Part shown: positions 1 through 64,000 of the stretch, in pieces
Layout of the letters: each line of letters opens with the position of its first letter
Position numbering within the stretch: the first letter of the stretch is position 1
DNA from: Alphaproteobacteria bacterium
Lineage (GTDB): Bacteria > Pseudomonadota > Alphaproteobacteria > MPNO01 > UBA830
Direction of reading: 5' to 3'
Assembly (NCBI GenBank): GCA_038131485.1
Contig: JAYPPO010000010.1
Coordinates: forward strand, 521 to 64,520
Length of the DNA stretch: 64,000 nt
Position numbers and translations under genes: made by a program
Notes under the pieces: model-generated
Seen by the model: only the letters and a program-made list of their open reading frames with translations
Database searches by the model: none
What the model was told of the DNA's origin: nothing

Positions 1-1
1 C

Positions 2-208
2 CTCGACCCGTCGGCGGCAACCGTGGCGGAATTCTACCGCGGTCTCGTCGACGGCTTCGTTCTCGACCGTACGGACGCAGCGCTCGAAGACGATGTCCGC
101 CAATTCGTGCCGCACGTCCTCATCGCCGACACGGTAATGACGTCGGACGACGACCGCGCGCGCCTCGCCGGGGAAGTCGTCGCCTTCGCCGAAAGCCTCG
201 CCGGGTGA
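2..208 (+). CDS. cofD: 2-phospho-L-lactate/PEP transferase CofD/FbiA, C-terminal part (truncated by window start)
   Basis: Frame reads LDPSAATVAEFYRGLVDGFVLDRTD...ADTVMTSDDDRARLAGEV, typical CofD C-terminus; stop overlaps cofC start (GTGA). Confidence 0.8.
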   Translation, partial: LDPSAATVAEFYRGLVDGFVLDRTDAALEDDVRQFVPHVLIADTVMTSDDDRARLAGEVVAFAESLAG

Positions 209-786
209 GTGCCTGCGGGATCATCGTCCCGGTAAAGGGCATCGCCGCCGGCAAGTCGCGCCTGTCGGCCGTCCTCGACGACGAAGCGCGCGCCGGTCTC
301 ATCCTCGAACTCGCCCGGCGCACCGTCGCGCTCGCAACGTCCCTCGCGGACGCCGACGTCGTGGTCGCGGTCGCCGAGGCCGGAACGGCGGACGCGCTGC
401 GTGCGGCCGGCGCGCGCACGATCGTCCAGTCCGGCGAAGGTCTCAACGCGGCGCTGACGGAGGCTGCCGGGCTGCTATCGGCGGTGCGCACGCTGGTCGT
501 TCCCGCCGACCTCCCCGGCCTGTCGGAGGATGACCTTCGAGCGCATCTGAATTGCCGGGGCGTCGGCCTTTCCCCCGACCGGCACGGCACCGGCACCAAC
601 ATGCTGAGCATGTCCACCGCGGCGTCCGTACCGTTCATGTTCGGCGCAGGAAGCCTCACTGCGCACCAGAAAGCGGCGCGAGCTGCCGGCCTCACCGTCG
701 AGATTATCGACCTCCCAGGAATTGCGCTCGACCTCGACACGCCGGAGGATTTAATCGCGTACGGAGGCTGGCCTATCCGCGCGTAA
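205..786 (+). CDS. cofC: 2-phospho-L-lactate/PEP guanylyltransferase CofC/FbiD
   Basis: Motifs VPVK..GKSRL, GLN.A, PADLP, DRHGTGTN, FGAGS...H, DLDTPED; adjacent to cofD. Confidence 0.9.
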   Translation: MSACGIIVPVKGIAAGKSRLSAVLDDEARAGLILELARRTVALATSLADADVVVAVAEAGTADALRAAGARTIVQSGEGLNAALTEAAGLLSAVRTLVVPADLPGLSEDDLRAHLNCRGVGLSPDRHGTGTNMLSMSTAASVPFMFGAGSLTAHQKAARAAGLTVEIIDLPGIALDLDTPEDLIAYGGWPIRA

Positions 787-878
787 AATCGTAATGTTGG
801 CATTGCTGGCCCTCGGAGACATAGCCCCTGAAATTTTTTCGCCGGCCCAAAAGAACAATCACAGAGAGGTATTTTGAC

Positions 879-1199
879 ATGTCCGGCCAAATTCAGGCGT
901 CGCACATTTTGCTCATGTATGACGGTTCGCTGCGCTCGACGGCGACGCGCAGTCAGGACGAAGCGAAACAGAAAATCGAACAGATCAAGGCCGACATCGA
1001 CGGCGGGGTGGAATTCGCAGACGCGGCGCGCCAGCACTCCGACTGCCCCTCGTCCTCGCAGGGCGGCGACCTCGGCAGCTTCGGCCGCGGCATGATGGTA
1101 CCGGAATTCGAGGAAGCGGCTTTCGGCCTCGATGTCGGCGCGACCAGCGGCATCGTCGAAACCGACTTCGGCTATCACCTCATTCAGCGGACGGGCTGA
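879..1199 (+). CDS. Parvulin-type peptidyl-prolyl cis-trans isomerase
   Basis: ASHIL, SDCPS...[23 protein letters not shown]; RBS GAGAGG upstream. Confidence 0.92.
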
Positions 1200-1229
1200 C
1201 CAGCCGATCGTCCGGGACAGCGGTAACGC

Positions 1230-1838
1230 CTACCAGGCCAGCCGATAAGGAATCTGGACCGGCCCGTCATACTGTTCGACGGCGCCGCTCTCCGGGTCGA
1301 ACCGGTTCTGGACAAACGTCCCCGACCGCTTGCTGCGGACGATAAAACCGACGGTGCGTTCGTCGCCGTTGCGCTCCTCGTGAATCTGCCAGGGCGGCAC
1401 GAAATCGATATAGCCCGGCGTCACGTCATGGCTGCCCGACCGCTCTATGGACGCGGTCGATGCGATCTGCGGGCCGCCGTCCGTGCGGTCGAAGCGGGTG
1501 ACCTTCTCGCCGCCTTCCAGAACGCCATAGAGCGTCCATGACTCTCCGTGATCGTGCACCGACGAGTTGATGCCCGGCGCCTTGATCAGCGCGTTCAGCA
1601 CGAACCCGTAATCCGGATCCTCGTAGAACAGCAGATTGCCCGGCCTGCCCTCGACGGTGAGGCTGTCGGGCCAGCTCTCCGCGTGCCGTTTGAGATCGTC
1701 GTCCGCGAGCAGCTCACGCAGCGCATCGCAGGCGTTGGTCCACAGCTCGGTCTCGTTCCGTCCGTCGGCGTGCCATGCGCGCATTTTTTCGACGAACTCG
1801 GCCGCCGCCGGCAGTAGGTCCGCTGTCCGCTCGCCCAT
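1230..1838 (-). CDS. Cysteine dioxygenase-like cupin (thiol dioxygenase family)
   Basis: VHDHGESWTLYGVLEGGE and PPWQIH His motifs; ATG at 1838 follows GGAGA. Confidence 0.7.
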   Translation of the reverse strand: MGERTADLLPAAAEFVEKMRAWHADGRNETELWTNACDALRELLADDDLKRHAESWPDSLTVEGRPGNLLFYEDPDYGFVLNALIKAPGINSSVHDHGESWTLYGVLEGGEKVTRFDRTDGGPQIASTASIERSGSHDVTPGYIDFVPPWQIHEERNGDERTVGFIVRSKRSGTFVQNRFDPESGAVEQYDGPVQIPYRLAW

Positions 1839-1930
1839 GGCGAAATCTCCTCGATGGTTCGATAGCCATGTTATCGGCACGGCCAATGGATTAAAACAGA
1901 CGGGGACTGAAACAGGGAGGACGACGACCG

Positions 1931-2893
1931 ATGTACTACGACTTCGTACCCATGCCGGAACGCAAGCCGCTGAAGTGGCCCGACGGCAAACGCCTTGCCG
2001 TGTTCGTGACCTTCAATCTCGAATACTGGGACCTGACCAAGGACACCGAAGAATCCTACTACGCGGGAGGTCCCTCGATCCTGCCCGATCCCCTTCCCGG
2101 CAACGTCGCCGACATCCCGAATTACACGTGGCGCGAGTACGGCCAGCGGGTCGGCATCTGGCGCCTGTTCGACATCATGGATAAGGCCGGTGTCCCGGCT
2201 AGCTGTACGATGAACGCGAAGATGGGCATTGAACGGCCGCAGGCGATCAAGTACTGCGTCGAGCGCGGCTGGGAGCTTGTCGCGCATAACTATGTCCAGA
2301 CCGACCTTCTGACCAATTACTATTTCGATCCGGAGGGCGAGCGTCAGATCGTTCTGGAAACCATCGACGTTTACAAGAAGGTGGTCGGGAAGAAGCCCGC
2401 GGGCTGGCTGTCATCGTCACTCCGCACCAACCCGTCGACGGTCGACATCCTCGCCGAACAGGGGCTGCTCTACACTGCCGACTTCCTAAACGACGATCAG
2501 CCATACCTGATGCAGACGGACCACGGTCCCATCGTCTCGGTTCCCTACACGGTCGAGATCAACGATTTCATGATGTTCATGCGGCGCGGCAACTCCACCA
2601 GCGAGGCTTTCAACGTCATGAAAGAGCAGTTCGACACGCTCTACATGGAGGGCACCGAGAGTGGTCGGCTAATGAATCTTGGCCTGCACCCGCACGTCAT
2701 CGGCCAGCCCTTCCGCGCCCGCGCCCTCAGGGAATTCGTCGACTATGCCAAGCAGTTCCCAGACGTCTGGTGGACGACCCGGGAGGAGCTTGCGAAGTGG
2801 TATCTGAAAAACCACGAAAGCCATATTCCGCCGAAAAAGCGGCGGCGCGGCCGGACAGAAACGCCGGCCAACCAGAAACGCAGCCAAAGGTAG
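1931..2893 (+). CDS. Polysaccharide deacetylase family, PuuE/allantoinase-like
   Basis: WPDGKRLAV, NYTWREYGQRVGIWRL, DDQPY, GLHPHVIGQPFR; RBS GGAGG. Confidence 0.85.
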   Translation: MYYDFVPMPERKPLKWPDGKRLAVFVTFNLEYWDLTKDTEESYYAGGPSILPDPLPGNVADIPNYTWREYGQRVGIWRLFDIMDKAGVPASCTMNAKMGIERPQAIKYCVERGWELVAHNYVQTDLLTNYYFDPEGERQIVLETIDVYKKVVGKKPAGWLSSSLRTNPSTVDILAEQGLLYTADFLNDDQPYLMQTDHGPIVSVPYTVEINDFMMFMRRGNSTSEAFNVMKEQFDTLYMEGTESGRLMNLGLHPHVIGQPFRARALREFVDYAKQFPDVWWTTREELAKWYLKNHESHIPPKKRRRGRTETPANQKRSQR

Positions 2894-2917
2894 GTTGCCT
2901 GGCACTCACCAAGAGAA

Positions 2918-2953
2918 GGCCCTCTGCAGCGGTGGAGGGCCGCCTATTTTCTT
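2918..2953 (+). terminator. Putative intrinsic terminator
   Basis: GGCCCTCTGC-AGCG-GTGGAGGGCC hairpin followed by TATTTTCTT, just after the deacetylase stop. Confidence 0.55.
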
Positions 2954-2971
2954 AAAGCGTCGCGAATTGAC

Positions 2972-4072
2972 ATGCGTTCGGCCATGCCGTCTAACGGATC
3001 AGTGACGAAACCCGCGGACCTGTTTAACTATTTCCTGCGCTGCACACCGACACTCATTCTCGGGGCGGCCGGTGGCTGGCTTATGGAGCAGATCCATGCA
3101 CCGCTACCGTGGTTTTTCGGATCGCTTTTCGCCGTCGCCACTGTGAACATTGCCGGCTGGCGCGTCCGGAGCCCTAAGGGCGCTCGGCAGTGCGGCCAAA
3201 TCCTGATAGGCACCACGATCGGACTGTACTTCACGCCGGCGGTGGCGGCGGTCGTCGCCGCGCATCTGCCGTGGATGGTCCTTGTGGCAGTCGTCTCGAT
3301 CGGGCTTGGCGGTCTCGGCGGCGCAATCCTGATCCGCATCGCCAGGGTCGACGGCGCCACTGCATTCTTCGGCAACGTTCCAGGCGGTATGGCGGAGATG
3401 CTGGCACTCGGCGACAGGTTCGGCGCGCGACCCGACCAGCTCACGCTCTCTCAACTCACCCGTGTAACCATCGTCATTCTGTCGATCCCGCCCGCGCTCA
3501 CCTTCTTCGGCGAGACTGGCGAAAACATTTTCGTCCCCTTCGCACGTGAGGTGGACTATCCGCTGCTCGCCTGTCTGCTAGGGGCGTCCGTTATCAGCGC
3601 GTTCGCTCTTTTCAAGGTACGCCTGCCCAACTGCTGGATGCTCGGCGCCGCCATCCTCAGCAGCCTGCTAACCATCTTCGAGATCGAGATGTCTGCAATG
3701 CCGAAGGATCTACTCAGCGTGGCGCAGGTATTGATTGGCATTGCACTCGGCGAGCGGTTTGACCGCACGTCTTTCACCAGCGCGCCGCGCGTAATCGTAG
3801 GCTCGGCGATTACGACGGTCTTAATGATGGGGCTGGCCGTTGCTCTCGCCATGTTCATTGCGGGACAGACGGAGATCGTGCCGACTGCGATGATCGCCGC
3901 GACGGCGCCGGGCGGGCTCGCCGAAATGAGCCTTACGGCCGCAGTGCTAAAGCTGGGCGTCCCGCTGGTGACCGCCTATCACGTCGTCCGGATTCTGATG
4001 ATCACTGCCTTCACCCTACCGGCGTTCTATCTTGCACGGCGCCTCATGCAACCGGCGGGACGCGCATCTTGA
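2972..4072 (+). CDS. AbrB-family (AidB regulator / putative ammonia monooxygenase family) duplicated membrane protein
   Basis: Many TM segments; two internal repeats PLPWFFG/LPNCWMLG and PGGMAEM/PGGLAEM. Start could be GTG at 3002. Confidence 0.8.
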   Translation: MRSAMPSNGSVTKPADLFNYFLRCTPTLILGAAGGWLMEQIHAPLPWFFGSLFAVATVNIAGWRVRSPKGARQCGQILIGTTIGLYFTPAVAAVVAAHLPWMVLVAVVSIGLGGLGGAILIRIARVDGATAFFGNVPGGMAEMLALGDRFGARPDQLTLSQLTRVTIVILSIPPALTFFGETGENIFVPFAREVDYPLLACLLGASVISAFALFKVRLPNCWMLGAAILSSLLTIFEIEMSAMPKDLLSVAQVLIGIALGERFDRTSFTSAPRVIVGSAITTVLMMGLAVALAMFIAGQTEIVPTAMIAATAPGGLAEMSLTAAVLKLGVPLVTAYHVVRILMITAFTLPAFYLARRLMQPAGRAS

Positions 4073-5067
4073 TCGACGCCGTCATCCTCGATGCGCTCCG
4101 TCAGATTGGCCTTCTTGCTGACGGGGAAACGCCAGCTGCCGAAGCGCTGACTGGCGGCGTTTCGTCCGATATATGGAAGGTCACGTCGGCCCACGGTACG
4201 TTCTGCATCAAGCGTGCGCTCGCGAAGCTTCGCACCGAAAAGGACTGGTTCGCGCCCGTCTCGCGCAACTCGAACGAGGCGGCCTGGATTCGCATCGCCG
4301 CCCAGGCTGTGCCGTCGGGCGTGCCTGAACTGATCGGGGAGGGCTCGGACACCGGCATGTTCGCGATGGCATATCTCGACCCGGCCGATCACCCGGTTTG
4401 GAAGTCGCTGCTGCGCGACGGTCATGTCCTACCGGGATCGGCGAAAGCGGTCGGCGATGCACTGGGCCGTATCCACGCGGCCACTGCCGGCGACGCAGCC
4501 ATAGCTGAGCGCTTCGCGACGGACGACATTTTTCACGCCATCCGGCTGGAGCCCTATCTGCTACGCACTGCAGAAGCCCATCCCGATCTTGCCGACCGGC
4601 TGCGCGACCTGGCTAGCTTGACGGCTGAAACCCGTCTCGCCCTCGTCCATGGCGACGTGAGCCCCAAGAACATCCTCATCGGTCCTGAGGGCCCCGTGTT
4701 CCTGGACGCGGAATGCGCATGGTACGGCGACCCGGCATTCGATCTCGCTTTCTGCCTGAACCACATGTTGCTGAAATGCGTCTGGCGTCCGCAATGGGCG
4801 GACCGATACCTCGCATGCTTCCATGAACTGCGAGACGCCTATCTGCACCATGTGTCGTGGGAGCCGGCCGGCACGATGGAAGCGCGAACAGCTGCCCTTC
4901 TCCCGGGCCTTCTTCTCGCACGCATCGACGGAACGTCTCCGGTAGAGTACATCACGGAAGAGAGCGACAAAGACTGCGTACGCCGCGCCGCGCGCGCCGG
5001 TCTGTGCGAGGACACGGAAAGGCTGGAGAACGTCGCGACGCTTTTCCGCCAATCGTTAGGTATATGA
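4069..5067 (+). CDS. APH/choline-kinase-fold phosphotransferase (methylthioribose kinase-like)
   Basis: LTGGVSSDIW loop, IKRALAKLR, Brenner motif HGDVSPKNIL, LDAECAWYGDPAFD; TTGA and ATGA overlaps with both neighbours. Confidence 0.82.
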   Translation: MIDAVILDALRQIGLLADGETPAAEALTGGVSSDIWKVTSAHGTFCIKRALAKLRTEKDWFAPVSRNSNEAAWIRIAAQAVPSGVPELIGEGSDTGMFAMAYLDPADHPVWKSLLRDGHVLPGSAKAVGDALGRIHAATAGDAAIAERFATDDIFHAIRLEPYLLRTAEAHPDLADRLRDLASLTAETRLALVHGDVSPKNILIGPEGPVFLDAECAWYGDPAFDLAFCLNHMLLKCVWRPQWADRYLACFHELRDAYLHHVSWEPAGTMEARTAALLPGLLLARIDGTSPVEYITEESDKDCVRRAARAGLCEDTERLENVATLFRQSLGI

Positions 5068-6329
5068 GCAACAACAACATAACGGGCATCGCCGCTCGGC
5101 GTGTCTGGGACTCCCGCGGCAGGCCGACGGTCGAGGTCGAGGCGATCCTGTCTGGCGGCGCAACAGGCCGGGCGATCGCGCCCGCCGGCGCTTCCAGGGG
5201 AGCCAACGAGGCGATCGATCTGCGGGACGGCGGCAAAGACCTCGGCGGCTTCGGCGTCGAAAAGGCGCTCGACAACATCGCCGATGAAATTGCGCCCCTT
5301 CTCGAAGGGATGGACGCGGAGGACCAAGAGGCCGTCGATCTAGCGATGATCGAGTGCGACGACACAGACGACAAATCCCGGCTCGGCGGCAATGCGATCG
5401 TCGCGGTCTCAATGGCGGTGCTCAGCGCGATGGCGACGAGCCGCAAGCTCCCCCTCTGGCGGCATCTCGCGGGAGATGCGCAGGTTCGGCTGCCGATGCC
5501 AGAGATCCAGATCTTCGGCGGCGGCGCGCATGCCGGCCGCTGGGTCGACATCCAGGATTTTATGGCCATCCCTGTGGGAGCCGAGACATTCGACGAGGCA
5601 CTCGAGATGGTCGCCGAAGTCTATCTCGCTGCCGGCCAGCTGATGCAGGACGCGGGCAAACTTGGGGGCGTTGCCGACGAAGGCGGATGGTGGCCGGCGT
5701 TCGACACCAACGAGGAAGCGCTCGACACGCTGGTCCAGGCCATCGAGAAAGCGGGCCTCCAGCCCGGCGTCGACGTTGCGATTTCGCTCGATATCGCCGC
5801 CTCGGAGTTCGGCAAGAACGGCTGCTACCGGCTTGGCCTCGAAAAACGCGAACTCGACGGCGACGGCATGATTGAACTACTTGCGGGCTGGCTCGACCGA
5901 TACCCAATCTTCTCCATCGAGGATCCCCTCGGTGAGGACGATCCGGAGAATATGAAACGCTTCACGGAGCGTTTCGGTGACGAGGTCCAGATCGTTGGCG
6001 ATGATTTTCTCGTTACCAGCGCCGAGCGCGTGGCGAATGCGGCTTACGCGGGCATCTGCAATTCGGTCCTGATCAAGCCAAATCAGGCAGGCACCGTGAC
6101 CGAGACCAAGGCCGCGCTCGACACGGCCAGGGACGCCGGCTGGGGCACCATCGTCTCTGCCCGGTCGGGCGAAACAGAGGACGTCACTATCGCGCACCTC
6201 GCCGTCGGCTGGAACGCTGGACAGCTCAAGGTCGGTTCGTTTGCCCGCTCTGAGCGGATGGCTAAATGGAACGAGGTCCTGCGCATCGAGGAAGCCATGG
6301 GCGATCGCGCCCGCCTCGCTGGAACCTGA
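5064..6329 (+). CDS. eno: Enolase paralog with altered active-site motifs
   Basis: DSRGRPTVEVE, DEGG, DIAASE, SIEDP, VGDD, LIKPNQ, RSGETED, RSERMAKWN; ATG at 5064. Confidence 0.88.
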   Translation: MSNNNITGIAARRVWDSRGRPTVEVEAILSGGATGRAIAPAGASRGANEAIDLRDGGKDLGGFGVEKALDNIADEIAPLLEGMDAEDQEAVDLAMIECDDTDDKSRLGGNAIVAVSMAVLSAMATSRKLPLWRHLAGDAQVRLPMPEIQIFGGGAHAGRWVDIQDFMAIPVGAETFDEALEMVAEVYLAAGQLMQDAGKLGGVADEGGWWPAFDTNEEALDTLVQAIEKAGLQPGVDVAISLDIAASEFGKNGCYRLGLEKRELDGDGMIELLAGWLDRYPIFSIEDPLGEDDPENMKRFTERFGDEVQIVGDDFLVTSAERVANAAYAGICNSVLIKPNQAGTVTETKAALDTARDAGWGTIVSARSGETEDVTIAHLAVGWNAGQLKVGSFARSERMAKWNEVLRIEEAMGDRARLAGT

Positions 6330-6339
6330 GGCAAAGAAC

Positions 6340-7284
6340 ATGAAGGCCGTTCTCCAGTACCGTGCGAGCCCAGGGTTCCAGAACCGCATTGTCGCTCAGG
6401 CCCCAGACTGGCTCGACGTCGTCATCGTTGACGAGGCGGAAAAGGATGCCTTCGCAACCGAAATGCGTGACGCCGACGTGCTGCTGCACGTGCTCGAACC
6501 CGTCACCGTGGCCAGCATCAAGGGCGCGCCCTCACTCGCCCTAATCCAGAAGATCGGTGTCGGTGTGAACACCATCGACCTGGAGACCGCCCGTAAGCGT
6601 GAGGTCGCCGTCTGCAACATGCCGGGCACGAACTCGCGCGCCGTCGCAGAAATGACGCTCGCGCTGATGCTCTCGGCGCTCAGGCGCGTCCCCTTCTTCG
6701 ATCGCCTCATGAGAAGAGGTGAAGGCTGGACTACGCCGCTAGAAGCCTTCGACCGGACCGGCGAGGTCGCGGGCCGGACGGTGGGCCTAATCGGCTATGG
6801 CGAGGTTGCGCGGCTGATCGCGCCCGTGCTGTCCGCAATGGGCGCGACGGTACTCTATACCGCGACGGCGCCGAAGGACGACGCCGTCGCGGACTGGCGG
6901 TCGCTCGAAGCCTTGCTGGCCGAGGCCGACATCCTCTCGCTGCACGTGCCGCTGACGCCCGATACCGAAAAGATCATCGATGCCGCTGCCATAGACTGGA
7001 TGAAATCAGACGCAATCATCGTTAATACCGCGCGCGGCGGCTTGATCGACGAGGCCGCGATGGTCAAGGCGCTCAAATCGGGAAAGTTGCGCGCCGCCGG
7101 CCTTGACGTCTTGACCGTGGAACCAGCGCCCGCCGGAAACCCGCTGTTCGAACTTGAGAATGTCGTCCTGATGCCGCACGTCGCTTGGCTGACGCCGGAA
7201 ACGCTCGACCGCAGCCTCGGGATTGCATTTGAGAACTGCCGGCGATTAAAGGACGGAGAGGAATTGCTTTACCGCGTCGCTTGA
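6340..7284 (+). CDS. D-isomer-specific 2-hydroxyacid dehydrogenase
   Basis: GLIGYGEVA Rossmann motif, LHVPLT, NTARGG, LDV...EP, PHVAW; ATG 10 nt after the enolase stop. Confidence 0.9.
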   Translation: MKAVLQYRASPGFQNRIVAQAPDWLDVVIVDEAEKDAFATEMRDADVLLHVLEPVTVASIKGAPSLALIQKIGVGVNTIDLETARKREVAVCNMPGTNSRAVAEMTLALMLSALRRVPFFDRLMRRGEGWTTPLEAFDRTGEVAGRTVGLIGYGEVARLIAPVLSAMGATVLYTATAPKDDAVADWRSLEALLAEADILSLHVPLTPDTEKIIDAAAIDWMKSDAIIVNTARGGLIDEAAMVKALKSGKLRAAGLDVLTVEPAPAGNPLFELENVVLMPHVAWLTPETLDRSLGIAFENCRRLKDGEELLYRVA

Positions 7285-7296
7285 CGCGTAAAGGGC

Positions 7297-8137
7297 CTAT
7301 TCGGGCTTGCGGAATTGCTGGATACCCCACGCCAGATAACCGGTTTCCGCGGCGTTTACCCAGTTCCCTAGCCCCTGGATCATGCGGTCGACGTATTCCT
7401 TGCTCGACAGCACGCACATTCGGTCGTAATTGCCAGTCAGCATTTCGCGGACACGGTTGTAGTGCGACCGCAGATGCGGCGACAGGATGTCGTCTGCGAC
7501 GTGCTGCATCCCTGACGTTGCCGCCAACTGCTTGTACAGCGCGAACGACCCGAGATTGTCGAGATGGATCCGCGCCAGCACGGAGCCAAGGACGTCCTCA
7601 GGGCAGTCGTCGGCCTGCATCGGATCGGTAAATACCAGCGAACCGCCCGGCTTCAGGACCCGGAACACCTCGTCCATCACGGTTTGCTTGCGGCCACTGT
7701 GCAGGATCGCATCCTGCGACCAGACGAGGTCATAGCTTCTGTCCGCTTCTGGCAGGTCTTCGAAGTTGCCGTATTTGACTTCGATGAGGTTTGCGAGCCC
7801 CTGCTCCGCATTCAGGCGCTCGTTGGTCGCGTTCTGCGTCCGCGAGATATTGAGGCAGACGACACGGCAGCCATAGGTTTTCGCGAGAAACCTCGCGGAA
7901 CCGCCGTAGCCCGCTCCGATATCGAGCACCTTAGTCTTCGCGTCGATGGGCTCGGCCGCCTTCGCCATGCGCTCGACCGTTAATCGGCTTGCCGTCCGGA
8001 TATCATCGGTCGTGTCGTAGAGCCCGATATGGATGTCCTCGCCGCCCCAGATGTTGAAATAGAAGCGGTCGGCTTCGTCGCTATCGTAATAGGTCTCCGT
8101 GATCCGGGCGACTTCTTCCGCCCGCGCCGCTCCAGAA

Positions 8138-8145
<8 letters not shown>
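7297..8145 (-). CDS. Sarcosine/dimethylglycine N-methyltransferase (SDMT)
   Basis: YYDSDEADRFY..IWGGEDIHIGLY, VLDIGAGYGG, WSQDAILH, FTDPMQAD, LAWGI; start overlaps GSMT stop. Confidence 0.88.
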
Positions 8146-8983
<838 letters not shown>

Positions 8984-9090
8984 TCTGGGTACTTACCTCT
9001 CGATATTCCCTCGTGGCGCGTCCGAAATACGCCCGCAGGACAGGCCGGGGTCGCGGCCTTCGCAAGCATTACGCAAAATATGAATGAGCT

Positions 9091-9119
9091 ATTATATACA
9101 ACGGAGTTTCAAATGACCA
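9091..9119 (-). promoter_or_regulatory. Putative sigma70 promoter of the GSMT-SDMT operon
   Basis: Minus strand TGGTCA-N17-TATAAT about 110 nt upstream of the GSMT ATG, next to an extremely AT-rich tract. Confidence 0.55.
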
Positions 9120-9373
9120 CAGCTCGACGAAATAAATTCCATATCAATCGCATTTGAAAAAATAATTCAAATTTTTTGAAATTAATATATAACCCTCATT
9201 ACGAAAATTTTATTCTAATTAAATCATTATTATTAATCAAAAAAAATATTTAACAATTTTTTAATTCATATAATTATAACTATTATTATTTAAATATAAA
9301 GTTATTGCGCTTTTTACTGTCGTGCAGCGTCCGGAACCGACGGTCCTTCGCTTTTACTAATTTAAATAATGGC

Positions 9374-9853
9374 TTAGCAAGAGACTGACCGCAGCCTGTG
9401 AACGCAAATGGCCGTGAGCGAGACCGATCCGGCGAAGAACCACAAACCGATGTCCATGCCAGCATCGGCAATGCCGGTGCTCTTGGTAACAACGATGGCG
9501 ATCGCAACGATAAGCACGTCGGCGCATGACCAGCGCCCGAAAAATTCCACGCGGTCGAGCCAGCCGTCGGGCGGCCCGAAGGTCGTTCGGATCCGCCAAT
9601 ACACGACCAGTGCTGCGGCAATCTTGCCAGCCGGAAAGACAACCTAAAACACGATTATTATGAGCCCGAGCAGGATCTCGCCCTCTGACAGCAGCTGCTG
9701 CGCAGCCTCCAATATGGAGAACAGGTTGGAGAAGATCATCATGTTGCTGACCTCCGCCACCGGCAGGAAAACGCCGAGGATGAGCGAGAGTGCCGCAAGT
9801 CAAATAAGATGAAAGGTCAGCCGGTCGACCGGGGAGGCGGGACTGTCTAACAT
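9374..9853 (-). pseudogene. PqiA (paraquat-inducible A)-like membrane protein pseudogene
   Basis: One frame MLDSPASPVDRL...LPVAEV...FSILEAAQQL...VVFPAGK...GRWSCADVLIVA, interrupted by in-frame TGA (9800-9802) and TAG (9644-9646). Confidence 0.7.
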
Positions 9854-9957
9854 GCTCGAAGGATATCGCCTCGAACGCGTCCAAATTCAATGCCGAACTT
9901 TTATACCTCTAGCCCGCCTGTCGAAATTCGACTTTGAAGGGGTCCTAACACGATAGC

Positions 9958-10035
9958 TGGGGTGGCTGATGGGATTCGAACCCACGACCTCCTGGACCAC
10001 AACCAGGCGCTCTAACCAACTGAGCTACAGCCACC
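9958..10035 (-). tRNA. tRNA-His (GTG) with encoded G-1 and CCA
   Basis: Minus strand GGTGGCTGTAGCTCAGTTGGTTAGAGCGCCTGGTTGTGGTCCAGGAGGTCGTGGGTTCGAATCCCATCAGCCACCCCA; acceptor stem GTGGCTG/CAGCCAC, T-loop GTTCGAA. Confidence 0.97.
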
Positions 10036-10095
10036 ACATTAAATGCGGCCGCCGTAAGTAGACCCCGCAACTGTGCGCGTCAAGGCAGATTGCTG

Positions 10096-11259
10096 TCAGC
10101 CATGGCCAAAATGCGCCTTCAGCCTCCGGATCGCTTCGTCGATGGTTTCAGCCTTTTTGCAGAACGAAAACCTAGCGAAATACTTGACGTCGTCGGAGGT
10201 GTAGAAGGCGCTGACCGGCACGGCCGCGACCCCCGCTTCAGTTGTCAGGTAATGGCAAAAATCGGTATCTAGGCCGTTGTAGCCCAGTGGGCGAAAATCG
10301 GTGGTGATGAAGTAGGTCCCCTGACACGGAATGACCTCGAAACCAACGTCGCTCAGGCCGTCGGCAAGGTGATCGCGCCGCGCCTGCATGTCCGAGGTCA
10401 GCGAATCGAAATAGGCGTCTTCCTTCCGCAGTCCATAGGCGACCGCAGCCTGCAGGTTGGGCGGCGTCGTGAAGGTTAGAAACTGGTGCGCTTTTGCGAT
10501 CGGCGTCAGCAAGTCGGGCGCAGCCGTAATCATCCCGATCTTCCACCCAGTAAGCGAGAAGATCTTACCGGCAGACTGGATGCGCACGGTTCGATCGCGC
10601 ATGCCAGGCAGCGTGATCATCGGCACGTGCGGCACGCCGTCGAAGGCGAGATGCTCGTAGACCTCGTCGGACACCGCAAACGCGTCGTGCTCCCGACAGA
10701 GCTTAGAAATGAACTCAAGTTCGTCGCGACTGTACACCTTGGCGCAAGGGTTCTGCGGCGTATTGATCAAGATGAGCTTGGTTTTATCCGAAAAGGCAGC
10801 TTCGAGCTCGCTGCGCGGCAGCTCCCAGCTCGGCGGCTCCAGACGCACACACTTCGCGACTCCGCCGCCGCGCTGGACGATCGGCAGATAGGAATCGTAA
10901 AGCGGCTCGATCAAGATGACTTCGTCGCCCGGCTCGATCAGGCCGAGCAACGCGGCTCCGAGGGCCTCCGTTCCACCCGACGTCACCATCGTCTCGGTCT
11001 GCCAGTCGATGTCTAGGTCGTAAAATCGCTTCGCATGCTCCGCGACCGCCTTGCGCAGCTCCGGAATGCCGTACATGGACGGATACTGATTGACCCCGTT
11101 GCGCAGATACTCGACGCCCGCCTCGACGACGTCTTTGGGGCCGTTCCCGTCCGGAAAACCCTGCCCTAGATTGATTGCGTCGTGCGCCTGCGCGAGGCGT
11201 GACATCACCTCGAAAATCGTCGTTCCAAAACTCGACAGAACCGCGTTGCCCGGTTTCAC
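10096..11259 (-). CDS. Class I/II PLP aminotransferase (YbdL-like)
   Basis: TTIFEVMS, INLGQGFPD, NTPQNP, SDEVYEH, SAGKIFSLTGWKIG; GTG start after GGAGAG. Confidence 0.9.
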   Translation of the reverse strand: MKPGNAVLSSFGTTIFEVMSRLAQAHDAINLGQGFPDGNGPKDVVEAGVEYLRNGVNQYPSMYGIPELRKAVAEHAKRFYDLDIDWQTETMVTSGGTEALGAALLGLIEPGDEVILIEPLYDSYLPIVQRGGGVAKCVRLEPPSWELPRSELEAAFSDKTKLILINTPQNPCAKVYSRDELEFISKLCREHDAFAVSDEVYEHLAFDGVPHVPMITLPGMRDRTVRIQSAGKIFSLTGWKIGMITAAPDLLTPIAKAHQFLTFTTPPNLQAAVAYGLRKEDAYFDSLTSDMQARRDHLADGLSDVGFEVIPCQGTYFITTDFRPLGYNGLDTDFCHYLTTEAGVAAVPVSAFYTSDDVKYFARFSFCKKAETIDEAIRRLKAHFGHG

Positions 11260-11425
11260 TGTTTCTCTCCCTTTGATCCGACCCCGGCCAGCGGCCTCTC
11301 TAGCACGGCACAAGCGTTTCGCGCCAGATATGGCACATAGCCTCGGGCAATCGCCGAGTATCAGTCAGCTTGACCGTGCGCCGGATCAATAGTTTCGTTT
11401 TGTCATTGGACAGAAGGGATGCATT

Positions 11426-11614
11426 ATGCCTCGCGTCCTCGTCACGTGCAGTAATTGCGAAAGGCCGATCTATAACGGCCTCGCCTTCGAGCAGTGGTTC
11501 ATATTCGAATGGGTCGACGTATAGTTCGCGACGATCGCATTCACCGCCTGCGGCGAATGTACCACTTGGTCGAGAGCCTACGCCTATCTGGAGGCGGACG
11601 GCGGCGGCGACTGA
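11426..11614 (+). pseudogene. Small zinc-ribbon-like protein with in-frame amber stop
   Basis: MPRVLVTCSNCERPIYNGLAFEQWFIFEWVDV*FATIAFTACGECTTWSRAYAYLEADGGGD; TAG at 11522-11524; GAAGGGA upstream. Confidence 0.5.
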
Positions 11615-11650
11615 GCGCTATCCGCCGTTTCTCGGCATGATCCGCGATAC

Positions 11651-12082
11651 TCAACTGTGCAAAATATCCTCTCGCGGAGAGTCGGCCTCATGCATGATTT
11701 CGTTGAGGCGACTCTTTACGACGTCGCCGATGCTCGCCATACCCGACAGGTTGTCGTTCTCCATGACCGGAAAGTGGCGGACGCGCCGCTCCGTCATATA
11801 GTTGAGGATGTCACGCCCCGTATCTTCGGATGAAGAGATCAGCACGTCCCTAGTCATCAGGCTTTCTACAGGCCGCTCCAGGAGCGCCGGGCCCAATTCC
11901 GCGAGAGCTCGGATGATATCGCGTTCGAAGACGATTCCCGTAACGTCGACGCCGTTCACCAAGACAACAGGCGCACCAATCCGGCTATCTGCGAGCTCCG
12001 CAATCGTCTCCCCTACCATCCTCTCTGGCGCATTGGTGTAAACGCTGTTCCCCGTGCCTTTAAGGATTGCTGCCACCAGAAT
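11651..12082 (-). pseudogene. CBS-domain pair protein, probably degenerate
   Basis: (I)LVAAILKG..., GIVFERDII, MTERRVRHFPV, SIGDVVK; the expected start after AAGGGG reads ATT and several consensus positions deviate. Confidence 0.6.
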
Positions 12083-12168
12083 GGCATTCCCCTTCGGCCG
12101 CGATCGGAATAGCTGTCTGATGTCTATCCCGGCCTTCAGAAGATGGCTAGCGCGAAAAGCCCACTTGA

Positions 12169-12205
12169 TGCTTAAAAATTCAGCAATTTGCCTAATTATT
12201 TGGCG
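12169..12205 (+). promoter_or_regulatory. Tandem NtrC-like enhancer sites upstream of glnB
   Basis: TGCTTAAAAATTCAGCA (12169-12185) and TGCCTAATTATTTGGCG (12189-12205), TGC-N11-GC pattern, 75-110 nt upstream of the -24/-12 element. Confidence 0.55.
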
Positions 12206-12277
12206 GCTATCGCCGCGCAAATGAGGATCTTTTCGTGGTAGCCGACTAAATCCAAAGCTTTACAAACGCGTCCGCAA

Positions 12278-12294
12278 TTGGCACGAATCCTGCA
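12278..12294 (+). promoter_or_regulatory. Sigma54 (-24/-12) promoter of glnB-glnA
   Basis: TTGGCACGAATCCTGCA, GG-N10-GC spacing. Confidence 0.85.
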
Positions 12295-12315
12295 AGATAA
12301 GTAGGCGCCGAGTAA

Positions 12316-12696
<381 letters not shown>

Positions 12697-12802
12697 CCCT
12701 TTAATTTCTCCCCTTCGACAAATAGGCCGGCCGGAGTTCTCTGGGCGAGACTGCTCGACAAGGGGCTACACAAAAGAACGCTAAAATCGAAAGGAAACAG
12801 CG

Positions 12803-14210
12803 ATGGCGGACGACATCAAAAACGTCCTCAAAATGATTGAGGAAAACAACGTCAAATACGTAGACTTCCGGTTCACCGACCCCCGCGGCAAGTGGCAGCA
12901 CACCGCGCAGACGGTCAGCAGTGTTGATGAGGATCTGCTCTCCGAAGGCATCATGTTCGACGGCTCGTCGATCGCTGGTTGGAAAGACATCAACAGATCA
13001 GACATGACGCTAATGCCCGATTGTTCGAGCGCCGTCATGGACCCGTTCGCCGCGCAGGAACAGCTGATACTGTTCTGCGACGTCATCGAGCCCAGCACCG
13101 GCCAGTTCTACAGCCGAGATCCGCGCTCGACCGCGAAGCGCGCCGAGGCCTATCTGCAAGAAACCGGCCTAGGCGACACCGCGTATTTCGGTCCCGAGCT
13201 GAGTTCTTCGTTTTCGACGACGTCCGTTACGACGTCTCGATGAACCACTCCTTCTATGCCCTGAACGAAGAGGAAGGTCCGTATAACTCTGGCGCCGTTT
13301 TAGAAGGCGGCAACATCGGCCATAGGCCAGGCACAAAGGCGGCTACTTCCCGTTCCGCCCGTCGACTCGATGAGCGACCTGCGCGCCGAGATGCTGACGG
13401 TTATGGGAGAGATGGGCCTGACGATCGAAAAGCACCACCACGAGGTCGCGCCGAGCCAGATGGAACTCGGCTTCGGCCATAACAAGCTGATGAAGGTCGC
13501 CGACTGGGTGCAGATATACAAATACTGCGTCCACAATGTCGCTCATTCCTACGGCAAGACGGCGACCTTCATGCCGAAGCCGATCCTCGGCGACAATGGC
13601 TCGGGCATGCATGTCCACCAGTCGATCTGGAAGGATGGCACGCCGACCTTGCGGGCTCCGGCTATGCGGACCTGTCGGAGACCTGCCTGTACTACATTGG
13701 CGGAATCATCAAGCACGCCAAGGCGCTGAACGCGTTTACCAATGCGTCCACCAACAGCTACAAGCGGCTAATCCCGGTCTTTGAGGCCCCCTTGCTGCTC
13801 GCCTACTCGGCGCGCAACCGTTCCGCCTCCTGCCGTATCCCCTACGCGATGTCGCCCAAGGCGAAGCGCGTCGAGGTGCGTTTCCCGGATCCGACGGCGA
13901 ATCCGTACTTCGCGTTCTCTGCAATGCTGATGGCCGGGATCGACGGTATTCAGAACAAGATCCATCCGGGCGAGCCGATGGACAAGAACCTCTACGACCT
14001 GCCCCCGGAAGAACTCGCCGACGTTCCGACCGTCGCGCACAGCCTCCGCGAAGCGGTCGGTGCGCTGGATGCGGATCGCGAGTTTCTGACAAAGGGCGAC
14101 GTGTTCCCCAACGATCTGATTGATGGCTACATCGATCTGAAGTGGGAAGAGATTTACAAGTTCGAGCACACGCCGCACCCGATTGAATTCGACATGTACT
14201 ACAGCGTCTG
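12803..14210 (+). CDS. glnA: Glutamine synthetase type I (several indels, probably sequencing errors)
   Basis: [64 protein letters not shown] across three frames. Confidence 0.95.
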
Positions 14211-14230
14211 ATCGGAAACGCAGAAACGAC

Positions 14231-14262
14231 GAAAGGCCGCCTCGGGGCGGCCTTTCCATTTT
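14231..14262 (+). terminator. Intrinsic terminator after glnA
   Basis: GAAAGGCCGCC-TCGG-GGCGGCCTTTC followed by CATTTT. Confidence 0.8.
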
Positions 14263-14687
14263 CGGGAAAAACCCGGCTCCGAACGGCGTCAGTGCCAGCC
14301 GGAGCAGGGCTTTGCCTTCGTCGGCATCGGATCAGCTTCTCCCTGCCGAAGCCGCGGTGAACATCGCGCAAGCGGTAGGTAACAAATTCGGTCCCGGGTT
14401 CGACCTTGACACCCCCGAGGCGCAATAGACGAAATCCTGCTCGATCCTGGGATAGAACAGATTGTCGGTCGCAAGGACCTAGCCGCCGTTGCCGATCAAC
14501 TCCTACCTGTCCTGTCCAAGAATTGCTCCCACTTGTCATCCTCGCGAACGATGTTGACCTTTAACTAATAACCGTTCTCGCCGACCAGGCTTACGCCCGC
14601 CTTTATCTCTAAGCGCTTATCGGCAGGCGCCGGCCACGATTGCGGCGGAACAAAGAACGGCGGAGGTACGGCGCAACCTCATCCGCC

Positions 14688-15095
14688 TCAGTCCAACCCC
14701 CCGAGGAGCGGTCGAGGGCGGCCGGGGTCGTCGATGGCCACATAGGTAAATACGCCTTCGGTCACCTTGACGTGCGTTTCGGCGTTTCGCCGGCGCACCC
14801 AGACGTCGATCTTCGTGGTGACCGAGGTTCTACCAGATGCGATAAGCTGCGCGTAGCAGCTGACCTCGTCGCCGACAGCGACGGGTACGTGAAATGCGAT
14901 CTCCTTGATGCCGACTGTCGCCACCCTCCCCCGCGCCTTCAGCTGCGCGACGCTGCCGCCGGCGAGGTCCATATAGGACATGATCCAGCCACCGAAGATA
15001 TCGCCGTTGCCGTTCGCATCGGCCGGCATGGCGATCGTTCGGATAGCCGGTTCGAAATCCGGCGGTCGATTCGGGCTGTTATCGGGTTGGGTCAT
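14688..15095 (-). CDS. Acyl-CoA thioesterase (YciA-type hotdog fold)
   Basis: AMPADANGNGDIFGGWIMSYMDLAG, GRVATV, TEGVFTYVAID. Confidence 0.92.
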   Translation of the reverse strand: MTQPDNSPNRPPDFEPAIRTIAMPADANGNGDIFGGWIMSYMDLAGGSVAQLKARGRVATVGIKEIAFHVPVAVGDEVSCYAQLIASGRTSVTTKIDVWVRRRNAETHVKVTEGVFTYVAIDDPGRPRPLLGGLD

Positions 15096-15206
15096 GAGAT
15101 ATACAAGATGTCGTGGTTTCAATCTGTTACTAATACAGGATAGCTCGACTTTTGAGGCCGCGCACGGGCCTTCTGATCATCACCGCCGGAGTTTATATAG
15201 GGTTCC

Positions 15207-17214
15207 ATGCCTGATCTGTTCGAGAAATCATCCTCGCGCAAAAAGCAGTATTCCGCGAAGGATATCGAAGTCCTCGAAGGGCTGGAGCCGGTCCGCAAAC
15301 GGCCGGGCATGTATATCGGCGGCACTGACGAACGCGCGCTGCACCATCTCGCAGCCGAAATCCTAGACAACTCTATGGACGAGGCGGTGGCCGGCCACGC
15401 GAACTGGATCGAATTCGAACTTGGCGCCGACGGTTTCGTTATCGTGCGCGATAACGGCCGCGGCATCCCGGTCGACCCGCACCCTAAGTTCAGGACAAAT
15501 CCGCGCTCGAAGTCGTTCTGACGACGCTGCATTCGGGCGGAAAGTTCGGCGGCGACGCCTACAAGACCTCCGGCGGACTTCACGGCGTCGGCCTGTCGGT
15601 CGTCAACGCCTTGTCCAAGGAACTCCGCGTCGAGATCGCCCGCGACAAGAAGTTGTGGACCCAGAACTACGCCCGCGGCAAACCGACGGGCAAGCTCAAG
15701 GACGCAGGCAAAGCGAGTAACCGACGCGGCACGACCATCGCCTTCAAGCCCGACCCAGAGATTTTCGGCGAGAGCGCGGCCTTCCGGCCGGCCCTGCTGT
15801 ACAACATGGCTAAGGCCAAGGCCTATCTGTTTAAGGGCGTTCAGATCCGCTGGTCGTGCGATCCATCGCTACTTCGGGGCAAAGAGGAAATCCCCGAGAA
15901 GGCGACGCTGCATTTCCCCGGCGGCCTCTCCGATTACCTCGAAACCACGCTGGACGGCCGCGAAACCGTGACGGGACTCCATTTCGCCGGCGAAGCGGAT
16001 CTCAACGGCGGCAGCGGCCGCGCCGAATGGGCGATTGCCTGGCCGGAGCGCGGCGACGGCTCCCTCGCCTCCTATTGCAACACCGTGCCCACGCCAGAGG
16101 GCGGCACGCACGAGAGCGGCCTTCGGACCGCCCTGGCGCGCAGCCTCAAGTCTTATGCCGAAATGGTCGGTAACAAGCGTGCCGGAATCATTACCGGCGA
16201 CGACGTGATCGGCGGCTCGGCCGGTATCCTGTCGGTGTTCGTGGCCAATCCCGAATTCCAGGGCCAGACTAAGGAAAAGCTGTCGTCTCCCGGCGTCGCC
16301 AAGCTCGTCGACACGTCGATCAAGGATCATTTCGACCACTTCTTGACCGGAAACCCGCAGGCGGCAAACGACCTGCTAGAACATGTGCTGGAGCGCGCAG
16401 AGGAGCGCCTGCAGCGCCGCAAGGAGCGTGAATTCGCCCGCAAGACGCCGACGCGCAGAGTCCGGCTGCCGGGCAAGCTTGCCGACTGCGCTGCGGGTTC
16501 GGCCGACGGAACCGAGATTTTTCTGGTCGAGGGCGACTCCGCCGGCGGCTCCGCGAAGCAGGCGCGGGACCGCAAGACGCAGGCCGTGCTGCCGCTCCGC
16601 GGCAAGATCCTGAACGTCGCCAGCGCGACCGAAGACAAGATGCGCGCCAACCAGGAAATCACCGACCTGATCCAGGCCCTTGGATGCGGTTTCGGCGACA
16701 GCTACGACCCCTCGAAACTGCGGTACGAGCGCGTCATCATCATGACTGACGCCGACGTGGATGGCGCGCATATCGCCTCGCTGCTGATGACCTTCTTCTT
16801 CCGGGAGATGCCGGAGATGGTCCGCGATGGCAACCTCTATCTCGCGATGCCCCCACTCTACCGCATCTCTCAGGGAAGCGAGACGGCCTACGCCCGGGAC
16901 GACGCCCACAAGGACGAGATGATCCGGAACGTTTTCACGGGGCGCGGCAAGATAGACATCAGCCGCTTCAAAGGCCTTGGCGAAATGCCGCCCGCCCAGC
17001 TCAAGGAAACGACGATGAACCCGGCGACCCGGACGCTGCTGAAGGTAGTGCTGCCGGCCGACGAGGAATTCGAGCCAAGACGCGCGGCCGGGCCAAGAAG
17101 GCGAAGGCCGGAACAACCGAAGATCTCGTGGAACGGCTAATGGGCCGCAAGCCGGAACTGCGGCTCAAGTTCATCCAGCAGAACGCCAACCGAGTCGATT
17201 ACATAGACATCTGA
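15207..17214 (+). CDS. parE: DNA topoisomerase IV subunit B (indels near 15500 and 17090)
   Basis: [67 protein letters not shown]; lacks the long GyrB insert. Confidence 0.92.
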
Positions 17215-17351
17215 TACAACGCCCACCAACGGGTATTTCTGCGGCGGACGTGTTTTTATGGCGATACCGCCGGGGTATTAACTAATCCGGGTGCGTGATT
17301 AACAGCGAGATCGAGGAGCCTGGCAAAGGCAAATTGTCTCTTTCGGCCGCC

Positions 17352-17840
17352 ATGGCAGCGATTGCTATGTTTCTGTCAGCTGGTTTGGGCTTGCTCGTCA
17401 TCGAGATCGTCGTGACCCAGGACTAATACAACGACGCCTTCGAGTTCGCGAGCCAGTTCGCCGTCGTTCTCGGATGGCCCTTCGGTGACGGCGCCGAGCT
17501 GATCGAAGCCGTCATGACCGACTATATGAAAAGTCCGAACCGGGGCCCTTTTGTTATCTTCGAACCGTCCCTCGGAACGAAGCCCGGCAATGCGTTCCGC
17601 GTCGTGGTGTTGTTCAACGGCCAAATCCCCCTTGGCCATTAAGCCATCTGCACGTACGGATCCGACATCGGCTGCGATCCTGGCCTGGCGAATGCGCGGA
17701 TAGATGCCGTGTCGTGCCCGGGCGACCACCTGCTCAGTTCCGCTGAATGCAACGTGGAAGCTTTCACCGAGCCAGCCGATCCGCGTTTCTTCGAACCTGT
17801 CAAAGTTGTCGCGCTAGCTTTGATACTGGCGCACAACTAA
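17352..17840 (+). CDS. Hypothetical exported protein, broken by a stop and indels
   Basis: Hydrophobic N-terminus then coding-like VVLGWPFG...FRVVVLFNG...CPGDHLLSSA; no family recognised. Confidence 0.3.
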
Positions 17841-17884
17841 CATCAGGACGGCGGCGAGCCGCCTCCAACAACTGACATCGGCAA

Positions 17885-18585
17885 TCAGCCTGTCAGCCAG
17901 AACCGCATCGCCGCGTTCACCTCTTCTGGCCGTTCCATCGTCGACAGGTGGCCGCACGCCTCAACTATGACCAGAGCGCCGCCGGGGATAAGCGATGCCA
18001 TCTCCTCGCTCAGTTCCAGCGGCGTCAGGACATCCTGACGCCCGCACAGCAGCAGCGTCGGGCATGCGATCGAGGGTAACCCTGGCCGGCTGTCCGGCCG
18101 GTTCATGATAGCATGTTGCTGGCGCAGGAAGGCTTCTTTACCGACGGCGTCGGCCATCGCCGAGATATCGGCGACGAGCGCCTCGTCAACAAGCCGGCCC
18201 TCGTGAATGAACAGCGGCAGCAGGCGCGGGCTCACGGCCTTGAACGCCGCGGTGGGCAAGCGAGATCAGTCGCGCCGCCGGGTCGTCTGCTCGGGCGTAT
18301 CCGCGCGCGATCCTGTGATCATCATCAAGAAGCGCCAGCCGGGTAACCTGTTCGGCGCCTGACGCATTATCTCGAAAGCGCGACGTAACGCCCATCGAAG
18401 TTCCCCTGCCAGCGCGAAGCGCTCCGGTGCCGCATCCAGAGCGCGCTGCGCCGGACATGCAGTCGTCGCGTCATATCGGCGACAGTGACGTTGGCGATAT
18501 CCGACAGCGCTCTGGACTGGTGCGCCCAGAGGCGCTGATCGCACAGAAGGCCGGGAAGCAGGACGAGCGGTTGACGGTCGGTCAC
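17885..18585 (-). CDS. Alpha/beta hydrolase (frameshifted)
   Basis: LVLLPGLLCDQRLW at the N-terminus; PTLLLCGRQD.LTP and ACGHLSTMERP at the C-terminus. Confidence 0.82.
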
Positions 18586-18600
18586 GGACGGAAGCTCCGA

Positions 18601-19160
18601 TTAGCTGAGGAAACGCAGCTACTTTTGACGAGCGACAGCAGTTCCCGGAATCTGGCCGTCCCCGCCTGCCCCATCCATTCGTACACGACCTTATCCCCGG
18701 AGGTGACGATCTGGACTCCTCAGATCGCGCAGCTGCTGTACTGCCACCGCGTGGTCTTTCGCGGGCGTGCGCGAAGATGTCGCATCTGCGGCGACGAAGC
18801 ATCGGTAGCCAGCATCGGCAAAGGTGATGGCCGTCTGAGGACGGTGATATGCACCGATCCTGCTGATGACGATGTGCTCACCGGATCGAGCTGATCGATC
18901 CTGCCGCGGATCGCTGTATTCCGGGCCAGAAATGAACCTTGCTGAAGATGGCGTCGTCGTCCACCAGCTCGGCCAGCGTCGACGGTGGGGACTCTAGACC
19001 CTCTGGGTACTGCTCGGTCACGATAACCGGGATTACCGGTCCGCTGCCTTCATAACAGCGAACAGCCCGCCAGAACCTTGGCGCGGCGCATCCATCGCCG
19101 CCAGTGAAACGTTGTTGACATCGACGATCATCAGGCAGGATCCGAACGTTCGACAAGAGC
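18601..19160 (-). CDS. Isochorismatase-family hydrolase (frameshifted)
   Basis: PVIVTEQYPEGL, IFSKVHF, C-terminal VVYEWMGQAGTARFRELL. Confidence 0.65.
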
Positions 19161-19287
19161 AGGCCCCGGTCACTTCATCTTCTTTTATCGATTCATAAGG
19201 TGCTATAAAGATTTGTCTTACAACGGTTTGCGACTAGATCACAGACGGTCCTCGCGAACCAGATTTTTCAGCCATAGCAAAGTAGGT

Positions 19288-20742
19288 ATGAGTTTTCAGA
19301 TCTCGGGCTCAGCTTCCGAAGTCTCCACGTAATCGCTGACGCAGGTTACGTCGAGCCGACCCCGATCCAAAAAGAGGCAATCCCCTACGTCCTTATGACG
19401 CGCGACGTTCTAGGTTGCGCGCAGACAGGTACCGGCAAAACCGCCCCGTTCACGTTGCCGATGATCGACATCCTGTCGAGTGGCGGGCGAAAGCGCGGAT
19501 GCCGCGATCGCTGATTCTGACCCTGACGCGAGCTTGCCACCCAAATCGCCGAGAATTTTGAGATCTACGGCATAATAAGCTCGCCAGTGGCGCTGCTGAT
19601 CGGCAGGCGTGTCGATGGACGAACAGACGAAGAAGCTCGACCGCGGCGTCGACGTGCTGATCGCGACGCCGGGCCGCCTGCTCGATCACTTCGAGCGCGG
19701 CCGCATCCTGCTGAACGACATCAAGATCCTGTCATCGACGAGGCAGACCGGATGCTCGACGGCGGGCTTCATTCCGGATGTCGAGAAAATCGTCTCCTGC
19801 TGCCGAAGATCCGCTAAACGCTGTTCTTCAAGACGATGCCACCGGAAATTCGTCGACTTTCTGACAAATTCCTGATGGAACCTGGCTGGAAATCACTGTC
19901 GCACCCCAGTCGCGCCCTGTCAGCGGAAACTGTCGACTCAGAAGCCTGCCATCATCGATCTGCGCGAGAAGCGCGAGGCGCTTAGCCGGATCATCAAGAG
20001 CGAGAGCGTCGACACGGCTATCATCTTCTGCAATCGTAAGCGCGACGTTGACATCCTGAATAAGTCCTCGCGTCTGCACGCTTCGCACCGCCGCTGCCCT
20101 TCATGGGGACATGGATCAGTCGTTCCCGTAACGACGCGCTGAGCGCTTCCGGGCGCGGCGAGATCAACTTCCTCGTCGCGAGCGACGTCGCGCGCGGCCT
20201 CGATATCGACGTGACCTGCCGGTGGTGGGTACGAATCGACGTGCCAATGCACTCCGAGGACTACATCCACCGGATCAAGCTGAACCAGGCCGTGCCGGCC
20301 GCAAGGGTAACGCCTACACGCCCGCCGCCCTGTCGGACGGAGTTCATATTGACCGATCGAACAGCTGCTCGGCAACCTGATCCCCCGCATGGAGATCGAG
20401 AGGGCCTACAGGGCGCGGTCTGGACGAAGGTGACGGACGCCGACGTTCCCTGCGGCGCTGCCGCGGCAGGAAGGGCGACGACTGGTCCGCAAACAGCCGC
20501 AGTCCAAGCCATCACTCGAGAAGCAGGCGGGTGGAAGGCAAAAGGAGAACGATCGCCGCCTAGTAAACGACGATTTTAGTGCCCGCAGGGCGCAATCCGA
20601 CCGCAAGCAGCGGGACGAAAAGTCCGGCGACAGAAAGCGCAGCAAGAATTCGGACCATAACGAGAAGTCGGTCGTCGGACTGGGCGACCATGTGCCAGCA
20701 TTCCTTCAGCGACCTGCCAGGCCGTCCTCCGGCAGGGGCTGA
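19288..20742 (+). CDS. DEAD/DEAH-box RNA helicase (heavily frameshifted)
   Basis: PTPIQ, AQTGTGKTA, IATPGRLLD, DEADRML, IIFCNRK, VASDVARGLDI, EDYIHRI, C-terminal VGLGDHVPAFL. Confidence 0.85.
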
Positions 20743-20755
20743 ACAGGAAACGGAA

Positions 20756-20998
20756 ATGCAGACGATCTTTGTGATGGTGAAGTGTGAGCTCGGCAAAGCA
20801 TATGATGTCGCCGCAGCAGCAGTAGACAATGTCAAACATGTCTCGGAGGTCTACTCGGTCTCCGGCCGGCACGACCTAACGATGAAATGCACGCTCCGAG
20901 GACGACATGGACGTTGGCCACTTCGTCACGCAGAGGCCAGAGCCTCGACGGCGTCGCTGATACCTTCATTGATCATCGCCTTTAACGCCTTTACCTGA
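20756..20998 (+). CDS. Stand-alone Lrp/AsnC ligand-binding domain protein
   Basis: MQTIFVMVKCELGKAYDVA...VSEVYSVSGRHDL...IIAFNAFT; middle part garbled. Confidence 0.72.
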   Translation: MQTIFVMVKCELGKAYDVAAAAVDNVKHVSEVYSVSGRHDLTMKCTLRGRHGRWPLRHAEARASTASLIPSLIIAFNAFT

Positions 20999-21054
20999 GC
21001 GCGAAGCCGGCGCGCAGCCTCCGTGGCATCTATCTTCCGTCTCACAAAGCGGCT

Positions 21055-21621
21055 TCAGCCTCGACTGACAGCCGCGGCCCCTCCGCATCCTTTTTCCGTC
21101 AGCGCCCCCGGTCTCGACCAGCTTGAGCGAGCGTCCCGCAGTTTCAGGTAATCCAGGTTGCTGTCGACCTTCATCCAGTCCTTCTCGCCCTGCGTCAGGT
21201 CGCGCAGCACTTTGCCGGCGCTCCCGCGGCGATCACGTTCGGCGGGACTTCCGGCCGCGGGAACGAAGGCGAGCGCGGCGACCAGGGCGTTCTCGCCTAC
21301 TTTCGCTCCGTCCATGATACCGCGTTCATGCCGACCAGCGCGCGGTCGGTCACCTCGCAGCCATGCAGGACGGCGCCATGCCCGATATTACAATACTCGC
21401 CCACGATCACGTCGCCGCCCGCAAAACAGTGGGTGCAGTTGTTCTGAGTTGCTGCCGCGTCCCCATTACGAAGCGGCCGAAATCAGCGCGATCGATGCGC
21501 ACGGCCCGACATAGCAATCGGGACCGACGATCACGTCGCCGATCAGCATCGCGCTCGGATGCACGAACGCGCTAGGGTCGACGATTGGTGTGACACCGTC
21601 GATCGCGTAGACCTTCACCAT
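21055..21621 (-). CDS. PaaY/CaiE-like hexapeptide-repeat (gamma carbonic anhydrase family) protein (frameshifted)
   Basis: [61 protein letters not shown]. Confidence 0.8.
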
Positions 21622-21691
21622 GGGCTGACACTCTCCAACAAAAGGGCGGTGAGAAATCTCACCGCCATCATTCGTCCCATGCGGACCAGTC

Positions 21692-22026
21692 TCAGACGTG
21701 GAAGGACTCCCCGCAACCACAACGGCCCTTCTCATTCGGATTGTTAAAGACGAACCCGGACTGTAGCTTGTCCTCTACGTAGTCCATCTCTGTGCCGATC
21801 AGGAACATCAGCGCCTTGGCGTCTACAACAGCGTCACGCCCTTTTCCTCGACCACCTCGTCAAGCGGCTCCTTTTCAGAAGCGAATTCCATCGCGTATGC
21901 CATGCCGGAACAGCCGCCCGTGCGGATACCAATTCGGAGGCCCTGCGCGGGTTCCTGGCGCGACGACATCAGGTGCCTTACCCGATCCGCGGCTGCATCC
22001 ACAACGTCAGCTACCGAATTCGCCAT
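21692..22026 (-). CDS. sufA: A-type Fe-S carrier SufA/IscA (frameshifted)
   Basis: [43 protein letters not shown]. Confidence 0.88.
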
Positions 22027-22062
22027 TATGCTTCTCCAACACTTTCGTCGCGCGCACCGCGC

Positions 22063-22441
22063 CTAGATAAAACCTAGTTCAAGTTTCGCTGCTTCCGACA
22101 TCATGTCGGGTGACCACGGCGGGTCCCAGGTAAGCTCGAGCGTGACTTCGTCAATACCCTCGACCATTTCCACCCGCGAGCAATTAAGCTGGCAGGATCT
22201 CTCCGCGCCACCGGGCGTGGCGAGGTCAGCGTCATTTCAACAGCTCGACTTTGTTACTTCATCAGCAATGCTGACGTCGTAGATCAGCCTGAGCCTTTCG
22301 TAGATATTCACGGGAATCCGGGTCGTAGCACTGAAATCGCCGCCACGACTTCGCGTTTCAGCGCGTCCTTAGCCGGGTCTCCCGTCGTGATCGCCGTCTG
22401 ACGCCGGTGGGTTCCGCCTGTTCTGTCGTGTGTTCCATCAT
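22063..22441 (-). CDS. sufT: SufT/DUF59 Fe-S assembly protein (frameshifted)
   Basis: YDP.IPVNIYE..LIYDV and ELTWDPPWSPDMMSEAAKLELGFI; position in the suf operon. Confidence 0.8.
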
Positions 22442-22883
22442 TCCGTCGTCATTTCCTTGAGGCCGGCCTGCAAGGGCCGCATTGAACGCGGTGCTACGGC
22501 AGCGTGGCGCACTTCTTTATTCGGTGGGAAAGTCTCGACACCATCAGCGCGGCCAGTCTATCGTCTCGGCCATGGGTTCCGCATCGTCGCTGGTCAACTG
22601 GGCTTATGGAACTGATCGAAGATGGCGCGCACCTCTTCCAGCGTCTTTCCTTTGACGTTTTCGTCATCATCACGCGGAGCCAGCGAAATGGCGTAACCGC
22701 GTGCGACGAACGTCGCGTCCGCGATCCGTCGCCGCCGCTTTAGCCGTATACTGTGACCCGGTCGCCGCACAGGGGTTGCTGCCCTGCGCTTCACCCGAAG
22801 CGTCCTCAACGCATGCGAATTCCGGGGATCCTGGCCAGTCGAGATGATCTCCGGGGTAAAGATTGCGGAGGCCCCTGCCCATC
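22440..22883 (-). CDS. sufU: SufU (NifU-N family) protein (heavily frameshifted)
   Basis: Fragments LRNLY.EI, GSNPC, VKGKTLEEV, FP.RIKCATL between sufS and sufT. Confidence 0.65.
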
Positions 22884-24094
22884 TGAACATCTCTGCACCG
22901 GTTGATGCCCTTCACCATCGCATCGACTTCGCGCGTATTGTAGAGCCCGAACGACGCCCGCACTGGGTGGCCGCCATGTCGAAGCGGTCCATGATCGGCT
23001 GGGCGCAATGGTGCTCCTCGTCCCAATCCGCGATACTGTCAATCGAGGATCGTACTGACATCGTGCGGATGCACGTCGCGGATGTTGAACGACAGGATCG
23101 CGGCTTTCCGCACGCCGTCCCGACAATGTCGACGTTCAGCGCGCCGAGTTGCGCCGTCGCGTATTCGAGCAGGTCGTTTTCGTGCGCCGAGATCGCGTCG
23201 AACCTGATCCCGTCGACGTAGTCCATACCGCGCTGCCGCCGAGCGCGATAATCCCCGCGATGTGCGTGAGTCCCGCCTCGAACTTGAAGGGCAGTTCGGC
23301 GTAGGTCGTCTTCTGGAACGTCACCCGGTCGATCATTTTCCCCGCCGCCCTGGTAGGGCGGCATCGCGTCCAGCAGAGATTCCGCCGTATAGCACGCCGG
23401 ATCCTGCTCGGCCCGGGTAGAGCTTGTGGCCTGAAAAAACGTAGAAATCGACGTCAAGTGCCTGCATGTTCAGCTTCATGTGCGGGTGCCGCCTGGTAAG
23501 CCGTTTGAGCAGCACAACCGCGCCCCTCTTGTGAGCCTCGCGGATAACCCGGTCCACCGGCACAACAGTCCCCAGCGCGTTCGAGACATGCGTCAACGCC
23601 ACCATCTTCGTGCGGTCTGACAGCAAGTTCTTGTAATCGTCGACCAAAAACTCGCCGGCATCGTCCACTGGCACCACCTTGATGACTGCGCCGGTCTGTT
23701 CGGCGATCAGCTGCCAGGGCACGATATTGGAATGGTGCTCGAGCACCGACAACACGATCTCGTCGCCGGACGACAGGTTCTCCTCCCAGCCTGCCGCCAC
23801 GATTGATGCCCCTTGCGGCGCCGCGTACGAAGATCACCTTTCGACGACGCATTGATGAAATCGCGGATCCGCAACCGCGCCGCTTCCATCGCGTCCGCTG
23901 CCCTTGGCTCATATAATGAACGCCGCGGTGGACGTTCGAGTACTCGGTCTCGTACGTCCGCGAAATGCGCTTCATCACCGCCTTCGGCTTATGCGCGCTC
24001 GCTCCGTTGTCGAGATAGACCAGAGGCTTGCCGCACCTGCTCCGACAGGATGGGAAAATCGCTGCGGATGCGATCGATTGATAACGTCGCTCAC
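22880..24094 (-). CDS. sufS: Cysteine desulfurase SufS (frameshifted)
   Basis: LVYLDNGASAHKP, SNVHRGVH, LEHHSNIVPWQ, FYVFSGHKLY, PPYQGGG, HHCAQP, RASFGLYNT. Confidence 0.9.
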
Positions 24095-25365
24095 TTGCCG
24101 CCCTCTCTCGTCGTACCGGCCATCCAGTCCGAAATCGCCGCGAACATGTGATCGCGCACAGCGCCTTCCGGCACAGAATCGGTGACTTCCCCAACGAACG
24201 CCTCGACCAGAAGTGCTCGGGCCTCGGCCGGCGGAACCCCGCGGCTCGTCAGGTAGAACATCGCATTGCGGTCGAGGTCGTTGATTGTCGCGCCGCGATA
24301 TCTCATGTTGTTAAGAATATCTGCAACCTGCCTCGCCAGCCTGCGCCTCGCCATGGCGCTGATTGCGGTTCGATCGATCGAACCTTCTTCCTTGCCATCC
24401 TTCGACGGCTGACCGCCTGAAGACCGAATGTGGCCGTCGCTCGAACGCTTCGAATATCTACGGTTCATGTATATCTGGCGCCCGATGCGCCAAGGTCATG
24501 CCGACGATCGCCAGTAGTGCGGCGCTGGAAATCTCGCAATCCGCGCTCGCCGCTGACGAGACGCACGTCTCGTTGCGCGACAAGACGGCCCTGTCGCACT
24601 GCCGCGGCAGTAGCGCGCGTCACGCGCAAGGGATACGCGCGTCAGAGCTGTATGGAAGGCTCGGATGGACTGCGTCTGGCGCTTGTAGTGCCGGACGGAC
24701 GCGTTCGCGCCGACGTCGATATCGGTCACCGGATTGCTCCAATAGGCCGACTGGGCTGCGCTGACAAAGGTCTCGACGACCACAGCTTCCGCGCCGATGC
24801 CCGCCGCGATAATTGTGCGGGGATGAACCGAAATCTTCGCTTCACCCGAATCGACGACATGGAGCACCTGGACCGGCCGGTCGAGTTTCACGCCGTCCGC
24901 TATCTCGAGAAACAGCCCGTCCCGCATGAACGCGGTGTTAAGCGCGACCAGCGAGACTGATTGCTCATAGTCGGTATCGCCCAGCGATTCATCGTCCAGC
25001 GTACCAAGCGCGTCAGACAACGCCGTCAGTCGCACGCCATCGGGAATATGCGAAAGCTCCGAAAGTGCCTGATTGAAACGGCCGTTAACGATTCCGACGC
25101 AATGCCCACCGTCCATGCGCGGAGGGCCTGCCATTGCGCAAGATCGTGCTACTCCGTCGTGCAGCGGGTCGAAACCGCGCGGTCAGATCCGGTTCAAATT
25201 GGTATTTCCAGCTCGATGCGGCGTTTGAAAGTCGCTCCTGCAAAGGCTTTCATCGCCGCGCCGAGCGCCGGCGAGCCGCGGCCCGGCAGGGTCGCAACGC
25301 CCCGCTCGAAACGGTCGATCAGCAAACTTTGCGACAGTCTGCCTCGCCGATCGTCGCCGTCCGTC
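24091..25365 (-). CDS. sufD: Fe-S assembly protein SufD (heavily frameshifted, boundaries approximate)
   Basis: LNTAFMRDGLFLEI, WSNPVTDI, MFYLTSRGVPPAEARALLVEAF. Confidence 0.8.
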
Positions 25366-25369
25366 GCCC

Positions 25370-26132
25370 AGGTCGCTGCCGGCGCGCCATCGTCAATACC
25401 GAAGCGCACGTAGCCGTCCTCCTAAGCCCGGCGCAAGCTCTTTGCCGCCGCTACACGAACTGGCCCTTCGCCAGCATGCACCTTGTCGGGCAATGATGTG
25501 ATCGAGCAGACGCTGATAGTGCGTGATCACTTAACATAGAGCGTTGCGGCGAGCGCAACTCTTGTCTTCACGCCTTCGGAGACGATCCTGAGCGCATCGA
25601 TATCTAGGCCCGGGAATCCGTCTCATCGAGGATCGCGAGTTTCCGCGCTCCAGCATCGCCATCTGAAATCTCGTTCCGCTTTCTCTCCGCCGCCTGAGAA
25701 ACTGACGTCTACGGGGCGCTTCGGTGAAGCTCATCTTTCATCTCAAGAATCTTGCCTTTCTCTCTAGCATACTTGAGAAAATTCTATTGAATCGAGCTGC
25801 TCGTCACCACGCCCCTTGCGGACTGCGTTTACTGCCGTCTTAAGAAACGTTAGGTTGGAAACGCCCGGAATTTCGACTGGATACTGCAGCGCAAGGAAGA
25901 CACCAGCCGCTGCCCGCTCATGCGGCTCCATGGCAAGCAGGTCGCGGCCCTCGAACAGGATCGAGCCGTCCGTCACCTTATAGCCCTCGCGGCCCGACAG
26001 CACGTAGGACAGTGTGCTCTTGCCCGATCCGTTGGGCCCCATGATCGCGCTGCCGGTATCGATCTCGAGATCGATGCCCTTGAGAATTTCCTTTCCGTCC
26101 ACCGAAACGTGTAGATTTTTTACCGTAAGCAT
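25370..26132 (-). CDS. sufC: Fe-S assembly ATPase SufC (frameshifted)
   Basis: AIMGPNGSGKST, FLALQYPVEIPGV, ITHYQRLLD. Confidence 0.9.
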
Positions 26133-26148
26133 TTTCGTTCCGTCCGTA

Positions 26149-27593
26149 TTAGCCGACGCTGCCTTCGAGCGTGATGCCGAGCAGTTTCTGGGCTTCCACT
26201 GCGAACTCCATTGGGAGTTCCTTAAGGACTTCCTTACAGAAGCCGTTCACGATCAGCGACACCGCCTCTTCTGGATCGAGACCGCGCTGCTGGCAGTAAA
26301 ACATTTGGTCTTCGCTGATCTTCGACGTCGTCGCCTCGTGCTCGACCTGAGCGGTTTGGTTTGAGACCTCGATATAGGGGACTGTATGCGCCTGCACTCG
26401 TCGCCAATCAGCAGCGAATCGCATTGCGTGTAGTTACGCGCATTTTCCGCTCCGCTATCAGGTTTTGACAAGGTCGCGGTAGGTGCTCTGACTCCCTTGC
26501 CATTGAAATGCCCTTAGAAATGATGGTGCTCGACGTATTTTTGCCTATATGGATCATCTTGGTACCAGTGTCGGCCTGTTGGTAGTTGTTGGTAATCGCC
26601 ACGGAATAAAACTCGCCGACTGGAATTGTCGCCTTCAAGAATGCAGCTTGGGTATTTCCAGGTTACCGCCGAGCCTGTCTCCACCTGGGTCCAGGAGATC
26701 TTCTTCGAGTGTGCCCCGCGGCAGACGCCGCTTGGTCACAAATTGTAGATGCTGCCACGGCCTTCCTCGTCACCCGGTACCAGTTTTGCACCGTGGAGTA
26801 CTTGATCCCCGCGCCTTCCATGGCAATGAGCTCGACGACGGCGGCATGAAGCTGGTTCGTCGCGCATCGGCGCGGTGCAACCTCAAGGTAGCTAACATAG
26901 CTGCCTTCATCCGCCACTATCAGGGTGCGTCTGAACTGGCCGGTATTCGCAGCGGGTTGATGCGAAATAGTGCTGAGTCCATAGGCACCGCACGCCCCAG
27001 GAACGTAAACAAAGGTCCGGCCGCTGAACACGGCTCGAATTTATGTCGCATAGAAGTTGTCGGCATAGGGTACTACCGTGCCGAGATACTTCTCGGATGA
27101 GTTTCGATGCTTCGGCACCGCATCCGAGATCGAAAGCAGAAGATGACGCCGGCTTCGCCGCTTTTCCTACGTCGCCTTTACTGATACCGAGTCGAACACG
27201 GCGCGAGCAGCCGCTGCTCATATACCCGCCTGTTTCCGCGATGAATCCCAGCTGTATGTTTCAAGTAACTTGGGGTCAATCTCGTCGAGGCTTTGCGGTT
27301 GGTCTTCGCTGCGCTTGGGCGAGCGTGTAGTAGAGGCGCATCCTAAAATCTATAAGCTGATACTTAAGAAACGCCCAATTGGGCTCATTCATCGTCAGCC
27401 AGTGCTGGTAGGCCGTCAGCCGCCATTCGAGCATCCATTCCGGCTCGTTTTTCTTCGCTGAAATGAACCGGACAATATCCTCGCTCAGTCCCTTCGGGGC
27501 GAACTCAGAATCGATGTCGGTGACGAAGCCATACTTATAGTCGCGCTTAGCGACTTCCTCCATAACGGGTGCTGTGTCCGCAGGCGGTGCCAT
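26149..27593 (-). CDS. sufB: Fe-S assembly protein SufB (heavily frameshifted)
   Basis: [67 protein letters not shown]...EGSVG. Confidence 0.92.
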
Positions 27594-27608
27594 AATCGTG
27601 GTATCTCC

Positions 27609-28065
27609 TCAGGATGTCGTCGCGCGGGCCGATACCGGCTCAAGCTTCTGTTCGGTCACAGTCAATTGCTGTGGCGCGGCCATTTCCGCGAGCGTCACGC
27701 CTTGAAGCGCGCCGACTAGCGCGTCGTTGATGCGGCGCCAGTTCGTCCTTGTCGGCACAGCGCCTCGATTTCGCAGATTGCGCCATCGTCCGTCATGCAT
27801 TCGGTGAGCGCGATGGGCCCGTCGAGCGCAGCGACGATCCGCGCCACGGTGATCTCTTCCGGCTTTTCCGATAGCACCCTCCAATGCACCGCGATGCGAA
27901 GCAAGAAGATCCGCCGCCGCCAATTGCTTGCGATCTTGCTGACCGTCGGAACGGCAATCCAGTCTTTTCTGCAAGCTCCGTCGCCGACACGCGCTGATCT
28001 CTAGAGCGGGCCATCTGTACCATCAAAATGACACCGTAATCTGCGAGCCTGCTCAATTTAATCAT
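27609..28065 (-). CDS. Rrf2-family SUF system regulator (frameshifted)
   Basis: MIKLSRLADYG, ALDGPIALTEC, NWRRIN; first gene of the suf operon. Confidence 0.85.
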
Positions 28066-28388
28066 ATCGATCAAAACTTTTATTCAATCCGCACCAGAAC
28101 GGTACCAATAAAGAAATAGTCTCTGCAAGTATTGGTCAAGGGCGCCCTCGGCATGTCGCTTGGCTTCTTCTCGGGTGCCTTTGTGAACGTTTCCATCTCC
28201 GACGAGCCTCTCGCCCCAACGCTTTTATTAAGGTGCCCGAACTCGACATGAGCGCCCTGTTTGGCATAGGCCTGATCGGTCACGGCATCGCTCGACAGCG
28301 CCGCATCTAATCAACGACCACATCGCAAATACGGAGACGGCCGGGTTTTCCCGGCCGTTTTTAGTTTGTATACAGCTTTGCCTGCCGG

Positions 28389-29400
28389 TCAGCTTGGCAC
28401 GAACTTTTCCGCGTGAACTTTGGTGGCCGGTACGCCGTTCGACGACAGCCACCCTTCCGCCGCTTCAATCATTGGCGGCGGACCACATAGGTAGACACGA
28501 CAAGCGCCGCCCGAGAGCAAATCCGGCCGCAGCAGATCAGTGACGTGGCCGGTCGCCAAGTTACAGCTGCTTTCGCCGTCCACGACGGCGCGCTCGACGG
28601 TCAATGACAGTCCCTTCGCCACATAGCCGTCAAGCTGTCCCTGGGCGAAGAACTCGTCGGGCCTATTTGCGCCATACAGCAAATGCACAGGCTGGCGGGT
28701 GTCTCCCAAGGACCATCCCCGTCGAGCATCGACAGCATCAAGGAGTCTCTGTGCCACTGCCCACCATCAAGATCGGCTCCTCAATCCCGGCCGGAGATAG
28801 AAACGGCCGAACGGACCCGTCATGGTCATCTCATCCTCAGCCTTGCTTCGCTGATATATAATCGCCTCATAGCACCCTTGCCCGAAAGTACCTTAATGAA
28901 GAACTCGTAGCCATCAGTCCGCGATGGCGGGTTCGCGAAAGAATAAGACCGGTGCTTATCGGTGCCCGGCACCGATAGGTGTACATACTGGCCGGGAATG
29001 AACGAAATAGGCTCGGCGTTAATAACGGGCGTTGCCACAACGCGGGCGACGGTCGACGAGACCATGCCGACTTCGCTAACCGTGACGCTTCATGATTCCG
29101 GCTCGGATTCGCAGTGCGGATATTCGGCCCCCGTGAAATCTGATCCCGGTCCGACTTGGCATGCATCTGGCACGTCAGCACCTCGCGACGCGCGAACTCC
29201 GTCAGCGATCCCTTCCGTATACTCGTCGAGGAGTACTACCCTTCGTGCACATACCCTTGCAGGTCGTGCAAGCTCCAGGCAGTCTGTCAGGATGCGATGC
29301 GATTCTTCAACGCCGCGAAATAGATGTTGTCGTCTCGTTCGCATTGAAGCGGATAATCCGTCCGTCTTCGAAGACGAAAGTCACTTCTGTGTGTGCTCAT
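28389..29400 (-). CDS. Ring-hydroxylating dioxygenase reductase (BenC/AntC type; frameshifted)
   Basis: N-terminal 2Fe-2S region with LTCQ, FIPGQY...RSYSFAN, LLYGAN, YLCGPPPM, HAEKF. Confidence 0.82.
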
Positions 29401-29403
29401 TGA

Positions 29404-30427
29404 TTATCCTTCGGGCATGAGCGCGGTTTGACGCTTCGCCGCGCCGATCGTCTGAAACTTCCGCCGCTTCCGACAGCGGCAGGATGGCTCGATCATATAA
29501 ATCGACAGCTCCGCGATAGACGAGTTCCGTCGAACGTTGCCATGTATCCCATATTTGACGGCCGTGAATATTAACCATACTCGGGCACTTAAGTAGCCAG
29601 TAAGTGAAATCGACCGGGATTTCCCTCGGTGGCGCTCCTACGAGACGGAAATCGCCCCCCTTACACAGACTGTCGAAGACCGTCTGAAAGCCCGCCTCCG
29701 AGCCGGAAAATTCTATCCCGACGTCGGCTCCCTCGCCGCCCGTCATGTCGCGGACGGCATCTGCAACATTCGTCTCGTCGGCCTTGAGCGTGCGGTCCGC
29801 GCCCATTGCCTCGGCCGTCTTCAGACGTAAGGGGTTGAGATCAGCCGCAATCACCCGCCCCGCGCCCAGCGCTCGGGCGACTGTTACGGCCATGAGCCCA
29901 ATCGGCCCGCACCTGTTCACCAGAACTGTTCTGGCCGGAGACGCCTGAGCCTTCTTAGACAGTATGACGGCAATGCCGGCGGCCCAGCATCGCCGCTGTC
30001 TCGTGGCAGATCTGCTGGATTTTTCCAGGCGATGATCGCAGGGCACGGTAACGTACTCCGCAAACGCCCCGTCGATATCGATACCGGGATAGCTCGTCGC
30101 ATTGCAAAGATGCGCGCGCCCCAGGCGGCAAGGACGGCAGACACCGCAATAAATATGGCTTTCGAGACTCACATGGTCGCCAACGACAACGTTCGTAACG
30201 CCCTCTCCGATCTGTTCGACGACGCCGCTAACCTCGTGGCCCAGCACGCGCGGGAGCGCCATCCGCCTCGCCATTCTCGGTGCCCAGTTGTAGATCTGCA
30301 TGTCGGTGCCACAGATTCCGGCTGCGCCGACCTTCAGGCGAATTTCCCCGGGGCCCGCGTCGCGCGGATCCCATTCGCGGACGTTGACGCCGCCGACGGT
30401 AGCTTCCGTCTTGCAAAGCGCCAGCAT
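29404..30427 (-). CDS. Zn-dependent medium-chain dehydrogenase, threonine dehydrogenase-like (indels)
   Basis: GICGTDMQIY.W, LGHEVSG, ESHIYCGVCRPC..G..HLC, GPIGLM. Confidence 0.85.
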
Positions 30428-30911
30428 CAGAGGTGATAGACGTCGATCGGCCCTTCAAGGCGATCGTCGATGAAAGTGATCTTCTTCCGGCTGATTCTAA
30501 GCCTACCTTCCTCGCGCCGCAGCTTGAAATCGTACAGGCTGCCCCGCGTCAGACTGCCCTTTTTGCCGTAGGTGTGAATAACGCAATTCGCGGTCGCCTC
30601 GATCTCGTCGCCCTTCTCCGACTGTATGAGGACGTTGCCAACGACGTGCACGGTGCGGTCTAGCGGCACCGACGCGTATGAATTCGCGGATCTGATCCTG
30701 AAAACGCGGTCCTCGAGCCCGCCGCGATTGCGGAGGTAGATCGATTGAGGTTCAGCTCGGGATCTTCGGTCGTCTCTTCCTCGTTGGCCCAGGACGGCAC
30801 CCAGTAGACGGCACCAGCAAGATCAATCCAGTCGTACCACTCCTCGTCGATCGGTTAGTGTGGATCTTGCGGTATATCAGGCTGGTTGGCTTCGGTCTGC
30901 AGGTCACTCAT
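30427..30911 (-). CDS. Ring-hydroxylating dioxygenase beta subunit (BenB/AntB-like; frameshifted)
   Basis: YWVPSW, GGLEDRVFRI, ASVPLDRTVHVVGNV, ISRKKI...PIDVYHL. Confidence 0.85.
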
Positions 30912-32222
30912 CCCATGACGCCTCTCTCCCTTCATCATCTTTATCCATTGTCTGTAGAGTCCGTGGAAAAGGACTTCGTGATCCCAGTTGTCCGAGCTGG
31001 CCACAGGCTCGAAGCCGAGCGCTTTCGCCCCGTCGTCAGCGCCCTTCGTGAATGTCCCGATGCCGCGATTGAACTCGCTCCACCGCGCATCCCGTGCTAG
31101 CGAGCCTTCGTGCGAGTCTTCGAGAGCCGCGATGTCGTCGGATGTCGCCATACCGGCGGTCAGGTAAAAGTCTTCGAACTTGCGCAGCCGGCCCGCTCGA
31201 GCGGAATCGCTCTCGCCCTTCGGCGCGATGGTGACGCGACCTCCATCCACATTGACAGGGGTTTCATCACACGAATTTGCGTCGACGGGTTGTCCATAAG
31301 CAGCACGTTCGGGAAGATGAAGAGATTGCGGCCCTTATTCAGGATCCAATCGACCTGCGCGGGCTTCAGTTCCCTCTCCAACCGCTCCTTCGCTTCCCAT
31401 ACTGGGCGCACCTCGGGCGTCGTGTGCTGTGCCCAGATCGCCATGTGACCGTTGCCGAGATCGTAGCTACCGGTCGGCACTCCACCGGCGATGCGCCCCG
31501 CCTCGGTTTTCTTAATCCCCGTATATTCACCCTTGCCCGCGCGCCGAGATGGTGTGCGCAAAGACCTGGTGGACGGTGAGAAACATGATAGCCATCGACG
31601 CTGCCTCGGCCTGCAGCTTCCAGTTGCCGTCAATCACATAGGTGAGCTGCCAGGGACTGTCTCGAGACCGTCGGGCGACTGCACGATCATTAAATCGATC
31701 CAGGGCTTTGTTGCGCCCAGCCAGTCCTCGAGCGAGGGGACGTCCGGGTTCAAGCTGCCAAACACGAAACCCTTATAGGAGCCCGTTCGCGCGATCTCGC
31801 GCAGGTCGTAATGCGACTTCTCGGTTCCCTCCTCTTCATTCTTCACGCCGATACAGCCGCCGTCGCACTTGTAGCTCCAGCCGTGAAAACGGCAGGTCAG
31901 CGTCTTCGCGTTGCCTCGACGAAACGGCGTCAGGATAGCCGCGCGGTGCGAGCACGCGTTGATGAAGCATTTGAGGGAGCCGTCTTCCTGGCGATGGACG
32001 TAGACAGGCTGGCGGCCGATTTCTGTCCAGAAATAGTCGCCATGCTTCTCTACCTGGCTCTCGTGGCAAAGGAAGACCCAGCATTTTTCGAAGATCTGCT
32101 CGATCTCCTTTTCGAATAACGCCGGATCTGTATACACAGCGCGATCGACGCGAAATACGCCTTCTGCCGACGCGGTCGTCGACCAGTTCGAGCAGTTGGG
32201 GAGTTACGACGCTGCCGTCCAT
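30904..32222 (-). CDS. Rieske dioxygenase alpha subunit 2 (BenA/AntA-like; frameshifted)
   Basis: NACSHR...TCRFHGW Rieske motif, NWKLQAE..DGYH..TVH, GRNLFIFPN, FEDFY..GMATSDD. Confidence 0.9.
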
Positions 32223-32232
32223 GGCTTTTCCT

Positions 32233-33551
32233 TCAGAGATTCAGTACCTGCTTCTCCCACTGTCGGTAGAAGCTGTAATATGAGCGTTTCATGATCCCAG
32301 CTGTTGTTGCTGCTTCCTGGATTGAAGCCACCTTCCTCCGCGACGTCGTCGGGGCTGCTCCATCATGGTTCCCATGCCAGCGATGGAATCCCCCGCCCCA
32401 TTTGGCGCGGCGTCCGGCGGCTGCCATCATATCGCTTCGAGCGCCATCACGTCATCAGACGTTGCCATTCCGCTCGCCATAAAGAAGTCTTCGAATTTCC
32501 GAAGCCTTGCATAGCGCGCCTCGCGGCTCTCATCGGCGGGTGCGAGGCAGTAGATGGTGACCTCAGTCTCGTTGGCAGAGATTGGCCGGAAGATCCGGAT
32601 CTGCGTCGCTGCAAAATCGTTAATCATCAGCGACGGGTAAACGATCAGGTTGCGGCCGCGCCGTAGCATCCAGTTAACCTTGCCCTCTGGATGCGTTGCG
32701 GCAAGCTTGTCTTCCGCCTCCGACAGCGGCGAGGTGGAGACCGGGTCGCGTTCTGCCCAGATCACCATGTGGCCCTTTGCCGAGATCGTAACAGCCGTTT
32801 CGCACCTTCTTGGCAAGCCGGCCGACCTCGGTCTCATCATAACCTCAGCCCTCGCGCTGTTCGCGCTTGCGGACCGTGTTTGCGAAAATCCGGTGAACGG
32901 TGCTGGTGTGATAGCCGTCGACTGCATTCTCGGTCGACATCTTCCAATTACCGCCCACTATGTAGGTCTGAGAGCCTGGCAGAACCGAAGCCCGGCCGCC
33001 GACTGGTCCGCAACGAACGCGAGAAACGCCTTCGACCCGCAGAAAAAATCTTCGAGTGGCTCGACATCAGCCTTTATTGAGCCGAACACGAAGCCCTTGA
33101 AGCTATCCACAGCACCGATCTCGCGGAGGTCATAGACGCTCCGGTCGAACCTTTCGCCATAGCCACTCTCCTCTTCTTTGATACGAATGCAGACGCCATC
33201 GCACTTATAGGTCCAGCCGTGGAAGCGGCAGGTCAGGGTCTTAGCGTTACCCTGCTTGGTCGGCGTCAGAATGGTGGCGGCGCGATGCGAGCACGCGTTG
33301 AGGAACGCCTTGAGGTCGCCCTTCTTGTCGGTGACGAACACCGGCTGGCGGCCGATATGAGTCGTGTAATAATCGCCCGGCTTTCCACCATTCTCGTGGC
33401 ACAGAAACTGCCAGTTCGCCTCGAAGATATTGCGCATCTCCGTTTCGAAGATCTCTTCGTCGAGATAGATGCGGCGATCTATGCGGAAGACGCCGTCCTC
33501 CGGACGGTCATCGATCAGGACGTCCGTGTTGGTCCGTGCAAATCCATCCAT
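32233..33551 (-). CDS. Rieske dioxygenase alpha subunit 1 (BenA/AntA-like; frameshifted)
   Basis: NACSHR...TCRFHGW, GNWKMSTENAVDGYHTSTVH, GRNLIVYPS, FEDFFMASGMATSDD. Confidence 0.9.
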
Positions 33552-33557
33552 CGTGTC

Positions 33558-34300
33558 TTACTCCCTATTCCGCCGCCGTGCCGCGCTGCGGTAGCTGAGG
33601 GCGTGCGAAATGTCCGCCGCCGCCTGCCGAACACAGTCAATACAATGTTTGCGGTTCTCCTCCGTCAGCCGCACTGGGCCCAAACAGGTGACGCCGCCCG
33701 CGACCATCCCGATCCATGCCGAATACAGGCGCCGCGACCGAGACCGCTCCCTTAATTATTTCACCTTCCGATACGCAGACGCCGGTCTGCCGCACCTCGT
33801 CGAGCCTCGGATCGGCGGGCGCATACGGCATGAAGGCAAGCATCGAGCGTCCCGAGGCGCCGACGTTGAGTTTCTCCGTGAAGCCGACACCGCGGTTGAA
33901 GGTCAACGCCTGGCGGCTTGGCAGCTCCTCGATGCAGATCTTTTCGTCATTAGTGCCGGGCACGAACAGCGCCACGGTTTCGTCGGTTTCTTCCCAAAGG
34001 CGGCCGAGAATGGGCCGCGCTGCGCGGACGAAATTGTCCTGGCCGATCCAGTTCCCGGCCAGCCGCGTCGCACCCGACCCTAGCTCGAAACGCTGAGGCT
34101 CGCCGTGTGAGCGGATTAACCCCTTGCCTTCAAGTGTTGCCAGGATGCGATAGAGCGTGGGCCGGTCGAGCTCGAGACGTTTTTGAAGGTCGGTAACGCC
34201 CAATAGCGGCGTTATCGCGGCCGAAACAGGACAGCACGTCGACCGCACGCTCGATGGAGCGGATCGTCTTAGGTTCGTCATCAGCGTGATCGTAGAGCAT
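33558..34300 (-). CDS. IclR-family transcriptional regulator (frameshifted)
   Basis: IRSIERAVDVL, LDRPTLYRILATL HTH, TDETV, GASGRSML, SVAAPVF. Confidence 0.85.
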
Positions 34301-34380
34301 GCATGAAAGCTTGATTGCGCAGCGCCTGTACGCTGTGCGTACATGGTGTACACCAACACTATTTATATCCGCGACAGCCG

Positions 34381-35582
34381 TCAAACGGTATGCCGGCCCG
34401 GCCCAAAGTCCTGCATGATCCTGTTGTGCGCGATGCGTGTCTTTCGCGTCGGCGGTGGAGTATTCCGCGACCTACCGACGAAGCGCGGGATGCCATCGGT
34501 AAAGGCCGCCGCGACTGCCGGGTAGTCCCCATGCTTGATGGCATCGAGCGCGGTCTTCTGCGTGCCGCCGAGCGGCGCATCGACGATGATCACGTCAGCC
34601 GCCTTGCCCCGCCTTATGAAGCCAGTATTGATCTTGTAGACCACGGCGTTGTTGCCTGTCGCCGCCGCAACCATCATTTCTGGCGGGTATTTGGACAGGC
34701 ACGACATCTCGACGACTGTCTTGATCATGCCGAGAGGCATGACACCTGTGCCAGTCGGCGTGTCCGTCGCATAAATCAGACGGTCGAATGCATCCTCGCC
34801 TCGACCGCCAGCGTCGAGGCACATCAGGGCAGTTCGAGGCTGGCTCCGGCCTGGCAGATCTGCAGCGCGATTTCGCTCTCGTTGATCACGCGCGTCCTTG
34901 TCTGGCATCGCCACCGGCCCGCCGTTGATGTGAAACGAGACGTCCGGCTTCATATCGAGCAAGTGATCGCCAGTGATCGCCGACGAATCCGGTCGACGCC
35001 GCCGGTGGCGAACGCTGACGATCATCCCCGCTCTCTCTGCGCCATGCAGAACATAGGGCGTGTAGTCGAACGGCGACTTGAACTTGCCAAACCCGGCCTT
35101 AGCGAGCCAGACGCCCTGCTCGAGCGGCGTCGTTGAAATGCTTTTGCTCCAGACTCCGCCCGGCGATCACCGCCCTGGCATGGACGTGGCATGCCTCCCG
35201 GCGAATAATTGTCGAAGCTTTTCTTCGCTGCCACCGCCAGAGCCACGACGTAGCTGTCCGGATCGGACGGGCGGTCGGGCACATGCACCTCACCGCCGAG
35301 ATCGACGTGGTGATGCCGCCGTGAGGTAACTCTCCAGAAACCTTAATGGTGCCGCTGACGCGGAGTGTAGTCCGCGAACGCAAATACGGACTTGCGAGTC
35401 GATCAGGCCGGCATCGCTGTCATACCGCCTGCATCAAGCACAAAGTCGCAAGATTTGACCTCCGTGCCGACAGCGCGACTTTAGCGATCTTACCGTTGTT
35501 CATCAGGATGGAATGCCCTTGCGAATGGCTTGCGCCAGTCACCGGAGACGATGGTCTTAAGGTTTACGATCGCGGTTTTCAT
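34381..35582 (-). CDS. Enamidase-like amidohydrolase (frameshifted)
   Basis: MKTAIVNLKTIVSGDWR, HGGITTSISA, HINGGP, ATDTPTGTGVMPLGM, SRNTPP. Confidence 0.75.
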
Positions 35583-35590
35583 GTCTGGTC

Positions 35591-36165
35591 CTATCTGGAG
35601 CCTGTCTTCGCCAACAACATCTTCCTTGGCCGGGCCGCCGACGCGGTGATTGAGCCGCCCGCGGTTAGCGAAGCAGCATATGATGCATATCCCATCCGCA
35701 GCGGCGCGTCCGGCACAGTAATAGTCATGCCGTCATAGTGCGACCGGACGTATAGCGCGTCCTTGTGGGCAAGCGGAATGTCGAGCATCGCGCCCGGCCC
35801 GCAGCGCTTGGTAAGAGAAGAAATCCACGCCTTGCCCCCGCCGACAGCATCGCGCAGCACGCCGCCACAGACGGTCGTCAGGCAGGCCACGGCATGTTCG
35901 CTCGCCCGCCGTGCCGGATAAGGCCTGCCTTGCCGTATGAATCCACCTTGTTGGGCTTCATCTGCTCTGCGGCCATCGTCGCGATCTTTGCGCCGAGTCC
36001 CTCGCTGGCTTCGGTCAGATCGCTAAGGTCATCGACGTAGCCTTTTCCCGCATGCGGGTTTTTCACCACGGCGACCACTGCGACCTTGCGCAGCGGCTCT
36101 TGGCGCGCCTGGTCCATCTCGTGAAACGTCTCATCGATTATCGTGTAGAGACGGCGGATCTCCAT
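35591..36165 (-). CDS. DUF1185 ('amino acid synthesis' family) protein (frameshifted)
   Basis: AVVAVVKNPHAG..YVDDL, SYGKAG, LRDAVGGGKAWISS, DIPLAHKDALYVRSHYD. Confidence 0.8.
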
Positions 36166-36195
36166 TATTCCTCCCAAACGCGCTTCCAAGCATTC

Positions 36196-37191
36196 TTATC
36201 CGTTTCCGAGAATTGCGAAGCCCATGCCACAGCCGGTGCCTGCGGGCGTCCGGTAGCACGGGATGTAGTTGTGCCACTCTGCCGTCAGGCCGGCGGCGGC
36301 GCCCGCAACAGTGATCCAGTTGCGGATTTCCGAATTGCCGGAATTCAGCTTCGCCCGAGGTATCGCCGCAAGCGCCTCCCCGTCGCCGCTGAGGAACCCG
36401 TCCATCACGATACCGTCGAGATCTTTATTGACCGTAAAATGGCTGAGACCACCAGACGCCACGAAAGCCACCCTTATGTCCTCCGGCCAACCTCCCACTG
36501 CATCGGCCAACGCCATGCCGAACGCGAAGCAACGCTTCGGGCTCGGTTGGTTCGGCGGGTAGTAAGTGTTAAGGACCACGGGCACGACGGGCGCGAGATA
36601 TTTCGTCATCAGCCGGTGGTGCACGAAGCCGTAAGCATGCCCCTCGCCGATAGCGCGCGGCAGCCTCTCGGAATGGCTGATGTCGAAACCCGCCGCAACC
36701 AGAGACGCCGTCAGATACCGTGCGAGCTCTGCCGCGACGGGATATTCCCGCGGCCTATGATCCTCGTGGAACTGCGAGCGAGCGCGCTTCCAGTATTCGG
36801 GAACGGTCTCGGGCAAAGGCGAGATGTTGTTCTTAATCGTATCGCCCGAATAGATCAGCATCGCCGGCAGATTGTCTTCGAGAAATTGCTCTTTCTGGTC
36901 GTCGCCAACTATGATCACTACGTCCGGTTTTGCCTCCTCCAGCGCATCAGCAAGGCGGTTGATACCGGCCTGGCAATCAGCGACCTTTGCGTCAATGATT
37001 TCCGGCTTCAATTCGGCCGCGATCGACGGATCGGCGCATTCGAGAAGCCGCTCATAAACCGTGGGATTACCCTCGAGGTCGAGGTGGGAGATGCTGTTTA
37101 GGTCACGCTCCGCATGCTTCAGGTAGTCCGACGCAGGACTCCCCAGCATGGGGCTGTGAGACGATGCGAGCCCTAGAACAACCTGTCCCAT
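36196..37191 (-). CDS. Class III extradiol ring-cleavage dioxygenase (LigB-like)
   Basis: LASSHSPML, VGDDQKE, GEGHAYGF, ASGGLSHF, SGNSEIRNW, CYRTPAGTG; intact ORF. Confidence 0.88.
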   Translation of the reverse strand: MGQVVLGLASSHSPMLGSPASDYLKHAERDLNSISHLDLEGNPTVYERLLECADPSIAAELKPEIIDAKVADCQAGINRLADALEEAKPDVVIIVGDDQKEQFLEDNLPAMLIYSGDTIKNNISPLPETVPEYWKRARSQFHEDHRPREYPVAAELARYLTASLVAAGFDISHSERLPRAIGEGHAYGFVHHRLMTKYLAPVVPVVLNTYYPPNQPSPKRCFAFGMALADAVGGWPEDIRVAFVASGGLSHFTVNKDLDGIVMDGFLSGDGEALAAIPRAKLNSGNSEIRNWITVAGAAAGLTAEWHNYIPCYRTPAGTGCGMGFAILGNG

Positions 37192-37201
37192 TCTCGATTA
37201 C

Positions 37202-38778
37202 TCAGAACTTGCGGCCGTCGATGTCGTAACCCGATAGCGCATAGTCGACGAGCGCGGTTGCTTTGTCCCAATTGTAGGTCCGGTGCGAATGCGTTTTCAC
37301 GATAAACGGCGCGCCTGCATAGAATTTCTCGTATTGCTCGTGACGGCCGGCAAATTCCGAGCCGATCATGTCCCACGCCAGCTTCAAAAGCTTGATGCGG
37401 TCCTCGCCTTTTACGCCCGGCGACTGGACGTATTTAGTCACCATCTCGCGTATTTCTGGATTTTAAGATCCTCGACAGACGATGGAAGCTGGATGACGCC
37501 GCCCCGACAAGCTCGCGAACGATATCGAGCAGCTTTGGATTGATCTCGGACTGCAGGTTCATGTTGGCATAGAGATGCGACATGCTCGGCAGCACGTACC
37601 CGTTATCGTTAGTCCAACACTCCGCTTCCTGCGCATAGACCAGACCTTCGTACATTGAGGCGTATGTCGCGAGCCTACCGAGCTCGCCCATTACGGGTGG
37701 AAGGTTCCCGATTCCGTTCATGTCCGTGATCTTCTTTGCCAGCCCGACGAGGAAACGGAGCTTGGTCATATAACGAATCTGCGCCTGATTGTTGCCCATG
37801 ATATGGGCCGGCGCCTCAAACCACTGGGCGCGCGCAACGTCGACGTTCTTATAGACGAACACCCGTTCCCACGGCACGAATACGTCATCGTACACGAGCA
37901 GCGAGTCTGTCTCGTCGAAGCGGGTCGCCAGCGGATAGTCAAACACGCTGTTGGCCGCCCAGGCGTATGATCTCCGAGAATAGATCTTCACGCCGGGCGC
38001 ATTGCAAAGGCACCGCGATGGATATCGCGTAGTTCTCGTCGCCCTGGCGCATTGGGTGGATGGTGCTTAGCTGGACGAAATCGGAAAGCGCCGCCCCCGT
38101 CCCCAACATCTGCGCGCCTCGGATTACAACGCCGTCGTCGCGCTCGTCGACGATCCCGGCATAGAGGTCGGGCGGGTTCTGCTGGTGCGCAGGCTTCGAT
38201 CGGTCAATCTGCGGCGGCACGATCGTATAGGCGACGTAGATGTCGTGGTCGCGGCAGAATTCATAGAACTTCAGCATGTTGTCGGCGAATTGCTGCCCAC
38301 CGCGGGCCAGGACCTCGGGCGCCATCGCATAGCCAGCAAAGAACCCGGCAACATGGTCGGGGCTGCGACCCATTAAGCCAAGCGTCATTTCCGACGTCTT
38401 CGTCAACGCCTTGCGGCGCGCTACGAGTTCTTCCTGCGACCGTGGCATCGCCCAGTGCCGATTAACCCGATCGCCGGTCCCCGGCGATAGGTAGGTCATA
38501 AGGTCTTCGTTCTCAGGATCGGCTGCGTTGTCGAATATATTTGAGATTGACTGAATGGCGCCGCTGAAGGCCGGGTGACCTGTCACATCACTTACTACTT
38601 CACCGTTGTGAACAACATACCGGCCATCATCACGAATGCCTGCGACGTATTGCTCACCGGTTCGCACTCCGGTTCCAAAGGCCTCACCCCGGCAGAAGCC
38701 GATACAACCGCATACCGGCTGTTTGCCGCAGTCTACCGAAGTTTCCACACTCTCAGACAATTTGGTCGCCATACTCAT
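37202..38778 (-). CDS. HpaB-family flavin-dependent monooxygenase, oxygenase component (two indels)
   Basis: RTGEQY...DGRYV, MGRSPDH, IVPPQIDRS, GAQMLGTG, FDYPLATRFDETD, LAWDMIGSEFAGRHEQYEKFYAG. Confidence 0.9.
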
Positions 38779-38879
38779 CCCTTTAATTTCTCTCTTCGCA
38801 GATTAGCGGTACATACTTGCTAGGCAAACTGTTGTCGCACTTTTTAGGTAAGGTAGAGTTGGCGAAAAGGAAGGGTTAA

Positions 38880-40010
38880 ATGCAGGAACGCGCAATTACG
38901 GAAAATCCGCTCTACAACGCTAACAAGATGAAGATAGGCATCATTGCCATGAACTGCTCGCACGGGTCCACTATTACCCAAGCCGAGAATTCATGGGAGA
39001 TGAATTGGCCCGAGACGAAGGACGTCGCCGTTATGGCCGACCGCGCCGGATTCGAAGCGCTTCTTCCGGTGGCGAGGTGGAAAGGGTACGGAGGTCCGAC
39101 GAATTTCAACAACCGGACGTTCGAGACTTACAACTGGGCCGCCGCCGTCGCGGCTGTCACCAATTATTCCTGTATCTTTTCTACTTCACACGTCCCCCTG
39201 ACTCATCCGGTCGCCGCAGCAAAGCAATGCGCGACTATCGATCACATCTCCGGTGGGCGGTTCGCGCTCAATGTCGTATGCGGCTGGTTTAAGAACGAGT
39301 TTGAGATGTTCGGCGCCGAGTGGAACGAGCACGCTGTCCGATACGAATACGCGACTGAATGGCTGCAATTTGTCCGCAAGATCTGGTCGCAGGAAGGATC
39401 TTTCGATTTCGATGGCCGCTGGTTCCATTCGAAGGAAGTATGGAGCGAACCCAAACCGATCCAGAAGCCAATGCCCCCGATTATGAACGCAGGTGGATCC
39501 GCCGAGGGCCAAAGGTTCGCGGCCACACAGGCTGACATGAACTTCGTGATCTTAAAGGAACGCGATTTGGAAGGCGGCAAGGCGCAGATCGGCCATCTGA
39601 AGAACATGGCGCGTGAGGCGGGTCGCGACGTCAAAAGCTGGATACATGTTTACGTGGTTTGCCGCGATACGGAAAAAGAAGCGCGCGAATACCTGAAGTA
39701 TTATGTCGAGGAAAAGGGTGACTACGAGGCGGTCAACAATCTTTTGGAAATTTTTGAGATGCAGTCGAAGACCCTTCCAAAAGAAGTCCTCGACGAGTTT
39801 CGCTTCCACTTCATCGCCGGGCACGGCGGCTATCCGCTCGTTGGCACGCCCGAACAGGTCGTCGACGAAATGAACAAGCTGATTGAAATCGGCGTCGACG
39901 GCATGCTCATCTCATGGGTCGATTACAAAACCGAGTGCAGACAGTGGATCGACAGAGTGATGCCGCTGATGGAACAGGCTGGCCAGCGTCGACCGTTCCA
40001 GCCGAACTAG
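38880..40010 (+). CDS. Luciferase-like (LLM) flavin-dependent monooxygenase, RutA-like subgroup
   Basis: LLPVARWKGYGG, ATIDHISGGRFALNVVCGW, PKPIQ, MNAGGS, LVGTPEQV. Confidence 0.88.
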   Translation: MQERAITENPLYNANKMKIGIIAMNCSHGSTITQAENSWEMNWPETKDVAVMADRAGFEALLPVARWKGYGGPTNFNNRTFETYNWAAAVAAVTNYSCIFSTSHVPLTHPVAAAKQCATIDHISGGRFALNVVCGWFKNEFEMFGAEWNEHAVRYEYATEWLQFVRKIWSQEGSFDFDGRWFHSKEVWSEPKPIQKPMPPIMNAGGSAEGQRFAATQADMNFVILKERDLEGGKAQIGHLKNMAREAGRDVKSWIHVYVVCRDTEKEAREYLKYYVEEKGDYEAVNNLLEIFEMQSKTLPKEVLDEFRFHFIAGHGGYPLVGTPEQVVDEMNKLIEIGVDGMLISWVDYKTECRQWIDRVMPLMEQAGQRRPFQPN

Positions 40011-40054
40011 AAGATTTTCCCCCACACTCGCCTTGACCCAAGAAAGATGTTTAG

Positions 40055-41110
40055 ATGAGATTGTTAAAAACAAAATCAGGGAAAAGGCTTGTGTTAAATT
40101 TTCGTAACGGAACGCTTGTTGTAGCGCTGGGAGCGCTTTTGAGCCCGCTAGCCTCGGTCGATGCCTCCGCAAAGATCGATATGAAGATCGGTTATCCGAC
40201 GACGGCAGACCCTCAGCATGATTACGCCGTAAAGTTTGTTGAAGAAGTGCGCAAACGTACAAATGGCGAAATCGACGGCCGCGTGTTTCCGACCAGCCAG
40301 CTGGGCAAAATCCCAAGGCAGGTTGAAGGCATTCAATTAGGCACTCAGGAAGGATTTTTTGCACCGCCCGGATTTCTTCAAGGCGTGAACAAAGCATTTC
40401 AAGTTGCTGATGTTCCAGGTCTTTTTGCAGACCATCAACACGCCCATAGAAGCCTAAATGATCCGAGCTTCAAGCCACTATTTACCGGCTTAGGTGAAAG
40501 TAAAGGCATCACAATTTCCGGTCTCTGGGTCTACGACGGTGCGTCTTACATGGCGACAAAACCAATCGCCAAAATATCGGACTTTAAAGGTTTAAAAATA
40601 CGAGTGCTGGCAACCGAAATTGAGCGGCTTAGCGTTGCCACTATTGGCGCAACTGGTGTCCCCATTCCATTCACGGAGGTGGTACCGGCGATACAGCGAC
40701 GGGTAGTAGATGGCGCGAGGACCAGTCTGGTGGTTGCCGCAAAGGCTAAATTCCCGACCGTCACAAACCATCTTACCATTACCAATGGCTATTATATCCC
40801 GTGCGTTTCCGCGTTCAGTAAGGTTTGGCTGAAGAAACTCTCTGACAAGCAACGAGCAATTGTTATTGATACTGCAGCGGAGCTAGCTGATTGGGCGTCC
40901 GCGCGTGCTCAGAGCTTTGTGGGATTGATGATAAAAGAGTGGAAAAAGTCCGGCGCAACTGTTGGTTATCTGTCCGACGCCGAACAGAAAGAGTACATGT
41001 CTCGGCTCAAACCACTAGGGGACAAGGTATTCCTCAACCATCAGAATGCCGAAATCAAAAAGCTCTATCCTATCCTGAAGGCGGCGGCCGCCAGACAGGA
41101 CATTCGCTGA
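40055..41110 (+). CDS. dctP: TRAP transporter substrate-binding protein DctP
   Basis: Signal-like N-terminus, FPTSQLG, DFKGLKIRV, IPFTEV..AIQ..VVDG. Confidence 0.85.
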   Translation: MRLLKTKSGKRLVLNFRNGTLVVALGALLSPLASVDASAKIDMKIGYPTTADPQHDYAVKFVEEVRKRTNGEIDGRVFPTSQLGKIPRQVEGIQLGTQEGFFAPPGFLQGVNKAFQVADVPGLFADHQHAHRSLNDPSFKPLFTGLGESKGITISGLWVYDGASYMATKPIAKISDFKGLKIRVLATEIERLSVATIGATGVPIPFTEVVPAIQRRVVDGARTSLVVAAKAKFPTVTNHLTITNGYYIPCVSAFSKVWLKKLSDKQRAIVIDTAAELADWASARAQSFVGLMIKEWKKSGATVGYLSDAEQKEYMSRLKPLGDKVFLNHQNAEIKKLYPILKAAAARQDIR

Positions 41111-41134
41111 ACAAATTCGGCAAAGTGAAGAAAT

Positions 41135-41166
41135 CGAGAGGCGTCGGAAACGGCGCCTCTCTTTTT
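41135..41166. terminator. Terminator between convergent dctP and FAD monooxygenase genes
   Basis: GAGAGGCGTCG-GAAA-CGGCGCCTCTC followed by TTTTT. Confidence 0.75.
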
Positions 41167-42365
41167 CAACCGAGCGACTCGGCCTTTCGCAACGCGGCGA
41201 TCATCGACGACTGCAGTAAAAATTCACGCGCCTTGGCAGGGTCAGAGGCCGCCGCCCGCATCTCTTGGTGCTTTGACTGTCGAACGCTTGGATCCGTCTC
41301 CTCCAGCATCGCCTTGTTGCGCAGAGTTGTCTGCTGAACGTAATCGATCGCAATCGGACGTCGCTGGGCATCGTACCGGTCGAGTTCGCTGTCGCGAGCC
41401 TCGCCGTTCCAGACACTTATGATCTTTTCGCACAGATTCACCGCGTCATGGATGCCACCATTCATCCCCATCCCGCCCAGCGGATTGTTAATATGCGCGG
41501 AGTCACCTGCAAGGAACACGCGGCCATTGCGATACGTCTCGGCTACACGCTGGTGCACTGCGTAGGCCGTCCGGTGATAGGTGTCGTAGTCACCTTCCTT
41601 ATCGCACACCTGGTGCATGCGGTCCTGGACGGTCTCGTCGGAGACGAGCGAGTCTGCTGTCTCACCCGGCCGCGAGGGTAACAACAGTCGCCAAAGACCC
41701 GGTACCTTGACGAACACGAACCAGAAATCCGGGTCTGCGATATAGGCAATAGGAGCCAAGTTCTCGAAATGGTTCTCGAATGGGTACTCGGTACTCGCGC
41801 ACAGCCAAAGCTCGGGAAAGGTCAGCCCAGGAAATTCGATGCCAAGCCCGATCCGGATCACGCTGGAAGCGCCGTCGGCGGCAATAAGATACCGGCCTTT
41901 TATTTCCTCGGGTCCGTCTGGGGACTCCGCGAGCAGCGTTACAGTGTCGTCGTCCTGCTTGGAGCCCGTTGCCCGGACGCGGAAGCGGACGTCCACATTG
42001 TCCATCTTACGCAGCTCGTCAATGATAATGCCCGTGAGCTTGTACTGCTCACACTGTACCCTGTAGGGGTGCCGGGTATCGTCTTTCAGGACGCTAAGAT
42101 CCCACTCCGCAATGACGCCTTCGCGCGTATCTCGATACTGCCAAATCGGGCAAATGATGCCCTGTTCGATCAGCTTTTCGACGACGCCGAGGTCGTCAAG
42201 CATGTCGAGCGTTGGCGGATGGAAGGTCGACGCGCGGAGATCAAGCGGCAGTTCGTTGCCGGCCTCAAGTATCGTCACGGGAATACCCCGTTGCGCAAGG
42301 TATAACGCAGCAGTGCATCCCACGGGCCCCGCACCCGATATAATCACGCGATCCGTATCGCTCAT
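41166..42365 (-). CDS. FAD-dependent aromatic monooxygenase (MhpA/UbiH-like)
   Basis: GAGPVG, AADGASS.IR, GRVFLAGDSAHINNPLGGMGMNGGIHDA. Confidence 0.9.
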   Translation of the reverse strand: MSDTDRVIISGAGPVGCTAALYLAQRGIPVTILEAGNELPLDLRASTFHPPTLDMLDDLGVVEKLIEQGIICPIWQYRDTREGVIAEWDLSVLKDDTRHPYRVQCEQYKLTGIIIDELRKMDNVDVRFRVRATGSKQDDDTVTLLAESPDGPEEIKGRYLIAADGASSVIRIGLGIEFPGLTFPELWLCASTEYPFENHFENLAPIAYIADPDFWFVFVKVPGLWRLLLPSRPGETADSLVSDETVQDRMHQVCDKEGDYDTYHRTAYAVHQRVAETYRNGRVFLAGDSAHINNPLGGMGMNGGIHDAVNLCEKIISVWNGEARDSELDRYDAQRRPIAIDYVQQTTLRNKAMLEETDPSVRQSKHQEMRAAASDPAKAREFLLQSSMIAALRKAESLG

Positions 42366-42484
42366 CTATCTCTCCCGGTATCTCTCTTTCAAAGTATAGC
42401 GCGGTGAATGCCGGTCAACATTCGTTGCGCCGCGCGCGAGGGCGGGCCAAATTGGCGCGGTCCGATAGACAAAGAGTGAGCGAA

Positions 42485-43225
42485 ATGAACGCATTTAAAC
42501 ATGCCCGGCCTATCGGTTGGCGCAAGAAGATCGGCGTTATCGTGCCGACCAGCAACACGGTGAACGAGGCGGAGTTCAATCGCGTCGCCCCGCCAGGCGT
42601 GAGTTTCCACTTCACGCGGTCGCCCCTGCATTCCGATCCCAGCGCGGACGACTTCGCGGAAATGCTGTCCGACGTCGAGCGTGCTATGCGCGATCTCGCC
42701 GCCTGCAATACCAGCTACGCCACCTACGCCTGCACCGCCGGTTCGATGGCCTGTCCTACCGAACGGCTGCTTGGCACGATGCGCAAATCCGGGGTGGAAG
42801 CGAATTCGACGGCACAGGCAATCGTTGCCGCGCTCGAGACGCTCGGCGCGAGGCGCATTTCGATGGCGTCTCCCTACACGGACGAGACTAACGAACATGA
42901 GGCGCACTACCTCTTGGGCTGCGGCATAGAGGTCATTGCCTCCGCAGGCCTCGGGCTGAACACCTCGCTCGCAGGCATCCAGAAAATCTCCAGGGTCCCG
43001 CCGCCCGATGTTTTCGAGCACGCCAGCGCCGTCGACCGAAACAATGCTGACGCGTTGCTGATCTGCTGCACCGACTTCAACACTTTTGACGTGATCGAGC
43101 CGCTGGAAGACGCGCTGAGCAAACCTGTCGTCTCCAGTAACTCGGCGACGCTTTGGCATACGTTGCGACAGGCCGGGATCGACGACCCTATCCCCGGCCT
43201 CGGCGTGCTGCTGCGCGACCACTGA
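42485..43225 (+). CDS. Maleate cis-trans isomerase / arylmalonate decarboxylase family protein
   Basis: IGVIVPTSNTVNE, YACTAGS, SPY, ICCTDF, KPVVSSN; both catalytic-position Cys present. Confidence 0.85.
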   Translation: MNAFKHARPIGWRKKIGVIVPTSNTVNEAEFNRVAPPGVSFHFTRSPLHSDPSADDFAEMLSDVERAMRDLAACNTSYATYACTAGSMACPTERLLGTMRKSGVEANSTAQAIVAALETLGARRISMASPYTDETNEHEAHYLLGCGIEVIASAGLGLNTSLAGIQKISRVPPPDVFEHASAVDRNNADALLICCTDFNTFDVIEPLEDALSKPVVSSNSATLWHTLRQAGIDDPIPGLGVLLRDH

Positions 43226-43230
43226 AGGTC

Positions 43231-43641
43231 CTAGTAGAGCCCGTCTTCCTTTGCCTTATCGAGGGCTTCACGTGCGCTTCGGAACGCATCGACGCCCGCG
43301 GGAATACCACAATAGACCGTCGCGTGCGCCAACGCCTCGGCGATTTCTTCCTCAGTGCAGCCGTTCACGATCGCGCCACGCGTGTGCGACTTAAGCTCCT
43401 GCATCTTGCCTAGCGCGGTGAGGATGCAGAGGTTGAGCAGGCTGCGCGTTTTATGGTCCAGCGTGTCGTTGGTCCACGCGCCACCCCAGCAATATTCCGT
43501 CACCATGGTCTGTATCTTCGCGGTGAACGGATCGGCCTCCGCCTTCGCTATATTCGGGTCAACGTATTCCGCGCCCAGCACCTTGCGGCGAACTGCGAGG
43601 CCGGCTTCGTACAATTCTTTATTCCACGGTTCGATCGGCAT
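43231..43641 (-). CDS. Carboxymuconolactone decarboxylase family protein
   Basis: GLAVRRKVLGAEYVD, TEYCWG..W, HTRGAIVNGC, VYCGIPAG. Confidence 0.88.
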   Translation of the reverse strand: MPIEPWNKELYEAGLAVRRKVLGAEYVDPNIAKAEADPFTAKIQTMVTEYCWGGAWTNDTLDHKTRSLLNLCILTALGKMQELKSHTRGAIVNGCTEEEIAEALAHATVYCGIPAGVDAFRSAREALDKAKEDGLY

Positions 43642-43664
43642 AATCGGTATTCCTTTTAGTTTTT

Positions 43665-44378
43665 TCAGAATGGCAGTTTGAAGGTTTTCGCCGCGGCCTC
43701 GCCCTTGTGATAGCGCTTTCCGCGGCGGTCGTAGTGAACGATGTGTGGCGTGAACCAGTCTTCAGCGGCCAGCCCGTTGCGCCACTCGGTCGCACGCGAC
43801 GCCTCTACCTCTGGGCCGTTCAGCACAGACATATTGTCAATATAGTGAAGAATCATGTGCGTGAATGGTCTAGGATCAGCGTCTACAATCTGGAAGATTC
43901 GGCCCGCCCGCCAAAGCGGACTGCGCAGAAGCATCGGCAGGTGTTCGTCGATGTACCAGCGCTCGAACTCATCCGCCCGCTCGTCAGGCACCTCGAAAAA
44001 AACCGCGAGCATCACCGGCCCTGCCATTGCGTCTTCCAACGACATGCCAGCGTGCGCCGCGAAGTGGATTTCGTCGCCGATGTAGCGCGTGAAGCCGGTG
44101 ACGCGCGACAGCATCGCCTTCGTCGGCGCGTCAGGGAGTGTATTTGCGTGTCTGGTATTCCTCGTCGGTCAGCGTCGACGGCGCCTCGAGGTCGTAGATC
44201 GCGAGATAGTGCGGTTCGTCATCGTCCTTGTAGCGCTGGCCCGAGCGAAAGCCCGGCACGCCATAGACGTGGCTTGGCATGTGGTGGTTATCGTACCAGT
44301 CATTGAACCTGTCTTCGTCGCCGTCGGGTGGCGTCATCTCCGAGAAAAGTACGCCGCCTCCTTGATATTGTACGCCAT
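43665..44378 (-). CDS. Two-domain EthD/DUF4286-like dimeric alpha/beta-barrel protein (frameshifted)
   Basis: Repeated FNDWYDNHHMP...VPGF and FERWYIDEHLPML motifs. Confidence 0.7.
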
Positions 44379-45706
44379 CAGACCCGCTTGCAGGCCGCGT
44401 CGAGCGCTACCGCACCGTCTCGTCAATATCCGTGTCCGTATGGACCGAAGACACGAACCGGCGGACGTTGGGCAGCACATAGAGCCCTTCGTGCATCTGC
44501 GCTAGGTCGAGAGCGCGCGATGCTGCCTGGTCGGAGTTCATCACGTCGGCGTGGTTGGCGGGCGGGTGGTCCATGAAAAGGATCTGCCAGAACGACGCCT
44601 TCCCGGTCGCGATGGCGGGCTTACGGTTCCGGTCGAGTACCTCCTGGCAAGCCCTGCAGACCTCGTCAGCCTTGGCGTGGAGATCCTTGTAGTAGCCGGG
44701 CTTGCTCAGCTCTGCGAGCGTCGCAAGGCCGGCAACGGCGGCCACGGGATTTCCGTGCAGCGTGCCGTTAACGTAGGAGTAGTTCGACTGGCCGCGATTG
44801 CGCGGATTCATCAGATCCATCAACTCCGCCTTGCCACCGACGCAGCCCAGAGGCCCGCCACCGCCAACAATCTTGCCGTAGCTCGCGATGTCCGGCAGAA
44901 CGCCGAAATATTCCTGCGCGCGCCGAGCGCTGAGGCGGAACCGGTCACAACCTCATCAAAGATCAGCAGCACGCCGTTGTCGTCGCAGATTTTGCGCACG
45001 CCCGGCAGGAAATCTTCCCTGGGGAAGATGACCCGCTGCACCGGCTCGACGATGACCGCAGCAAGATCGTCGCGGTTCTCCTCGACGATCCGGCGCAAGG
45101 TATCGAGATCGTTGTAGGGGAGAGACGAGCACGTTCTCGACCATATTGGACGGCAGACCGCCGGTTTCTGGCCGGCCCTGCGGATAGTTCGACAGCGCCG
45201 TCGGCGTGACGCTGTACGCGGAGTAGTCGTGATTGCCGTGATAGGCGCCCTCAAACTTCAGGATCTTGCTGCGGCCGGTCGCGGCGCTTCGCCGTCCGCA
45301 TAGCATAAGCCGTCGCCTCCGACCCCGTCGTCGTGAAGGCGACCCGGTCGGCGCAGGGAATGATTTCCGTTAGTTCCTGGGCAAGCCGGATGCACTGCTC
45401 GTTGAGCGTGCCGAAGAAATGAATGCCGCGCTCCTGCTCCCTCACGGCGTCTACAACCGTCGGAAAGGCGTGCCCCAGGATCAGCGCCCCGGCGCCGCCG
45501 ACATAGTCGATGTACCAGCGTCCGCGCACGTCCTGCAGGCGCGAGCCCGCTCCCTTGTGAACGACGAAACGCACGTCGTCGGGCAGCGAATAGCTGCCGA
45601 GACCAGCGCCTGGCAGGCTCTCGGCCGCGATTTCGTAGTATTCGTCGTGGGTCAGGGCGCCGACCTGTTTGGTCTCATCGGTAAAGGCGGTGTCGGCTGG
45701 TGTCAT
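44378..45706 (-). CDS. Class III aminotransferase, GSA aminomutase-like (frameshifted)
   Basis: YIDYVGGAGALILGH, TTGSEA, KFEGAYHG, LIFDEVVTG, GTLHGNP. Confidence 0.88.
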
Positions 45707-47831
45707 TGCCGTAATCCTGTGGCGAGTTGAAAGCGAAGGCTAACGTTGCCGCAAGTCGCGGGCAAGGCGATTGCAGCCCGGTCAGTCATCATAGCTGCGG
45801 CCGCAATCGAGCGAGCCGGAGGCATGGACCAGGATTTTCCAGCCCGGCGGCACGACGGACGTTCCGCCCGCCTCCTCGATGATCATCGGGCCGGCAAATA
45901 TCTCGCCGGCTGCCATCTTGGTGCGGTCCATGATCGAGCAGTCCGTCCATCCGCCGTCGAACCAGACCTGGCGCGTCTCGATGACGGGATCGCCGCCCTC
46001 GACCGGCGGAAGGCCAAGTCGGGTTTATCGATCAGACCGAGCGAGAACAGGCGGATGTTGACGAGCTCAACGTCGCTGTGCATGTCGGCCCGGCCGAACG
46101 TTTGCTTGTGGCGCGCGTGGAACGCCTCACGCAGCGCGCCCCAGTCGGCACTGCCGGGATCGCACGGGATCGACAGCGTGAAGGACTGCCCGACATAGCG
46201 CATGTCGACGCTGAAGCTGTGATCGTGACGGTCGTCGCTGAAACCGTCCGCCCGCAACAACTCACTCGCGCGCGCGCGCAGCACCGCAGTTTCGGCGCGG
46301 AAATCGGCCTCGGCGATCTCGCCGAGCGGCCCACCCCAGGCGACGACGAAATCGCGGCGTAGGTCGGCAAGAAGCTGGCCAAGCGCCGACAGGTGCCCCG
46401 GGAAGCGCGGAACAATGACCTTCGGGATCGCCAGTTCCTCGGCGACCAAAAACACATGCATCGGTCCCGCGCCACCAAATCCAAGCAGCGCGAAGTCGCG
46501 CGGATCGAACCCGCGATGGACCGACACCTCGCGCACAGCGCCGGCCATCTTCGAGACGGCGATCCGAAGGACACCGTCGGCCAGTTCTGCAGGTGACCCG
46601 GCATCAGCGCCGAGCTTCGCCGCGAGATCGGCAAAGGCCGTCTCGGCGAGATCCTTCGAGCTGCAAGCCGCCGGACAACGTCCGGTTCGTCGACGAGACG
46701 GCCCAGCATCAGGTTCGCGTCCGAGATTGTTGGCTCGGTGCCGCCGCGCTGATAGCAGGCGGGACCCGGCAACGCGCCAGCGCTCTGCGGACCGACCTCG
46801 AGCGTTCCGTCCGCCTGGACCCACGCGATGGAGCCGCCGCCCGCGCCGATCGTGTGGATGTCGAGCTGCGGCACCTGCAGCGGATAGGCGTCGATCTGGT
46901 TTGAGTGGCTGATGCGCGGCGTCAACTTGTGAATCAGCGAGACGTCCGTGCTGGTGCCGCCCATGTCGAAGGTGATGCAGTCTTCAACGCCCGCCATTTC
47001 GCAGATGCGCGCCGCGCCGCCCGCGCCGCCGACCGGGCCAGAACAGGAACGTGCCCGCCGCGAAATCGGCCGCCTGGTCGAGCGTCATGACGCGCCACCG
47101 TTGGAGCCCATCACGTTGACGGGCGCAGAAATCCCCTGCCCTTCGAGTTCTCCGGAGAGCGTCTTGAGATAGTCACGGACGACGGGCGTCAAATACGCGT
47201 TGAGCACACAGGTCGAGAACCGTTCGAATTCGCCTTTCTCGCGCACGACGCCGGTCGACACGCAGACGGGAATGTCACCCGCGAGCGCCTGCAGCTTCTC
47301 CAGCGCGATCCGCTCGTTCTCGTCGTTACGGTAGGCGTTGATGAACGCGACCGCGATGGACTTCACGCCTTTTTCCCTGAAGGCGTCAACCATAGGCGCG
47401 AAATCGATGTCGGCCGAACTCTTGAGCACCTTGCCGTCGGCGGTGACGCGTTCGGCCGCCTCTATGCGGAGATCGCGGCTTACCAGCGGCCGCGGGCGGA
47501 CGAACTTGATGTCGAACAGCCCGCCGATCAGCCGCCGGGTGCGGCCGATCTCCAGCGTGTCGCGGAAGCCCTCCGTCGCGATCAGGCCTGTCTTCGCTCC
47601 CTTGCGTTCGAGCAACGCGTTGGTAGCGATGGTGGTGCCATGCACGAATGCGCGTATCTCGCCGTAATCGATGCCGAGCTTCTCCAACGCGCCAAGAACG
47701 CCACGCCATTGTCTACCCGGAATGGACGGAACCTTCTCGGACAGGAGTTCCTGCGTACGCGTGTCGAGGCAAAGGAGGTCGGTAAACGTGCCGCCGACGT
47801 CGATGCCTACGATGTATCTGCCGTCCGCCAT
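45703..47831 (-). CDS. Hydantoinase/oxoprolinase subunit A (frameshifted)
   Basis: GIDVGGTFTD, HGTTIATNALLE, DMGGTSTDV, IGAGGGS, FGGAGPMH, DMRYVGQ. Confidence 0.92.
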
Positions 47832-47839
47832 GTCGGCCC

Positions 47840-49858
47840 TCAAGCGAACTGTTCTGGCAACGGCGCGGTCGCACGCAGCGAGACCGTGTCTCCCGGCGCA
47901 GCGGCCAGAATGTCAAGGCTCGACGGGCTGACCACGACCCGGTCGCTGTCCACATCGCCACCGATCCGGACCCAGCCGCGAAGGGGCGAGCCCCGGCCGG
48001 TGAGCAGCTCGACGATATCGCCGTCCCGCGCGCCAAACGCCGCGGCGATCTTCGCCGGCAGGACGAAGACGCGGCGCGGGCCGTCCGACAATTCCTCGCT
48101 CGCGGCTTCTAGCAAGACCGCGTGCCGATCCGCGCCGAGGCGCGCGCGCCGATCCGATGTCGCCGCCGCGTCGACCCCGCCGTCACTGATGACTACGCCG
48201 TAGCGAACGTCGGCCTGCCCTTCGGTCAGATAGCCCTCTATCACGTCGGCGAGGACGCGGGCCGGATCGCGCTTCAGCGGATCGCCGTAGCCGCCGCCGC
48301 CCGCCGTCTCCTCCCGGACTACGTCGCCCGTTCGGAGCGGAAAGCCGGACACCTTGCCCGGCATGTCGGACGGCTGAACCGTCTCGCCGTTCCGCAGGAC
48401 AGTAAAGCTGTTGACCGCGCCGTTGGAACCGCCTTCGACGCCGTAGGGCGGGATGACGTTCTTTTCAGAGATGACCGACAGCGCGCCGCGGCAATCAAGG
48501 ATGCGCACGTCGCGCCTGAGACCGAAGCCGCCGCGAAATTCGCCGTCGCCGCACGCGCCGGCGCGAATCTCGCAGCGCTCGATCCGCAACGGGAACTGGC
48601 CTTCTACCATCTCAGTCGACTGGATCGAATTGAAGTCGCCCTCGTTGTAGCTGCGCACCGCGCTGGAGCCGTCGATGCCGGCCGAAGCGCCGGTGCCGCC
48701 CGCCGGCCATTCGTAATGGATGTAATTGTCGCGTCCCGGCACGGAACCCGAGATGATGACGTGGTTCGCACCGCCTTTCAGATCGCCGACAGTCATCTCC
48801 GGCACGACCTGGCCCATAGCCGAGGCGACCACGGAGTCGATCAGGAACTTGCATTCCGCCATACCGCCGCACGGCGCGTCGTTGCGCGCGTTGATAAACG
48901 TGCCAGGTTCCGAAATCACGGTGATCGGATTAAACGACCCCTGATTGATCGGCGTCTTGGGATCGAGGAACGATTTCACGATCGTGCCCACCGCATTGAG
49001 CGCCATGGCCGGACCGCAATTGGTAGGCCCGTTGGTCTGCGCCGAGGTGCCGGTGAAGTCGGCGACGATTTCCTCGCCCCTTACAGTCAGCTTCAGTTTA
49101 ACGACCAGGGGGTCCGGATTGGTGCCGTCGCTCTCGATGTAACCCTCGGCGTGGTAATCGCCGTCGGGGCATTCGGCGATCCTCGCACGAAGCAGGCGTT
49201 CCGCCCGCGCGATCAGGTCTTCAACGCCGCTCAACAGCCCGTTGCCGAAACGCCGGTAGAGCCGCTGGAGGTGTTCTTCCGCCTTGCGGCCGGTGCCGAC
49301 CATCGCGTTGAAGTCGCCGAGGCGTTCCGAGCGCGCCCGCATGTTGGTAAACAGCAGGTTAAGGAACGGTTCGTTCATCTTGCCGCGGTCGCAGATCTTC
49401 GTCGGTTCGATCCGGATGCCTTCCTGGATAGATCTCATTGACCCTAACTGACAGGCTACCGGGCGTCATGCCGCCGACGTCGTTCCAATGACAGCGCATC
49501 GCGGCGAACATGCCGAGCTTTCCGTCGAAGAAGACCGGCTGCAGCATCAGCACGTCGTTCAGGTGCGTCCCGCCCGTATACGGGTCGTTGTGCAGGAACA
49601 GGTCGCCTTCGTGGATGTCATCGCCGAACGTCGCGATGACCTGGCTGAGTCGAATAGGGCACCGCGAAGATGTGGATCGGATGGTCCGCCAGCCCCTGCG
49701 CCACCTGGCGTCCGTCGGCCGACATGAGCGCACATGAAAAATCATGCCCTTCATAGATGATAGGCGCGTAGGACGAATGGATGATGTTCGCCCGCATCTC
49801 GTTGACGACGGCGATCAGGGATTCGCGGATGAGTTCTAGCTGGACGAGGTCTTTTCAT
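47840..49858 (-). CDS. Hydantoinase/oxoprolinase subunit B with C-terminal extension (frameshifted near 5' end)
   Basis: NDPYTGGTHLND, HWNDVGGMTPGS, QEGIRI, DFTGTS, GDGEFRGG, TAGGGGYGDP. Confidence 0.92.
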
Positions 49859-49880
49859 GGCCTTCAATTCTGTCCCAGTT

Positions 49881-49942
49881 TGTCAGACTGTCTAACATCG
49901 GGCGCGCTTGTTTCCAATTTAATTTTACACTAACGTAAAATT
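49881..49942. promoter_or_regulatory. Two palindromic operator-like sites in a divergent promoter region
   Basis: TGTCAGAC-T-GTCTAACA (49881-49897) and AATTTTAC-ACTAAC-GTAAAATT (49921-49942). Confidence 0.55.
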
Positions 49943-49995
49943 ATTGGTTTCAGGGCGTTCCCGCCTAAATTCGCGGCGTTCTGAAAGGATCGACG

Positions 49996-51648
49996 ATGTC
50001 CGAACCCACATCGCATGTGGAAACCTTCATTCGCGATAACATGCCGCCGCCCGAGCAGTGGCCGGAAATGGACTATTCCGCCCTGCCCGGAACTCGCCGC
50101 CTATCCGGCGCGTTTTAACATCGCAGCCGAGCTGATCGACAGGCAGGTCACGGCGGGTTTCGCGAGATCAGCCGGCCGTGATGGCAGGCGATCTCGTCTG
50201 GACCTTATGCCGAGCTAATGGCGCAGGCGAACCGGATCGCCAACGTCCTGGTCTCGGATTATGGCTTCGTGCCGGGCGAGCGCGTCATCCTGCGCTCCGG
50301 CAACCACCCGATGCTGATCGCCGCCTGGCTCGCCGTTCTAAAGGCGGGCGGCGTCGCAATCACGACGATGCCGGTGCTGCGCGAACGCGAACTGGTCTAC
50401 ATGATTGGCAAGGCGAAGGTGCGGTTCGCGATCTCGCAGGCGTCCTCGCCGAAGACATCGACAGGGCCAGGGCCGGCGCCTCGGATCTCCAACACATCCT
50501 CTATTTCGGCGACGACCGCGCGAATGCCTCGAAAAGGCGATGATGGCGAAACCCGCCACGTTCAACAACGTCGACACGGCGGCTGACGACCCCGCCATTA
50601 TTGGCTTCACGTCAGGCTCGACTGGTACGCCCAAAGCTACTCTTCATTTCCATCGCGACATTTCTCGCCGCGGCCGACTGTTTCATCGGCCACGTCGTGA
50701 ATCCGGCCGGCGACATCGTCTGCGGCAGCCTGCAGATCGCGTTTCTCTATGGGCTCTGCGCCTTCATCGCGGACACGTTCCGGTTCGGCGGAACAGCGGT
50801 TCTATACTCGAACGCGGCACGCCCGAAGCAGTTCTCCAGACCATCGAAAAATACAAGGCGACCGTCTGTTTCTCGACGCCGTCCGGCTACAAGCTGATGC
50901 TGGAAAAGGCGCGCGACTATGATCTCTCCTCGTTGCGCGAATGCGTCGCCGGCGGGAGCCGTTGGCGCCCGCGACCTTCAACGTGTGGAAGGAGATCACT
51001 GGCGTCGAGATGATCAATGGCCTCGGCATCTCCGAACTCCTCCACATCTTCATCTCGGCGAGCGGCGACGACATCAAGCCGGGCGCCATCGGCAAGGCCG
51101 TTCCGGATTCCAGGTCCGCGTCGTCGACGGGGATTTCAACGACGTCGGCCCCAACGAAATCGGCCAGATGATCGTCAAGGGCCCGAACGGCTGCCGGTAT
51201 ATCGGCGACGAGGATCGCCAGCGCGCCTATATCAGGATGGCTGGAACAAGTCGGGCGACCTCTGCCGGATCGACGAGGACGGATATTTTATTACGAGGCA
51301 CGGACCGACGACATGATTCTGACGGGCGGCTATAATGTCTCCGGTCTCGAGGTTGAGGCGGTCCTGCTGGAGCATCCCAAAGGTTCGCGAAGTCGCCGTC
51401 GTCGGCAAGCCGGACAGGGACGGGGACAGATCGTCAAGGCGTTCGTTGTACCGGCAGACGCCTCCGCCAAGACGGACGAAACCGTCACCGAGTTGCAGGA
51501 TTTCGTGAAATCGCAGATATCCGCCTTTAAATATCCGCGCGCCGTCGAATTCGTTGACGACCTGCCGTTGACCGCCACGGGAAAGATCCAGCGCGGCGCG
51601 CTGCGCCAGCTCGAACGGGAACAGGACGACGCGGACCGAAACGCCTGA
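49996..51648 (+). CDS. 2-aminobenzoate-CoA ligase-like AMP-binding enzyme (frameshifted)
   Basis: TSHVETFIRDNMPPPEQWP, FTSGSTGTPKATLHFHRD, GLGISELLHIFIS, FKYPRAVEF..LP.TATGKIQR. Confidence 0.85.
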
Positions 51649-51688
51649 TCGGCGATTTCTTTAACGCCTATTGAATGGAAACCACCGA

Positions 51689-52282
51689 ATGCTCGGAACT
51701 GAATATCAAGGACAAGAACACGATCGACTTCCTCCTGTCGCGCCGCTCGATCCTGGCGCGCATGATGACGAGCCGGGTCCCGACGACACCGATCTGAAGA
51801 AAATATTGGAAGCCGGCATGCGGGTGCCGGACCACAGGCGGCTGACGCCGTGCGCACTTCATCGTCATCCGCGGCGACGCGCGCGAGAAGCTCGGCGACA
51901 CGCTCGCGGAGCTCTTCAAGAAGAACAAACCCCATGCGATTGAAGAGGAAGTCGAGATCGAGCAGGGAACAACTGATGCGGGCGCCGGTCGTGGTCGCGG
52001 TCGCGTCCAAGGTCGTTAAGGAACACAGATCCCCGAATGGGAACAGGTCCTGTCGGCCGGCGCGGCCTGCCAGACGATGCTGATCGCAGCCCTGTCGATG
52101 GGCTATGCGGCGCAGTGGATCACCGAATGGTACGCCTATGATCCGGATTTCAAGGCGGCGCTGGAGGCCTCGACGCGGACGACCGCATCGCGGGCTACAT
52201 ATATTTCAGAGCAACGAGACGGGCTGAGCCCACCGAACGTACACGTCCCGAATACGGCGACATCGTCTCCGAGTGGTCCTAA
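51689..52282 (+). CDS. YdjA-like nitroreductase (frameshifted)
   Basis: FLLSRRS, RVPDH..LTP, RAPVVVAV, MGYAAQWITEWYAYD. Confidence 0.8.
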
Positions 52283-52310
52283 CCGGACAGGCGCAGCTGC
52301 GCCTGCGCCC

Positions 52311-53301
52311 CTACTCGTCCAGCCGGATGACCACCTTGCCGCGGACCTTGCGGTCGCGGATCACGTCGCATGCCTCGACGAAACGATCCATGGGAAAGAC
52401 CGCCTGCACTGGCACCTCGATCCGCCCGTCCGCGACCATCTCGAACAGCTCCGCCTGGACGCGCTGGACCCAGTCCGGGATCCCGGTCGCGGTACTCAGC
52501 CCAGTTGACGCCGGTCACGGCGATGTTCTTGAGCAGCGCGTAGTTGACCTTGAAGGTCGGAATCTCGCCGGCCGCGAATCCGACGACGACGAGGCTGCCG
52601 CCGAAGTTAAGCGCCCGGACCGCACCATCGAACACCGCGCCGCCAAGCATCTCCATCACGATGTCGACGCCGCCGCGGGTAATCGCCCTGATGTCGTCGC
52701 GGATCGTATCGCGGACATTGTCGCCCGACAGGTCTATCACGTGATCCGCACCGTTCTCACGTGCCAGGTCGGCTTTCGACATCGTAGTCAGGCCCGCGAT
52801 GACCGTGCAGCCCCATGCCTTGGCTAGCTGCATCGCTGCGAGACCGACGCTGCCCGACGCGCCGGTGACGAGGACAGTGTTCCCTTCCTTCACGTAGGCG
52901 CGCGCGACGAGTCCGAAAAACGCCGTCTGGTAGGCGATCCCGATGGCCGCCGCTTCCTCGAAGCTGACGCCGTCCGGCACTGGATAGCAATTCCCCTCGT
53001 CGGTCACCACCTGCTCCGCGTAGGAGCCGTATTCGACCTGGATCATCACGCGGTCGCCCGGCTTGATCCGCGTAACGCCCTCTCCGACCTCGCGCACGAT
53101 GCCGGAGCCCTCCTTGCCAGGGCTGAACGGGAGTGGCGGCCGCACCTGGTACTTGCCTTCCATCACCAGCAGGTCGGGAAAGTTTATCGCCGCCGCCTTG
53201 TTGTCGACGAGCACCTGCCCGGGGCCCGGCGACGGCGCCTCCAGTTCCTCGATCGTGAGCGTTTCCGGCGGGCCCAGTTCCCGGGCGACTATGGCGCGCA
53301 T
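52311..53301 (-). CDS. NADPH:quinone oxidoreductase (zeta-crystallin-like; indel near 3' end)
   Basis: MRAIVARELGPPE, AINFPD...GKYQ.RP.LPFSPG, VTGASGSVG, VVGFAAG.IP. Confidence 0.9.
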
Positions 53302-53460
53302 ATGATGAATTCCGTTGCTTGCGACTTCCGACTTTGGCGACAACCTAATGGCTGAACGTCGTTTCGCAACGGGTTTGTCGCGCCGCGATCGAGGTTGAAT
53401 ATGACGTCGGCGATTGCCACGTCCTTGCACAACGTCCGCTACATCTCCAAGGGGCTGTCC

Positions 53461-54579
53461 ATGCACATCGGCGTACCGAGAGAAATCAAGTCGTTTGAGA
53501 GCCGGGTCGGCCTCACCCCGCCTAGTGTCCGCGAACTCACGACGCTCGGACACAAGGTGACCGTGGAAACGAACGCCGGACACGCGATCGCGTTCGAAGA
53601 CGACGACTACCGTACGGCGGGCGCCGAAATCGCCGGCAGCGCCGCCGACGTCTTCGCCGCCGCTGACATGATAGTAAAAGTCAAGGAACCGCAACCGCAG
53701 GAAATCGAGCTCCTGCGGGAGGGCCAGATCCTGTTCACCTATCTGCACCTCGCCCCCGACCCCGACCAGACACAGGGTCTGCTAGACCGGGGCGTCACTG
53801 GCATCGCATACGAAACCGTCACCGACCGTCACGGCGGCCTTCCCCTCCTCGCCCCGATGAGCGAGGTAGCCGGACGCATGGCCGTGCAAGCCGGCGCAAC
53901 GTGCCTCGAGATCGAGCATGGCGGCCGCGGCGTCCTTCTCGGCGGCGTTCCGGGCGTGGCGCCGGGCAAGGTCGTCGTCATCGGCGGCGGCGTGGTCGGC
54001 AGCAACGCGGTTTTCATCGCGACCGGCATGGGAGGCGACGTCACCGTCATCGACCGCGATATCCGCCGGCTCGCCGAAATAGACATGCAGTACAAGAGCC
54101 TGATTACGACGCGTTTCTCGAACCGCACAAACATCGAGGAGGAGGTCTTAAAGGCCGATCTCGTCATCGGCGCGGTGCTCGTCCCCGGCGCCGAGGCGCC
54201 CAGGCTTGTTACAACCGACATGGTGAACAACATGAAGCGAGGCTCGGTGATCGTCGACGTCGCCATCGACCAGGGCGGCTGCTGCGAGACCAGCAGGCCG
54301 ACGACGCACGCTGATCCAACATACGTCGTCGATGGGGTAGTCCATTATTGCGTCGCAAACATGCCGGGCGCGGTTGCGCGCACCTCGACCTTCGCGCTCA
54401 ATAACGCGACACTGCCGTTCGCGGTGAAACTCGCCACGATGGGCGCGAAAGACGCGATGCTTGCCGACCCACACCTGCTCGCGGGACTCAACGTGCACGC
54501 CGGCAAGCTGACCTACCAAGCGGTGGCCGAGGCGCAGGGTCGGGATTTCGTGCCGGCGACGGAGACGCTGGCCGTTTAA
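53461..54579 (+). CDS. ald: Alanine dehydrogenase
   Basis: [51 protein letters not shown]. Confidence 0.96.
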
Positions 54580-55196
54580 CGTGCCGTGGAAAGTCCCCGC
54601 AGGATCATCCGCGTATACATCTCGATCAGTTCCGGCACGGAAATCGACTCGCCCGGTCGGTACCAGCGGGCTACCCAGTTGCACTGGCCGAGGATGCCGA
54701 GAAACGCGAGCTTCGGGTCTAGCGCGGCATCAAACACGCCGGCCTCCTGCCCTTCCGCGATAATCGAGGCCCAGTTGTCGTTGTACTCGTCCCAGACCGG
54801 ACCCATCACCGCGAGGACTTCCTCGTTCTCGGCAAAATAATCGTCGCGGAGCGTGATCTTCGATTCCGCGAACCGCTTCTCGAAGCGCATTAGGTGGTTC
54901 TGGACGGCGCGCACGATCTTGGTTTCCGGCGGATCGCCGCTGGCGAGAATATCCCGCATCGAATCGCGCAGCTGGAGTCCCAGCGGCAGGATGATCGCGA
55001 TCAGGATCTCGGTCCGGTTGCTGAAATAATAATAGAGCCCTTCCCGCTTGATACCGACGGCACGGGCGATATCGTCAAGCGAGGTGCTGGCGTACCCCTG
55101 CCGATGGAACAGGTCCTGCGCGGCACGCAGGATTTCCTCGCGCCGGATTTCGCGCCGTTTTTCGGCAGCTGTCGGTTCACGTTGAGGTTCGACCAT
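54576..55196 (-). CDS. TetR-family regulator (KstR2-like C-terminus)
   Basis: AAQDLFHRQGYASTSLDDIA..GIKREGLYYYF, LGQCNWVARWYRP. Confidence 0.88.
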   Translation of the reverse strand: MVEPQREPTAAEKRREIRREEILRAAQDLFHRQGYASTSLDDIARAVGIKREGLYYYFSNRTEILIAIILPLGLQLRDSMRDILASGDPPETKIVRAVQNHLMRFEKRFAESKITLRDDYFAENEEVLAVMGPVWDEYNDNWASIIAEGQEAGVFDAALDPKLAFLGILGQCNWVARWYRPGESISVPELIEMYTRMILRGLSTAR

Positions 55197-55213
55197 TCCA
55201 GAGCGGCTCCCGA

Positions 55214-56170
55214 TCAGGAGGCATTTTTTACGTTTGCGTAAAGGTCCGCAAGCGCGGCGTGGACGGCGTCCACAGTCAGGCCGGTCATCAGCGATTTCTG
55301 GCTGCGGTGGTCGAAATCCGACGCCGTGACGAGATCGCGATAGCTCTCCGGCGTGCGCACCGCGCGGCAGTGCGCCCCCCACGGCCCGTAGCGGGTGTCG
55401 GGCGACGGGCCAAACAGCCCGAGCGTCGGAACACCGGCGGCGGCGGCAACATGCATCAGCCCGGAGTCGTTGCCGACGAAAACCGCCGCGCGCGCGAGGC
55501 AAGCGGCGGCCACGTCGAGCGGCTCGCCGACGAGATCGACCCGGCGGGCAGCGGGAATCGCCTCGAGAACCGGCGCCACCATCTCGCGTTCGGGCGGCGC
55601 GCCGAAAACGGCGACGCGCCCACCCGCCAGTATCCCGTCCGCCGCCGTTGCACGAATCGCCAGCTCGGCAAACCTGTCCGCCGGCCACTGCTTGCCTCCC
55701 CAGTTCGCGGTCGGCCCCACCGCCAGAACCGGCACGCCTTCCGGTACCAGCCCCACCGCGCGGGCCCGTGCCGCCTCGCCGAGCCAGAGCGCCGGCGCGG
55801 GCGGCGGCTCAAGCCCCGCCATCCGGCCGAGCTCAACCACGCGATGCAGGTCGTTGTCGCGATAGGCCATGACGATCCGCCGCTTCGCACGGACGAACCG
55901 GGTCAGCGCCGAGCCGCGAAGGTCGACGGCGACGTCCCACGCCGTTCCGGCGCAGGCCTGCCAAATCGAGAGCCAATGCAGGTGCAGCGGCCGCTTCTCG
56001 ACGACGATCAGCCGCTCCAGTCTCGGCACGCCCTCGAACAGCGGCGCGGCTGGCGCGCCACACGCAACCGTGACCCGCGCGCCTGGATGGCTGTCGAGCA
56101 GATGCGACAGCAGGCCGGTCGACAGCACGGCGTCGCCAATTCTGGTGGCAGTGACAAAAAGGATATTCAA
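55214..56170 (-). CDS. Glycosyltransferase family 9 (heptosyltransferase-like)
   Basis: ILFVTATRIGDAVLSTG, PTANWGGKQWP, VGNDSGLMHVAAA, GLFGP. Confidence 0.9.
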   Translation of the reverse strand: MNILFVTATRIGDAVLSTGLLSHLLDSHPGARVTVACGAPAAPLFEGVPRLERLIVVEKRPLHLHWLSIWQACAGTAWDVAVDLRGSALTRFVRAKRRIVMAYRDNDLHRVVELGRMAGLEPPPAPALWLGEAARARAVGLVPEGVPVLAVGPTANWGGKQWPADRFAELAIRATAADGILAGGRVAVFGAPPEREMVAPVLEAIPAARRVDLVGEPLDVAAACLARAAVFVGNDSGLMHVAAAAGVPTLGLFGPSPDTRYGPWGAHCRAVRTPESYRDLVTASDFDHRSQKSLMTGLTVDAVHAALADLYANVKNAS

Positions 56171-56241
56171 GAGCCGCTTCCAAAAGCCTGGCATTCGCCA
56201 GAGGCTTAACAGGATAGCTGAATCGGGGGAACAGGGCCGGA

Positions 56242-57255
56242 TTGAACCTGTGGACGCGCTCTGCTACGCAGGACGCTTCTGGCGAGGGCCGCAGTCGGGC
56301 CGCGCCGCCGCCGACTTCGGGAAAACTGTTCGTGTCCAACACTCTCGGCGAGGGCTATTCGCCGACACTGAACAACGTGAAGGGCATCCTGTGGATGCTC
56401 GCGGCGGTCACGACGCTGACGCTTATGTTTGTCTTCATCAAGCAGATGACGCTGGAGCTCCCGGTGTTCGTCGTGGCGATCTTCAGAACCTTCTTCGCCC
56501 TGCTGATGCTGACGCCTTGGCTGATACGGAACGGCCACGCGGGCGTCCGCACCAATCGAATCGGATTCCACTTCATCCGCTCGTTCTGCGGCATTGCCGC
56601 ATTCGTATGCCTCGTCTTTGCGCTCGAGCACCTGATCCTTGCAGACGCAATGGTGCTTGCGTTCACGTCGCCGTTCTTCTCGATCCTGATCTCGGTGTTG
56701 GTGTTGGGCGAGATTATCCGGGGCCGCCGGATCGTGGCGACGGTCATCGGCTTCTGCGGCGTCATCATGATCGTTAAGCCGCAGGGCGGCATCGAGCCCG
56801 CGATGCTGCTAGCGCTGACCGCAGCGATGCTGACATCTGTCGCGATGATCTCGATGAAGAAGTTGTCGGCGACCGAACCGCCCACGCGCATCGTCTTCTA
56901 CTTTATGATGTTCGGCACGCTCATCCTGCTGCCCGGCGCGATCTGGACTTGGCAAATGCCAAACCTTGAGCAGTTCGTCTGGCTACTCGGCGCCGGCATT
57001 CTCGGCGCGGTAGGCCAGGATTTTCTTGCGCGAGCCTACGACGCCGGCGAGGTAAGCATCGTCGCACCGTTCGATTTTGTGCGCCTGCCAATCGCCGCCC
57101 TGTTCGGCTTCCTGATCTTCGCCGAGGTTCCCGACGTCTGGTCGATCTCAGGAACTGCCGTGATCATCGCGTCCGCCATCTACCTGATGCGGCGCGGCGC
57201 CCGCGAACAGAAGGAAGCGCGCGCGGCGGCGAAGGCCAAGCCCCCGCCTGCATAG
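56242..57255 (+). CDS. DMT/EamA family transporter
   Basis: About 10 TM helices, LAFTSPFF, VLGE, APFDFVRL; start may be GTG at 56332. Confidence 0.88.
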   Translation: MNLWTRSATQDASGEGRSRAAPPPTSGKLFVSNTLGEGYSPTLNNVKGILWMLAAVTTLTLMFVFIKQMTLELPVFVVAIFRTFFALLMLTPWLIRNGHAGVRTNRIGFHFIRSFCGIAAFVCLVFALEHLILADAMVLAFTSPFFSILISVLVLGEIIRGRRIVATVIGFCGVIMIVKPQGGIEPAMLLALTAAMLTSVAMISMKKLSATEPPTRIVFYFMMFGTLILLPGAIWTWQMPNLEQFVWLLGAGILGAVGQDFLARAYDAGEVSIVAPFDFVRLPIAALFGFLIFAEVPDVWSISGTAVIIASAIYLMRRGAREQKEARAAAKAKPPPA

Positions 57256-57264
57256 CCCTGCCGC

Positions 57265-58430
57265 CTATCTTTTCGAGATCGGCTTCACGTTGCGCTGCTT
57301 GACGCCGGTGTAATCGCTTAAGGGTCGGATCAGCGCGTTGTTCGCGTTTTGCTCCAGGATGTGCGCCGCCCAGCCGGTGATGCGGCTAATCACGAAGATC
57401 GGCGTGTACATGTCGATCTCGAAACCCATCAGGTAGTAGGCCGGCCCGGCTGGGAAATCGAGATTGGGGTGGATGCCCTTTTCCCCGATCATTATGTTCT
57501 GCAGCACGTCGGAAATCTCGAGCCACCTGGTATCGCCCTTCCACGCGGCCAGGTCCTCGAGCGCCTTGCGCATAGTGGGGACGCGGGAATCGCCGCTCTT
57601 GTAGACGCGGTGGCCGAAACCCATGACGAGCTGGTTGTTGGCCATCTTGTTCCGCAGCCAAGGTTCGGCCCGCTTGACCGTACGGATTTCCTTAAGATTT
57701 TGCATCACCGCTTCGTTGGCCCCGCCGTGAAGCGGGCCTTTGAGCGAGCCGATGCCGCCGGTGACCGCGCTGTAAATGTCGGAACGCGATGACGTGATGA
57801 CGCGCGCGGTGAAGGTCGACGCGTTGAAGCTATGCTCTGCGTATAAGATCAGCGAGATATCAAAGGCGCGGATGACCTCCTTTGGCGGCACCTCGCCGAA
57901 GCACATGTGGAAAAAGTTTTCCGACATGGAGAGATCCTTGCGCGGCTTCTTGCGCGGCAGGCCCTTCCGGAAGCGATAATCGGTGGCGATCATCGTCGGG
58001 ATCTTGGCGAGCATGTCCATCGCCCGTTCGAGATCCCTCTCGCGCGGCTCTCCGCCCCAGGCTGTGTCCGTGGTGCCGAGATAGCTGACGGACGTGCGCA
58101 ACGTGTCCATCGGATGAGCCTTCCTTGGATACTGCCGAATAACCTCGACATGCGCGCGCGAGAGTCTCGCGGCGGCTGCGCTCGTCGTCGCAGAACTTCT
58201 TTAGCTGGCGGCGGTTCGGCAGCTCGCCGTGCCATCAGGTAGGCCACCTCCTCGAAGCTGCACGTCGCCGCCAGGTCCCACCGCGTAGCCGCGGTAGGTC
58301 AGCGAGTTGGTCTCCGGATCACCTTAGAGACCGACGTCGTGTCGACGGTAACGCCGGCCAGCCCCTTGTATATCGTCGGGCCTTTCGCCGCATTCTTCGT
58401 GCTGCCCTTCTTCGCGGGTTTCCGAGCCAT
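57265..58430 (-). CDS. prpC: 2-methylcitrate synthase (indels in 5' part)
   Basis: IYKGLAGV, NSLTYRGY, YAEHSFNASTF, GPLHGGANE, MGFGHRVY, PNLDFP; downstream of prpB. Confidence 0.88.
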
Positions 58431-59339
58431 CAGTCCCCTCCGTGTCCTTCGGTTCCGAAATTGAAGATGTCCTGGTCGAACTTATTGTAATCCCCGTAGC
58501 GGATGACCTCGTAAAGGCGTGCGCGGGTCTGCATACGATCGACAATGCCCTTCTGCGTGCCCTGCTCCTTGATCGCGGCGAAGCCCTCCTCTACCGCCTT
58601 CATCGACAGGCGCAGCGAGGTGACCGGATAGATCGCGATATTGTAGCCGAGCTTTTCCAGCTCGCTCTTTGTCAGAAGCGGCGTCTTGCCGAATTCGGTT
58701 AGGTTGGCGAGCAGCGGCACGGAGATCGCCTCGCGCACCTTCTCGTATTCCTCCCAGCCCTGCAGCGCCTCGGGGAAGATCGCGTCAGCGCCGGCGTCGA
58801 TATAGGCCTTGCAACGGTCGATCGCGGCATCGAGCCCTTCGGAGGCTCGCGCATCGGTCCGCGCCATCAGCAGGAAGTTCGGATCGCGCTTCGCATCGGA
58901 TGCGGCCCGCAGTTTCATCGTCATCTCGTTTCGGTCGAACGATCGACTTGTTGTCGAGATGCCCGCAGCGCTTCGGGTTCACCTGGTCTTCGAGGTGGCA
59001 GCCCGCGAGGCCGAGTTCCCAGCCCTGCACGGTACGCGCCGCGCTCATCGGTTCGCTGAAGCCGGTATCGACGTCGATCAGCGCCGGAAGCTCGGTCACG
59101 CGGGCGATCTGACGGCCGCGCTGCGTCACCTCTGACAGCGTCGTGAGCCCGATATCGGGCAGCCCCATCTCGGCCGACAGTGCGGCTCCGGAGATGTAGA
59201 TGCCGTCGAAGCCCTGCTCCTCGATGATGAGCGATACGATCGGCGCATGCGCGCCCGGCATCTGCAGCAGCCTGCCGGAGGCCAACGCGGCGCGGAAATC
59301 GGCGCGTTTCTCGGCGGCGGTCTTCTTGGCGAAGAGCAT
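58430..59339 (-). CDS. prpB: Methylisocitrate lyase (one indel)
   Basis: GLPDIGLTT, LEDQVNPKRCGHL, ARTDA, IFPEAL, ANLTEFGKT. Confidence 0.92.
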
Positions 59340-59351
59340 CGCGGCGTCTCC

Positions 59352-60847
59352 CTAGAAAATCCCGCGATCGTCGCGGGCGGCGAAATCGAGCGCCGCGGCA
59401 TTGAGCGTGACATGCAGCTCGCCGAGTTCGCCGGCACTTAGATCGGGCAGTTTCTGGACCGTGTCGAGGAAGCGAATACGCTCAGAATTTGTGACAATAT
59501 CTTCCGTCAAGATGTTGAATTTATTGATATAATTCTCACGCGCAAACGGCCGCGCGCCGGCCGGGTGCGCATCTGCCACCGCCAGCTCGTCCTGAAGCAC
59601 CGTGCCGTCCTTCATCGTTATGACTACGCGGCCGCCGAAGGCGCGTTGATTGGGATCGGTGTGGTGATAGCGCTCGGTCCACTTCGGATCCTCGACGGTA
59701 GAAATCTTGTGCAGCAGCGCCACCGTGTCGGGCGCTGCCGCGCTCCGACGCATAGGAACGCATGCGGTGCCACGCCTGGTCCTGGAGCGACGGCGAAGAT
59801 GTACATGATCGAATGGTCGAGCGTCTCGCGGCTCGCCCTCGGGTCCATCTTCCGGATCGCCCGCGCCGGTGCCGATGACGTGAGTGTGGTGGCTGGCGTG
59901 GATGACGACGCTGTCGACCGCGTCGAAATCCTTGACCTGCCCGCCCATCTTGCGCGCGAGATCGATCAGCGCCTGGCTCTGATATTCGGCCGAATGCTCC
60001 TTGGTGTAGGTCTCGAGGATGGCTCGCTTGGCCTCCCCGGTCCAGGCAGCGGCACGGGTGTAGTTCGCGTCCGGCCCGTCGAGCACCCAGGCGATCACGC
60101 TGTCCTCCGCCTCTTAGATCGGCGACGGCGCGCCCTCGCCCCGCATGCAGCGGTCCACCGCCTCGATCGCGAGCTTGCCCGCGTGCGCCGGCGCATAGGC
60201 CTTCCAACTCGAAATCTCGCCCTTGCGCGATTGGCGCGTCGACACCGTCACGTGCAGCGCCTGCTGGACTGCCTGGTAGATCGTCTCCGTGCCGAGGCCG
60301 AGCAGCGTGCCGATGCCGGCCGCCGCCGATGGGCCAAGATGCGCGATATGGTCGATCTTGTGCTCGTGCAGGCAGATGCCCTTAACGAGATCGACCTGAT
60401 CTCATAGCCGGTCGCGATGCCGCGCACGAGATCTGGCCCGAGCGGCCCTTCTGCTGCGCGACCGCAAGTACTGGCGGAATGTTGTCGCCCGGATGCGAAT
60501 AGTCTGCCGCAAGGAAAGTGTCATGATAATCGAGCTCGCGCACCGCGGTCCCGTTCGCCCATGCGGCCCACTCTGCCGAGAAACGTTGCTCCTGCGGCAT
60601 GCCAACACCGTCGCGCCGCCGGCGCGCGGATGACAGATCGCCATAGCGCGGGCGTTCGCGACCGGACGGCGTTAACTGACGCCATCGCCACCGACGCGTT
60701 GTCGATGATGCGGTTAATAATCATGTCGGTCACCGCGTCCTCGAAAGCTCGACAGGATCGGAAGCGACGGATGCAATCTTCCAGGCGAGTTGATCCTCGC
60801 GTTTGAGTTCTTGCTTGACGGATAGACCTTAACGGTATGATTTTCAC
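59352..60847 (-). CDS. prpD: 2-methylcitrate dehydratase, MmgE/PrpD family (frameshifted)
   Basis: [61 protein letters not shown]. Confidence 0.9.
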
Positions 60848-61015
60848 TAATTTATGTCTCCGGGCACGGCATCGAAAAGCGCGCCATCATAGCTCACGAC
60901 GCGCGCGCGTCAACGAAGCCCAAGCTCAGGGGCGCTTCGTCTTGCCGCCCCTAAGGGCGTATGATACGCCGGACAGAAAGCGAAGGAACTCGCGCCGCAA
61001 ACTGGAGAAAAATCA

Positions 61016-61681
61016 ATGGCCGACTACGTCCTGCGCCTTTACACCGACGTACTGCGCGAGAAGGCTAGCCTGTCGAGACCGCTGCCCGGCTTGGTCCGCG
61101 CGCTCTATATCTCGAACGGCATGGCGACTGTACATGGTAACGGCACCAGCGCGACGCTGAACGCTAACTCAGCAATCCTCACGACTAGCGACGTCGAGGT
61201 GACAGGGGGCAGCGATGGTGCCCGCATCCTGCGCTACGAGCTGGTTCCTAAGGGCGCGCTGAGGTGCGTGGCTGAGGGCGCCGGCGTCAACTCGATCGCG
61301 AAACTCGCCGCCAAAATTGATCTCGAGCCCGGCGACGGCTACCTGCTGCGCTGCGACCGCGTTGACATTCCGCCGAGCGGCATCGCCTGTCCCCACGTCC
61401 ACCAAGGCCCTGGCATCCGCTGCCTGCTGGAAGGCGGCTTCGTCGTCGAGACGGACGGCAAGACGCACACGATTGCGGCCGGCGAGCCGTGGTTTGAGGC
61501 CGGCCCGATTCCCGTTCTCGCCTGGGCACCAGACGACAAGCCGGGCAACTTCTCGCGCGTGATGATCCTGCCGCGCCGACTCAAAGGCACGTCTTCGATC
61601 TCATACGTAAAGGAGGAGGACAAAGACAAGCCGAAGCGCCAACGCTATACGATCTTCCTCGACGAGTTCATCGAAATCTGA
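61016..61681 (+). CDS. Cupin-fold hypothetical protein
   Basis: Intact ORF after GGAG; RCDRVD.P...A..HVHQGPGIRCLL, PWFE.G, RVMILP. Confidence 0.65.
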   Translation: MADYVLRLYTDVLREKASLSRPLPGLVRALYISNGMATVHGNGTSATLNANSAILTTSDVEVTGGSDGARILRYELVPKGALRCVAEGAGVNSIAKLAAKIDLEPGDGYLLRCDRVDIPPSGIACPHVHQGPGIRCLLEGGFVVETDGKTHTIAAGEPWFEAGPIPVLAWAPDDKPGNFSRVMILPRRLKGTSSISYVKEEDKDKPKRQRYTIFLDEFIEI

Positions 61682-61752
61682 GGACTGCCCCTATCTCTTG
61701 CGGGATAGTGGGGACACCCGCCCTGCCGCCGATGCCCTAGAAGGATAGAAAA

Positions 61753-63455
61753 ATGCCCTCCAACTCTTCTTCAACCCAGGCCTCTTCTAACCTCCGCACT
61801 GGCGGGCAGATCCTCGTCGACTGCTTAAAGCTGCACGGGGTCGACACCGTCTCTCTGCGTGTCGGGCAGAGAGCTATCTCGCGACGCTGGATGCGTTCCA
61901 CGACGCGCAGGACGCTATAAAATTAGTGGTTTGCCGTCAGGAAGGCGGCGTCACCAACATGGCAGACGCTTACGGTAAGATGACCGGCCGGCCGGGCATC
62001 GCGTTCGTCACGCGCGGGCCAGGCGCGACCAACGCTTCGGTCGGCATCCACACCGCGCATCAGGATTCTACTCCATTGATCCTGTTTGTCGGCCAAGTCG
62101 GCCGCGATATGACTGAGCGCGAAGCCTTTCAGGAAGTCGACTACCGCCGCTTCTTCGGCGAAATGACCAAGTGGGTTGCTCAGATCGACAATGCCGAGCG
62201 CATCCCTGAGATGGTGAGCCGCGCGTTCCACGTCGCCACGTCGGGCCGCCCCGGCCCAGTCGTCCTCGCGCTGCCCGAGGACATGCAAAAAGACCGTGCC
62301 GACGCCGAAGACGGCCAGCGCTACAGGTCCGCCCAGGCGCATCCCGGCGCTGACGACATGTCGGCGTTCCGCAACATGCTGGCAGCGGCGAAGAACCCGT
62401 TCCTTCTGGTCGGCGGCGGCGGCTGGTCCGAGGGTGCATGCGCCAACCTCAGGACTTTCGTGGAAAATAACAACCTGCCGGTCGCCGCGGCATTCCGACG
62501 TCAGGACCTGCTCGACAACAGGCACCCGAATTACGCCGGCGTTGTCGGGCTAGGCCTCGATCCCAGGTTGAAGAAGCGCCTCGACGAGACCGACCTGCTG
62601 ATCGCGCTTGGCCCGCAGCTCGGCGAAATCGTCACCGGTGGCTACACCTATTTTTCCCTCCCGAGGCCGCGCCAGCCGCTGATCCACATTTCGGCCGGCG
62701 TCGACGAGCTAGGCAAGATTTATCAGGCCGACCTCGCCATTAACGCCGGTATGTCGGAGTTCTGCGCTGCAGCCGCTGCTATGAAGCCGGTCGATGCATC
62801 CGCATGGAAAAAAGAGACCGAGGTGGCGCACGCGGATTATCTCTACTATTCAAGCCCAAAACCAATGCCGGGTGCGGTAAATTATTCCGAGATTGTCTCG
62901 AAGCTAAGCGAGTCGCTACCCGACGACACGATTGTTACCAACGGCGCAGGCAATTACACCGTCTGGGTCCACCGCTTCTGGCGCTACAAGAAGTACGGCA
63001 CCCAGCTCGCGCCGCAGTCGGGCGCAATGGGCTACGGAGTGCCGTCGGGAACAGCCGCGGGCTTGCGATACAAAGACCGGATCGTGCTCTCCTTCAATGG
63101 CGATGGCTGCTTCCAGATGAACGGCCAGGAGATCGGCACCGCCGTGCAAGAAGGCGCGAAGACGATATTCATCGTCATAAACAATGGCATCTACGGCACC
63201 ATCCGCATGCATCAGGAACGCGAATACCCAAAGCGCGTCTCTGGCACCCACCTCCACAACCCCGACTTCGCGGCGCTGGCCCGCGCCTACGGCGCTCACG
63301 GCGAAACCGTTGAGAAGACGGTGGACTTCGACGCCGCCTTTGAGCGTTGCCGAGCGGCTGATGGGCCGAGCCTGATCGAGATTCGGATTGAGTCGGATGC
63401 AGTGCTGCCGACGAATACTCTGTCGGCCATTCAGAAAGCGGCTTTGGGCGATTAA
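61753..63455 (+). CDS. Thiamine pyrophosphate-binding protein, acetolactate synthase-like (indels near 61855)
   Basis: RTGGQILVD, CRQEGG, TRGPGATN, SGAMGYG, GDGCF.M...NNG.YGTI. Confidence 0.92.
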
Positions 63456-63850
63456 ACAAGCCCACCGCGAACGAATTTAGTGCTGAAAAGGATGAATTTC
63501 TTATTCATCGGAAACTCGATGCAACTTCTGCGATCAACCAATTCCGGCTGACGGAGATATTTGAGGGTTTGCGGCGCTCCGACCGAATTGGCAAGAATGG
63601 GCTCAGATAAAAAGCCCCATTTATCGTCGAAATTCATAACTTTTCGGTGGAAACAAAAATAACCGCGGGGCACGCGCCTCCATCCGCATACTCGACGACA
63701 TGATCGTTGCGATGGACCGTGGTGCGCCGATGGCACAGGCAGCAGAATAGGCCGCCACTCCGAACGACACGCCGCATCAATCCGCGCCTTCCCCGACTGC
63801 GCTCGGTTACCTAAGGTAGTCATGCAAAGACAATCGAACAGGACGGCACG

Positions 63851-64000
63851 ATGAAATTCGCACATTTTGCCCATATCTGGGGCAAGCCCGGCATGACGCC
63901 GCACGCGCGCTACGAACAGCTCTGGCGCGAGCTAGAGTTGTGCGATGCGCTGGGTTTCGACTACGGGTTCTGCGTAGAACATCATTTCACACCATACGAG
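63851..64000 (+). CDS. LLM-class flavin-dependent oxidoreductase, N-terminus (truncated by window end)
   Basis: MKFAHFAHIWGKPGMTPHARYEQLWRELELCDALGFDYGFCVEHHF; AGGA upstream. Confidence 0.8.
   Translation, partial: MKFAHFAHIWGKPGMTPHARYEQLWRELELCDALGFDYGFCVEHHFTPYE

Follow-up and report, generated by a model that had tools for sequence, protein, structure and literature searches.

Why should a bacterium equipped with a canonical enolase and a glycerate kinase encode a second enolase directly behind an APH-fold kinase? The question is raised by a locus in a 64,000-nucleotide stretch of alphaproteobacterial DNA (hereafter the window), where a sequence-only reading had singled out four neighbouring genes as a candidate undescribed pathway. 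In agreement with that reading, a literature search found no publication describing this gene set, nor any enzyme assay, mutant or expression result for a member of the module. Here we report that the kinase and the second enolase adjoin in hundreds of bacterial species, and we propose that the module probably turns a three-carbon hydroxy acid into phosphoenolpyruvate (PEP) by a route not described before.

Results

Organization of the locus

Table 1. Features of the module locus, in window coordinates
Feature	Position	Strand	Remarks
Terminator-like hairpin and T-run	2918..2941	+	consensus scan only
AbrB-family membrane protein	2972..4072	+	366 aa
MtnK-like APH-fold kinase	4069..5067	+	332 aa, TTG start
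Enolase paralogue	5064..6329	+	421 aa, ATG start
D-isomer-specific 2-hydroxyacid dehydrogenase	6340..7284	+	314 aa, ATG at 6340

The open reading frames and the sequence itself confirm the co-oriented arrangement reported earlier (Table 1): the kinase start codon overlaps the AbrB stop codon (TGA) in a TTGA (4069-4072), the enolase start codon overlaps the kinase stop codon (TGA) in an ATGA (5064-5067), and a gap of 10 nt (6330-6339) separates the enolase from the dehydrogenase, with GAGG just 5′ of the dehydrogenase ATG. The hairpin upstream of the AbrB gene, located by consensus scan, has a 10-pair stem with 7 GC pairs followed by TATTTTC. With this hairpin on the 5′ side and a convergent gene downstream of the dehydrogenase, the four genes look like one unit; the terminator-like element, as far as a consensus scan alone can indicate, would close the unit of the PuuE-like gene that precedes it, leaving the four-gene transcript to start separately.

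The genome also contains a canonical eno (680 bits) in the order pyrG-kdsA-eno-(116 aa ORF)-pdhA, the context in which a housekeeping copy had been expected, so that the module enolase is indeed a second copy. Among the genomes of 61 relatives, this one included, canonical eno scores 640-687 bits over its full length in 56 (one truncated, at 578); the search of the other five, which are incomplete assemblies (60-86% completeness), found fragments or nothing. A MOFRL glycerate kinase is likewise encoded in 56 of the 61, again including this genome. Given these standard enzymes, the module is an extra.

Conservation of the kinase-enolase pair

A search for kinase homologues yielded 856 cluster representatives at E<=1e-30. 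Conservation of kinase and enolase as neighbours, whose absence the sequence-only reading had named as refuting, holds across phyla. Of 80 loci sampled from other species, 76 have room for an enolase gene, and all 76 place an enolase homologue no more than 3 kb from the kinase: on the same strand and within 150 nt in 65, within 1 kb in 9 more, and at 2.6-2.9 kb in 2, one of them on the opposite strand. It was not found in the remaining four, whose contigs end 2-178 nt past the kinase. The two genes adjoin in 29 of 30 relatives' loci, the sole miss being a 1952-bp contig, and the paralogue is present in 30 of 32 kinase-positive relatives versus 1 of 29 kinase-negative ones, there at a contig edge. 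Pairwise distances of the two proteins correlate at r=0.56, a value inflated by related sequences and reached by 0 of 2000 label permutations. At the loci examined, the paralogue is linked to the kinase and never found in pyrG-kdsA context. The arrangement is far beyond chance.

The other two genes follow this pair to different extents. A dehydrogenase is the neighbour in 28 of the 30 loci of relatives and in 27 of the 80 wider loci; an AbrB gene precedes the kinase in 16 and 1 of these, respectively, the 16 all within one family (f1). The conserved core is thus the kinase and the enolase, with the dehydrogenase as a frequent partner and the AbrB gene as a feature of the window's own family. 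Of the proposed four-gene set, the coupling stands, but conservation as a unit is limited to the pair.

The kinase

The kinase matches PF01636 (APH; 71 bits). It scores 42 bits against the 5-methylthioribose (MTR) kinase model TIGR01767, far below the cut-off of 275, with a good match only over residues 188-245. Its AF2 model (pLDDT 95.5) most closely resembles the MTR kinases 2pyw and 2pul (TM 0.82-0.84, 13-17% identity), and 2pyw is the sole match by sequence among solved structures (E 2e-7). In fold, the kinase stands nearest to kinases that act on metabolites (MTR kinase, PsiK) rather than to protein or aminoglycoside kinases. With MtnK it has the catalytic-loop and DxE metal-binding motifs in common, but it is shorter (332 versus about 400 aa) and has a different conserved gene partner. 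Residues K48, D196, N201, D213, E215 and Arg66/159/273/285/305 are invariant. Profile searches matched no glycerate kinase family, PF02595 and PF05161 included, bearing out the earlier placement of the kinase outside known glycerate kinase folds. We propose that this enzyme phosphorylates a D-2-hydroxy acid at O-2.

The structural and sequence neighbours of the kinase include LxmK, which with LxmY forms a lanthipeptide dehydratase. In that pair, too, a hydroxyl is activated by the APH-fold kinase before the lyase carries out a beta-elimination; however, what leaves the peptide Ser/Thr is the phosphate itself and LxmY is not an enolase, whereas the module phosphate would be expected to remain on the product.

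The enolase paralogue

Both enolase domains (PF03952, Enolase_N; PF00113, Enolase_C) are present in the paralogue, which at 493 bits exceeds the eno equivalog cut-off of TIGR01060 (300) but falls short of the canonical copy of the same genome (680); identity to the genome's own eno is 45-50%. Ser44, His156, Gln164, Glu206, Asp243, Glu286, Asp313, Lys338, Arg367, Ser368 and Lys389 are kept, covering the canonical metal (Mg), phosphate, carboxylate, base and acid positions. In contrast, about 30 positions are fixed differently in paralogues and canonical enolases, and two of these are universally conserved in the latter (yeast numbering): Glu168 is replaced by Asp (D165 in 98 of 98 paralogues, Glu in 30 of 30 canonical enolases) and His373 by Ala (A366 in 97 of 98, with one Gly; His in 30 of 30). 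In all kinase-linked enolases examined, the Gly that stands two positions ahead of the DEGG glutamate has also become Ala, and the Thr after Lys396 is Val or Ile. The replacements occur in two separate paralogue clades and in Actinobacteria. The active-site loop after His156 contains an Arg at R160 in 94 of 98 main-clade paralogues and at R159 in 68 of 98, the latter also in the second clade, and new invariant Trp residues appear (W210, W383 and others).

We take the replaced residues (Glu168, His373 and others) to adjoin the C3 hydroxyl in canonical enolase, and a plain 2-phosphoglycerate dehydratase is therefore not the obvious expectation. The two invariant active-site replacements indicate that the paralogue is specialised in some way, which may concern the C3 group of the substrate, tolerance of an inhibitor or coupling to the kinase. 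Its proposed activity is that of a lyase converting a 2-phosphoester into an enol phosphate (PEP).

The dehydrogenase and the AbrB protein

The dehydrogenase (PF02826, 181 bits; PF00389, 83 bits; best solved relative 1wwk) has the Arg/Glu/His triad motifs and Val-Leu in place of the SERA Arg-Ser motif, and is 40% identical to an SlcC-like gene in the sulfolactate cluster of Paracoccus seriniphilus. It is proposed to interconvert a 2-oxo acid and the D-2-hydroxy acid used by the kinase. At least two D-2-hydroxyacid dehydrogenase subfamilies have been recruited beside the pair.

The AbrB protein (PF05145, 246 bits; TIGR03082, duplicated, 208 bits against a cut-off of 94.7) is a candidate permease for the substrate or product of the module in this lineage. 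Its confinement to the window's own family makes it at most a local transporter choice, and the earlier suggestion of a transporter holds in that form, not as part of a conserved set.

Neighbourhoods in other genomes

The order ppc-DH-kinase occurs on two Rhizobium plasmids, and kinase-enolase-formate-THF ligase in two betaproteobacterial loci that adjoin formate dehydrogenase or a methyl-THF/corrinoid system. Sugar-acid clusters that also encode SDRs, SMP-30 lactonase, UxuA dehydratases and sugar ABC transporters enclose the order FAH-kinase-enolase; in one representative, the kinase is joined to UxuA or lies next to it, and a Burkholderia plasmid cluster with the pair contains UxuA dehydratases. 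Operons of P. seriniphilus and Roseibium read kinase-enolase-FAH-SDR(s)-sugar ABC transporter, with no dehydratase gene. LacI regulators recur near the pair, as do acid-sugar importers of the TRAP, TTT or ABC type. Most loci are without any sugar genes, and in 53 of 74 both a dehydrogenase and an FAH gene are missing near the pair. Pathways of the Route III type employ a hydrolase of the FAH family to cut a 2,4-diketo-3-deoxy acid into pyruvate and a short 2-hydroxy acid (PMC6336799). With a hexonate as starting point, the latter would be glycerate. The ppc, formate-THF ligase, FAH and sugar-acid contexts point to conversion of a C3 acid into PEP.

Genes resembling sulfopyruvate decarboxylase alpha and beta, below model cut-offs, lie directly 5′ of the kinase in five genomes of one genus, and the P. 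seriniphilus plasmid has a SuyAB-TTT-SlcC-ComC-exporter cluster about 14-22 kb from its kinase-enolase operon. Links between the module and sulfolactate are confined to this one plasmid neighbourhood and this one genus. No homologues of SuyA, ComC, a sulfate/sulfite exporter, HpcH aldolase or SLA-dehydrogenase were found in 122 loci and the window, and no Xsc over cut-off in this genome.

Discussion

The best reading of the module, as inferred from protein families and gene context, is a chain from a 2-oxo acid through a D-2-hydroxy acid and its 2-phosphoester to an enol phosphate. In its plainest version, which we put forward as plausible but tentative, the dehydrogenase would convert hydroxypyruvate into D-glycerate (or the reverse), the MtnK-like kinase would use ATP to form 2-phospho-D-glycerate, and the translationally coupled paralogue would remove the C3 hydroxyl to give PEP, with the AbrB-family protein as permease for the acid in this lineage. 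Elsewhere the pair would stand behind other feeders, such as C1/THF genes, importers of the TRAP, TTT or ABC type, and the FAH-family hydrolases that belong to oxidative, non-phosphorylative routes for sugar acids, and in some bacteria ahead of PEP carboxylase. The lower part of the serine cycle and glycerate pathway comprises the hydroxypyruvate reductase HprA, a glycerate 2-kinase (MOFRL GckA/TtuD or GlxK/GarK), enolase and PEP carboxylase. The proposed order of dehydrogenase, 2-phosphoester-making kinase and enolase-family lyase resembles it, and ppc or formate-THF ligase adjoins module genes in some genomes. The module differs in that its enolase is a separate, altered paralogue, that the standard enzymes coexist with it, and that its kinase has the APH/MtnK fold, with no relation to the three classes of glycerate kinase that PMC2063504 names.

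The plain glycerate route is challenged by the MOFRL kinase in most of the related genomes and by the two replaced enolase residues. A serious rival, if an unlikely one, has as substrate a glycerate analogue with an anionic C3 leaving group, (S)-3-sulfolactate being the best candidate and 3-O-sulfo- or 3-phospho-glycerate variants. In this scheme, sulfopyruvate and (S)-sulfolactate would be interconverted by the dehydrogenase, (2S)-2-phospho-3-sulfolactate would be the kinase product, and PEP would arise as the paralogue eliminates sulfite. ComA (phosphosulfolactate synthase, coenzyme M synthesis) links a phosphorylated 3-substituted lactate to PEP by enolase-like chemistry; the module has no homology to ComA or SuyAB, and would run the ComA reaction in reverse, on the opposite enantiomer and with a true enolase. 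Such a substrate accounts for dedicated enzymes alongside the MOFRL kinase and canonical eno, and for changes exactly beside the C3 hydroxyl together with the loop Arg. By CIP reasoning (S)-sulfolactate is arranged in space like D-glycerate; sulfosugar routes supply it, according to PMC12421959, and SlcC, the (S)-sulfolactate dehydrogenase, is described in PMC6303947 as a member of the D-2-hydroxyacid dehydrogenase family, near the SERA clade, acting like the proposed module enzyme on a 3-substituted lactate. The similarity of the window dehydrogenase to the SlcC-like gene near the P. seriniphilus pair and the decarboxylase-like genes also favour it. However, the decarboxylase link amounts to one evolutionary event, P. 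seriniphilus has SuyAB already, none of the sulfolactate genes sought was found in the 122 loci and the window and no Xsc over cut-off in this genome, Asp165 retains a negative charge beside the place that a sulfonate would take, several of the new residues are Trp, and glycerate is an equally good fit for the contexts with ppc, formate-THF ligase or sugar-acid genes.

A rather improbable reading has the pair dehydrate a longer 2,3-dihydroxy acid (tetronate, tartrate or aldonate) by way of ATP cycling. The kinase would make the 2-phosphoester, the paralogue would dehydrate it to a C3-substituted PEP, and pyruvate kinase or a phosphatase would release a 2-keto-3-deoxy acid; if true, the pair would be an iron-sulfur-free substitute for dehydratases of the IlvD/UxuA/UxaA type. 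The two replacements would reduce bulk and polarity near C3, the invariant Trp residues would suit a polyol chain, and the sugar operons without a dehydratase gene, the LacI regulators and the acid-sugar importers fit this proposal. Against it, UxuA is already present in the Burkholderia cluster and in the UxuA-kinase joined protein, ppc adjoining the kinase favours PEP itself as product, most loci have no sugar genes, and no precedent is known for a dehydration that spends and regains ATP. We regard the absence of any new pathway as very improbable; in that case the paralogue would be a spare or inhibitor-insensitive 2-phosphoglycerate enolase and the kinase its regulator as a protein kinase or an enzyme inactivating an inhibitor or antibiotic. 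APH-fold relatives do include antibiotic and protein kinases, natural phosphonate enolase inhibitors such as SF2312 exist, and the replaced residues could weaken inhibitor binding; yet the kinase folds nearest to metabolite kinases, its many invariant Arg suit a small anionic substrate, and the genes that recur beside it encode importers and catabolic enzymes rather than functions in resistance or regulation. That the kinase is an ordinary MTR kinase of methionine salvage, with the enolase adjacent by accident, is almost certainly wrong and, as far as sequence allows, refuted. MTR kinases are its best structural match, but identity is low, the TIGR01767 score is far under cut-off, true MtnK is absent from this genome, no salvage genes lie near the kinase in the loci inspected, and the partner, kept in 76 of 76 loci, is a true enolase, whereas that pathway uses RuBisCO-like or enolase-phosphatase enzymes; the earlier view that this is no plain MTR kinase is upheld.

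On the glycerate reading, the module would act as a self-contained lower trunk through which a three-carbon D-2-hydroxy acid enters central metabolism as PEP, and its kinase, if that reading is true, would represent a fourth, APH-fold kind of glycerate 2-kinase.

Organization of the gene unit

The sequence-only reading had described four co-oriented open reading frames joined by TTGA and ATGA start/stop overlaps and a 10-nt gap, an arrangement that is borne out by the sequence. Since a terminator-like hairpin followed by a T-run lies upstream of the AbrB gene and the gene 3′ of the dehydrogenase is convergent, the four genes look like one transcription unit. The AbrB-family protein carries a duplicated membrane domain scoring above the profile cut-off, and a role in transport is assumed for this family.

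Features of the gene unit and its surroundings in the window, with profile matches
Feature	Position	Strand	Profile match
PuuE-like/polysaccharide-deacetylase gene	1931-2893	+	TIGR03212 163 bits (cut-off 424)
Terminator-like hairpin and T-run	2918-2941
AbrB-family duplicated membrane protein, 366 aa	2972-4072	+	PF05145 246 bits; TIGR03082 208 bits (cut-off 94.7), two stretches
APH-fold kinase, 332 aa, TTG start	4069-5067	+	PF01636
Enolase, 421 aa	5064-6329	+	TIGR01060 493 bits (cut-off 300)
Codon of enolase Trp160	~5541-5543	+
D-isomer 2-hydroxyacid dehydrogenase, 314 aa, ATG at 6340	6340-7284	+	PF02826 and PF00389
Sarcosine/dimethylglycine N-methyltransferase match	7297-8169	-	NF041675 320 bits (under cut-off 550)
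Glycine/sarcosine N-methyltransferase match	8138-8983	-	NF051855 483 bits (cut-off 350)
tRNA gene	9961-10034	-	RF00005 71.7 bits
Aminotransferase gene	10096-11313		NF006488 623 bits (over cut-off)

The hairpin stands between the PuuE-like gene and the operon; homologues of the PuuE-like gene (cluster c2) lie directly 5′ of AbrB in 2 of the relatives' 12 wide loci, and in another three they stand a few genes further upstream. On the other side, the two adjoining methyltransferase genes resemble the pair for glycine-betaine synthesis, which is typical of salt-adapted bacteria, and occupy the spot where relatives' genomes have an FAH-family gene 3′ of the dehydrogenase. The tRNA gene separates the methyltransferase pair from the aminotransferase gene.

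A conserved kinase-enolase pair

The conserved unit is the kinase together with the enolase. The coupled four-gene operon, for which the sequence-only reading had suggested a candidate pathway from 2-oxo acid through 2-hydroxy acid and 2-phosphoester to enol phosphate, is real in the window as a gene unit, whereas its conserved core elsewhere consists of these two genes and not of all four. Of 30 loci from relatives, 29 have the enolase downstream of the kinase and 28 the start of the dehydrogenase downstream of the enolase; AbrB lies 5′ of the kinase in 16, all within the window's own family.

A pattern scan over one genome per species returned at least 599 stretches, at least 588 of them encoding a relative. 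The best 80 were kept as a wide sample that is, as a set of best matches, biased to close relatives of the window's kinase and includes at least three duplicates of genomes sampled before. Titles of these 80 name Alpha-, Beta- and Gammaproteobacteria, Acidobacteriota (Vicinamibacterales, Bryobacterales), Methylomirabilales and Dehalococcoidia, and carriers of the pair include Alpha-, Beta- and Gammaproteobacteria, Acidobacteriota, Actinomycetota, Chloroflexota and Methylomirabilales. Distances between kinase and enolase were obtained with tblastn in all 80 loci. An enolase homologue lies on the same strand at most 150 nt from the kinase in 65 loci (62 downstream, 3 upstream), within 1 kb on the same strand in 9 more and at 2.6-2.9 kb in 2, one of them on the opposite strand; in the remaining 4, where none was found, the contig ends 2-178 nt past the kinase. 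By comparison, a dehydrogenase occurs within 3 kb in 27 of the 80 and AbrB in one. Genes in these high-GC loci were predicted from codon log-odds learned from the core genes, and the key counts derive from tblastn.

Pairwise distances of kinases and enolases are correlated (r=0.56), a value reached by none of 2000 label permutations in a test that relatedness inflates. An all-against-library search yielded 856 representatives of kinase-family clusters (50% identity) at E<=1e-30. Four apparent kinase-enolase fusions among the cluster representatives (P0172, P0197, P0208 and P0222) were treated as read-through artefacts of overlapping genes. Two were inspected: the P0222 ORF crosses an Arg-rich stretch translated in the wrong frame, and in P0172 the kinase match ends at about residue 250 and the sequence resumes at the enolase Met.

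The genome's canonical eno lies elsewhere in the assembly (2.7 Mb, 24 contigs, 78% complete), in the housekeeping context that the sequence-only reading had anticipated (680 bits; order pyrG-kdsA-eno-(116-aa ORF)-pdhA). Enolase scores are bimodal across 61 related genomes, with canonical enzymes at 640-687 bits and a second class at 420-500 bits. This second class is present in 30 of the 32 kinase-positive genomes, the other two being G040, with a kinase fragment only and no paralogue, and a genome whose kinase sits on a 1952-bp contig. It occurs in one of the 29 genomes with no kinase match, where it lies right at the beginning of its contig. At locus L029 (G030:C1:1823180-1824416), in a relative whose genome is complete, the paralogue is divided between two reading frames (residues 1-330 and 330-418) and is probably decaying after a frameshift.

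A remodelled enolase active site

The paralogue has both enolase domains (PF03952, 154 bits; PF00113, 309 bits) and exceeds the TIGR01060 equivalog cut-off. We compared 30 canonical enolases of relatives with 98 that are linked to the kinase. The latter invariably keep the metal ligands D243, E286 and D313, the base K338, the acid E206 and the phosphate/carboxylate binders R367, S368, K389, H156 and S44, and they also retain the binder Q164. We take the yeast enolase residues with these roles to be Asp246, Glu295 and Asp320 (Mg), Lys345 (base), Glu211 (acid) and Arg374, Ser375, Lys396, His159 and Ser39 (phosphate/carboxylate). About 30 positions are fixed differently in the paralogues, and at each replaced place listed below the solved canonical enolase 7ckp has the canonical residue.

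Replacements in the kinase-linked paralogues (window enolase numbering; yeast numbering for Glu168, His373 and Lys396)
Canonical residue	Paralogue residue	Occurrence
Glu168 (30/30 canonical)	Asp165	98/98
His373 (30/30 canonical)	Ala366	97/98, one Gly
Gly before DEGG	Ala204	98/98
Ala after DEGGF	Trp210	98/98
Val after catalytic Lys	Pro339	98/98
Thr after Lys396	Val390	98/98
Asn in DSRGNPT	Arg20	96/98
Pro in loop after His156	Arg160	94/98; Trp in window

The window's Trp160 is the sole Trp at that active-site-loop position in the set. In contrast to canonical enolase, the paralogue lacks Glu168 and His373 while keeping both domains and the metal, base and acid residues. These two residues flank the C3 hydroxyl or water in the canonical enzyme, so that the paralogue's active site is intact around C2 but remodelled around C3.

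The same Asp/Ala replacement of Glu168 and His373 recurs in a second clade and in six plasmid copies. The second clade, the smaller of the two, has the order enolase-kinase (loci L069, L103, L104, L154 on Methylobacterium nodulans pMNOD02, and L156/L164 on Rhodococcus plasmids) and is about equally far from the main clade and from canonical eno. It shares Asp165, Ala366, Ala204 and Arg20; its residue 390 is Val or Ile, three of four members have Arg159, and many other positions are canonical-like; in L069 and L104 a GFO/IDH/MocA oxidoreductase follows the pair. An unrooted FastTree phylogeny, for which the canonical set was alphaproteobacterial only, resolves main (39), second (4) and canonical (15) sequences as three clades joined at one node.

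The kinase

Against the methylthioribose kinase profile TIGR01767 the window's kinase scores 42 bits, with its best stretch at residues 188-245, far below the cut-off of 275. By sequence it is consequently not the plain methylthioribose kinase that the sequence-only reading had named as the outcome to exclude. A whole-genome search with the same profile found no true MtnK in the window's genome (best 22.7 bits). The only solved relative detected by sequence is 2pyw (E 2e-7). A structure model (pLDDT 95.5) has as its closest folds the MTR kinases 2pyw and 2pul (TM 0.82-0.84, Foldseek E 5e-17, 13-17% identity), followed by PsiK and the lanthipeptide kinase LxmK. The kinase thus shares the fold of MtnK, whereas its sequence falls below the equivalog cut-off.

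Profile searches match the kinase to APH-type families only, which agrees with its earlier placement outside the known glycerate kinase families; unlike the classes GlxK/GarK (PF02595) and MOFRL (PF05161), with which it has no homology, it belongs to the APH fold. Across 66 family members the ATP-site residues K48, D196, N201, D213 and E215 are invariant, as are Arg 66, 159, 273, 285 and 305, and these arginines would fit an anionic small substrate. Source annotations of the family are generic (aminoglycoside phosphotransferase, fructosamine kinase, Bud32), and protein atlas clusters name it 'phosphotransferase' only.

One close homologue, the cluster representative P0236 (519 aa; 45% identity over residues 4-325), has a MobA-like nucleotidyltransferase (PF12804, NTP_transf_3) before the kinase in the same ORF, which may represent adjacent genes rather than a fusion. 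A genuine fusion would imply that this organism nucleotidylates the phosphorylated product.

The dehydrogenase and gene neighbourhoods elsewhere

The dehydrogenase has both domains of its superfamily and the Arg-Glu-His triad, and the motifs ntaRgg, vEp and mpHv are conserved with respect to 1wwk. An assignment as SerA (3-phosphoglycerate dehydrogenase) was rejected on the absence of the Arg-Ser motif of the beta3-alpha3 loop, which binds the 3-phosphate in the SERA subfamily according to PMC6303947: 'vRSkp' of 1wwk and 'vRSat' of M. tuberculosis align with 'hVLep' in the window. The Arg of the beta4-alpha4 loop is retained ('nsRava'), and the TIGR01327 score is 200 bits against a cut-off of 454. 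The protein shares 40% identity with an SlcC-like gene product and 31-32% with the dehydrogenases of 'C-terminal binding protein' type beside the kinase in Rhodococcus and Rhizobium. Different subfamilies of one superfamily have hence been recruited, which argues that a D-2-hydroxy acid/2-oxo acid step truly belongs with the pair.

Within the wide sample the pair mostly stands by itself: in 53 of 74 loci neither a dehydrogenase nor an FAH gene lies within four genes upstream or five downstream of it. Recurrent neighbours are FAH-family hydrolases, EamA, TRAP, TTT, MFS and ABC transporters, LacI regulators, GFO/IDH/MocA oxidoreductases, SMP-30 lactonases and DUF6807 proteins. The Rhodococcus plasmids (L156/L164) have the order FAH-dehydrogenase-eno-kinase-FAH. 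Cupriavidus necator (L158), whose unannotated record was examined for these genes only, has FAH-dehydrogenase-kinase with the enolase 5.8 kb away. Two Rhizobium plasmids (L155, L161) carry LysR, then ppc-dehydrogenase-kinase, with eno in an adjoining ABC-cupin-eno-VOC operon. The larger Rhizobium and Rhodococcus clusters have in common a cupin, FAH, alcohol dehydrogenase, NAD(P)H-dependent oxidoreductase, 3-hydroxybutyryl-CoA dehydrogenase and acyl-CoA dehydrogenase, with VOC and a branched-chain-type ABC transporter in Rhizobium only. The dehydrogenase-kinase cluster of these three genera looks like a catabolic island.

Elsewhere, a Burkholderia plasmid shows SDR-UxuA-GntR-UxuA-SDR-SMP-30-FAH-kinase-eno-sugar ABC-RraA, and Paracoccus seriniphilus and Roseibium aggregatum have LacI, then kinase-eno-FAH-SDR(s)-sugar ABC transporter. 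In two betaproteobacterial loci the order is kinase-eno-formate-THF ligase, one adjoining formate dehydrogenase and the other methyl-THF:corrinoid methyltransferase, RACo and MTHFR. One cluster representative, P0203, has UxuA and kinase joined or abutting, and may likewise consist of adjacent genes. A malate thiokinase beside the pair in locus L057 was rejected, the genes scoring as succinate-CoA ligase (592 bits, over cut-off) and falling below the malate-CoA ligase cut-off.

Proposed function and alternatives

We infer catalysis from protein families, conserved residues and gene neighbours. That ppc and C1/THF genes adjoin the module, and that in oxidative sugar-acid clusters the pair follows FAH hydrolases, points to PEP as the product and to a substrate that is a C3 D-2-hydroxy acid. 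We therefore tentatively read the pair as the glycerate-type chain put forward in the sequence-only reading, in which the kinase may be a new kind of glycerate 2-kinase, a proposal that we hold at somewhat less than even confidence. In Route III-type routes, as described in PMC6336799, an FAH-family hydrolase gives pyruvate plus glycolate or lactate. By analogy, such a route starting from a hexonate would have glycerate as its second product. GlxK/GarK (PF02595) is found in none of 61 relatives, and MOFRL glycerate kinase (PF05161) in 56, including the window's genome, at other places in the genome. The idea that the pair displaces a missing glycerate kinase was rejected because of this MOFRL presence, which together with the invariant C3-side replacements speaks against a plain duplicate.

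Both objections would be explained if the module acted on a glycerate analogue with another leaving group, the main alternative though an unlikely one, for which (S)-3-sulfolactate stands out. By CIP reasoning its spatial configuration is that of D-glycerate; sulfosugar routes deliver the S enantiomer (PMC12421959) and the (S)-sulfolactate dehydrogenase SlcC belongs to the superfamily of the window's dehydrogenase (PMC6303947). In P. seriniphilus a SuyAB-TTT-SlcC-ComC-exporter cluster lies ~14-22 kb from the pair, and sulfopyruvate-decarboxylase-like genes occur 5′ of the kinase in five genomes, all belonging to a single genus; yet no other sulfonate gene was found in the 122 loci searched or in the window, and no Xsc over cut-off in the window's genome. 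In one version of this alternative, which we regard as improbable at roughly one chance in several, the kinase would be a sulfolactate kinase and its partner a phosphosulfolactate sulfite-lyase that forms PEP, or the two would serve some other C3 acid whose beta-leaving group is anionic; a true enolase, re-tooled by Glu168Asp and His373Ala, would then expel sulfite instead of hydroxide. Ranked lower are an ATP-cycling dehydratase for longer acid sugars and a spare or inhibitor-insensitive enolase.

Separately, the TauE/SafE anion-exporter family, which includes sulfite/sulfonate exporters, has 14 matches over cut-off, spread over several contigs, in the window's 2.7-Mb genome, a seemingly high number; the family also matches in 13 of 14 control genomes.

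The sequence-only reading knew of no characterised pathway with this gene set, and we likewise found no description of the pair in the open-access articles searched. Queries on the enolase paralogue with the kinase, on sulfolactate kinase, on APH-type glycerate kinase and on the two annotated product names together returned nothing relevant in that literature; transcriptome and fitness supplements could hold data.

Significance

Enolase is among the most conserved enzymes known, and a large, old paralogue family with two hallmark residues replaced and an obligate kinase partner is absent from the literature searched. Annotation pipelines name the pair 'phosphopyruvate hydratase' and 'aminoglycoside phosphotransferase family protein', so that metabolic models are credited, unnoticed, with an antibiotic kinase and an additional glycolytic enolase. 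Either reading is testable directly with two soluble proteins. A glycerate-type route would establish a fourth, non-homologous class of glycerate kinase and supply the missing last step of oxidative sugar-acid pathways. Were the substrate sulfolactate or another analogue, the pair would mark a new point at which an environmentally abundant compound enters central metabolism; for sulfolactate itself, organosulfonate carbon would enter as PEP rather than pyruvate, through a module present across hundreds of marine and soil species.

Follow-up and report, generated by a model that had tools for sequence, protein, structure and literature searches.

To our knowledge, the enolase family proper is usually treated as catalysing one reaction. 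The housekeeping enzyme (EC 4.2.1.11; TIGR01060; PF03952 and PF00113) combines a two-domain fold with the Mg ligands, the Ser39 loop, His159, Glu211, Lys345, Arg374/Ser375 and Lys396. In the yeast enzyme E168 and H373 adjoin the C3 hydroxyl of 2-phosphoglycerate, and the hydroxyl-elimination step is badly impaired in yeast E168Q and H373 mutants. In the glycerate branch of the serine cycle and in the glucarate and glyoxylate pathways, enolase acts after hydroxypyruvate or tartronate-semialdehyde reductase and glycerate 2-kinase. Kinases of the APH fold include MtnK (TIGR01767; PDB 2pyw, 2olc and 2pul) and LxmK of the LxmK/LxmY lanthipeptide dehydratase (PDB 9dk3), in which the kinase activates a hydroxyl before elimination.

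This article describes an enolase paralog of an alphaproteobacterium and the kinase gene that precedes it, both encoded in a stretch of 64,000 nucleotides that was analysed as a whole (the window). The paralog shares the fold and the residues listed above with the housekeeping enzyme, but it carries Asp for Glu168, Ala for His373 and Ser/Gly for the second Asn of the N-I-x-N-G-G motif, and it comes with a kinase. Taken in the order dehydrogenase, kinase, enolase, the genes found here match the three consecutive steps of the glycerate branch; the kinase, however, has the APH/MtnK fold and is neither of class I (PF02595) nor of class II (MOFRL).

The variant enolase and its operon

The genes of the operon and the two diagnostic codons are as follows.

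1931..2893, + strand: PuuE-like polysaccharide-deacetylase-family protein (TIGR03212, 163 bits; cut-off 424.6)
2972..4072, + strand: AbrB-duplication membrane protein, putative transporter (PF05145, 246 bits)
4069..5067, + strand: MtnK-fold (APH family) small-molecule kinase, 332 aa (Pfam APH, 71 bits)
5064..6329, + strand: variant enolase, 421 aa; Mg ligands and acid/base residues kept, Asp and Ala at positions 168 and 373 (yeast numbering)
5556-5558, + strand: GAT codon of Asp165, read directly within DIQDFM; Glu (yeast 168) in 84/84 canonical representatives
6159-6161, + strand: GCC codon of Ala366, read directly within VSARSG; His (yeast 373) in 84/84 canonical representatives
6340..7284, + strand: D-isomer-specific 2-hydroxyacid dehydrogenase, 314 aa, with its ATG 10 bases past the enolase stop (Pfam 2-Hacid_dh_C, 180 bits)

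Translation of 5064-6329 (+) gives an uninterrupted frame whose product matches Enolase_N (153.6 bits) and Enolase_C (308.5 bits) of Pfam and reaches 493.2 bits on TIGR01060 (cut-off 300), which places it in the enolase family by score. The original prediction had listed the motifs DIAASE, IEDP, GDD, LIKPNQ, DEGG, GAHAG and QLK as kept and had read SARS and QDF in place of SHRS and QEF; all of this was confirmed by translation, by direct reading of the codons and by alignment with the best solved enolase, 7ckp (E 5e-117), where diqefm stands against diqdfm and shrsgeted against sarsgeted. Asp165 and Ala366 occupy what we take to be yeast positions 168 and 373, so that the Glu168/His373 pair of canonical enolases is absent. 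In the same numbering the equivalents of Lys345, Glu211, Lys396, His159, Arg374 and Ser375 are retained, as are Ser39, Asp246, Glu295 and Asp320; the last four are the metal ligands, and Lys345, Glu211 and Lys396 the acid/base residues, all of them invariant in 61 aligned relatives. The genome also encodes a housekeeping enolase on contig C9, and the window enolase scores about 190 bits below it on the family model.

The kinase begins at a TTG that overlaps the stop of the preceding gene and ends at a TGA that overlaps the enolase ATG (ATGA), as read at the two junctions. Its AF2 model (pLDDT 94) has MTR kinases as nearest folds (TM 0.80-0.88, normalised to the query), with LxmK among its structural neighbours, and a sequence search of the PDB returned 2pyw as the sole match. 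The likeness to MtnK is one of fold only: the kinase scores 42.1 bits on TIGR01767 (cut-off 275), has 13-17% identity to MtnK, is about 60-90 residues shorter and has no methionine-salvage genes nearby. It matches the APH family alone, and not the class I (PF02595) or class II MOFRL (PF05161) glycerate kinase folds; the Protein Atlas offers only generic "phosphotransferase" names. Neither the HGD..N catalytic loop nor the DxE metal site varies, and because many Arg and Lys residues are invariant too, the sequences suggest an anionic substrate.

A kinase gene lies directly upstream on the same strand at 62/74 genome loci and 39/46 metagenome loci, counting loci with at least 1.1 kb of upstream sequence. 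These counts were made with tblastn, since operon reading frames were picked by GC3 and some kinase genes were missed. Two proteins, P0126 (770 aa) and P0155 (745 aa), are kinase-enolase fusions. The linkage to an APH kinase holds well beyond the window, and the enolase is translationally coupled to a conserved kinase. We assign the window gene to a large branch of enolases that is coupled to this kinase.

The coupled run abrB-kinase-enolase-dehydrogenase starts with abrB and has the same order at loci L025 and L095. The dehydrogenase reaches no NCBIfam equivalog cut-off; its ortholog at L025 has phosphoglycerate dehydrogenases and glyoxylate/glycerate reductases as nearest PDB relatives, and orthologs occur at 14/80 genome loci and 13/80 metagenome loci (about one in six). 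The deacetylase-family gene, which may belong to the operon in this lineage only, has an 82% identical counterpart at the same place in L025 and no such counterpart at the remaining loci. The commonest form of the operon is the bare kinase-enolase pair. Sugar-acid neighbours are frequent (SDR, FAH-family hydrolase, HpcH/GarL aldolases, LacI regulators). At L015 the order is garR, class II glycerate kinase, garL, kinase, enolase, and at L007 and L140 it is fdsB, fdsA, kinase, enolase, formate-THF ligase. The neighbours that suit glycerate are the D-2-hydroxyacid dehydrogenase, the garR/garL/glycerate kinase group and the formate dehydrogenase/formate-THF ligase genes.

Fixation and depth of the two substitutions

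The two changes are not private to this sequence. The comparison of paralogs comprised 84 rows, namely the window, 78/80 genome loci and five rows that repeat five of those loci (the two loci left out had HSPs below 380 aa). QD occurs in 84/84 of these rows and SARS in 83/84, the remaining row having SGRS, whereas 7/7 canonical copies in the same comparison have QEF and SHRS. Among representatives of the wider family, Asp168 with Ala/Gly373 is found in 39/39 variants and Glu/His in 84/84 canonical enolases, and with strict thresholds columns 168 and 373 are the only ones that separate the two groups. The next-best columns are an Asn-to-Ser/Gly change in the active-site loop and a Gly-to-Ala change immediately ahead of Glu211. 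The further changes of the original prediction, QIFGGG and PAGASR, are present in the window protein but do not define the group: QIFGGG and PAGAS(R/T) are restricted to the window's subclade, residues 41 and 45 vary across the variant group, and what the whole group shares is Ser or Gly at window residue 152, the second Asn of canonical N-I-x-N-G-G.

In trees built without the trait columns, the window enolase falls inside a marked clade of 13 variant rows in one tree and of 20 rows in the other. Monophyly of the variant enolases is compatible with the data in that the AU test does not reject a single clade of the 39 variants (p 0.27); the unconstrained tree requires three label changes. The variant clade is spread over several phyla and, in the class sample, 37/400 genomes are carriers. 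A canonical enolase was retained in 6/6 genomes checked, and there the variant was never the sole enolase. Offshoots near the variant branch additionally lack Glu211.

These data bear on two simple explanations. That the gene is an inactive copy or one in decay, or that its product does nothing but moonlight, could be suspected from the alteration of two residues that never vary in canonical enzymes; this is extremely improbable, as the frame is intact, 61 aligned relatives share 95 invariant columns that include all the catalytic ones (mean column identity 76%) and the clade is present in several phyla. The claim that the changes do not reflect decay is thus supported by their fixation in a large, old clade, by the invariance of the residues behind the catalytic motifs and by the coupling to a conserved kinase. 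The second explanation is an ordinary glycolytic isozyme that draws on the cellular 2-phosphoglycerate pool, with the kinase as an unrelated neighbour. It would agree with a score above the TIGR01060 cut-off and with the names enolase and phosphopyruvate hydratase that the sources give to close relatives. We regard it as quite unlikely, since the clade scores 469-494 bits on that model against 675-687 for the housekeeping copies of the same genomes, the two-residue switch is fixed, and the kinase is adjacent at about 84% of loci across several phyla, with fusions in addition.

A literature search, with subscription journals and supplements outside its reach, found no publication that deals with an Asp/Ala enolase or with one linked to a kinase; the excerpt of PMC12994016 that it returned has threonate dehydrogenase as its subject and is irrelevant to the variant enolase.

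Candidate reactions of the kinase-enolase pair

The variant enolase is probably the last step of a side route that leads to products of the phosphoenolpyruvate type, and not a copy in decay. As best explanation, we tentatively favour, with a little less than even confidence, a reading of the sequences in which the kinase and the variant enolase would phosphorylate a 2,3-dihydroxy acid and then dehydrate it to a phosphoenol product, D-glycerate to PEP being the simplest candidate. The dehydrogenase would reduce a 3-hydroxy-2-oxo acid to a (2R)-2,3-dihydroxy acid, whose 2-hydroxyl would be phosphorylated by the kinase with ATP; the enolase would remove the C2 proton (Lys345 equivalent) and the 3-hydroxyl (Glu211 equivalent). 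A 2-phospho acid is expected because the variant retains the Arg/Ser that bind phosphate as well as the loop His. Whereas in LxmK/LxmY the phosphate leaves and the substrate is peptide Ser/Thr, here the phosphate would be expected to stay on C2 and water to leave from C3. This would give a phosphoenol-2-oxo acid, from which the phosphate could pass back to ADP, and the simplest chain would run from hydroxypyruvate through glycerate and 2-phosphoglycerate to PEP. The pair may then serve as a self-contained funnel, perhaps with channelling, that has been inserted into many catabolic operons. Since the bare pair is the commonest form and no recurring enzyme dedicated to consuming an unusual product or PEP analogue was found in the neighbourhoods of the variant loci, a mainstream input and output are suggested.

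The distribution of classical glycerate kinases was also considered. The window genome encodes a glycerate kinase of class II (MOFRL) and a pyruvate kinase beside glcDEF on contig C2. In the class sample, 29/37 carriers of the kinase and 160/363 non-carriers (which include the unpublished G212) have a MOFRL glycerate kinase, a weak contrast given that kin are not independent and carriers are large-genomed; class I is rare throughout (11/401). The pair as a replacement for the classical enzyme was rejected as an idea, as carriers would then be expected to lack it and 29/37 have class II. Of the 8 carriers that lack a class I or II glycerate kinase, 5 were searched for glyoxylate carboligase and tartronate-semialdehyde reductase, and neither scored over its cut-off in any of the 5. 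On a glycerate substrate the pair looks redundant, as a classical glycerate kinase coexists with it, at L015 within the same operon. Plain 2-phosphoglycerate, for its part, leaves the switch to Asp168 and Ala/Gly373 (39/39 against 0/84) without explanation.

The same two-step chemistry may instead serve a different 2,3-dihydroxy acid and yield a PEP analogue rather than PEP, which we consider possible though rather doubtful. Candidates would be a C3-substituted or C4 acid (erythronate, threonate, 2,3-dihydroxybutyrate) or another analogue, for which the smaller Asp168 and Ala373 would free room beside C3. The sole strict separators are precisely the two residues that adjoin the 3-hydroxyl, with the next-best ones in the active-site loop and before Glu211; the pair occurs alongside a standard glycerate kinase and enolase; the offshoots without Glu211 suggest that this side of the family is diversifying; and sugar-acid genes are frequent neighbours. 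On the other hand, the lack of a recurring dedicated consumer in those neighbourhoods and the prevalence of the bare pair speak against an unusual product, and two side-chain changes in a closed active site would probably gain little room. The idea that the pair supplies the glucarate/galactarate dehydratase that the L015 gar operon lacks was rejected on finding GarD (909 bits) and GudD (888 bits) elsewhere in that genome. Taken in this way, the Asp168 and Ala/Gly373 branch might not be a 2-phosphoglycerate enolase at all and might, with the kinase, make up an ATP-neutral pathway not described before, in which another 2,3-dihydroxy acid is first phosphorylated and then dehydrated, a proposal that we hold with some doubt.

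The original prediction is supported in part: its case against decay holds, and a different substrate or stereochemistry is possible, with evidence on both sides. The two strict separators at 168 and 373 and the coexistence of standard glycerate kinase and enolase speak for such a difference; the glycerate-type neighbours and the lack of a dedicated consumer speak against it. A changed stereochemistry at C2 fits poorly because the partner dehydrogenase is D-isomer-specific.

The genes upstream raise another alternative. The cofE-cofD-cofC genes lie just upstream of the window operon, and their proximity is a weak lead towards a link of the pair with F420. The enolase might perform the enolisation half-reaction only, and would then racemise or epimerise a 2-phospho acid; it could in this lineage supply the phospho-acid that CofC uses for F420 (the "CofB" step); we consider this quite unlikely, and a narrower version, in which the module feeds CofC in this lineage and fills the missing 2-phospho-acid supply step of F420 synthesis, very unlikely. 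An enzyme that has to avoid elimination would be well served by weaker residues about the 3-hydroxyl, but Glu211 is retained. Besides the adjoining cof genes in the window, the sole cofC of genome G406 lies 70 bp before the same deacetylase-abrB-kinase-enolase-dehydrogenase run, and cofC scores over its cut-off in 15/37 kinase carriers against 49/363 non-carriers. The kinase for 2-phospho-L-lactate is, moreover, still termed unidentified in the excerpt of the review consulted (PMC8498797). Against this, cofC occurs within 6-7 kb at only 2/160 loci, so that no consistent linkage with cofC/cofD is seen, 22/37 carriers are without cofC, and the order shared with G406 extends to unrelated genes (NAD(P)HX repair, isochorismatase) and may be plain inheritance. 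The cof linkage of the pair is lineage-specific.

Implications for the enolase family

Proteins of this branch carry plain "enolase" labels in databases, and metabolic models therefore silently score them as glycolysis. If the pair acts on glycerate and yields PEP, its kinase would be a fourth, non-homologous kind of glycerate kinase with a private enolase, which would matter for reconstructing the assimilation of C1 compounds, oxalate, glyoxylate and sugar acids. If the variant has a substrate of its own, a textbook single-function family would split, and a two-gene pathway that is widespread (37/400 genomes of the class, several phyla) would gain a function; with another 2,3-dihydroxy acid as substrate, the enolase family proper would for the first time include a distinct catalytic function.

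The variant enolase and its operon

The variant enolase is encoded by a frame whose product matches both the Enolase_N and Enolase_C domains in profile searches and scores 493 bits against the NCBIfam enolase equivalog (cut-off 300). Its best solved relative is enolase chain 7ckp (E 5e-117), and in that alignment diqefm and shrsgeted of 7ckp correspond to diqdfm and sarsgeted. The SARS and QDF changes reported in the original prediction are thus present, at codons read directly from the sequence. Since a second enolase (680 bits) is found on contig C9 of the same genome, the window gene is a paralog. Residues are numbered as in yeast enolase (Glu168, His373, Glu211, Lys345, Lys396, Ser39 and His159), with the roles described for them in the enolase literature.

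Features at the window locus
205-786, + strand: cofC, 142 bits (cut-off 105)
1931-2893, + strand: PuuE-like deacetylase-family gene, ahead of the abrB-kinase-enolase-dehydrogenase run
2972-4072, + strand: AbrB-type membrane protein, directly before the kinase
4069-5067, + strand: partner kinase; its TTG start overlaps the stop of the AbrB-type gene and its TGA overlaps the enolase ATG (ATGA)
5064-6329, + strand: variant enolase, open frame of 421 codons
5556-5558, + strand: Asp codon GAT (position 168)
6159-6161, + strand: Ala codon GCC (position 373)
start 6340, + strand: D-2-hydroxyacid dehydrogenase, 10 bases past the enolase stop
7297-8169, - strand: glycine/sarcosine N-methyltransferase
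8138-8983, - strand: sarcosine/dimethylglycine N-methyltransferase-like gene

The two methyltransferase genes correspond to glycine betaine synthesis from glycine, the first scoring 483 bits (cut-off 350) and the second 320 bits, under its cut-off of 550; they fit a salt-adapted marine organism.

Distribution and origin of the two substitutions

A scan of species genomes recovered 592 relatives, of which the best 80 (61-71% identity) were kept; these belong to Alpha- and Betaproteobacteria, a few Acidobacteriota and other MAGs. Uniqueness of the substitutions to this sequence would have spoken against a changed substrate, and they recur throughout: QD occurs in 84/84 aligned paralog rows and SARS in 83/84, the remaining row having SGRS (the rows comprise the window sequence and 78 of the 80 loci, five of them entered a second time; two loci with short HSPs were left out). 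Canonical copies from the same genomes carry QEF and SHRS in 7/7 cases, and five of five further carrier genomes encode a canonical enolase (675-687 bits) alongside the paralog (469-479 bits). The representative set, formed by the window protein and the best 150 of the 50%-identity representatives of 23,062 hits, contains 85 Glu/His, 35 Asp/Ala and 6 Asp/Gly proteins, the others being mixed. When 84 canonical representatives were compared with 39 having Asp plus Ala or Gly, only positions 168 and 373 discriminated at strict thresholds; the QIFGGG and PAGASR motifs of the original prediction, although present, therefore mark a subclade and not the whole variant group. At looser thresholds, the second Asn of the N-I-x-N-G-G loop motif is Asn in 79/84 canonical proteins and Ser (22/39) or Gly (13/39) in the variants, and the residue before Asp-Glu211 is Gly in 82/84 canonical proteins and Ala in 28/39 variants.

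In a FastTree phylogeny of 140 rows built with the trait columns removed, all 84 Glu/His rows fell inside one group of 90 (support 94) and the window within a starred group of 20 variant-type rows. A quick IQ-TREE analysis of all 39 variant rows and 32 canonical rows drawn at random from 82 required three label changes, versus a shuffled mean of 23.6. A tree constrained to hold all 39 variants together was not rejected (AU p 0.27), and on this account a single origin is possible.

The partner kinase and the surroundings of the pair

By tblastn, the kinase was adjacent (up to 450 bp upstream, same strand, loci with enough upstream DNA) in 62/74 genome loci and 39/46 metagenome loci, and present anywhere in the locus in 72/80 and 49/80, respectively. 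Some variant proteins are kinase-enolase fusions (P0126, P0155 and P0121, the last of these truncated at the N-terminus); canonical enolases, where fused, are joined to unrelated domains. The kinase reached no curated family (MtnK: 42 bits against a cut-off of 275); its AlphaFold model is confident (pLDDT 94) and in fold comes closest to methylthioribose kinases (TM 0.80-0.88). Because many Arg and Lys residues are invariant in this protein, an acid substrate would suit it. The open full-text literature, with subscription papers and supplements outside the search, yielded no account of the kinase-linked Asp/Ala enolase branch.

Outside the pair the context varies between loci, and many loci contain the bare pair alone. 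A dehydrogenase ortholog occurs in 14/80 genome and 13/80 metagenome loci, and the nearest relative (L095, 81%) has the order abrB, kinase, enolase, dehydrogenase, FAH-family hydrolase. In two Burkholderiales MAGs (L007, 249-9057; L140, 14-8409) the pair lies on a single strand between NAD-linked formate dehydrogenase genes and formate-tetrahydrofolate ligase (fdsB, fdsA, kinase, enolase, ligase). In Rhizobium, Paraburkholderia and Trinickia a cupin gene precedes the variant enolase (L028, L031, L037, L053, L058, L065, L069 and L071). Five of the eight (L028, L031, L037, L053 and L065) have a downstream gene for an HpaD-like extradiol dioxygenase, after which come CMD-family, Zn-ADH and FMN-reductase genes in varying combination, and in three cupin-type loci kinase and dehydrogenase are found about 5 kb away on the opposite strand. 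This is an aromatic-type context, unlike that of the other loci. In a marine Rhodospirillales MAG (L010, 965-6999) the pair comes straight after a TRAP transporter and a PrpB/carboxy-PEP-mutase-family gene; this placing of an enzyme family with PEP-like substrates beside a putative PEP-analogue maker is possibly worth a look.

Candidate substrates

The pair would phosphorylate a 2,3-dihydroxy acid and then dehydrate it, a mechanism that is probable in outline; with glycerate as substrate the route would run through 2-PG to PEP. Pathways ending in glycerate include those of the gar operon and of the serine cycle, and since the varied contexts converge on such pathways this route is favoured, glycerate itself being proposed tentatively, at less than even confidence. 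Loci with the pair alone imply, too, that its input and its output are both common metabolites. Weighing against glycerate, and making another 2,3-dihydroxy acid a realistic though not preferred substrate, are glycerate kinases that coexist with the pair and a strictly conserved change that affects exactly the two residues beside the leaving hydroxyl, a signature of specificity change. A class II glycerate kinase gene adjoins pyruvate kinase and glcDEF on contig C2 of this genome; one operon (L015: LacI-type regulator, garR, class II glycerate kinase, garL, kinase, enolase, MFS transporter, dehydrogenase) holds both kinases; and in a class sample of 400 genomes, 37 with the partner kinase, the MOFRL kinase occurs in 29/37 carriers versus 160/363 non-carriers, the latter including the unpublished genome G212. 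Class I glycerate kinase is rare (11/401). That C2 region (731-746 kb), in which the glycolate oxidase genes glcD-glcE-glcF neighbour the divergent class II glycerate 2-kinase gene and a pyruvate kinase gene, is a conventional glycolate/glycerate funnel that coexists with the variant enolase. A role of the pair as stand-in glucarate/galactarate dehydratase was tested and dropped.

A link to F420 supply, suggested by the cofE-cofD-cofC operon lying some 1.1 kb ahead of the deacetylase gene, is a lead of very low probability. Genome G406 has a single cofC, placed 70 bp before the same deacetylase-abrB-kinase-enolase-dehydrogenase run, and its cofE-cofD genes are another 6 kb upstream, but the gene order common to both also takes in unrelated genes, cofC and the pair are linked in only 2/160 loci, and cofC is absent from 22/37 carriers. 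The lactate kinase 'CofB', expected maker of 2-phospho-L-lactate, is still called unidentified in a passage of PMC8498797. The window contig begins inside cofD; its start (C10) and the end of C9 (96-100.5 kb, cofE-cofD-cofC-ppiC) share part of cofD, cofC, ppiC and part of the next unnamed ORF at 86-97% protein identity, and probably represent a single locus of which strain variants were assembled separately.

A third enolase-family gene in one Paraburkholderia genome (L094, G003:C131:223576-224784, 358 bits) has ASSYGY for DEGG, lacking the Glu211 motif, and SGRSGG for SHRSGE; Glu211 is also absent in several 50%-identity representatives close to the variant branch. Judging from such sequences, the family seems to be diversifying on the side of the variant enolases. 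The window gene itself encodes a genuine and conserved, though uncharacterised, enolase variant that is tied to its own kinase.

Follow-up and report, generated by a model that had tools for sequence, protein, structure and literature searches.

Rieske dioxygenases are usually described as the products of one alpha gene and one beta gene. In the 64,000-nucleotide stretch analysed here (the window; contig JAYPPO010000010.1 of assembly GCA_038131485.1, an Alphaproteobacteria bacterium), two alpha genes are followed by a single beta gene and a single reductase gene, which raises the question of how two catalytic large subunits are used with one set of partners.

Gene Organization of the Oxygenase Operon

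At the coordinates given by the first-pass annotation, the minus strand carries two BenA-like Rieske alpha genes, alpha1 and alpha2, one directly behind the other in the same orientation. The order on this strand is IclR, alpha1, alpha2, beta, a Tdh-like zinc MDR and a BenC-type reductase (Table 1). The predicted product is a class IB Rieske dioxygenase system of the two-component BenABC/AntABC-like kind, in which the catalytic large subunit comes in two versions. The alpha1 frame ends at 32233 and the alpha2 ATG lies at 32222, leaving a gap of 10 nt; a tandem with this spacing, followed by one beta and one reductase, had been proposed earlier and is borne out by the frames and by tblastn. Intact orthologues of the genes are available from genome G006.

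The G006 orthologue of the upstream enamidase-like protein matches the enamidase of PDB 2vun over its full length (E=1.8e-104). Together with the DUF1185 gene, it hints at N-heterocycle chemistry, for which the benzoate analogy gives no explanation. A full-text search of papers available without subscription yielded no paper on an enamidase together with a Rieske enzyme, and the accessible part of the DUF1185 structure paper (PMC2954203) offered no useful context for the operon.

Table 1. Genes of the two-alpha operon and its flanks, listed in the direction of the minus strand (window positions).
Feature	Position	Strand	Intact orthologue (G006)	Evidence
AA_synth/DUF1185 protein (context)	35595..36168	-		PF06684, E=1.2e-62 (G006 orthologue); tblastn; synteny
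Enamidase-like amidohydrolase (context)	34384..35582	-		Upstream position conserved in families f1, f2 and f3 (synteny)
IclR-family regulator, directly upstream of alpha1	33591..34282	-		HTH_IclR + IclR_C in G006 orthologue; tblastn, three frames in window
alpha1, BenA-like Rieske oxygenase large subunit, putatively recruited extra paralogue	32233..33551	-	L009:14556-15890, 444 aa	NCBIfam/Pfam matches on fragments; tblastn to G006/G002 orthologues, three frames
alpha2, BenA-like Rieske oxygenase large subunit, orthologue of sister families' single alpha	30912..32222 (3' end approximate owing to indels near 30915-30922)	-	L009:13235-14554, 439 aa	NCBIfam/Pfam; tblastn
beta, sole small (NTF2-like) subunit gene of the operon	30427..30911	-		PF00866; tblastn
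MDR, Tdh-like zinc alcohol dehydrogenase, presumed cis-diol dehydrogenase	29381..30430	-		ADH_N + ADH_zinc_N
BenC-type reductase (plant-type 2Fe-2S, FAD and NAD domains), sole reductase of the operon	28389..29400	-		Fer2 + FAD_binding_6 + NAD_binding_1; window fragments
iscR-sufBCDS operon, directly downstream (context; frameshifted too)	22886..28065	-		tblastn; adjacency conserved in families f1-f4

Frameshifts in the Window

Each alpha is spread over three frames in the window, and its motifs therefore lie in different frames. For alpha1, the Rieske motif was located at 33293-33219, ENAVDGYH at 32931-32908 with TSTVH following, and MATSDD at 32468-32451, while the alpha2 counterparts are found at 31954-31883 (Rieske), 31596-31585 (DGYH) and 31151-31134 (MATSDD). 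The Rieske motif is present in the window for both genes; the second His of the alpha2 H-x4-H is displaced by an indel, which was judged to be a consensus error.

The housekeeping genes sufB, sufC, sufD, sufS and iscR, as well as all other neighbours in the window, are frameshifted too. Comparison with the orthologous locus of a same-genus genome, which is 86% identical, gave 90 indel events in 5.4 kb, and stop-free frames of at least 300 aa cover 44% of the window bases compared with 82-84% in the loci of relatives. Logan contigs from four runs of one estuary-metagenome study insert or delete bases relative to the window at at least 10 sites; among the matches listed, the corrected sites that coincide with the same-genus indels are 29270-29273, 29295, 29333, 31579, 32165, 32231, 32281, 32416, 32431 and 32988, and the alpha1/alpha2 junction is bridged by one contig (X1 record 6, 31538-32355). 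Because independent contigs and the same-genus orthologue correct the same indels, the frameshifts are consensus or assembly errors, and neither alpha is the true pseudogene that the first-pass annotation had allowed for.

Divergence and Conservation of the Two Alpha Subunits

The intact G006 orthologues of alpha1 and alpha2 are 56% identical, in agreement with the earlier remark that the two genes are clearly different in sequence. Both carry the Pfam domains PF00355 Rieske (65.7 and 68.2 bits, respectively, against a cut-off of 20.3) and PF00848 Ring_hydroxyl_A (64 and 66.4 bits, cut-off 24.9). The Rieske motif CxH-x17-CxxH, with residues C90, H92, C110 and H113 in alpha1 numbering, is kept in 60 of 60 aligned alphas, and so are the bridging Asp and the 2-His-1-Asp residues D214, H217, H222 and D371, which align to D205, H208, H213 and D362 of naphthalene dioxygenase (NDO). 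Both alphas are under strong purifying selection: seven of 13 genome pairs (dS <1.4) gave dN/dS values of 0.03-0.09 for both genes, while two further pairs gave 0.17-0.24, three were saturated and one had a dS of 1.7-2.4. Both are predicted to be functional.

Fixed differences separating alpha1 from alpha2 and from the single alphas of related genomes number 21, all in the catalytic domain (21/117 columns, against 0/50 eligible columns in the Rieske domain; Fisher p=5e-4), and alpha1/alpha2 identity is 65% in the Rieske domain versus 52% in the catalytic domain. Differing positions include the equivalents of NDO V209 (T/V), L307 (N/M), C309 (F/N), S310 (A/S) and F352 (F/Y), mapped through an alignment of about 30% identity to NDO that is less reliable in the C-terminal half; we take these to be specificity-setting residues in naphthalene dioxygenase. 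Only two fixed differences distinguish alpha2 from the single alphas, which are 60-70% identical to alpha2 and 52-57% identical to alpha1.

Distribution in Relatives and Origin of alpha1

The first-pass annotation had suggested looking for the two-alpha order in other genomes, and the intact alpha1-alpha2-beta operon was found in 22 of 25 genomes of the same family (f1; in one of them a contig end truncates alpha1) and in both genomes of family f3. The arrangement spans seven genera of the one family as well as the second family, and its carriers are uncultured marine Alphaproteobacteria from ocean and estuary metagenomes. Alpha2 lies immediately downstream of the alpha1 orthologue in 24 of 24 loci, so the tandem is far beyond chance, and the spacing is 4-40 nt in all loci. 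A single alpha is present in all seven f2/f4 loci examined, in the order AA_synth-enamidase-IclR-alpha-beta-MDR-reductase-iscR-suf. As to the earlier doubt, that relatives might have one alpha and reads might fail to span both, same-family relatives carry both genes and a contig bridges the junction; the single alpha of the sister families is the ancestral state and not a refutation.

Alcanivorax quisquiliarum (L081) likewise has this operon with a single alpha, which is of the alpha2 type. The genes that follow in its locus encode an extradiol dioxygenase, an aldehyde dehydrogenase and an FAA-type hydrolase, and the oxygenase module there is predicted to feed a meta-cleavage pathway.

The tree obtained was (par3,(alpha1,(Alcanivorax,(single f4,(single f2, alpha2))))), in which the alpha1 clade (23 rows) has an SH-aLRT support of 96-97, and alpha2 clusters with the f2 and f4 single alphas with a support of 99-100. 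A clade of alpha1 plus alpha2, a group defined only once the first tree was known, was rejected by the AU test (delta lnL 85, p=0.00018). These results point to alpha1 as a paralogue of older origin that was brought into the operon, and a recent tandem duplication was rejected on the same tree and post hoc test; faster evolution of alpha1 after duplication in situ could mimic an older origin. No sign of gene conversion between the alphas was seen in the Rieske domain, where identity is 0.650 for same-genome and 0.632 for different-genome pairs. A tree built from only the Rieske domain had too little strength to separate the clades (for each, 2 changes, with starred branches forcing only 1).

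Beta Subunit, Reductase and MDR

The beta orthologue of G006 scores 114 bits against PF00866 (cut-off 27). Between one-alpha and two-alpha genomes, fixed changes amount to 0/80 in beta and 1/123 in the reductase. The complete genomes G003, G009 and G013 each contain one BenB-like beta (E<=1e-30) and three BenA-like alphas.

The reductase is one protein of 340 aa combining Fer2, FAD_binding_6 and NAD_binding_1, as expected of class IB, and the loci examined have no ferredoxin gene in the stretch from IclR to iscR. The MDR matches PDB 2dq4 (E=1.2e-96) and falls below the L-threonine dehydrogenase equivalogs NF003808 (333.4 vs 380) and TIGR00692 (328.9 vs 458); it is classified by these scores as a Tdh-like zinc MDR and not filed as Tdh. 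Of 21 two-alpha loci, 4 lack its gene, which makes its role as an obligatory pathway step uncertain. A literature search on MDR-type cis-diol dehydrogenases, covering papers available without subscription, gave nothing relevant among the matches listed.

Proposed Function and Alternative Explanations

On balance, we favour the view that the operon, conserved in the lineage, provides two oxygenase isoforms with different pockets that use a common beta and a common reductase. Of the two ideas put forward in the first-pass annotation, this corresponds to two oxygenases sharing their partners for alternative substrates, and it fits the conserved ligands, the selection on both genes, the pocket differences, the unchanged partners and the one BenB-like beta of G003, G009 and G013. 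One enzyme scaffold would probably attack two kinds of aromatic acid. Alpha2 would be the resident ancestral subunit, and alpha1 would have been inserted before it in the ancestor of the two marine families, bringing no beta gene along. Electrons from NAD(P)H would pass through the BenC-type reductase and its plant-type [2Fe-2S] to the Rieske cluster of either alpha, and both alphas would use the single beta for assembly. Since the alpha pockets differ, the two might dihydroxylate different aromatic or heteroaromatic carboxylates, or one carboxylate at different positions, and the MDR might re-aromatise the cis-diol whenever the pathway calls for it. As no alpha comes anywhere near the BenA or AntA equivalog cut-offs, this substrate class is extrapolated. 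Mixed alpha1/alpha2 trimers might arise as a by-product and would not be required.

Under this favoured reading, a second, anciently diverged catalytic subunit would have been slotted into an existing operon and long kept without a beta or reductase of its own, while the resident partners stayed unchanged. Recruitment of this kind would offer evolution a simple way of widening the substrate range, and it raises the question of how promiscuous the beta scaffold and the transfer of electrons between subunits are. As the carriers are marine Alphaproteobacteria in ocean and estuary metagenomes, the enzymes may play a part in how aromatic or N-heteroaromatic acids are turned over in seawater.

The other early idea, a mixed-alpha hetero-oligomer, appears unlikely as an obligate or functionally important enzyme. 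Here, both alphas would sit on one beta3 scaffold, or alpha1 and alpha2 trimers would associate, with electrons crossing between paralogues or one site passing its product to the other in a sequential two-step oxidation. The spacing of 4-40 nt in all loci, from which co-transcription of alpha1 and alpha2 is predicted, is compatible with such an enzyme, and the Rieske domain, which contacts the catalytic domain of the neighbouring subunit, is the better conserved part and has no fixed differences. The alpha3-alpha'3 heterohexamer of NdmA and NdmB, as described in the accessible part of PMC10380055, is a precedent. Nevertheless, the Rieske and iron sites are complete in both alphas, which argues that neither depends on the other, and alpha2, beta and reductase are essentially as in single-alpha genomes and so show no sign of co-adaptation. 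In families f2 and f4, alpha2-type enzymes presumably work alone. Moreover, judging from known alpha3beta3 enzymes, a 1:1 ratio of paralogues would be impossible in a three-fold alpha ring. The specific form in which alpha1/alpha2 mixed trimers share one beta3 scaffold, the Rieske cluster of one feeding the iron site of the other to give two active sites per particle, is equally doubtful. If it were true, such trimers could link two consecutive oxygenations of a single substrate, as has been suggested for NdmA/NdmB, and would be the first alpha/alpha'/beta Rieske dioxygenase, formed through a foreign catalytic subunit recruited into an existing operon.

Alpha1 might instead do without the operon beta, either as an alpha3 enzyme lacking any beta or by pairing with one encoded elsewhere in the genome, which we consider rather improbable. 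Because alpha1 descends from a lineage older than alpha2, the operon beta would not be the partner it started with; most f1 genomes contain a second BenB-like beta (45% identical), and PF00866 betas number 6-12 per genome. However, BenA-type alphas are known as alpha3beta3 enzymes, and the seemingly orphan second beta was rejected as the alpha1 partner: it adjoins a different alpha, a 46-48% paralogue, in at least six genomes (G008, G002, G022, G024, G001 and G014), and it was not found in the five genomes of genus g2, all of which keep alpha1 and alpha2.

About as improbable is the explanation that the two isoforms serve the same substrate and reaction and differ in dosage or kinetics (e.g., oxygen or substrate affinity) and not in specificity. 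The operon, regulator and partners common to both would suit it, but 56% identity and an ancient split exceed the needs of dosage, and the fixed differences are concentrated at pocket-equivalent positions, including the equivalents of NDO F352 and V209. Finally, that one or both alphas are decaying pseudogenes, or the tandem an assembly artefact, is suggested by the several frameshifts that break both genes in the window and is very improbable, being rejected on the likewise broken suf genes, the 90 indels in 5.4 kb, the poor open frames throughout the window, the indels corrected and the junction bridged by independent contigs, and the intact tandem in 24 related genomes.

Comparison with Known Systems

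Among NCBIfam models, those of BenABC/AntABC score best for the alpha, beta (BenB/AntB) and reductase of this operon, which shares with these systems Rieske and Ring_hydroxyl_A, Ring_hydroxyl_B and a Fer2-FAD-NAD reductase, all ligands, and the lack of a separate ferredoxin gene. In contrast to them, it has two alpha genes per one beta, and it stays below the equivalog cut-offs: for BenA (TIGR03229, 780.95 bits), alpha1 scores 448.8, alpha2 459.4 and the single alphas 465-471 bits; for AntA (TIGR03228, 671.9 bits), alpha1 scores 367 and alpha2 339 bits; beta reaches 123 against 226, and the reductase 353 against 430 for BenC. All public annotations seen for these enzymes read 'benzoate/toluate 1,2-dioxygenase', a name that the equivalog scores do not support. 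The dehydrogenase differs as well, as BenD is a short-chain dehydrogenase, whereas the Tdh-like zinc MDR lies here between beta and reductase.

Sharing of partners is known from the sphingomonad bph/xyl/ahd clusters and the nag operon of Ralstonia U2, where several terminal oxygenases depend on one reductase/ferredoxin; each alpha has its own beta there, unlike here. In Pseudomonas resinovorans CA10, the alpha gene carAa is duplicated in tandem as in the present operon, but the copies are identical and beta-less.

A full-text search of papers available without subscription for a two-alpha/one-beta Rieske oxygenase returned nothing relevant among the matches listed, and PMC8547461, considered as a precedent, proved irrelevant in its accessible part. 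The caffeine N-demethylases NdmA and NdmB of Pseudomonas putida CBB5 have been reported to form the heterohexamer mentioned above and, according to the accessible part of the same source (PMC10380055), are two paralogous Rieske catalytic subunits of different positional specificity with one common reductase. Unlike the present enzymes, the Ndm pair are monooxygenases that lack a beta subunit and belong to a distant Rieske group, and their genes do not form an alpha-alpha-beta operon.

The single-alpha operon of the sister families, which include Defluviicoccus sp. MAGs, and of Alcanivorax quisquiliarum has the same alpha-beta-MDR-reductase order, and in the alphaproteobacterial families the flanks match too, with enamidase-like, DUF1185 and IclR genes upstream and iscR-suf downstream. 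It differs from the present operon in having one alpha, of the alpha2 type, without alpha1.

Organization and Integrity of the Operon

The two BenA-like Rieske large-subunit genes, alpha1 and alpha2, lie 10 nt apart, and the tandem pair with one beta and one reductase described by the first-pass annotation is borne out by the gene order in the window. From about 36.2 to 28.4 kb on the minus strand, the transcription order is DUF1185/AA_synth, enamidase-like amidohydrolase, IclR, alpha1, alpha2, beta, MDR and reductase, after which comes the iscR-sufBCDS operon. The oxygenase operon is found directly upstream of iscR-sufBCDS on the same strand (window 22886-29400; loci L046-L052 of relatives) in four of four families examined, a long-kept pairing of an Fe-S-rich oxygenase with an Fe-S assembly operon.

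Features of the dioxygenase operon in the window
Feature	Position	Strand
alpha1, BenA-like Rieske large subunit	32233-33551	minus
alpha2, BenA-like Rieske large subunit	~30912-32222	minus
beta, sole small-subunit gene of the operon	30427-30911	minus
MDR, Tdh-like zinc alcohol dehydrogenase	29381-30430	minus
BenC-type reductase, single copy	28389-29400	minus

As the sequence stands, the operon genes all lack an intact open frame; both alphas are split across three frames, and the diagnostic motifs fall in different ones. The housekeeping genes sufB, sufC, sufD, sufS and iscR are equally broken, and stop-free frames of at least 300 aa make up 44% of the window, compared with 82-84% of the relatives' loci. 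The contig is also more error-dense than the remainder of the 2.7-Mb assembly, for which the genome-wide share is 67%. Relative to the orthologous locus of a same-genus genome (86% identical), 90 small indel events occur in 5.4 kb, and contigs from four public runs of one estuary-metagenome study, possibly the source, add or remove bases at these indel sites (12/12 rows among the matches listed, 10 sites). Therefore, pseudogene decay of the alphas was rejected, since housekeeping genes are broken too, independent contigs correct the same indels and one of them spans the alpha1/alpha2 junction. Gene-level reading of the window needs orthologues or polishing. The G+C content falls to 0.52 at 8001-10000 and to 0.53-0.56 at 38001-42000, against about 0.60-0.65 elsewhere.

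Conservation and Origin of the Two Alphas

Relatives carry the whole operon intact. The alpha-alpha-beta-MDR-reductase order, which the first-pass annotation had suggested looking for in other genomes, is indeed present there, with alpha1 and alpha2 adjacent in 22 of 25 other genomes of the source family (f1) and the two genomes from a second family, f3, likewise carrying the pair. Within f1, alpha1 is truncated by a contig end in G001, alpha2 lies at a contig start in G012, and no operon match was found in G023 (87% complete) or G077 (67% complete). When one genome per species was scanned, alpha2 was directly downstream of the alpha1 orthologue in 24/24 loci; the alpha1-bearing records all have the titles of uncultured MAGs, in most cases "Alphaproteobacteria" or "Rhodospirillaceae bacterium".

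Two further families, f2 and f4, have a matching operon at the matching site upstream of iscR-suf with one alpha only (7/7 loci examined); this alpha shares 60-70% identity with alpha2 and 52-57% with alpha1. The cultured gammaproteobacterium Alcanivorax quisquiliarum carries alpha-beta-MDR-reductase, again with one alpha. A TAXI-TRAP transporter comes before this module, and after it come an extradiol dioxygenase, an aldehyde dehydrogenase and an FAA-type hydrolase; the module evidently feeds a meta-cleavage pathway there.

With the most distant BenA-like paralogue as the root of the tree, the group of a third paralogue (par3) branches first, followed by alpha1, Alcanivorax, the single f4 alphas and, finally, the single f2 alphas together with alpha2 (the relevant branches have support of 95-99). 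An AU test, for which the group was picked after the first tree was seen, rejects an alpha1 + alpha2 clade (delta lnL 85, p = 0.00018), and the tree and test therefore rule out alpha1 as a recent tandem copy of alpha2. Faster evolution after duplication can mimic an older origin, yet the stem leading to alpha1 is of no great length (0.19). Gene conversion between the alphas was looked for and has left no sign. Alpha1 is an older paralogue that joined the operon in the f1 + f3 ancestor or was lost elsewhere.

Divergence between Alpha1 and Alpha2

In the related genome G006, alpha1 (444 aa) and alpha2 (439 aa) are 56% identical. All 60 of 60 aligned sequences (23 alpha1, 24 alpha2, 10 single alphas and 3 other paralogues) keep the four Rieske ligands, the bridging Asp and the His-His-Asp set that binds the iron. 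Over 13 genome pairs, the two genes have equally low pairwise dN/dS (0.03-0.09 in seven and 0.17-0.24 in two; three were saturated and one had a dS of 1.7-2.4).

Between alpha1 and alpha2 plus the single alphas, 21 columns conserved within each group are fixed differently, none among 50 eligible columns of the Rieske domain and 21 among 117 of the catalytic domain (Fisher p = 5e-4). By an alignment of only ~30% identity to naphthalene dioxygenase (NDO), the counterparts of V209 (Thr in alpha1/Val in alpha2), L307 (Asn/Met), C309 (Phe/Asn), S310 (Ala/Ser) and F352 (Phe/Tyr) are among the 21. In NDO, V209, L307, S310 and F352 line the pocket, and F352 governs regio- and stereoselectivity; for the alphas this is a lead.

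Alpha2 and the single alphas have only two fixed differences, A65W (f1 only) and A347G. At residue 65 (alignment column 74, Rieske domain), alpha2 has Trp in 22/22 f1 sequences and Ser in both from f3, while alpha1 has 22 Ala and one Ser, and the single alphas Ala (9/9); the change is thus peculiar to two-alpha genomes. Between one-alpha and two-alpha genomes, fixed changes number 0/80 eligible columns in beta and 1/123 in the reductase. The resident system stayed essentially unaltered on the arrival of alpha1.

Proposed Function

The system is most likely a class IB two-component dioxygenase, in which both alphas would assemble on the single beta and the Rieske centre of either would be reduced by the single reductase. 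The differing pockets might accept different aromatic or heteroaromatic carboxylates, or direct attack at different positions, and the cis-diol would be re-aromatised by MDR.

Most f1 genomes also encode another BenB-like beta (45% identical), which adjoins a different alpha, a 46-48% paralogue; it was not found in five genomes of one genus, although these keep alpha1 and alpha2. In the complete genomes G003, G009 and G013, one BenB-like beta stands against three BenA-like alphas (alpha1, alpha2 and an orphan par3). The economical reading would be that alpha1 and alpha2 share the operon's beta, and orphan par3 may likewise borrow a beta in trans. Par3 (L044, G006:C4; L053, G033:C2; also G003, G009 and G013) is 52-57% identical to alpha1 with no beta gene nearby, and adjoins an HpaB-like flavin monooxygenase gene in G006 and G033.

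With their conserved Rieske domains and ligand-bearing segments, alpha1 and alpha2 may form mixed trimers. An obligate 1:1 alpha1-alpha2 heteromer is hard to reconcile with a three-fold ring, and no hint of co-adaptation is seen in alpha2, beta or the reductase.

Of the 21 two-alpha loci that extend as far as the reductase, 4 (L057, L058, L059 and L065) cleanly lack MDR while keeping both alphas, and in G011 only ~130 nt separate the matches to beta and reductase. At least some substrates can therefore be handled without MDR, as is the case for those of the anthranilate type, where the diols collapse spontaneously.

Upstream of the operon (window 34384-38052) lie an enamidase homologue (PDB 2vun, E = 1.8e-104), a DUF1185 protein and an HpaB-like oxygenase. 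Upstream extras in relatives (L009, L011 and L012) are an FAD monooxygenase, an Amdase/maleate-isomerase-like protein and a CMD-family protein, together with a TRAP binding protein, a class-III aminotransferase and hydantoinase A/B. The region resembles a catabolic island that may serve N-heterocyclic acids; such acids are hinted at by the enamidase homologue and, in relatives, by the HpaB-like, FAD-monooxygenase and maleate-isomerase-like neighbours.

Comparison with Known Systems

The benzoate and anthranilate 1,2-dioxygenase models (BenABC/AntABC) are the best match for all components of this operon, but all fall far below the equivalog cut-offs, and the public label "benzoate/toluate 1,2-dioxygenase" is not supported. 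In a full-text search of open-access literature, no description of an alpha-alpha-beta dioxygenase was found among the matches listed. The arrangement is thus a real feature and a conserved one; its parts are ordinary and their combination unusual. The nearest functional precedent is NdmA/NdmB, in which two Rieske paralogues likewise share one reductase, and which a review reports as an alpha3-alpha'3 hexamer (PMC10380055); NdmA/NdmB has no beta.
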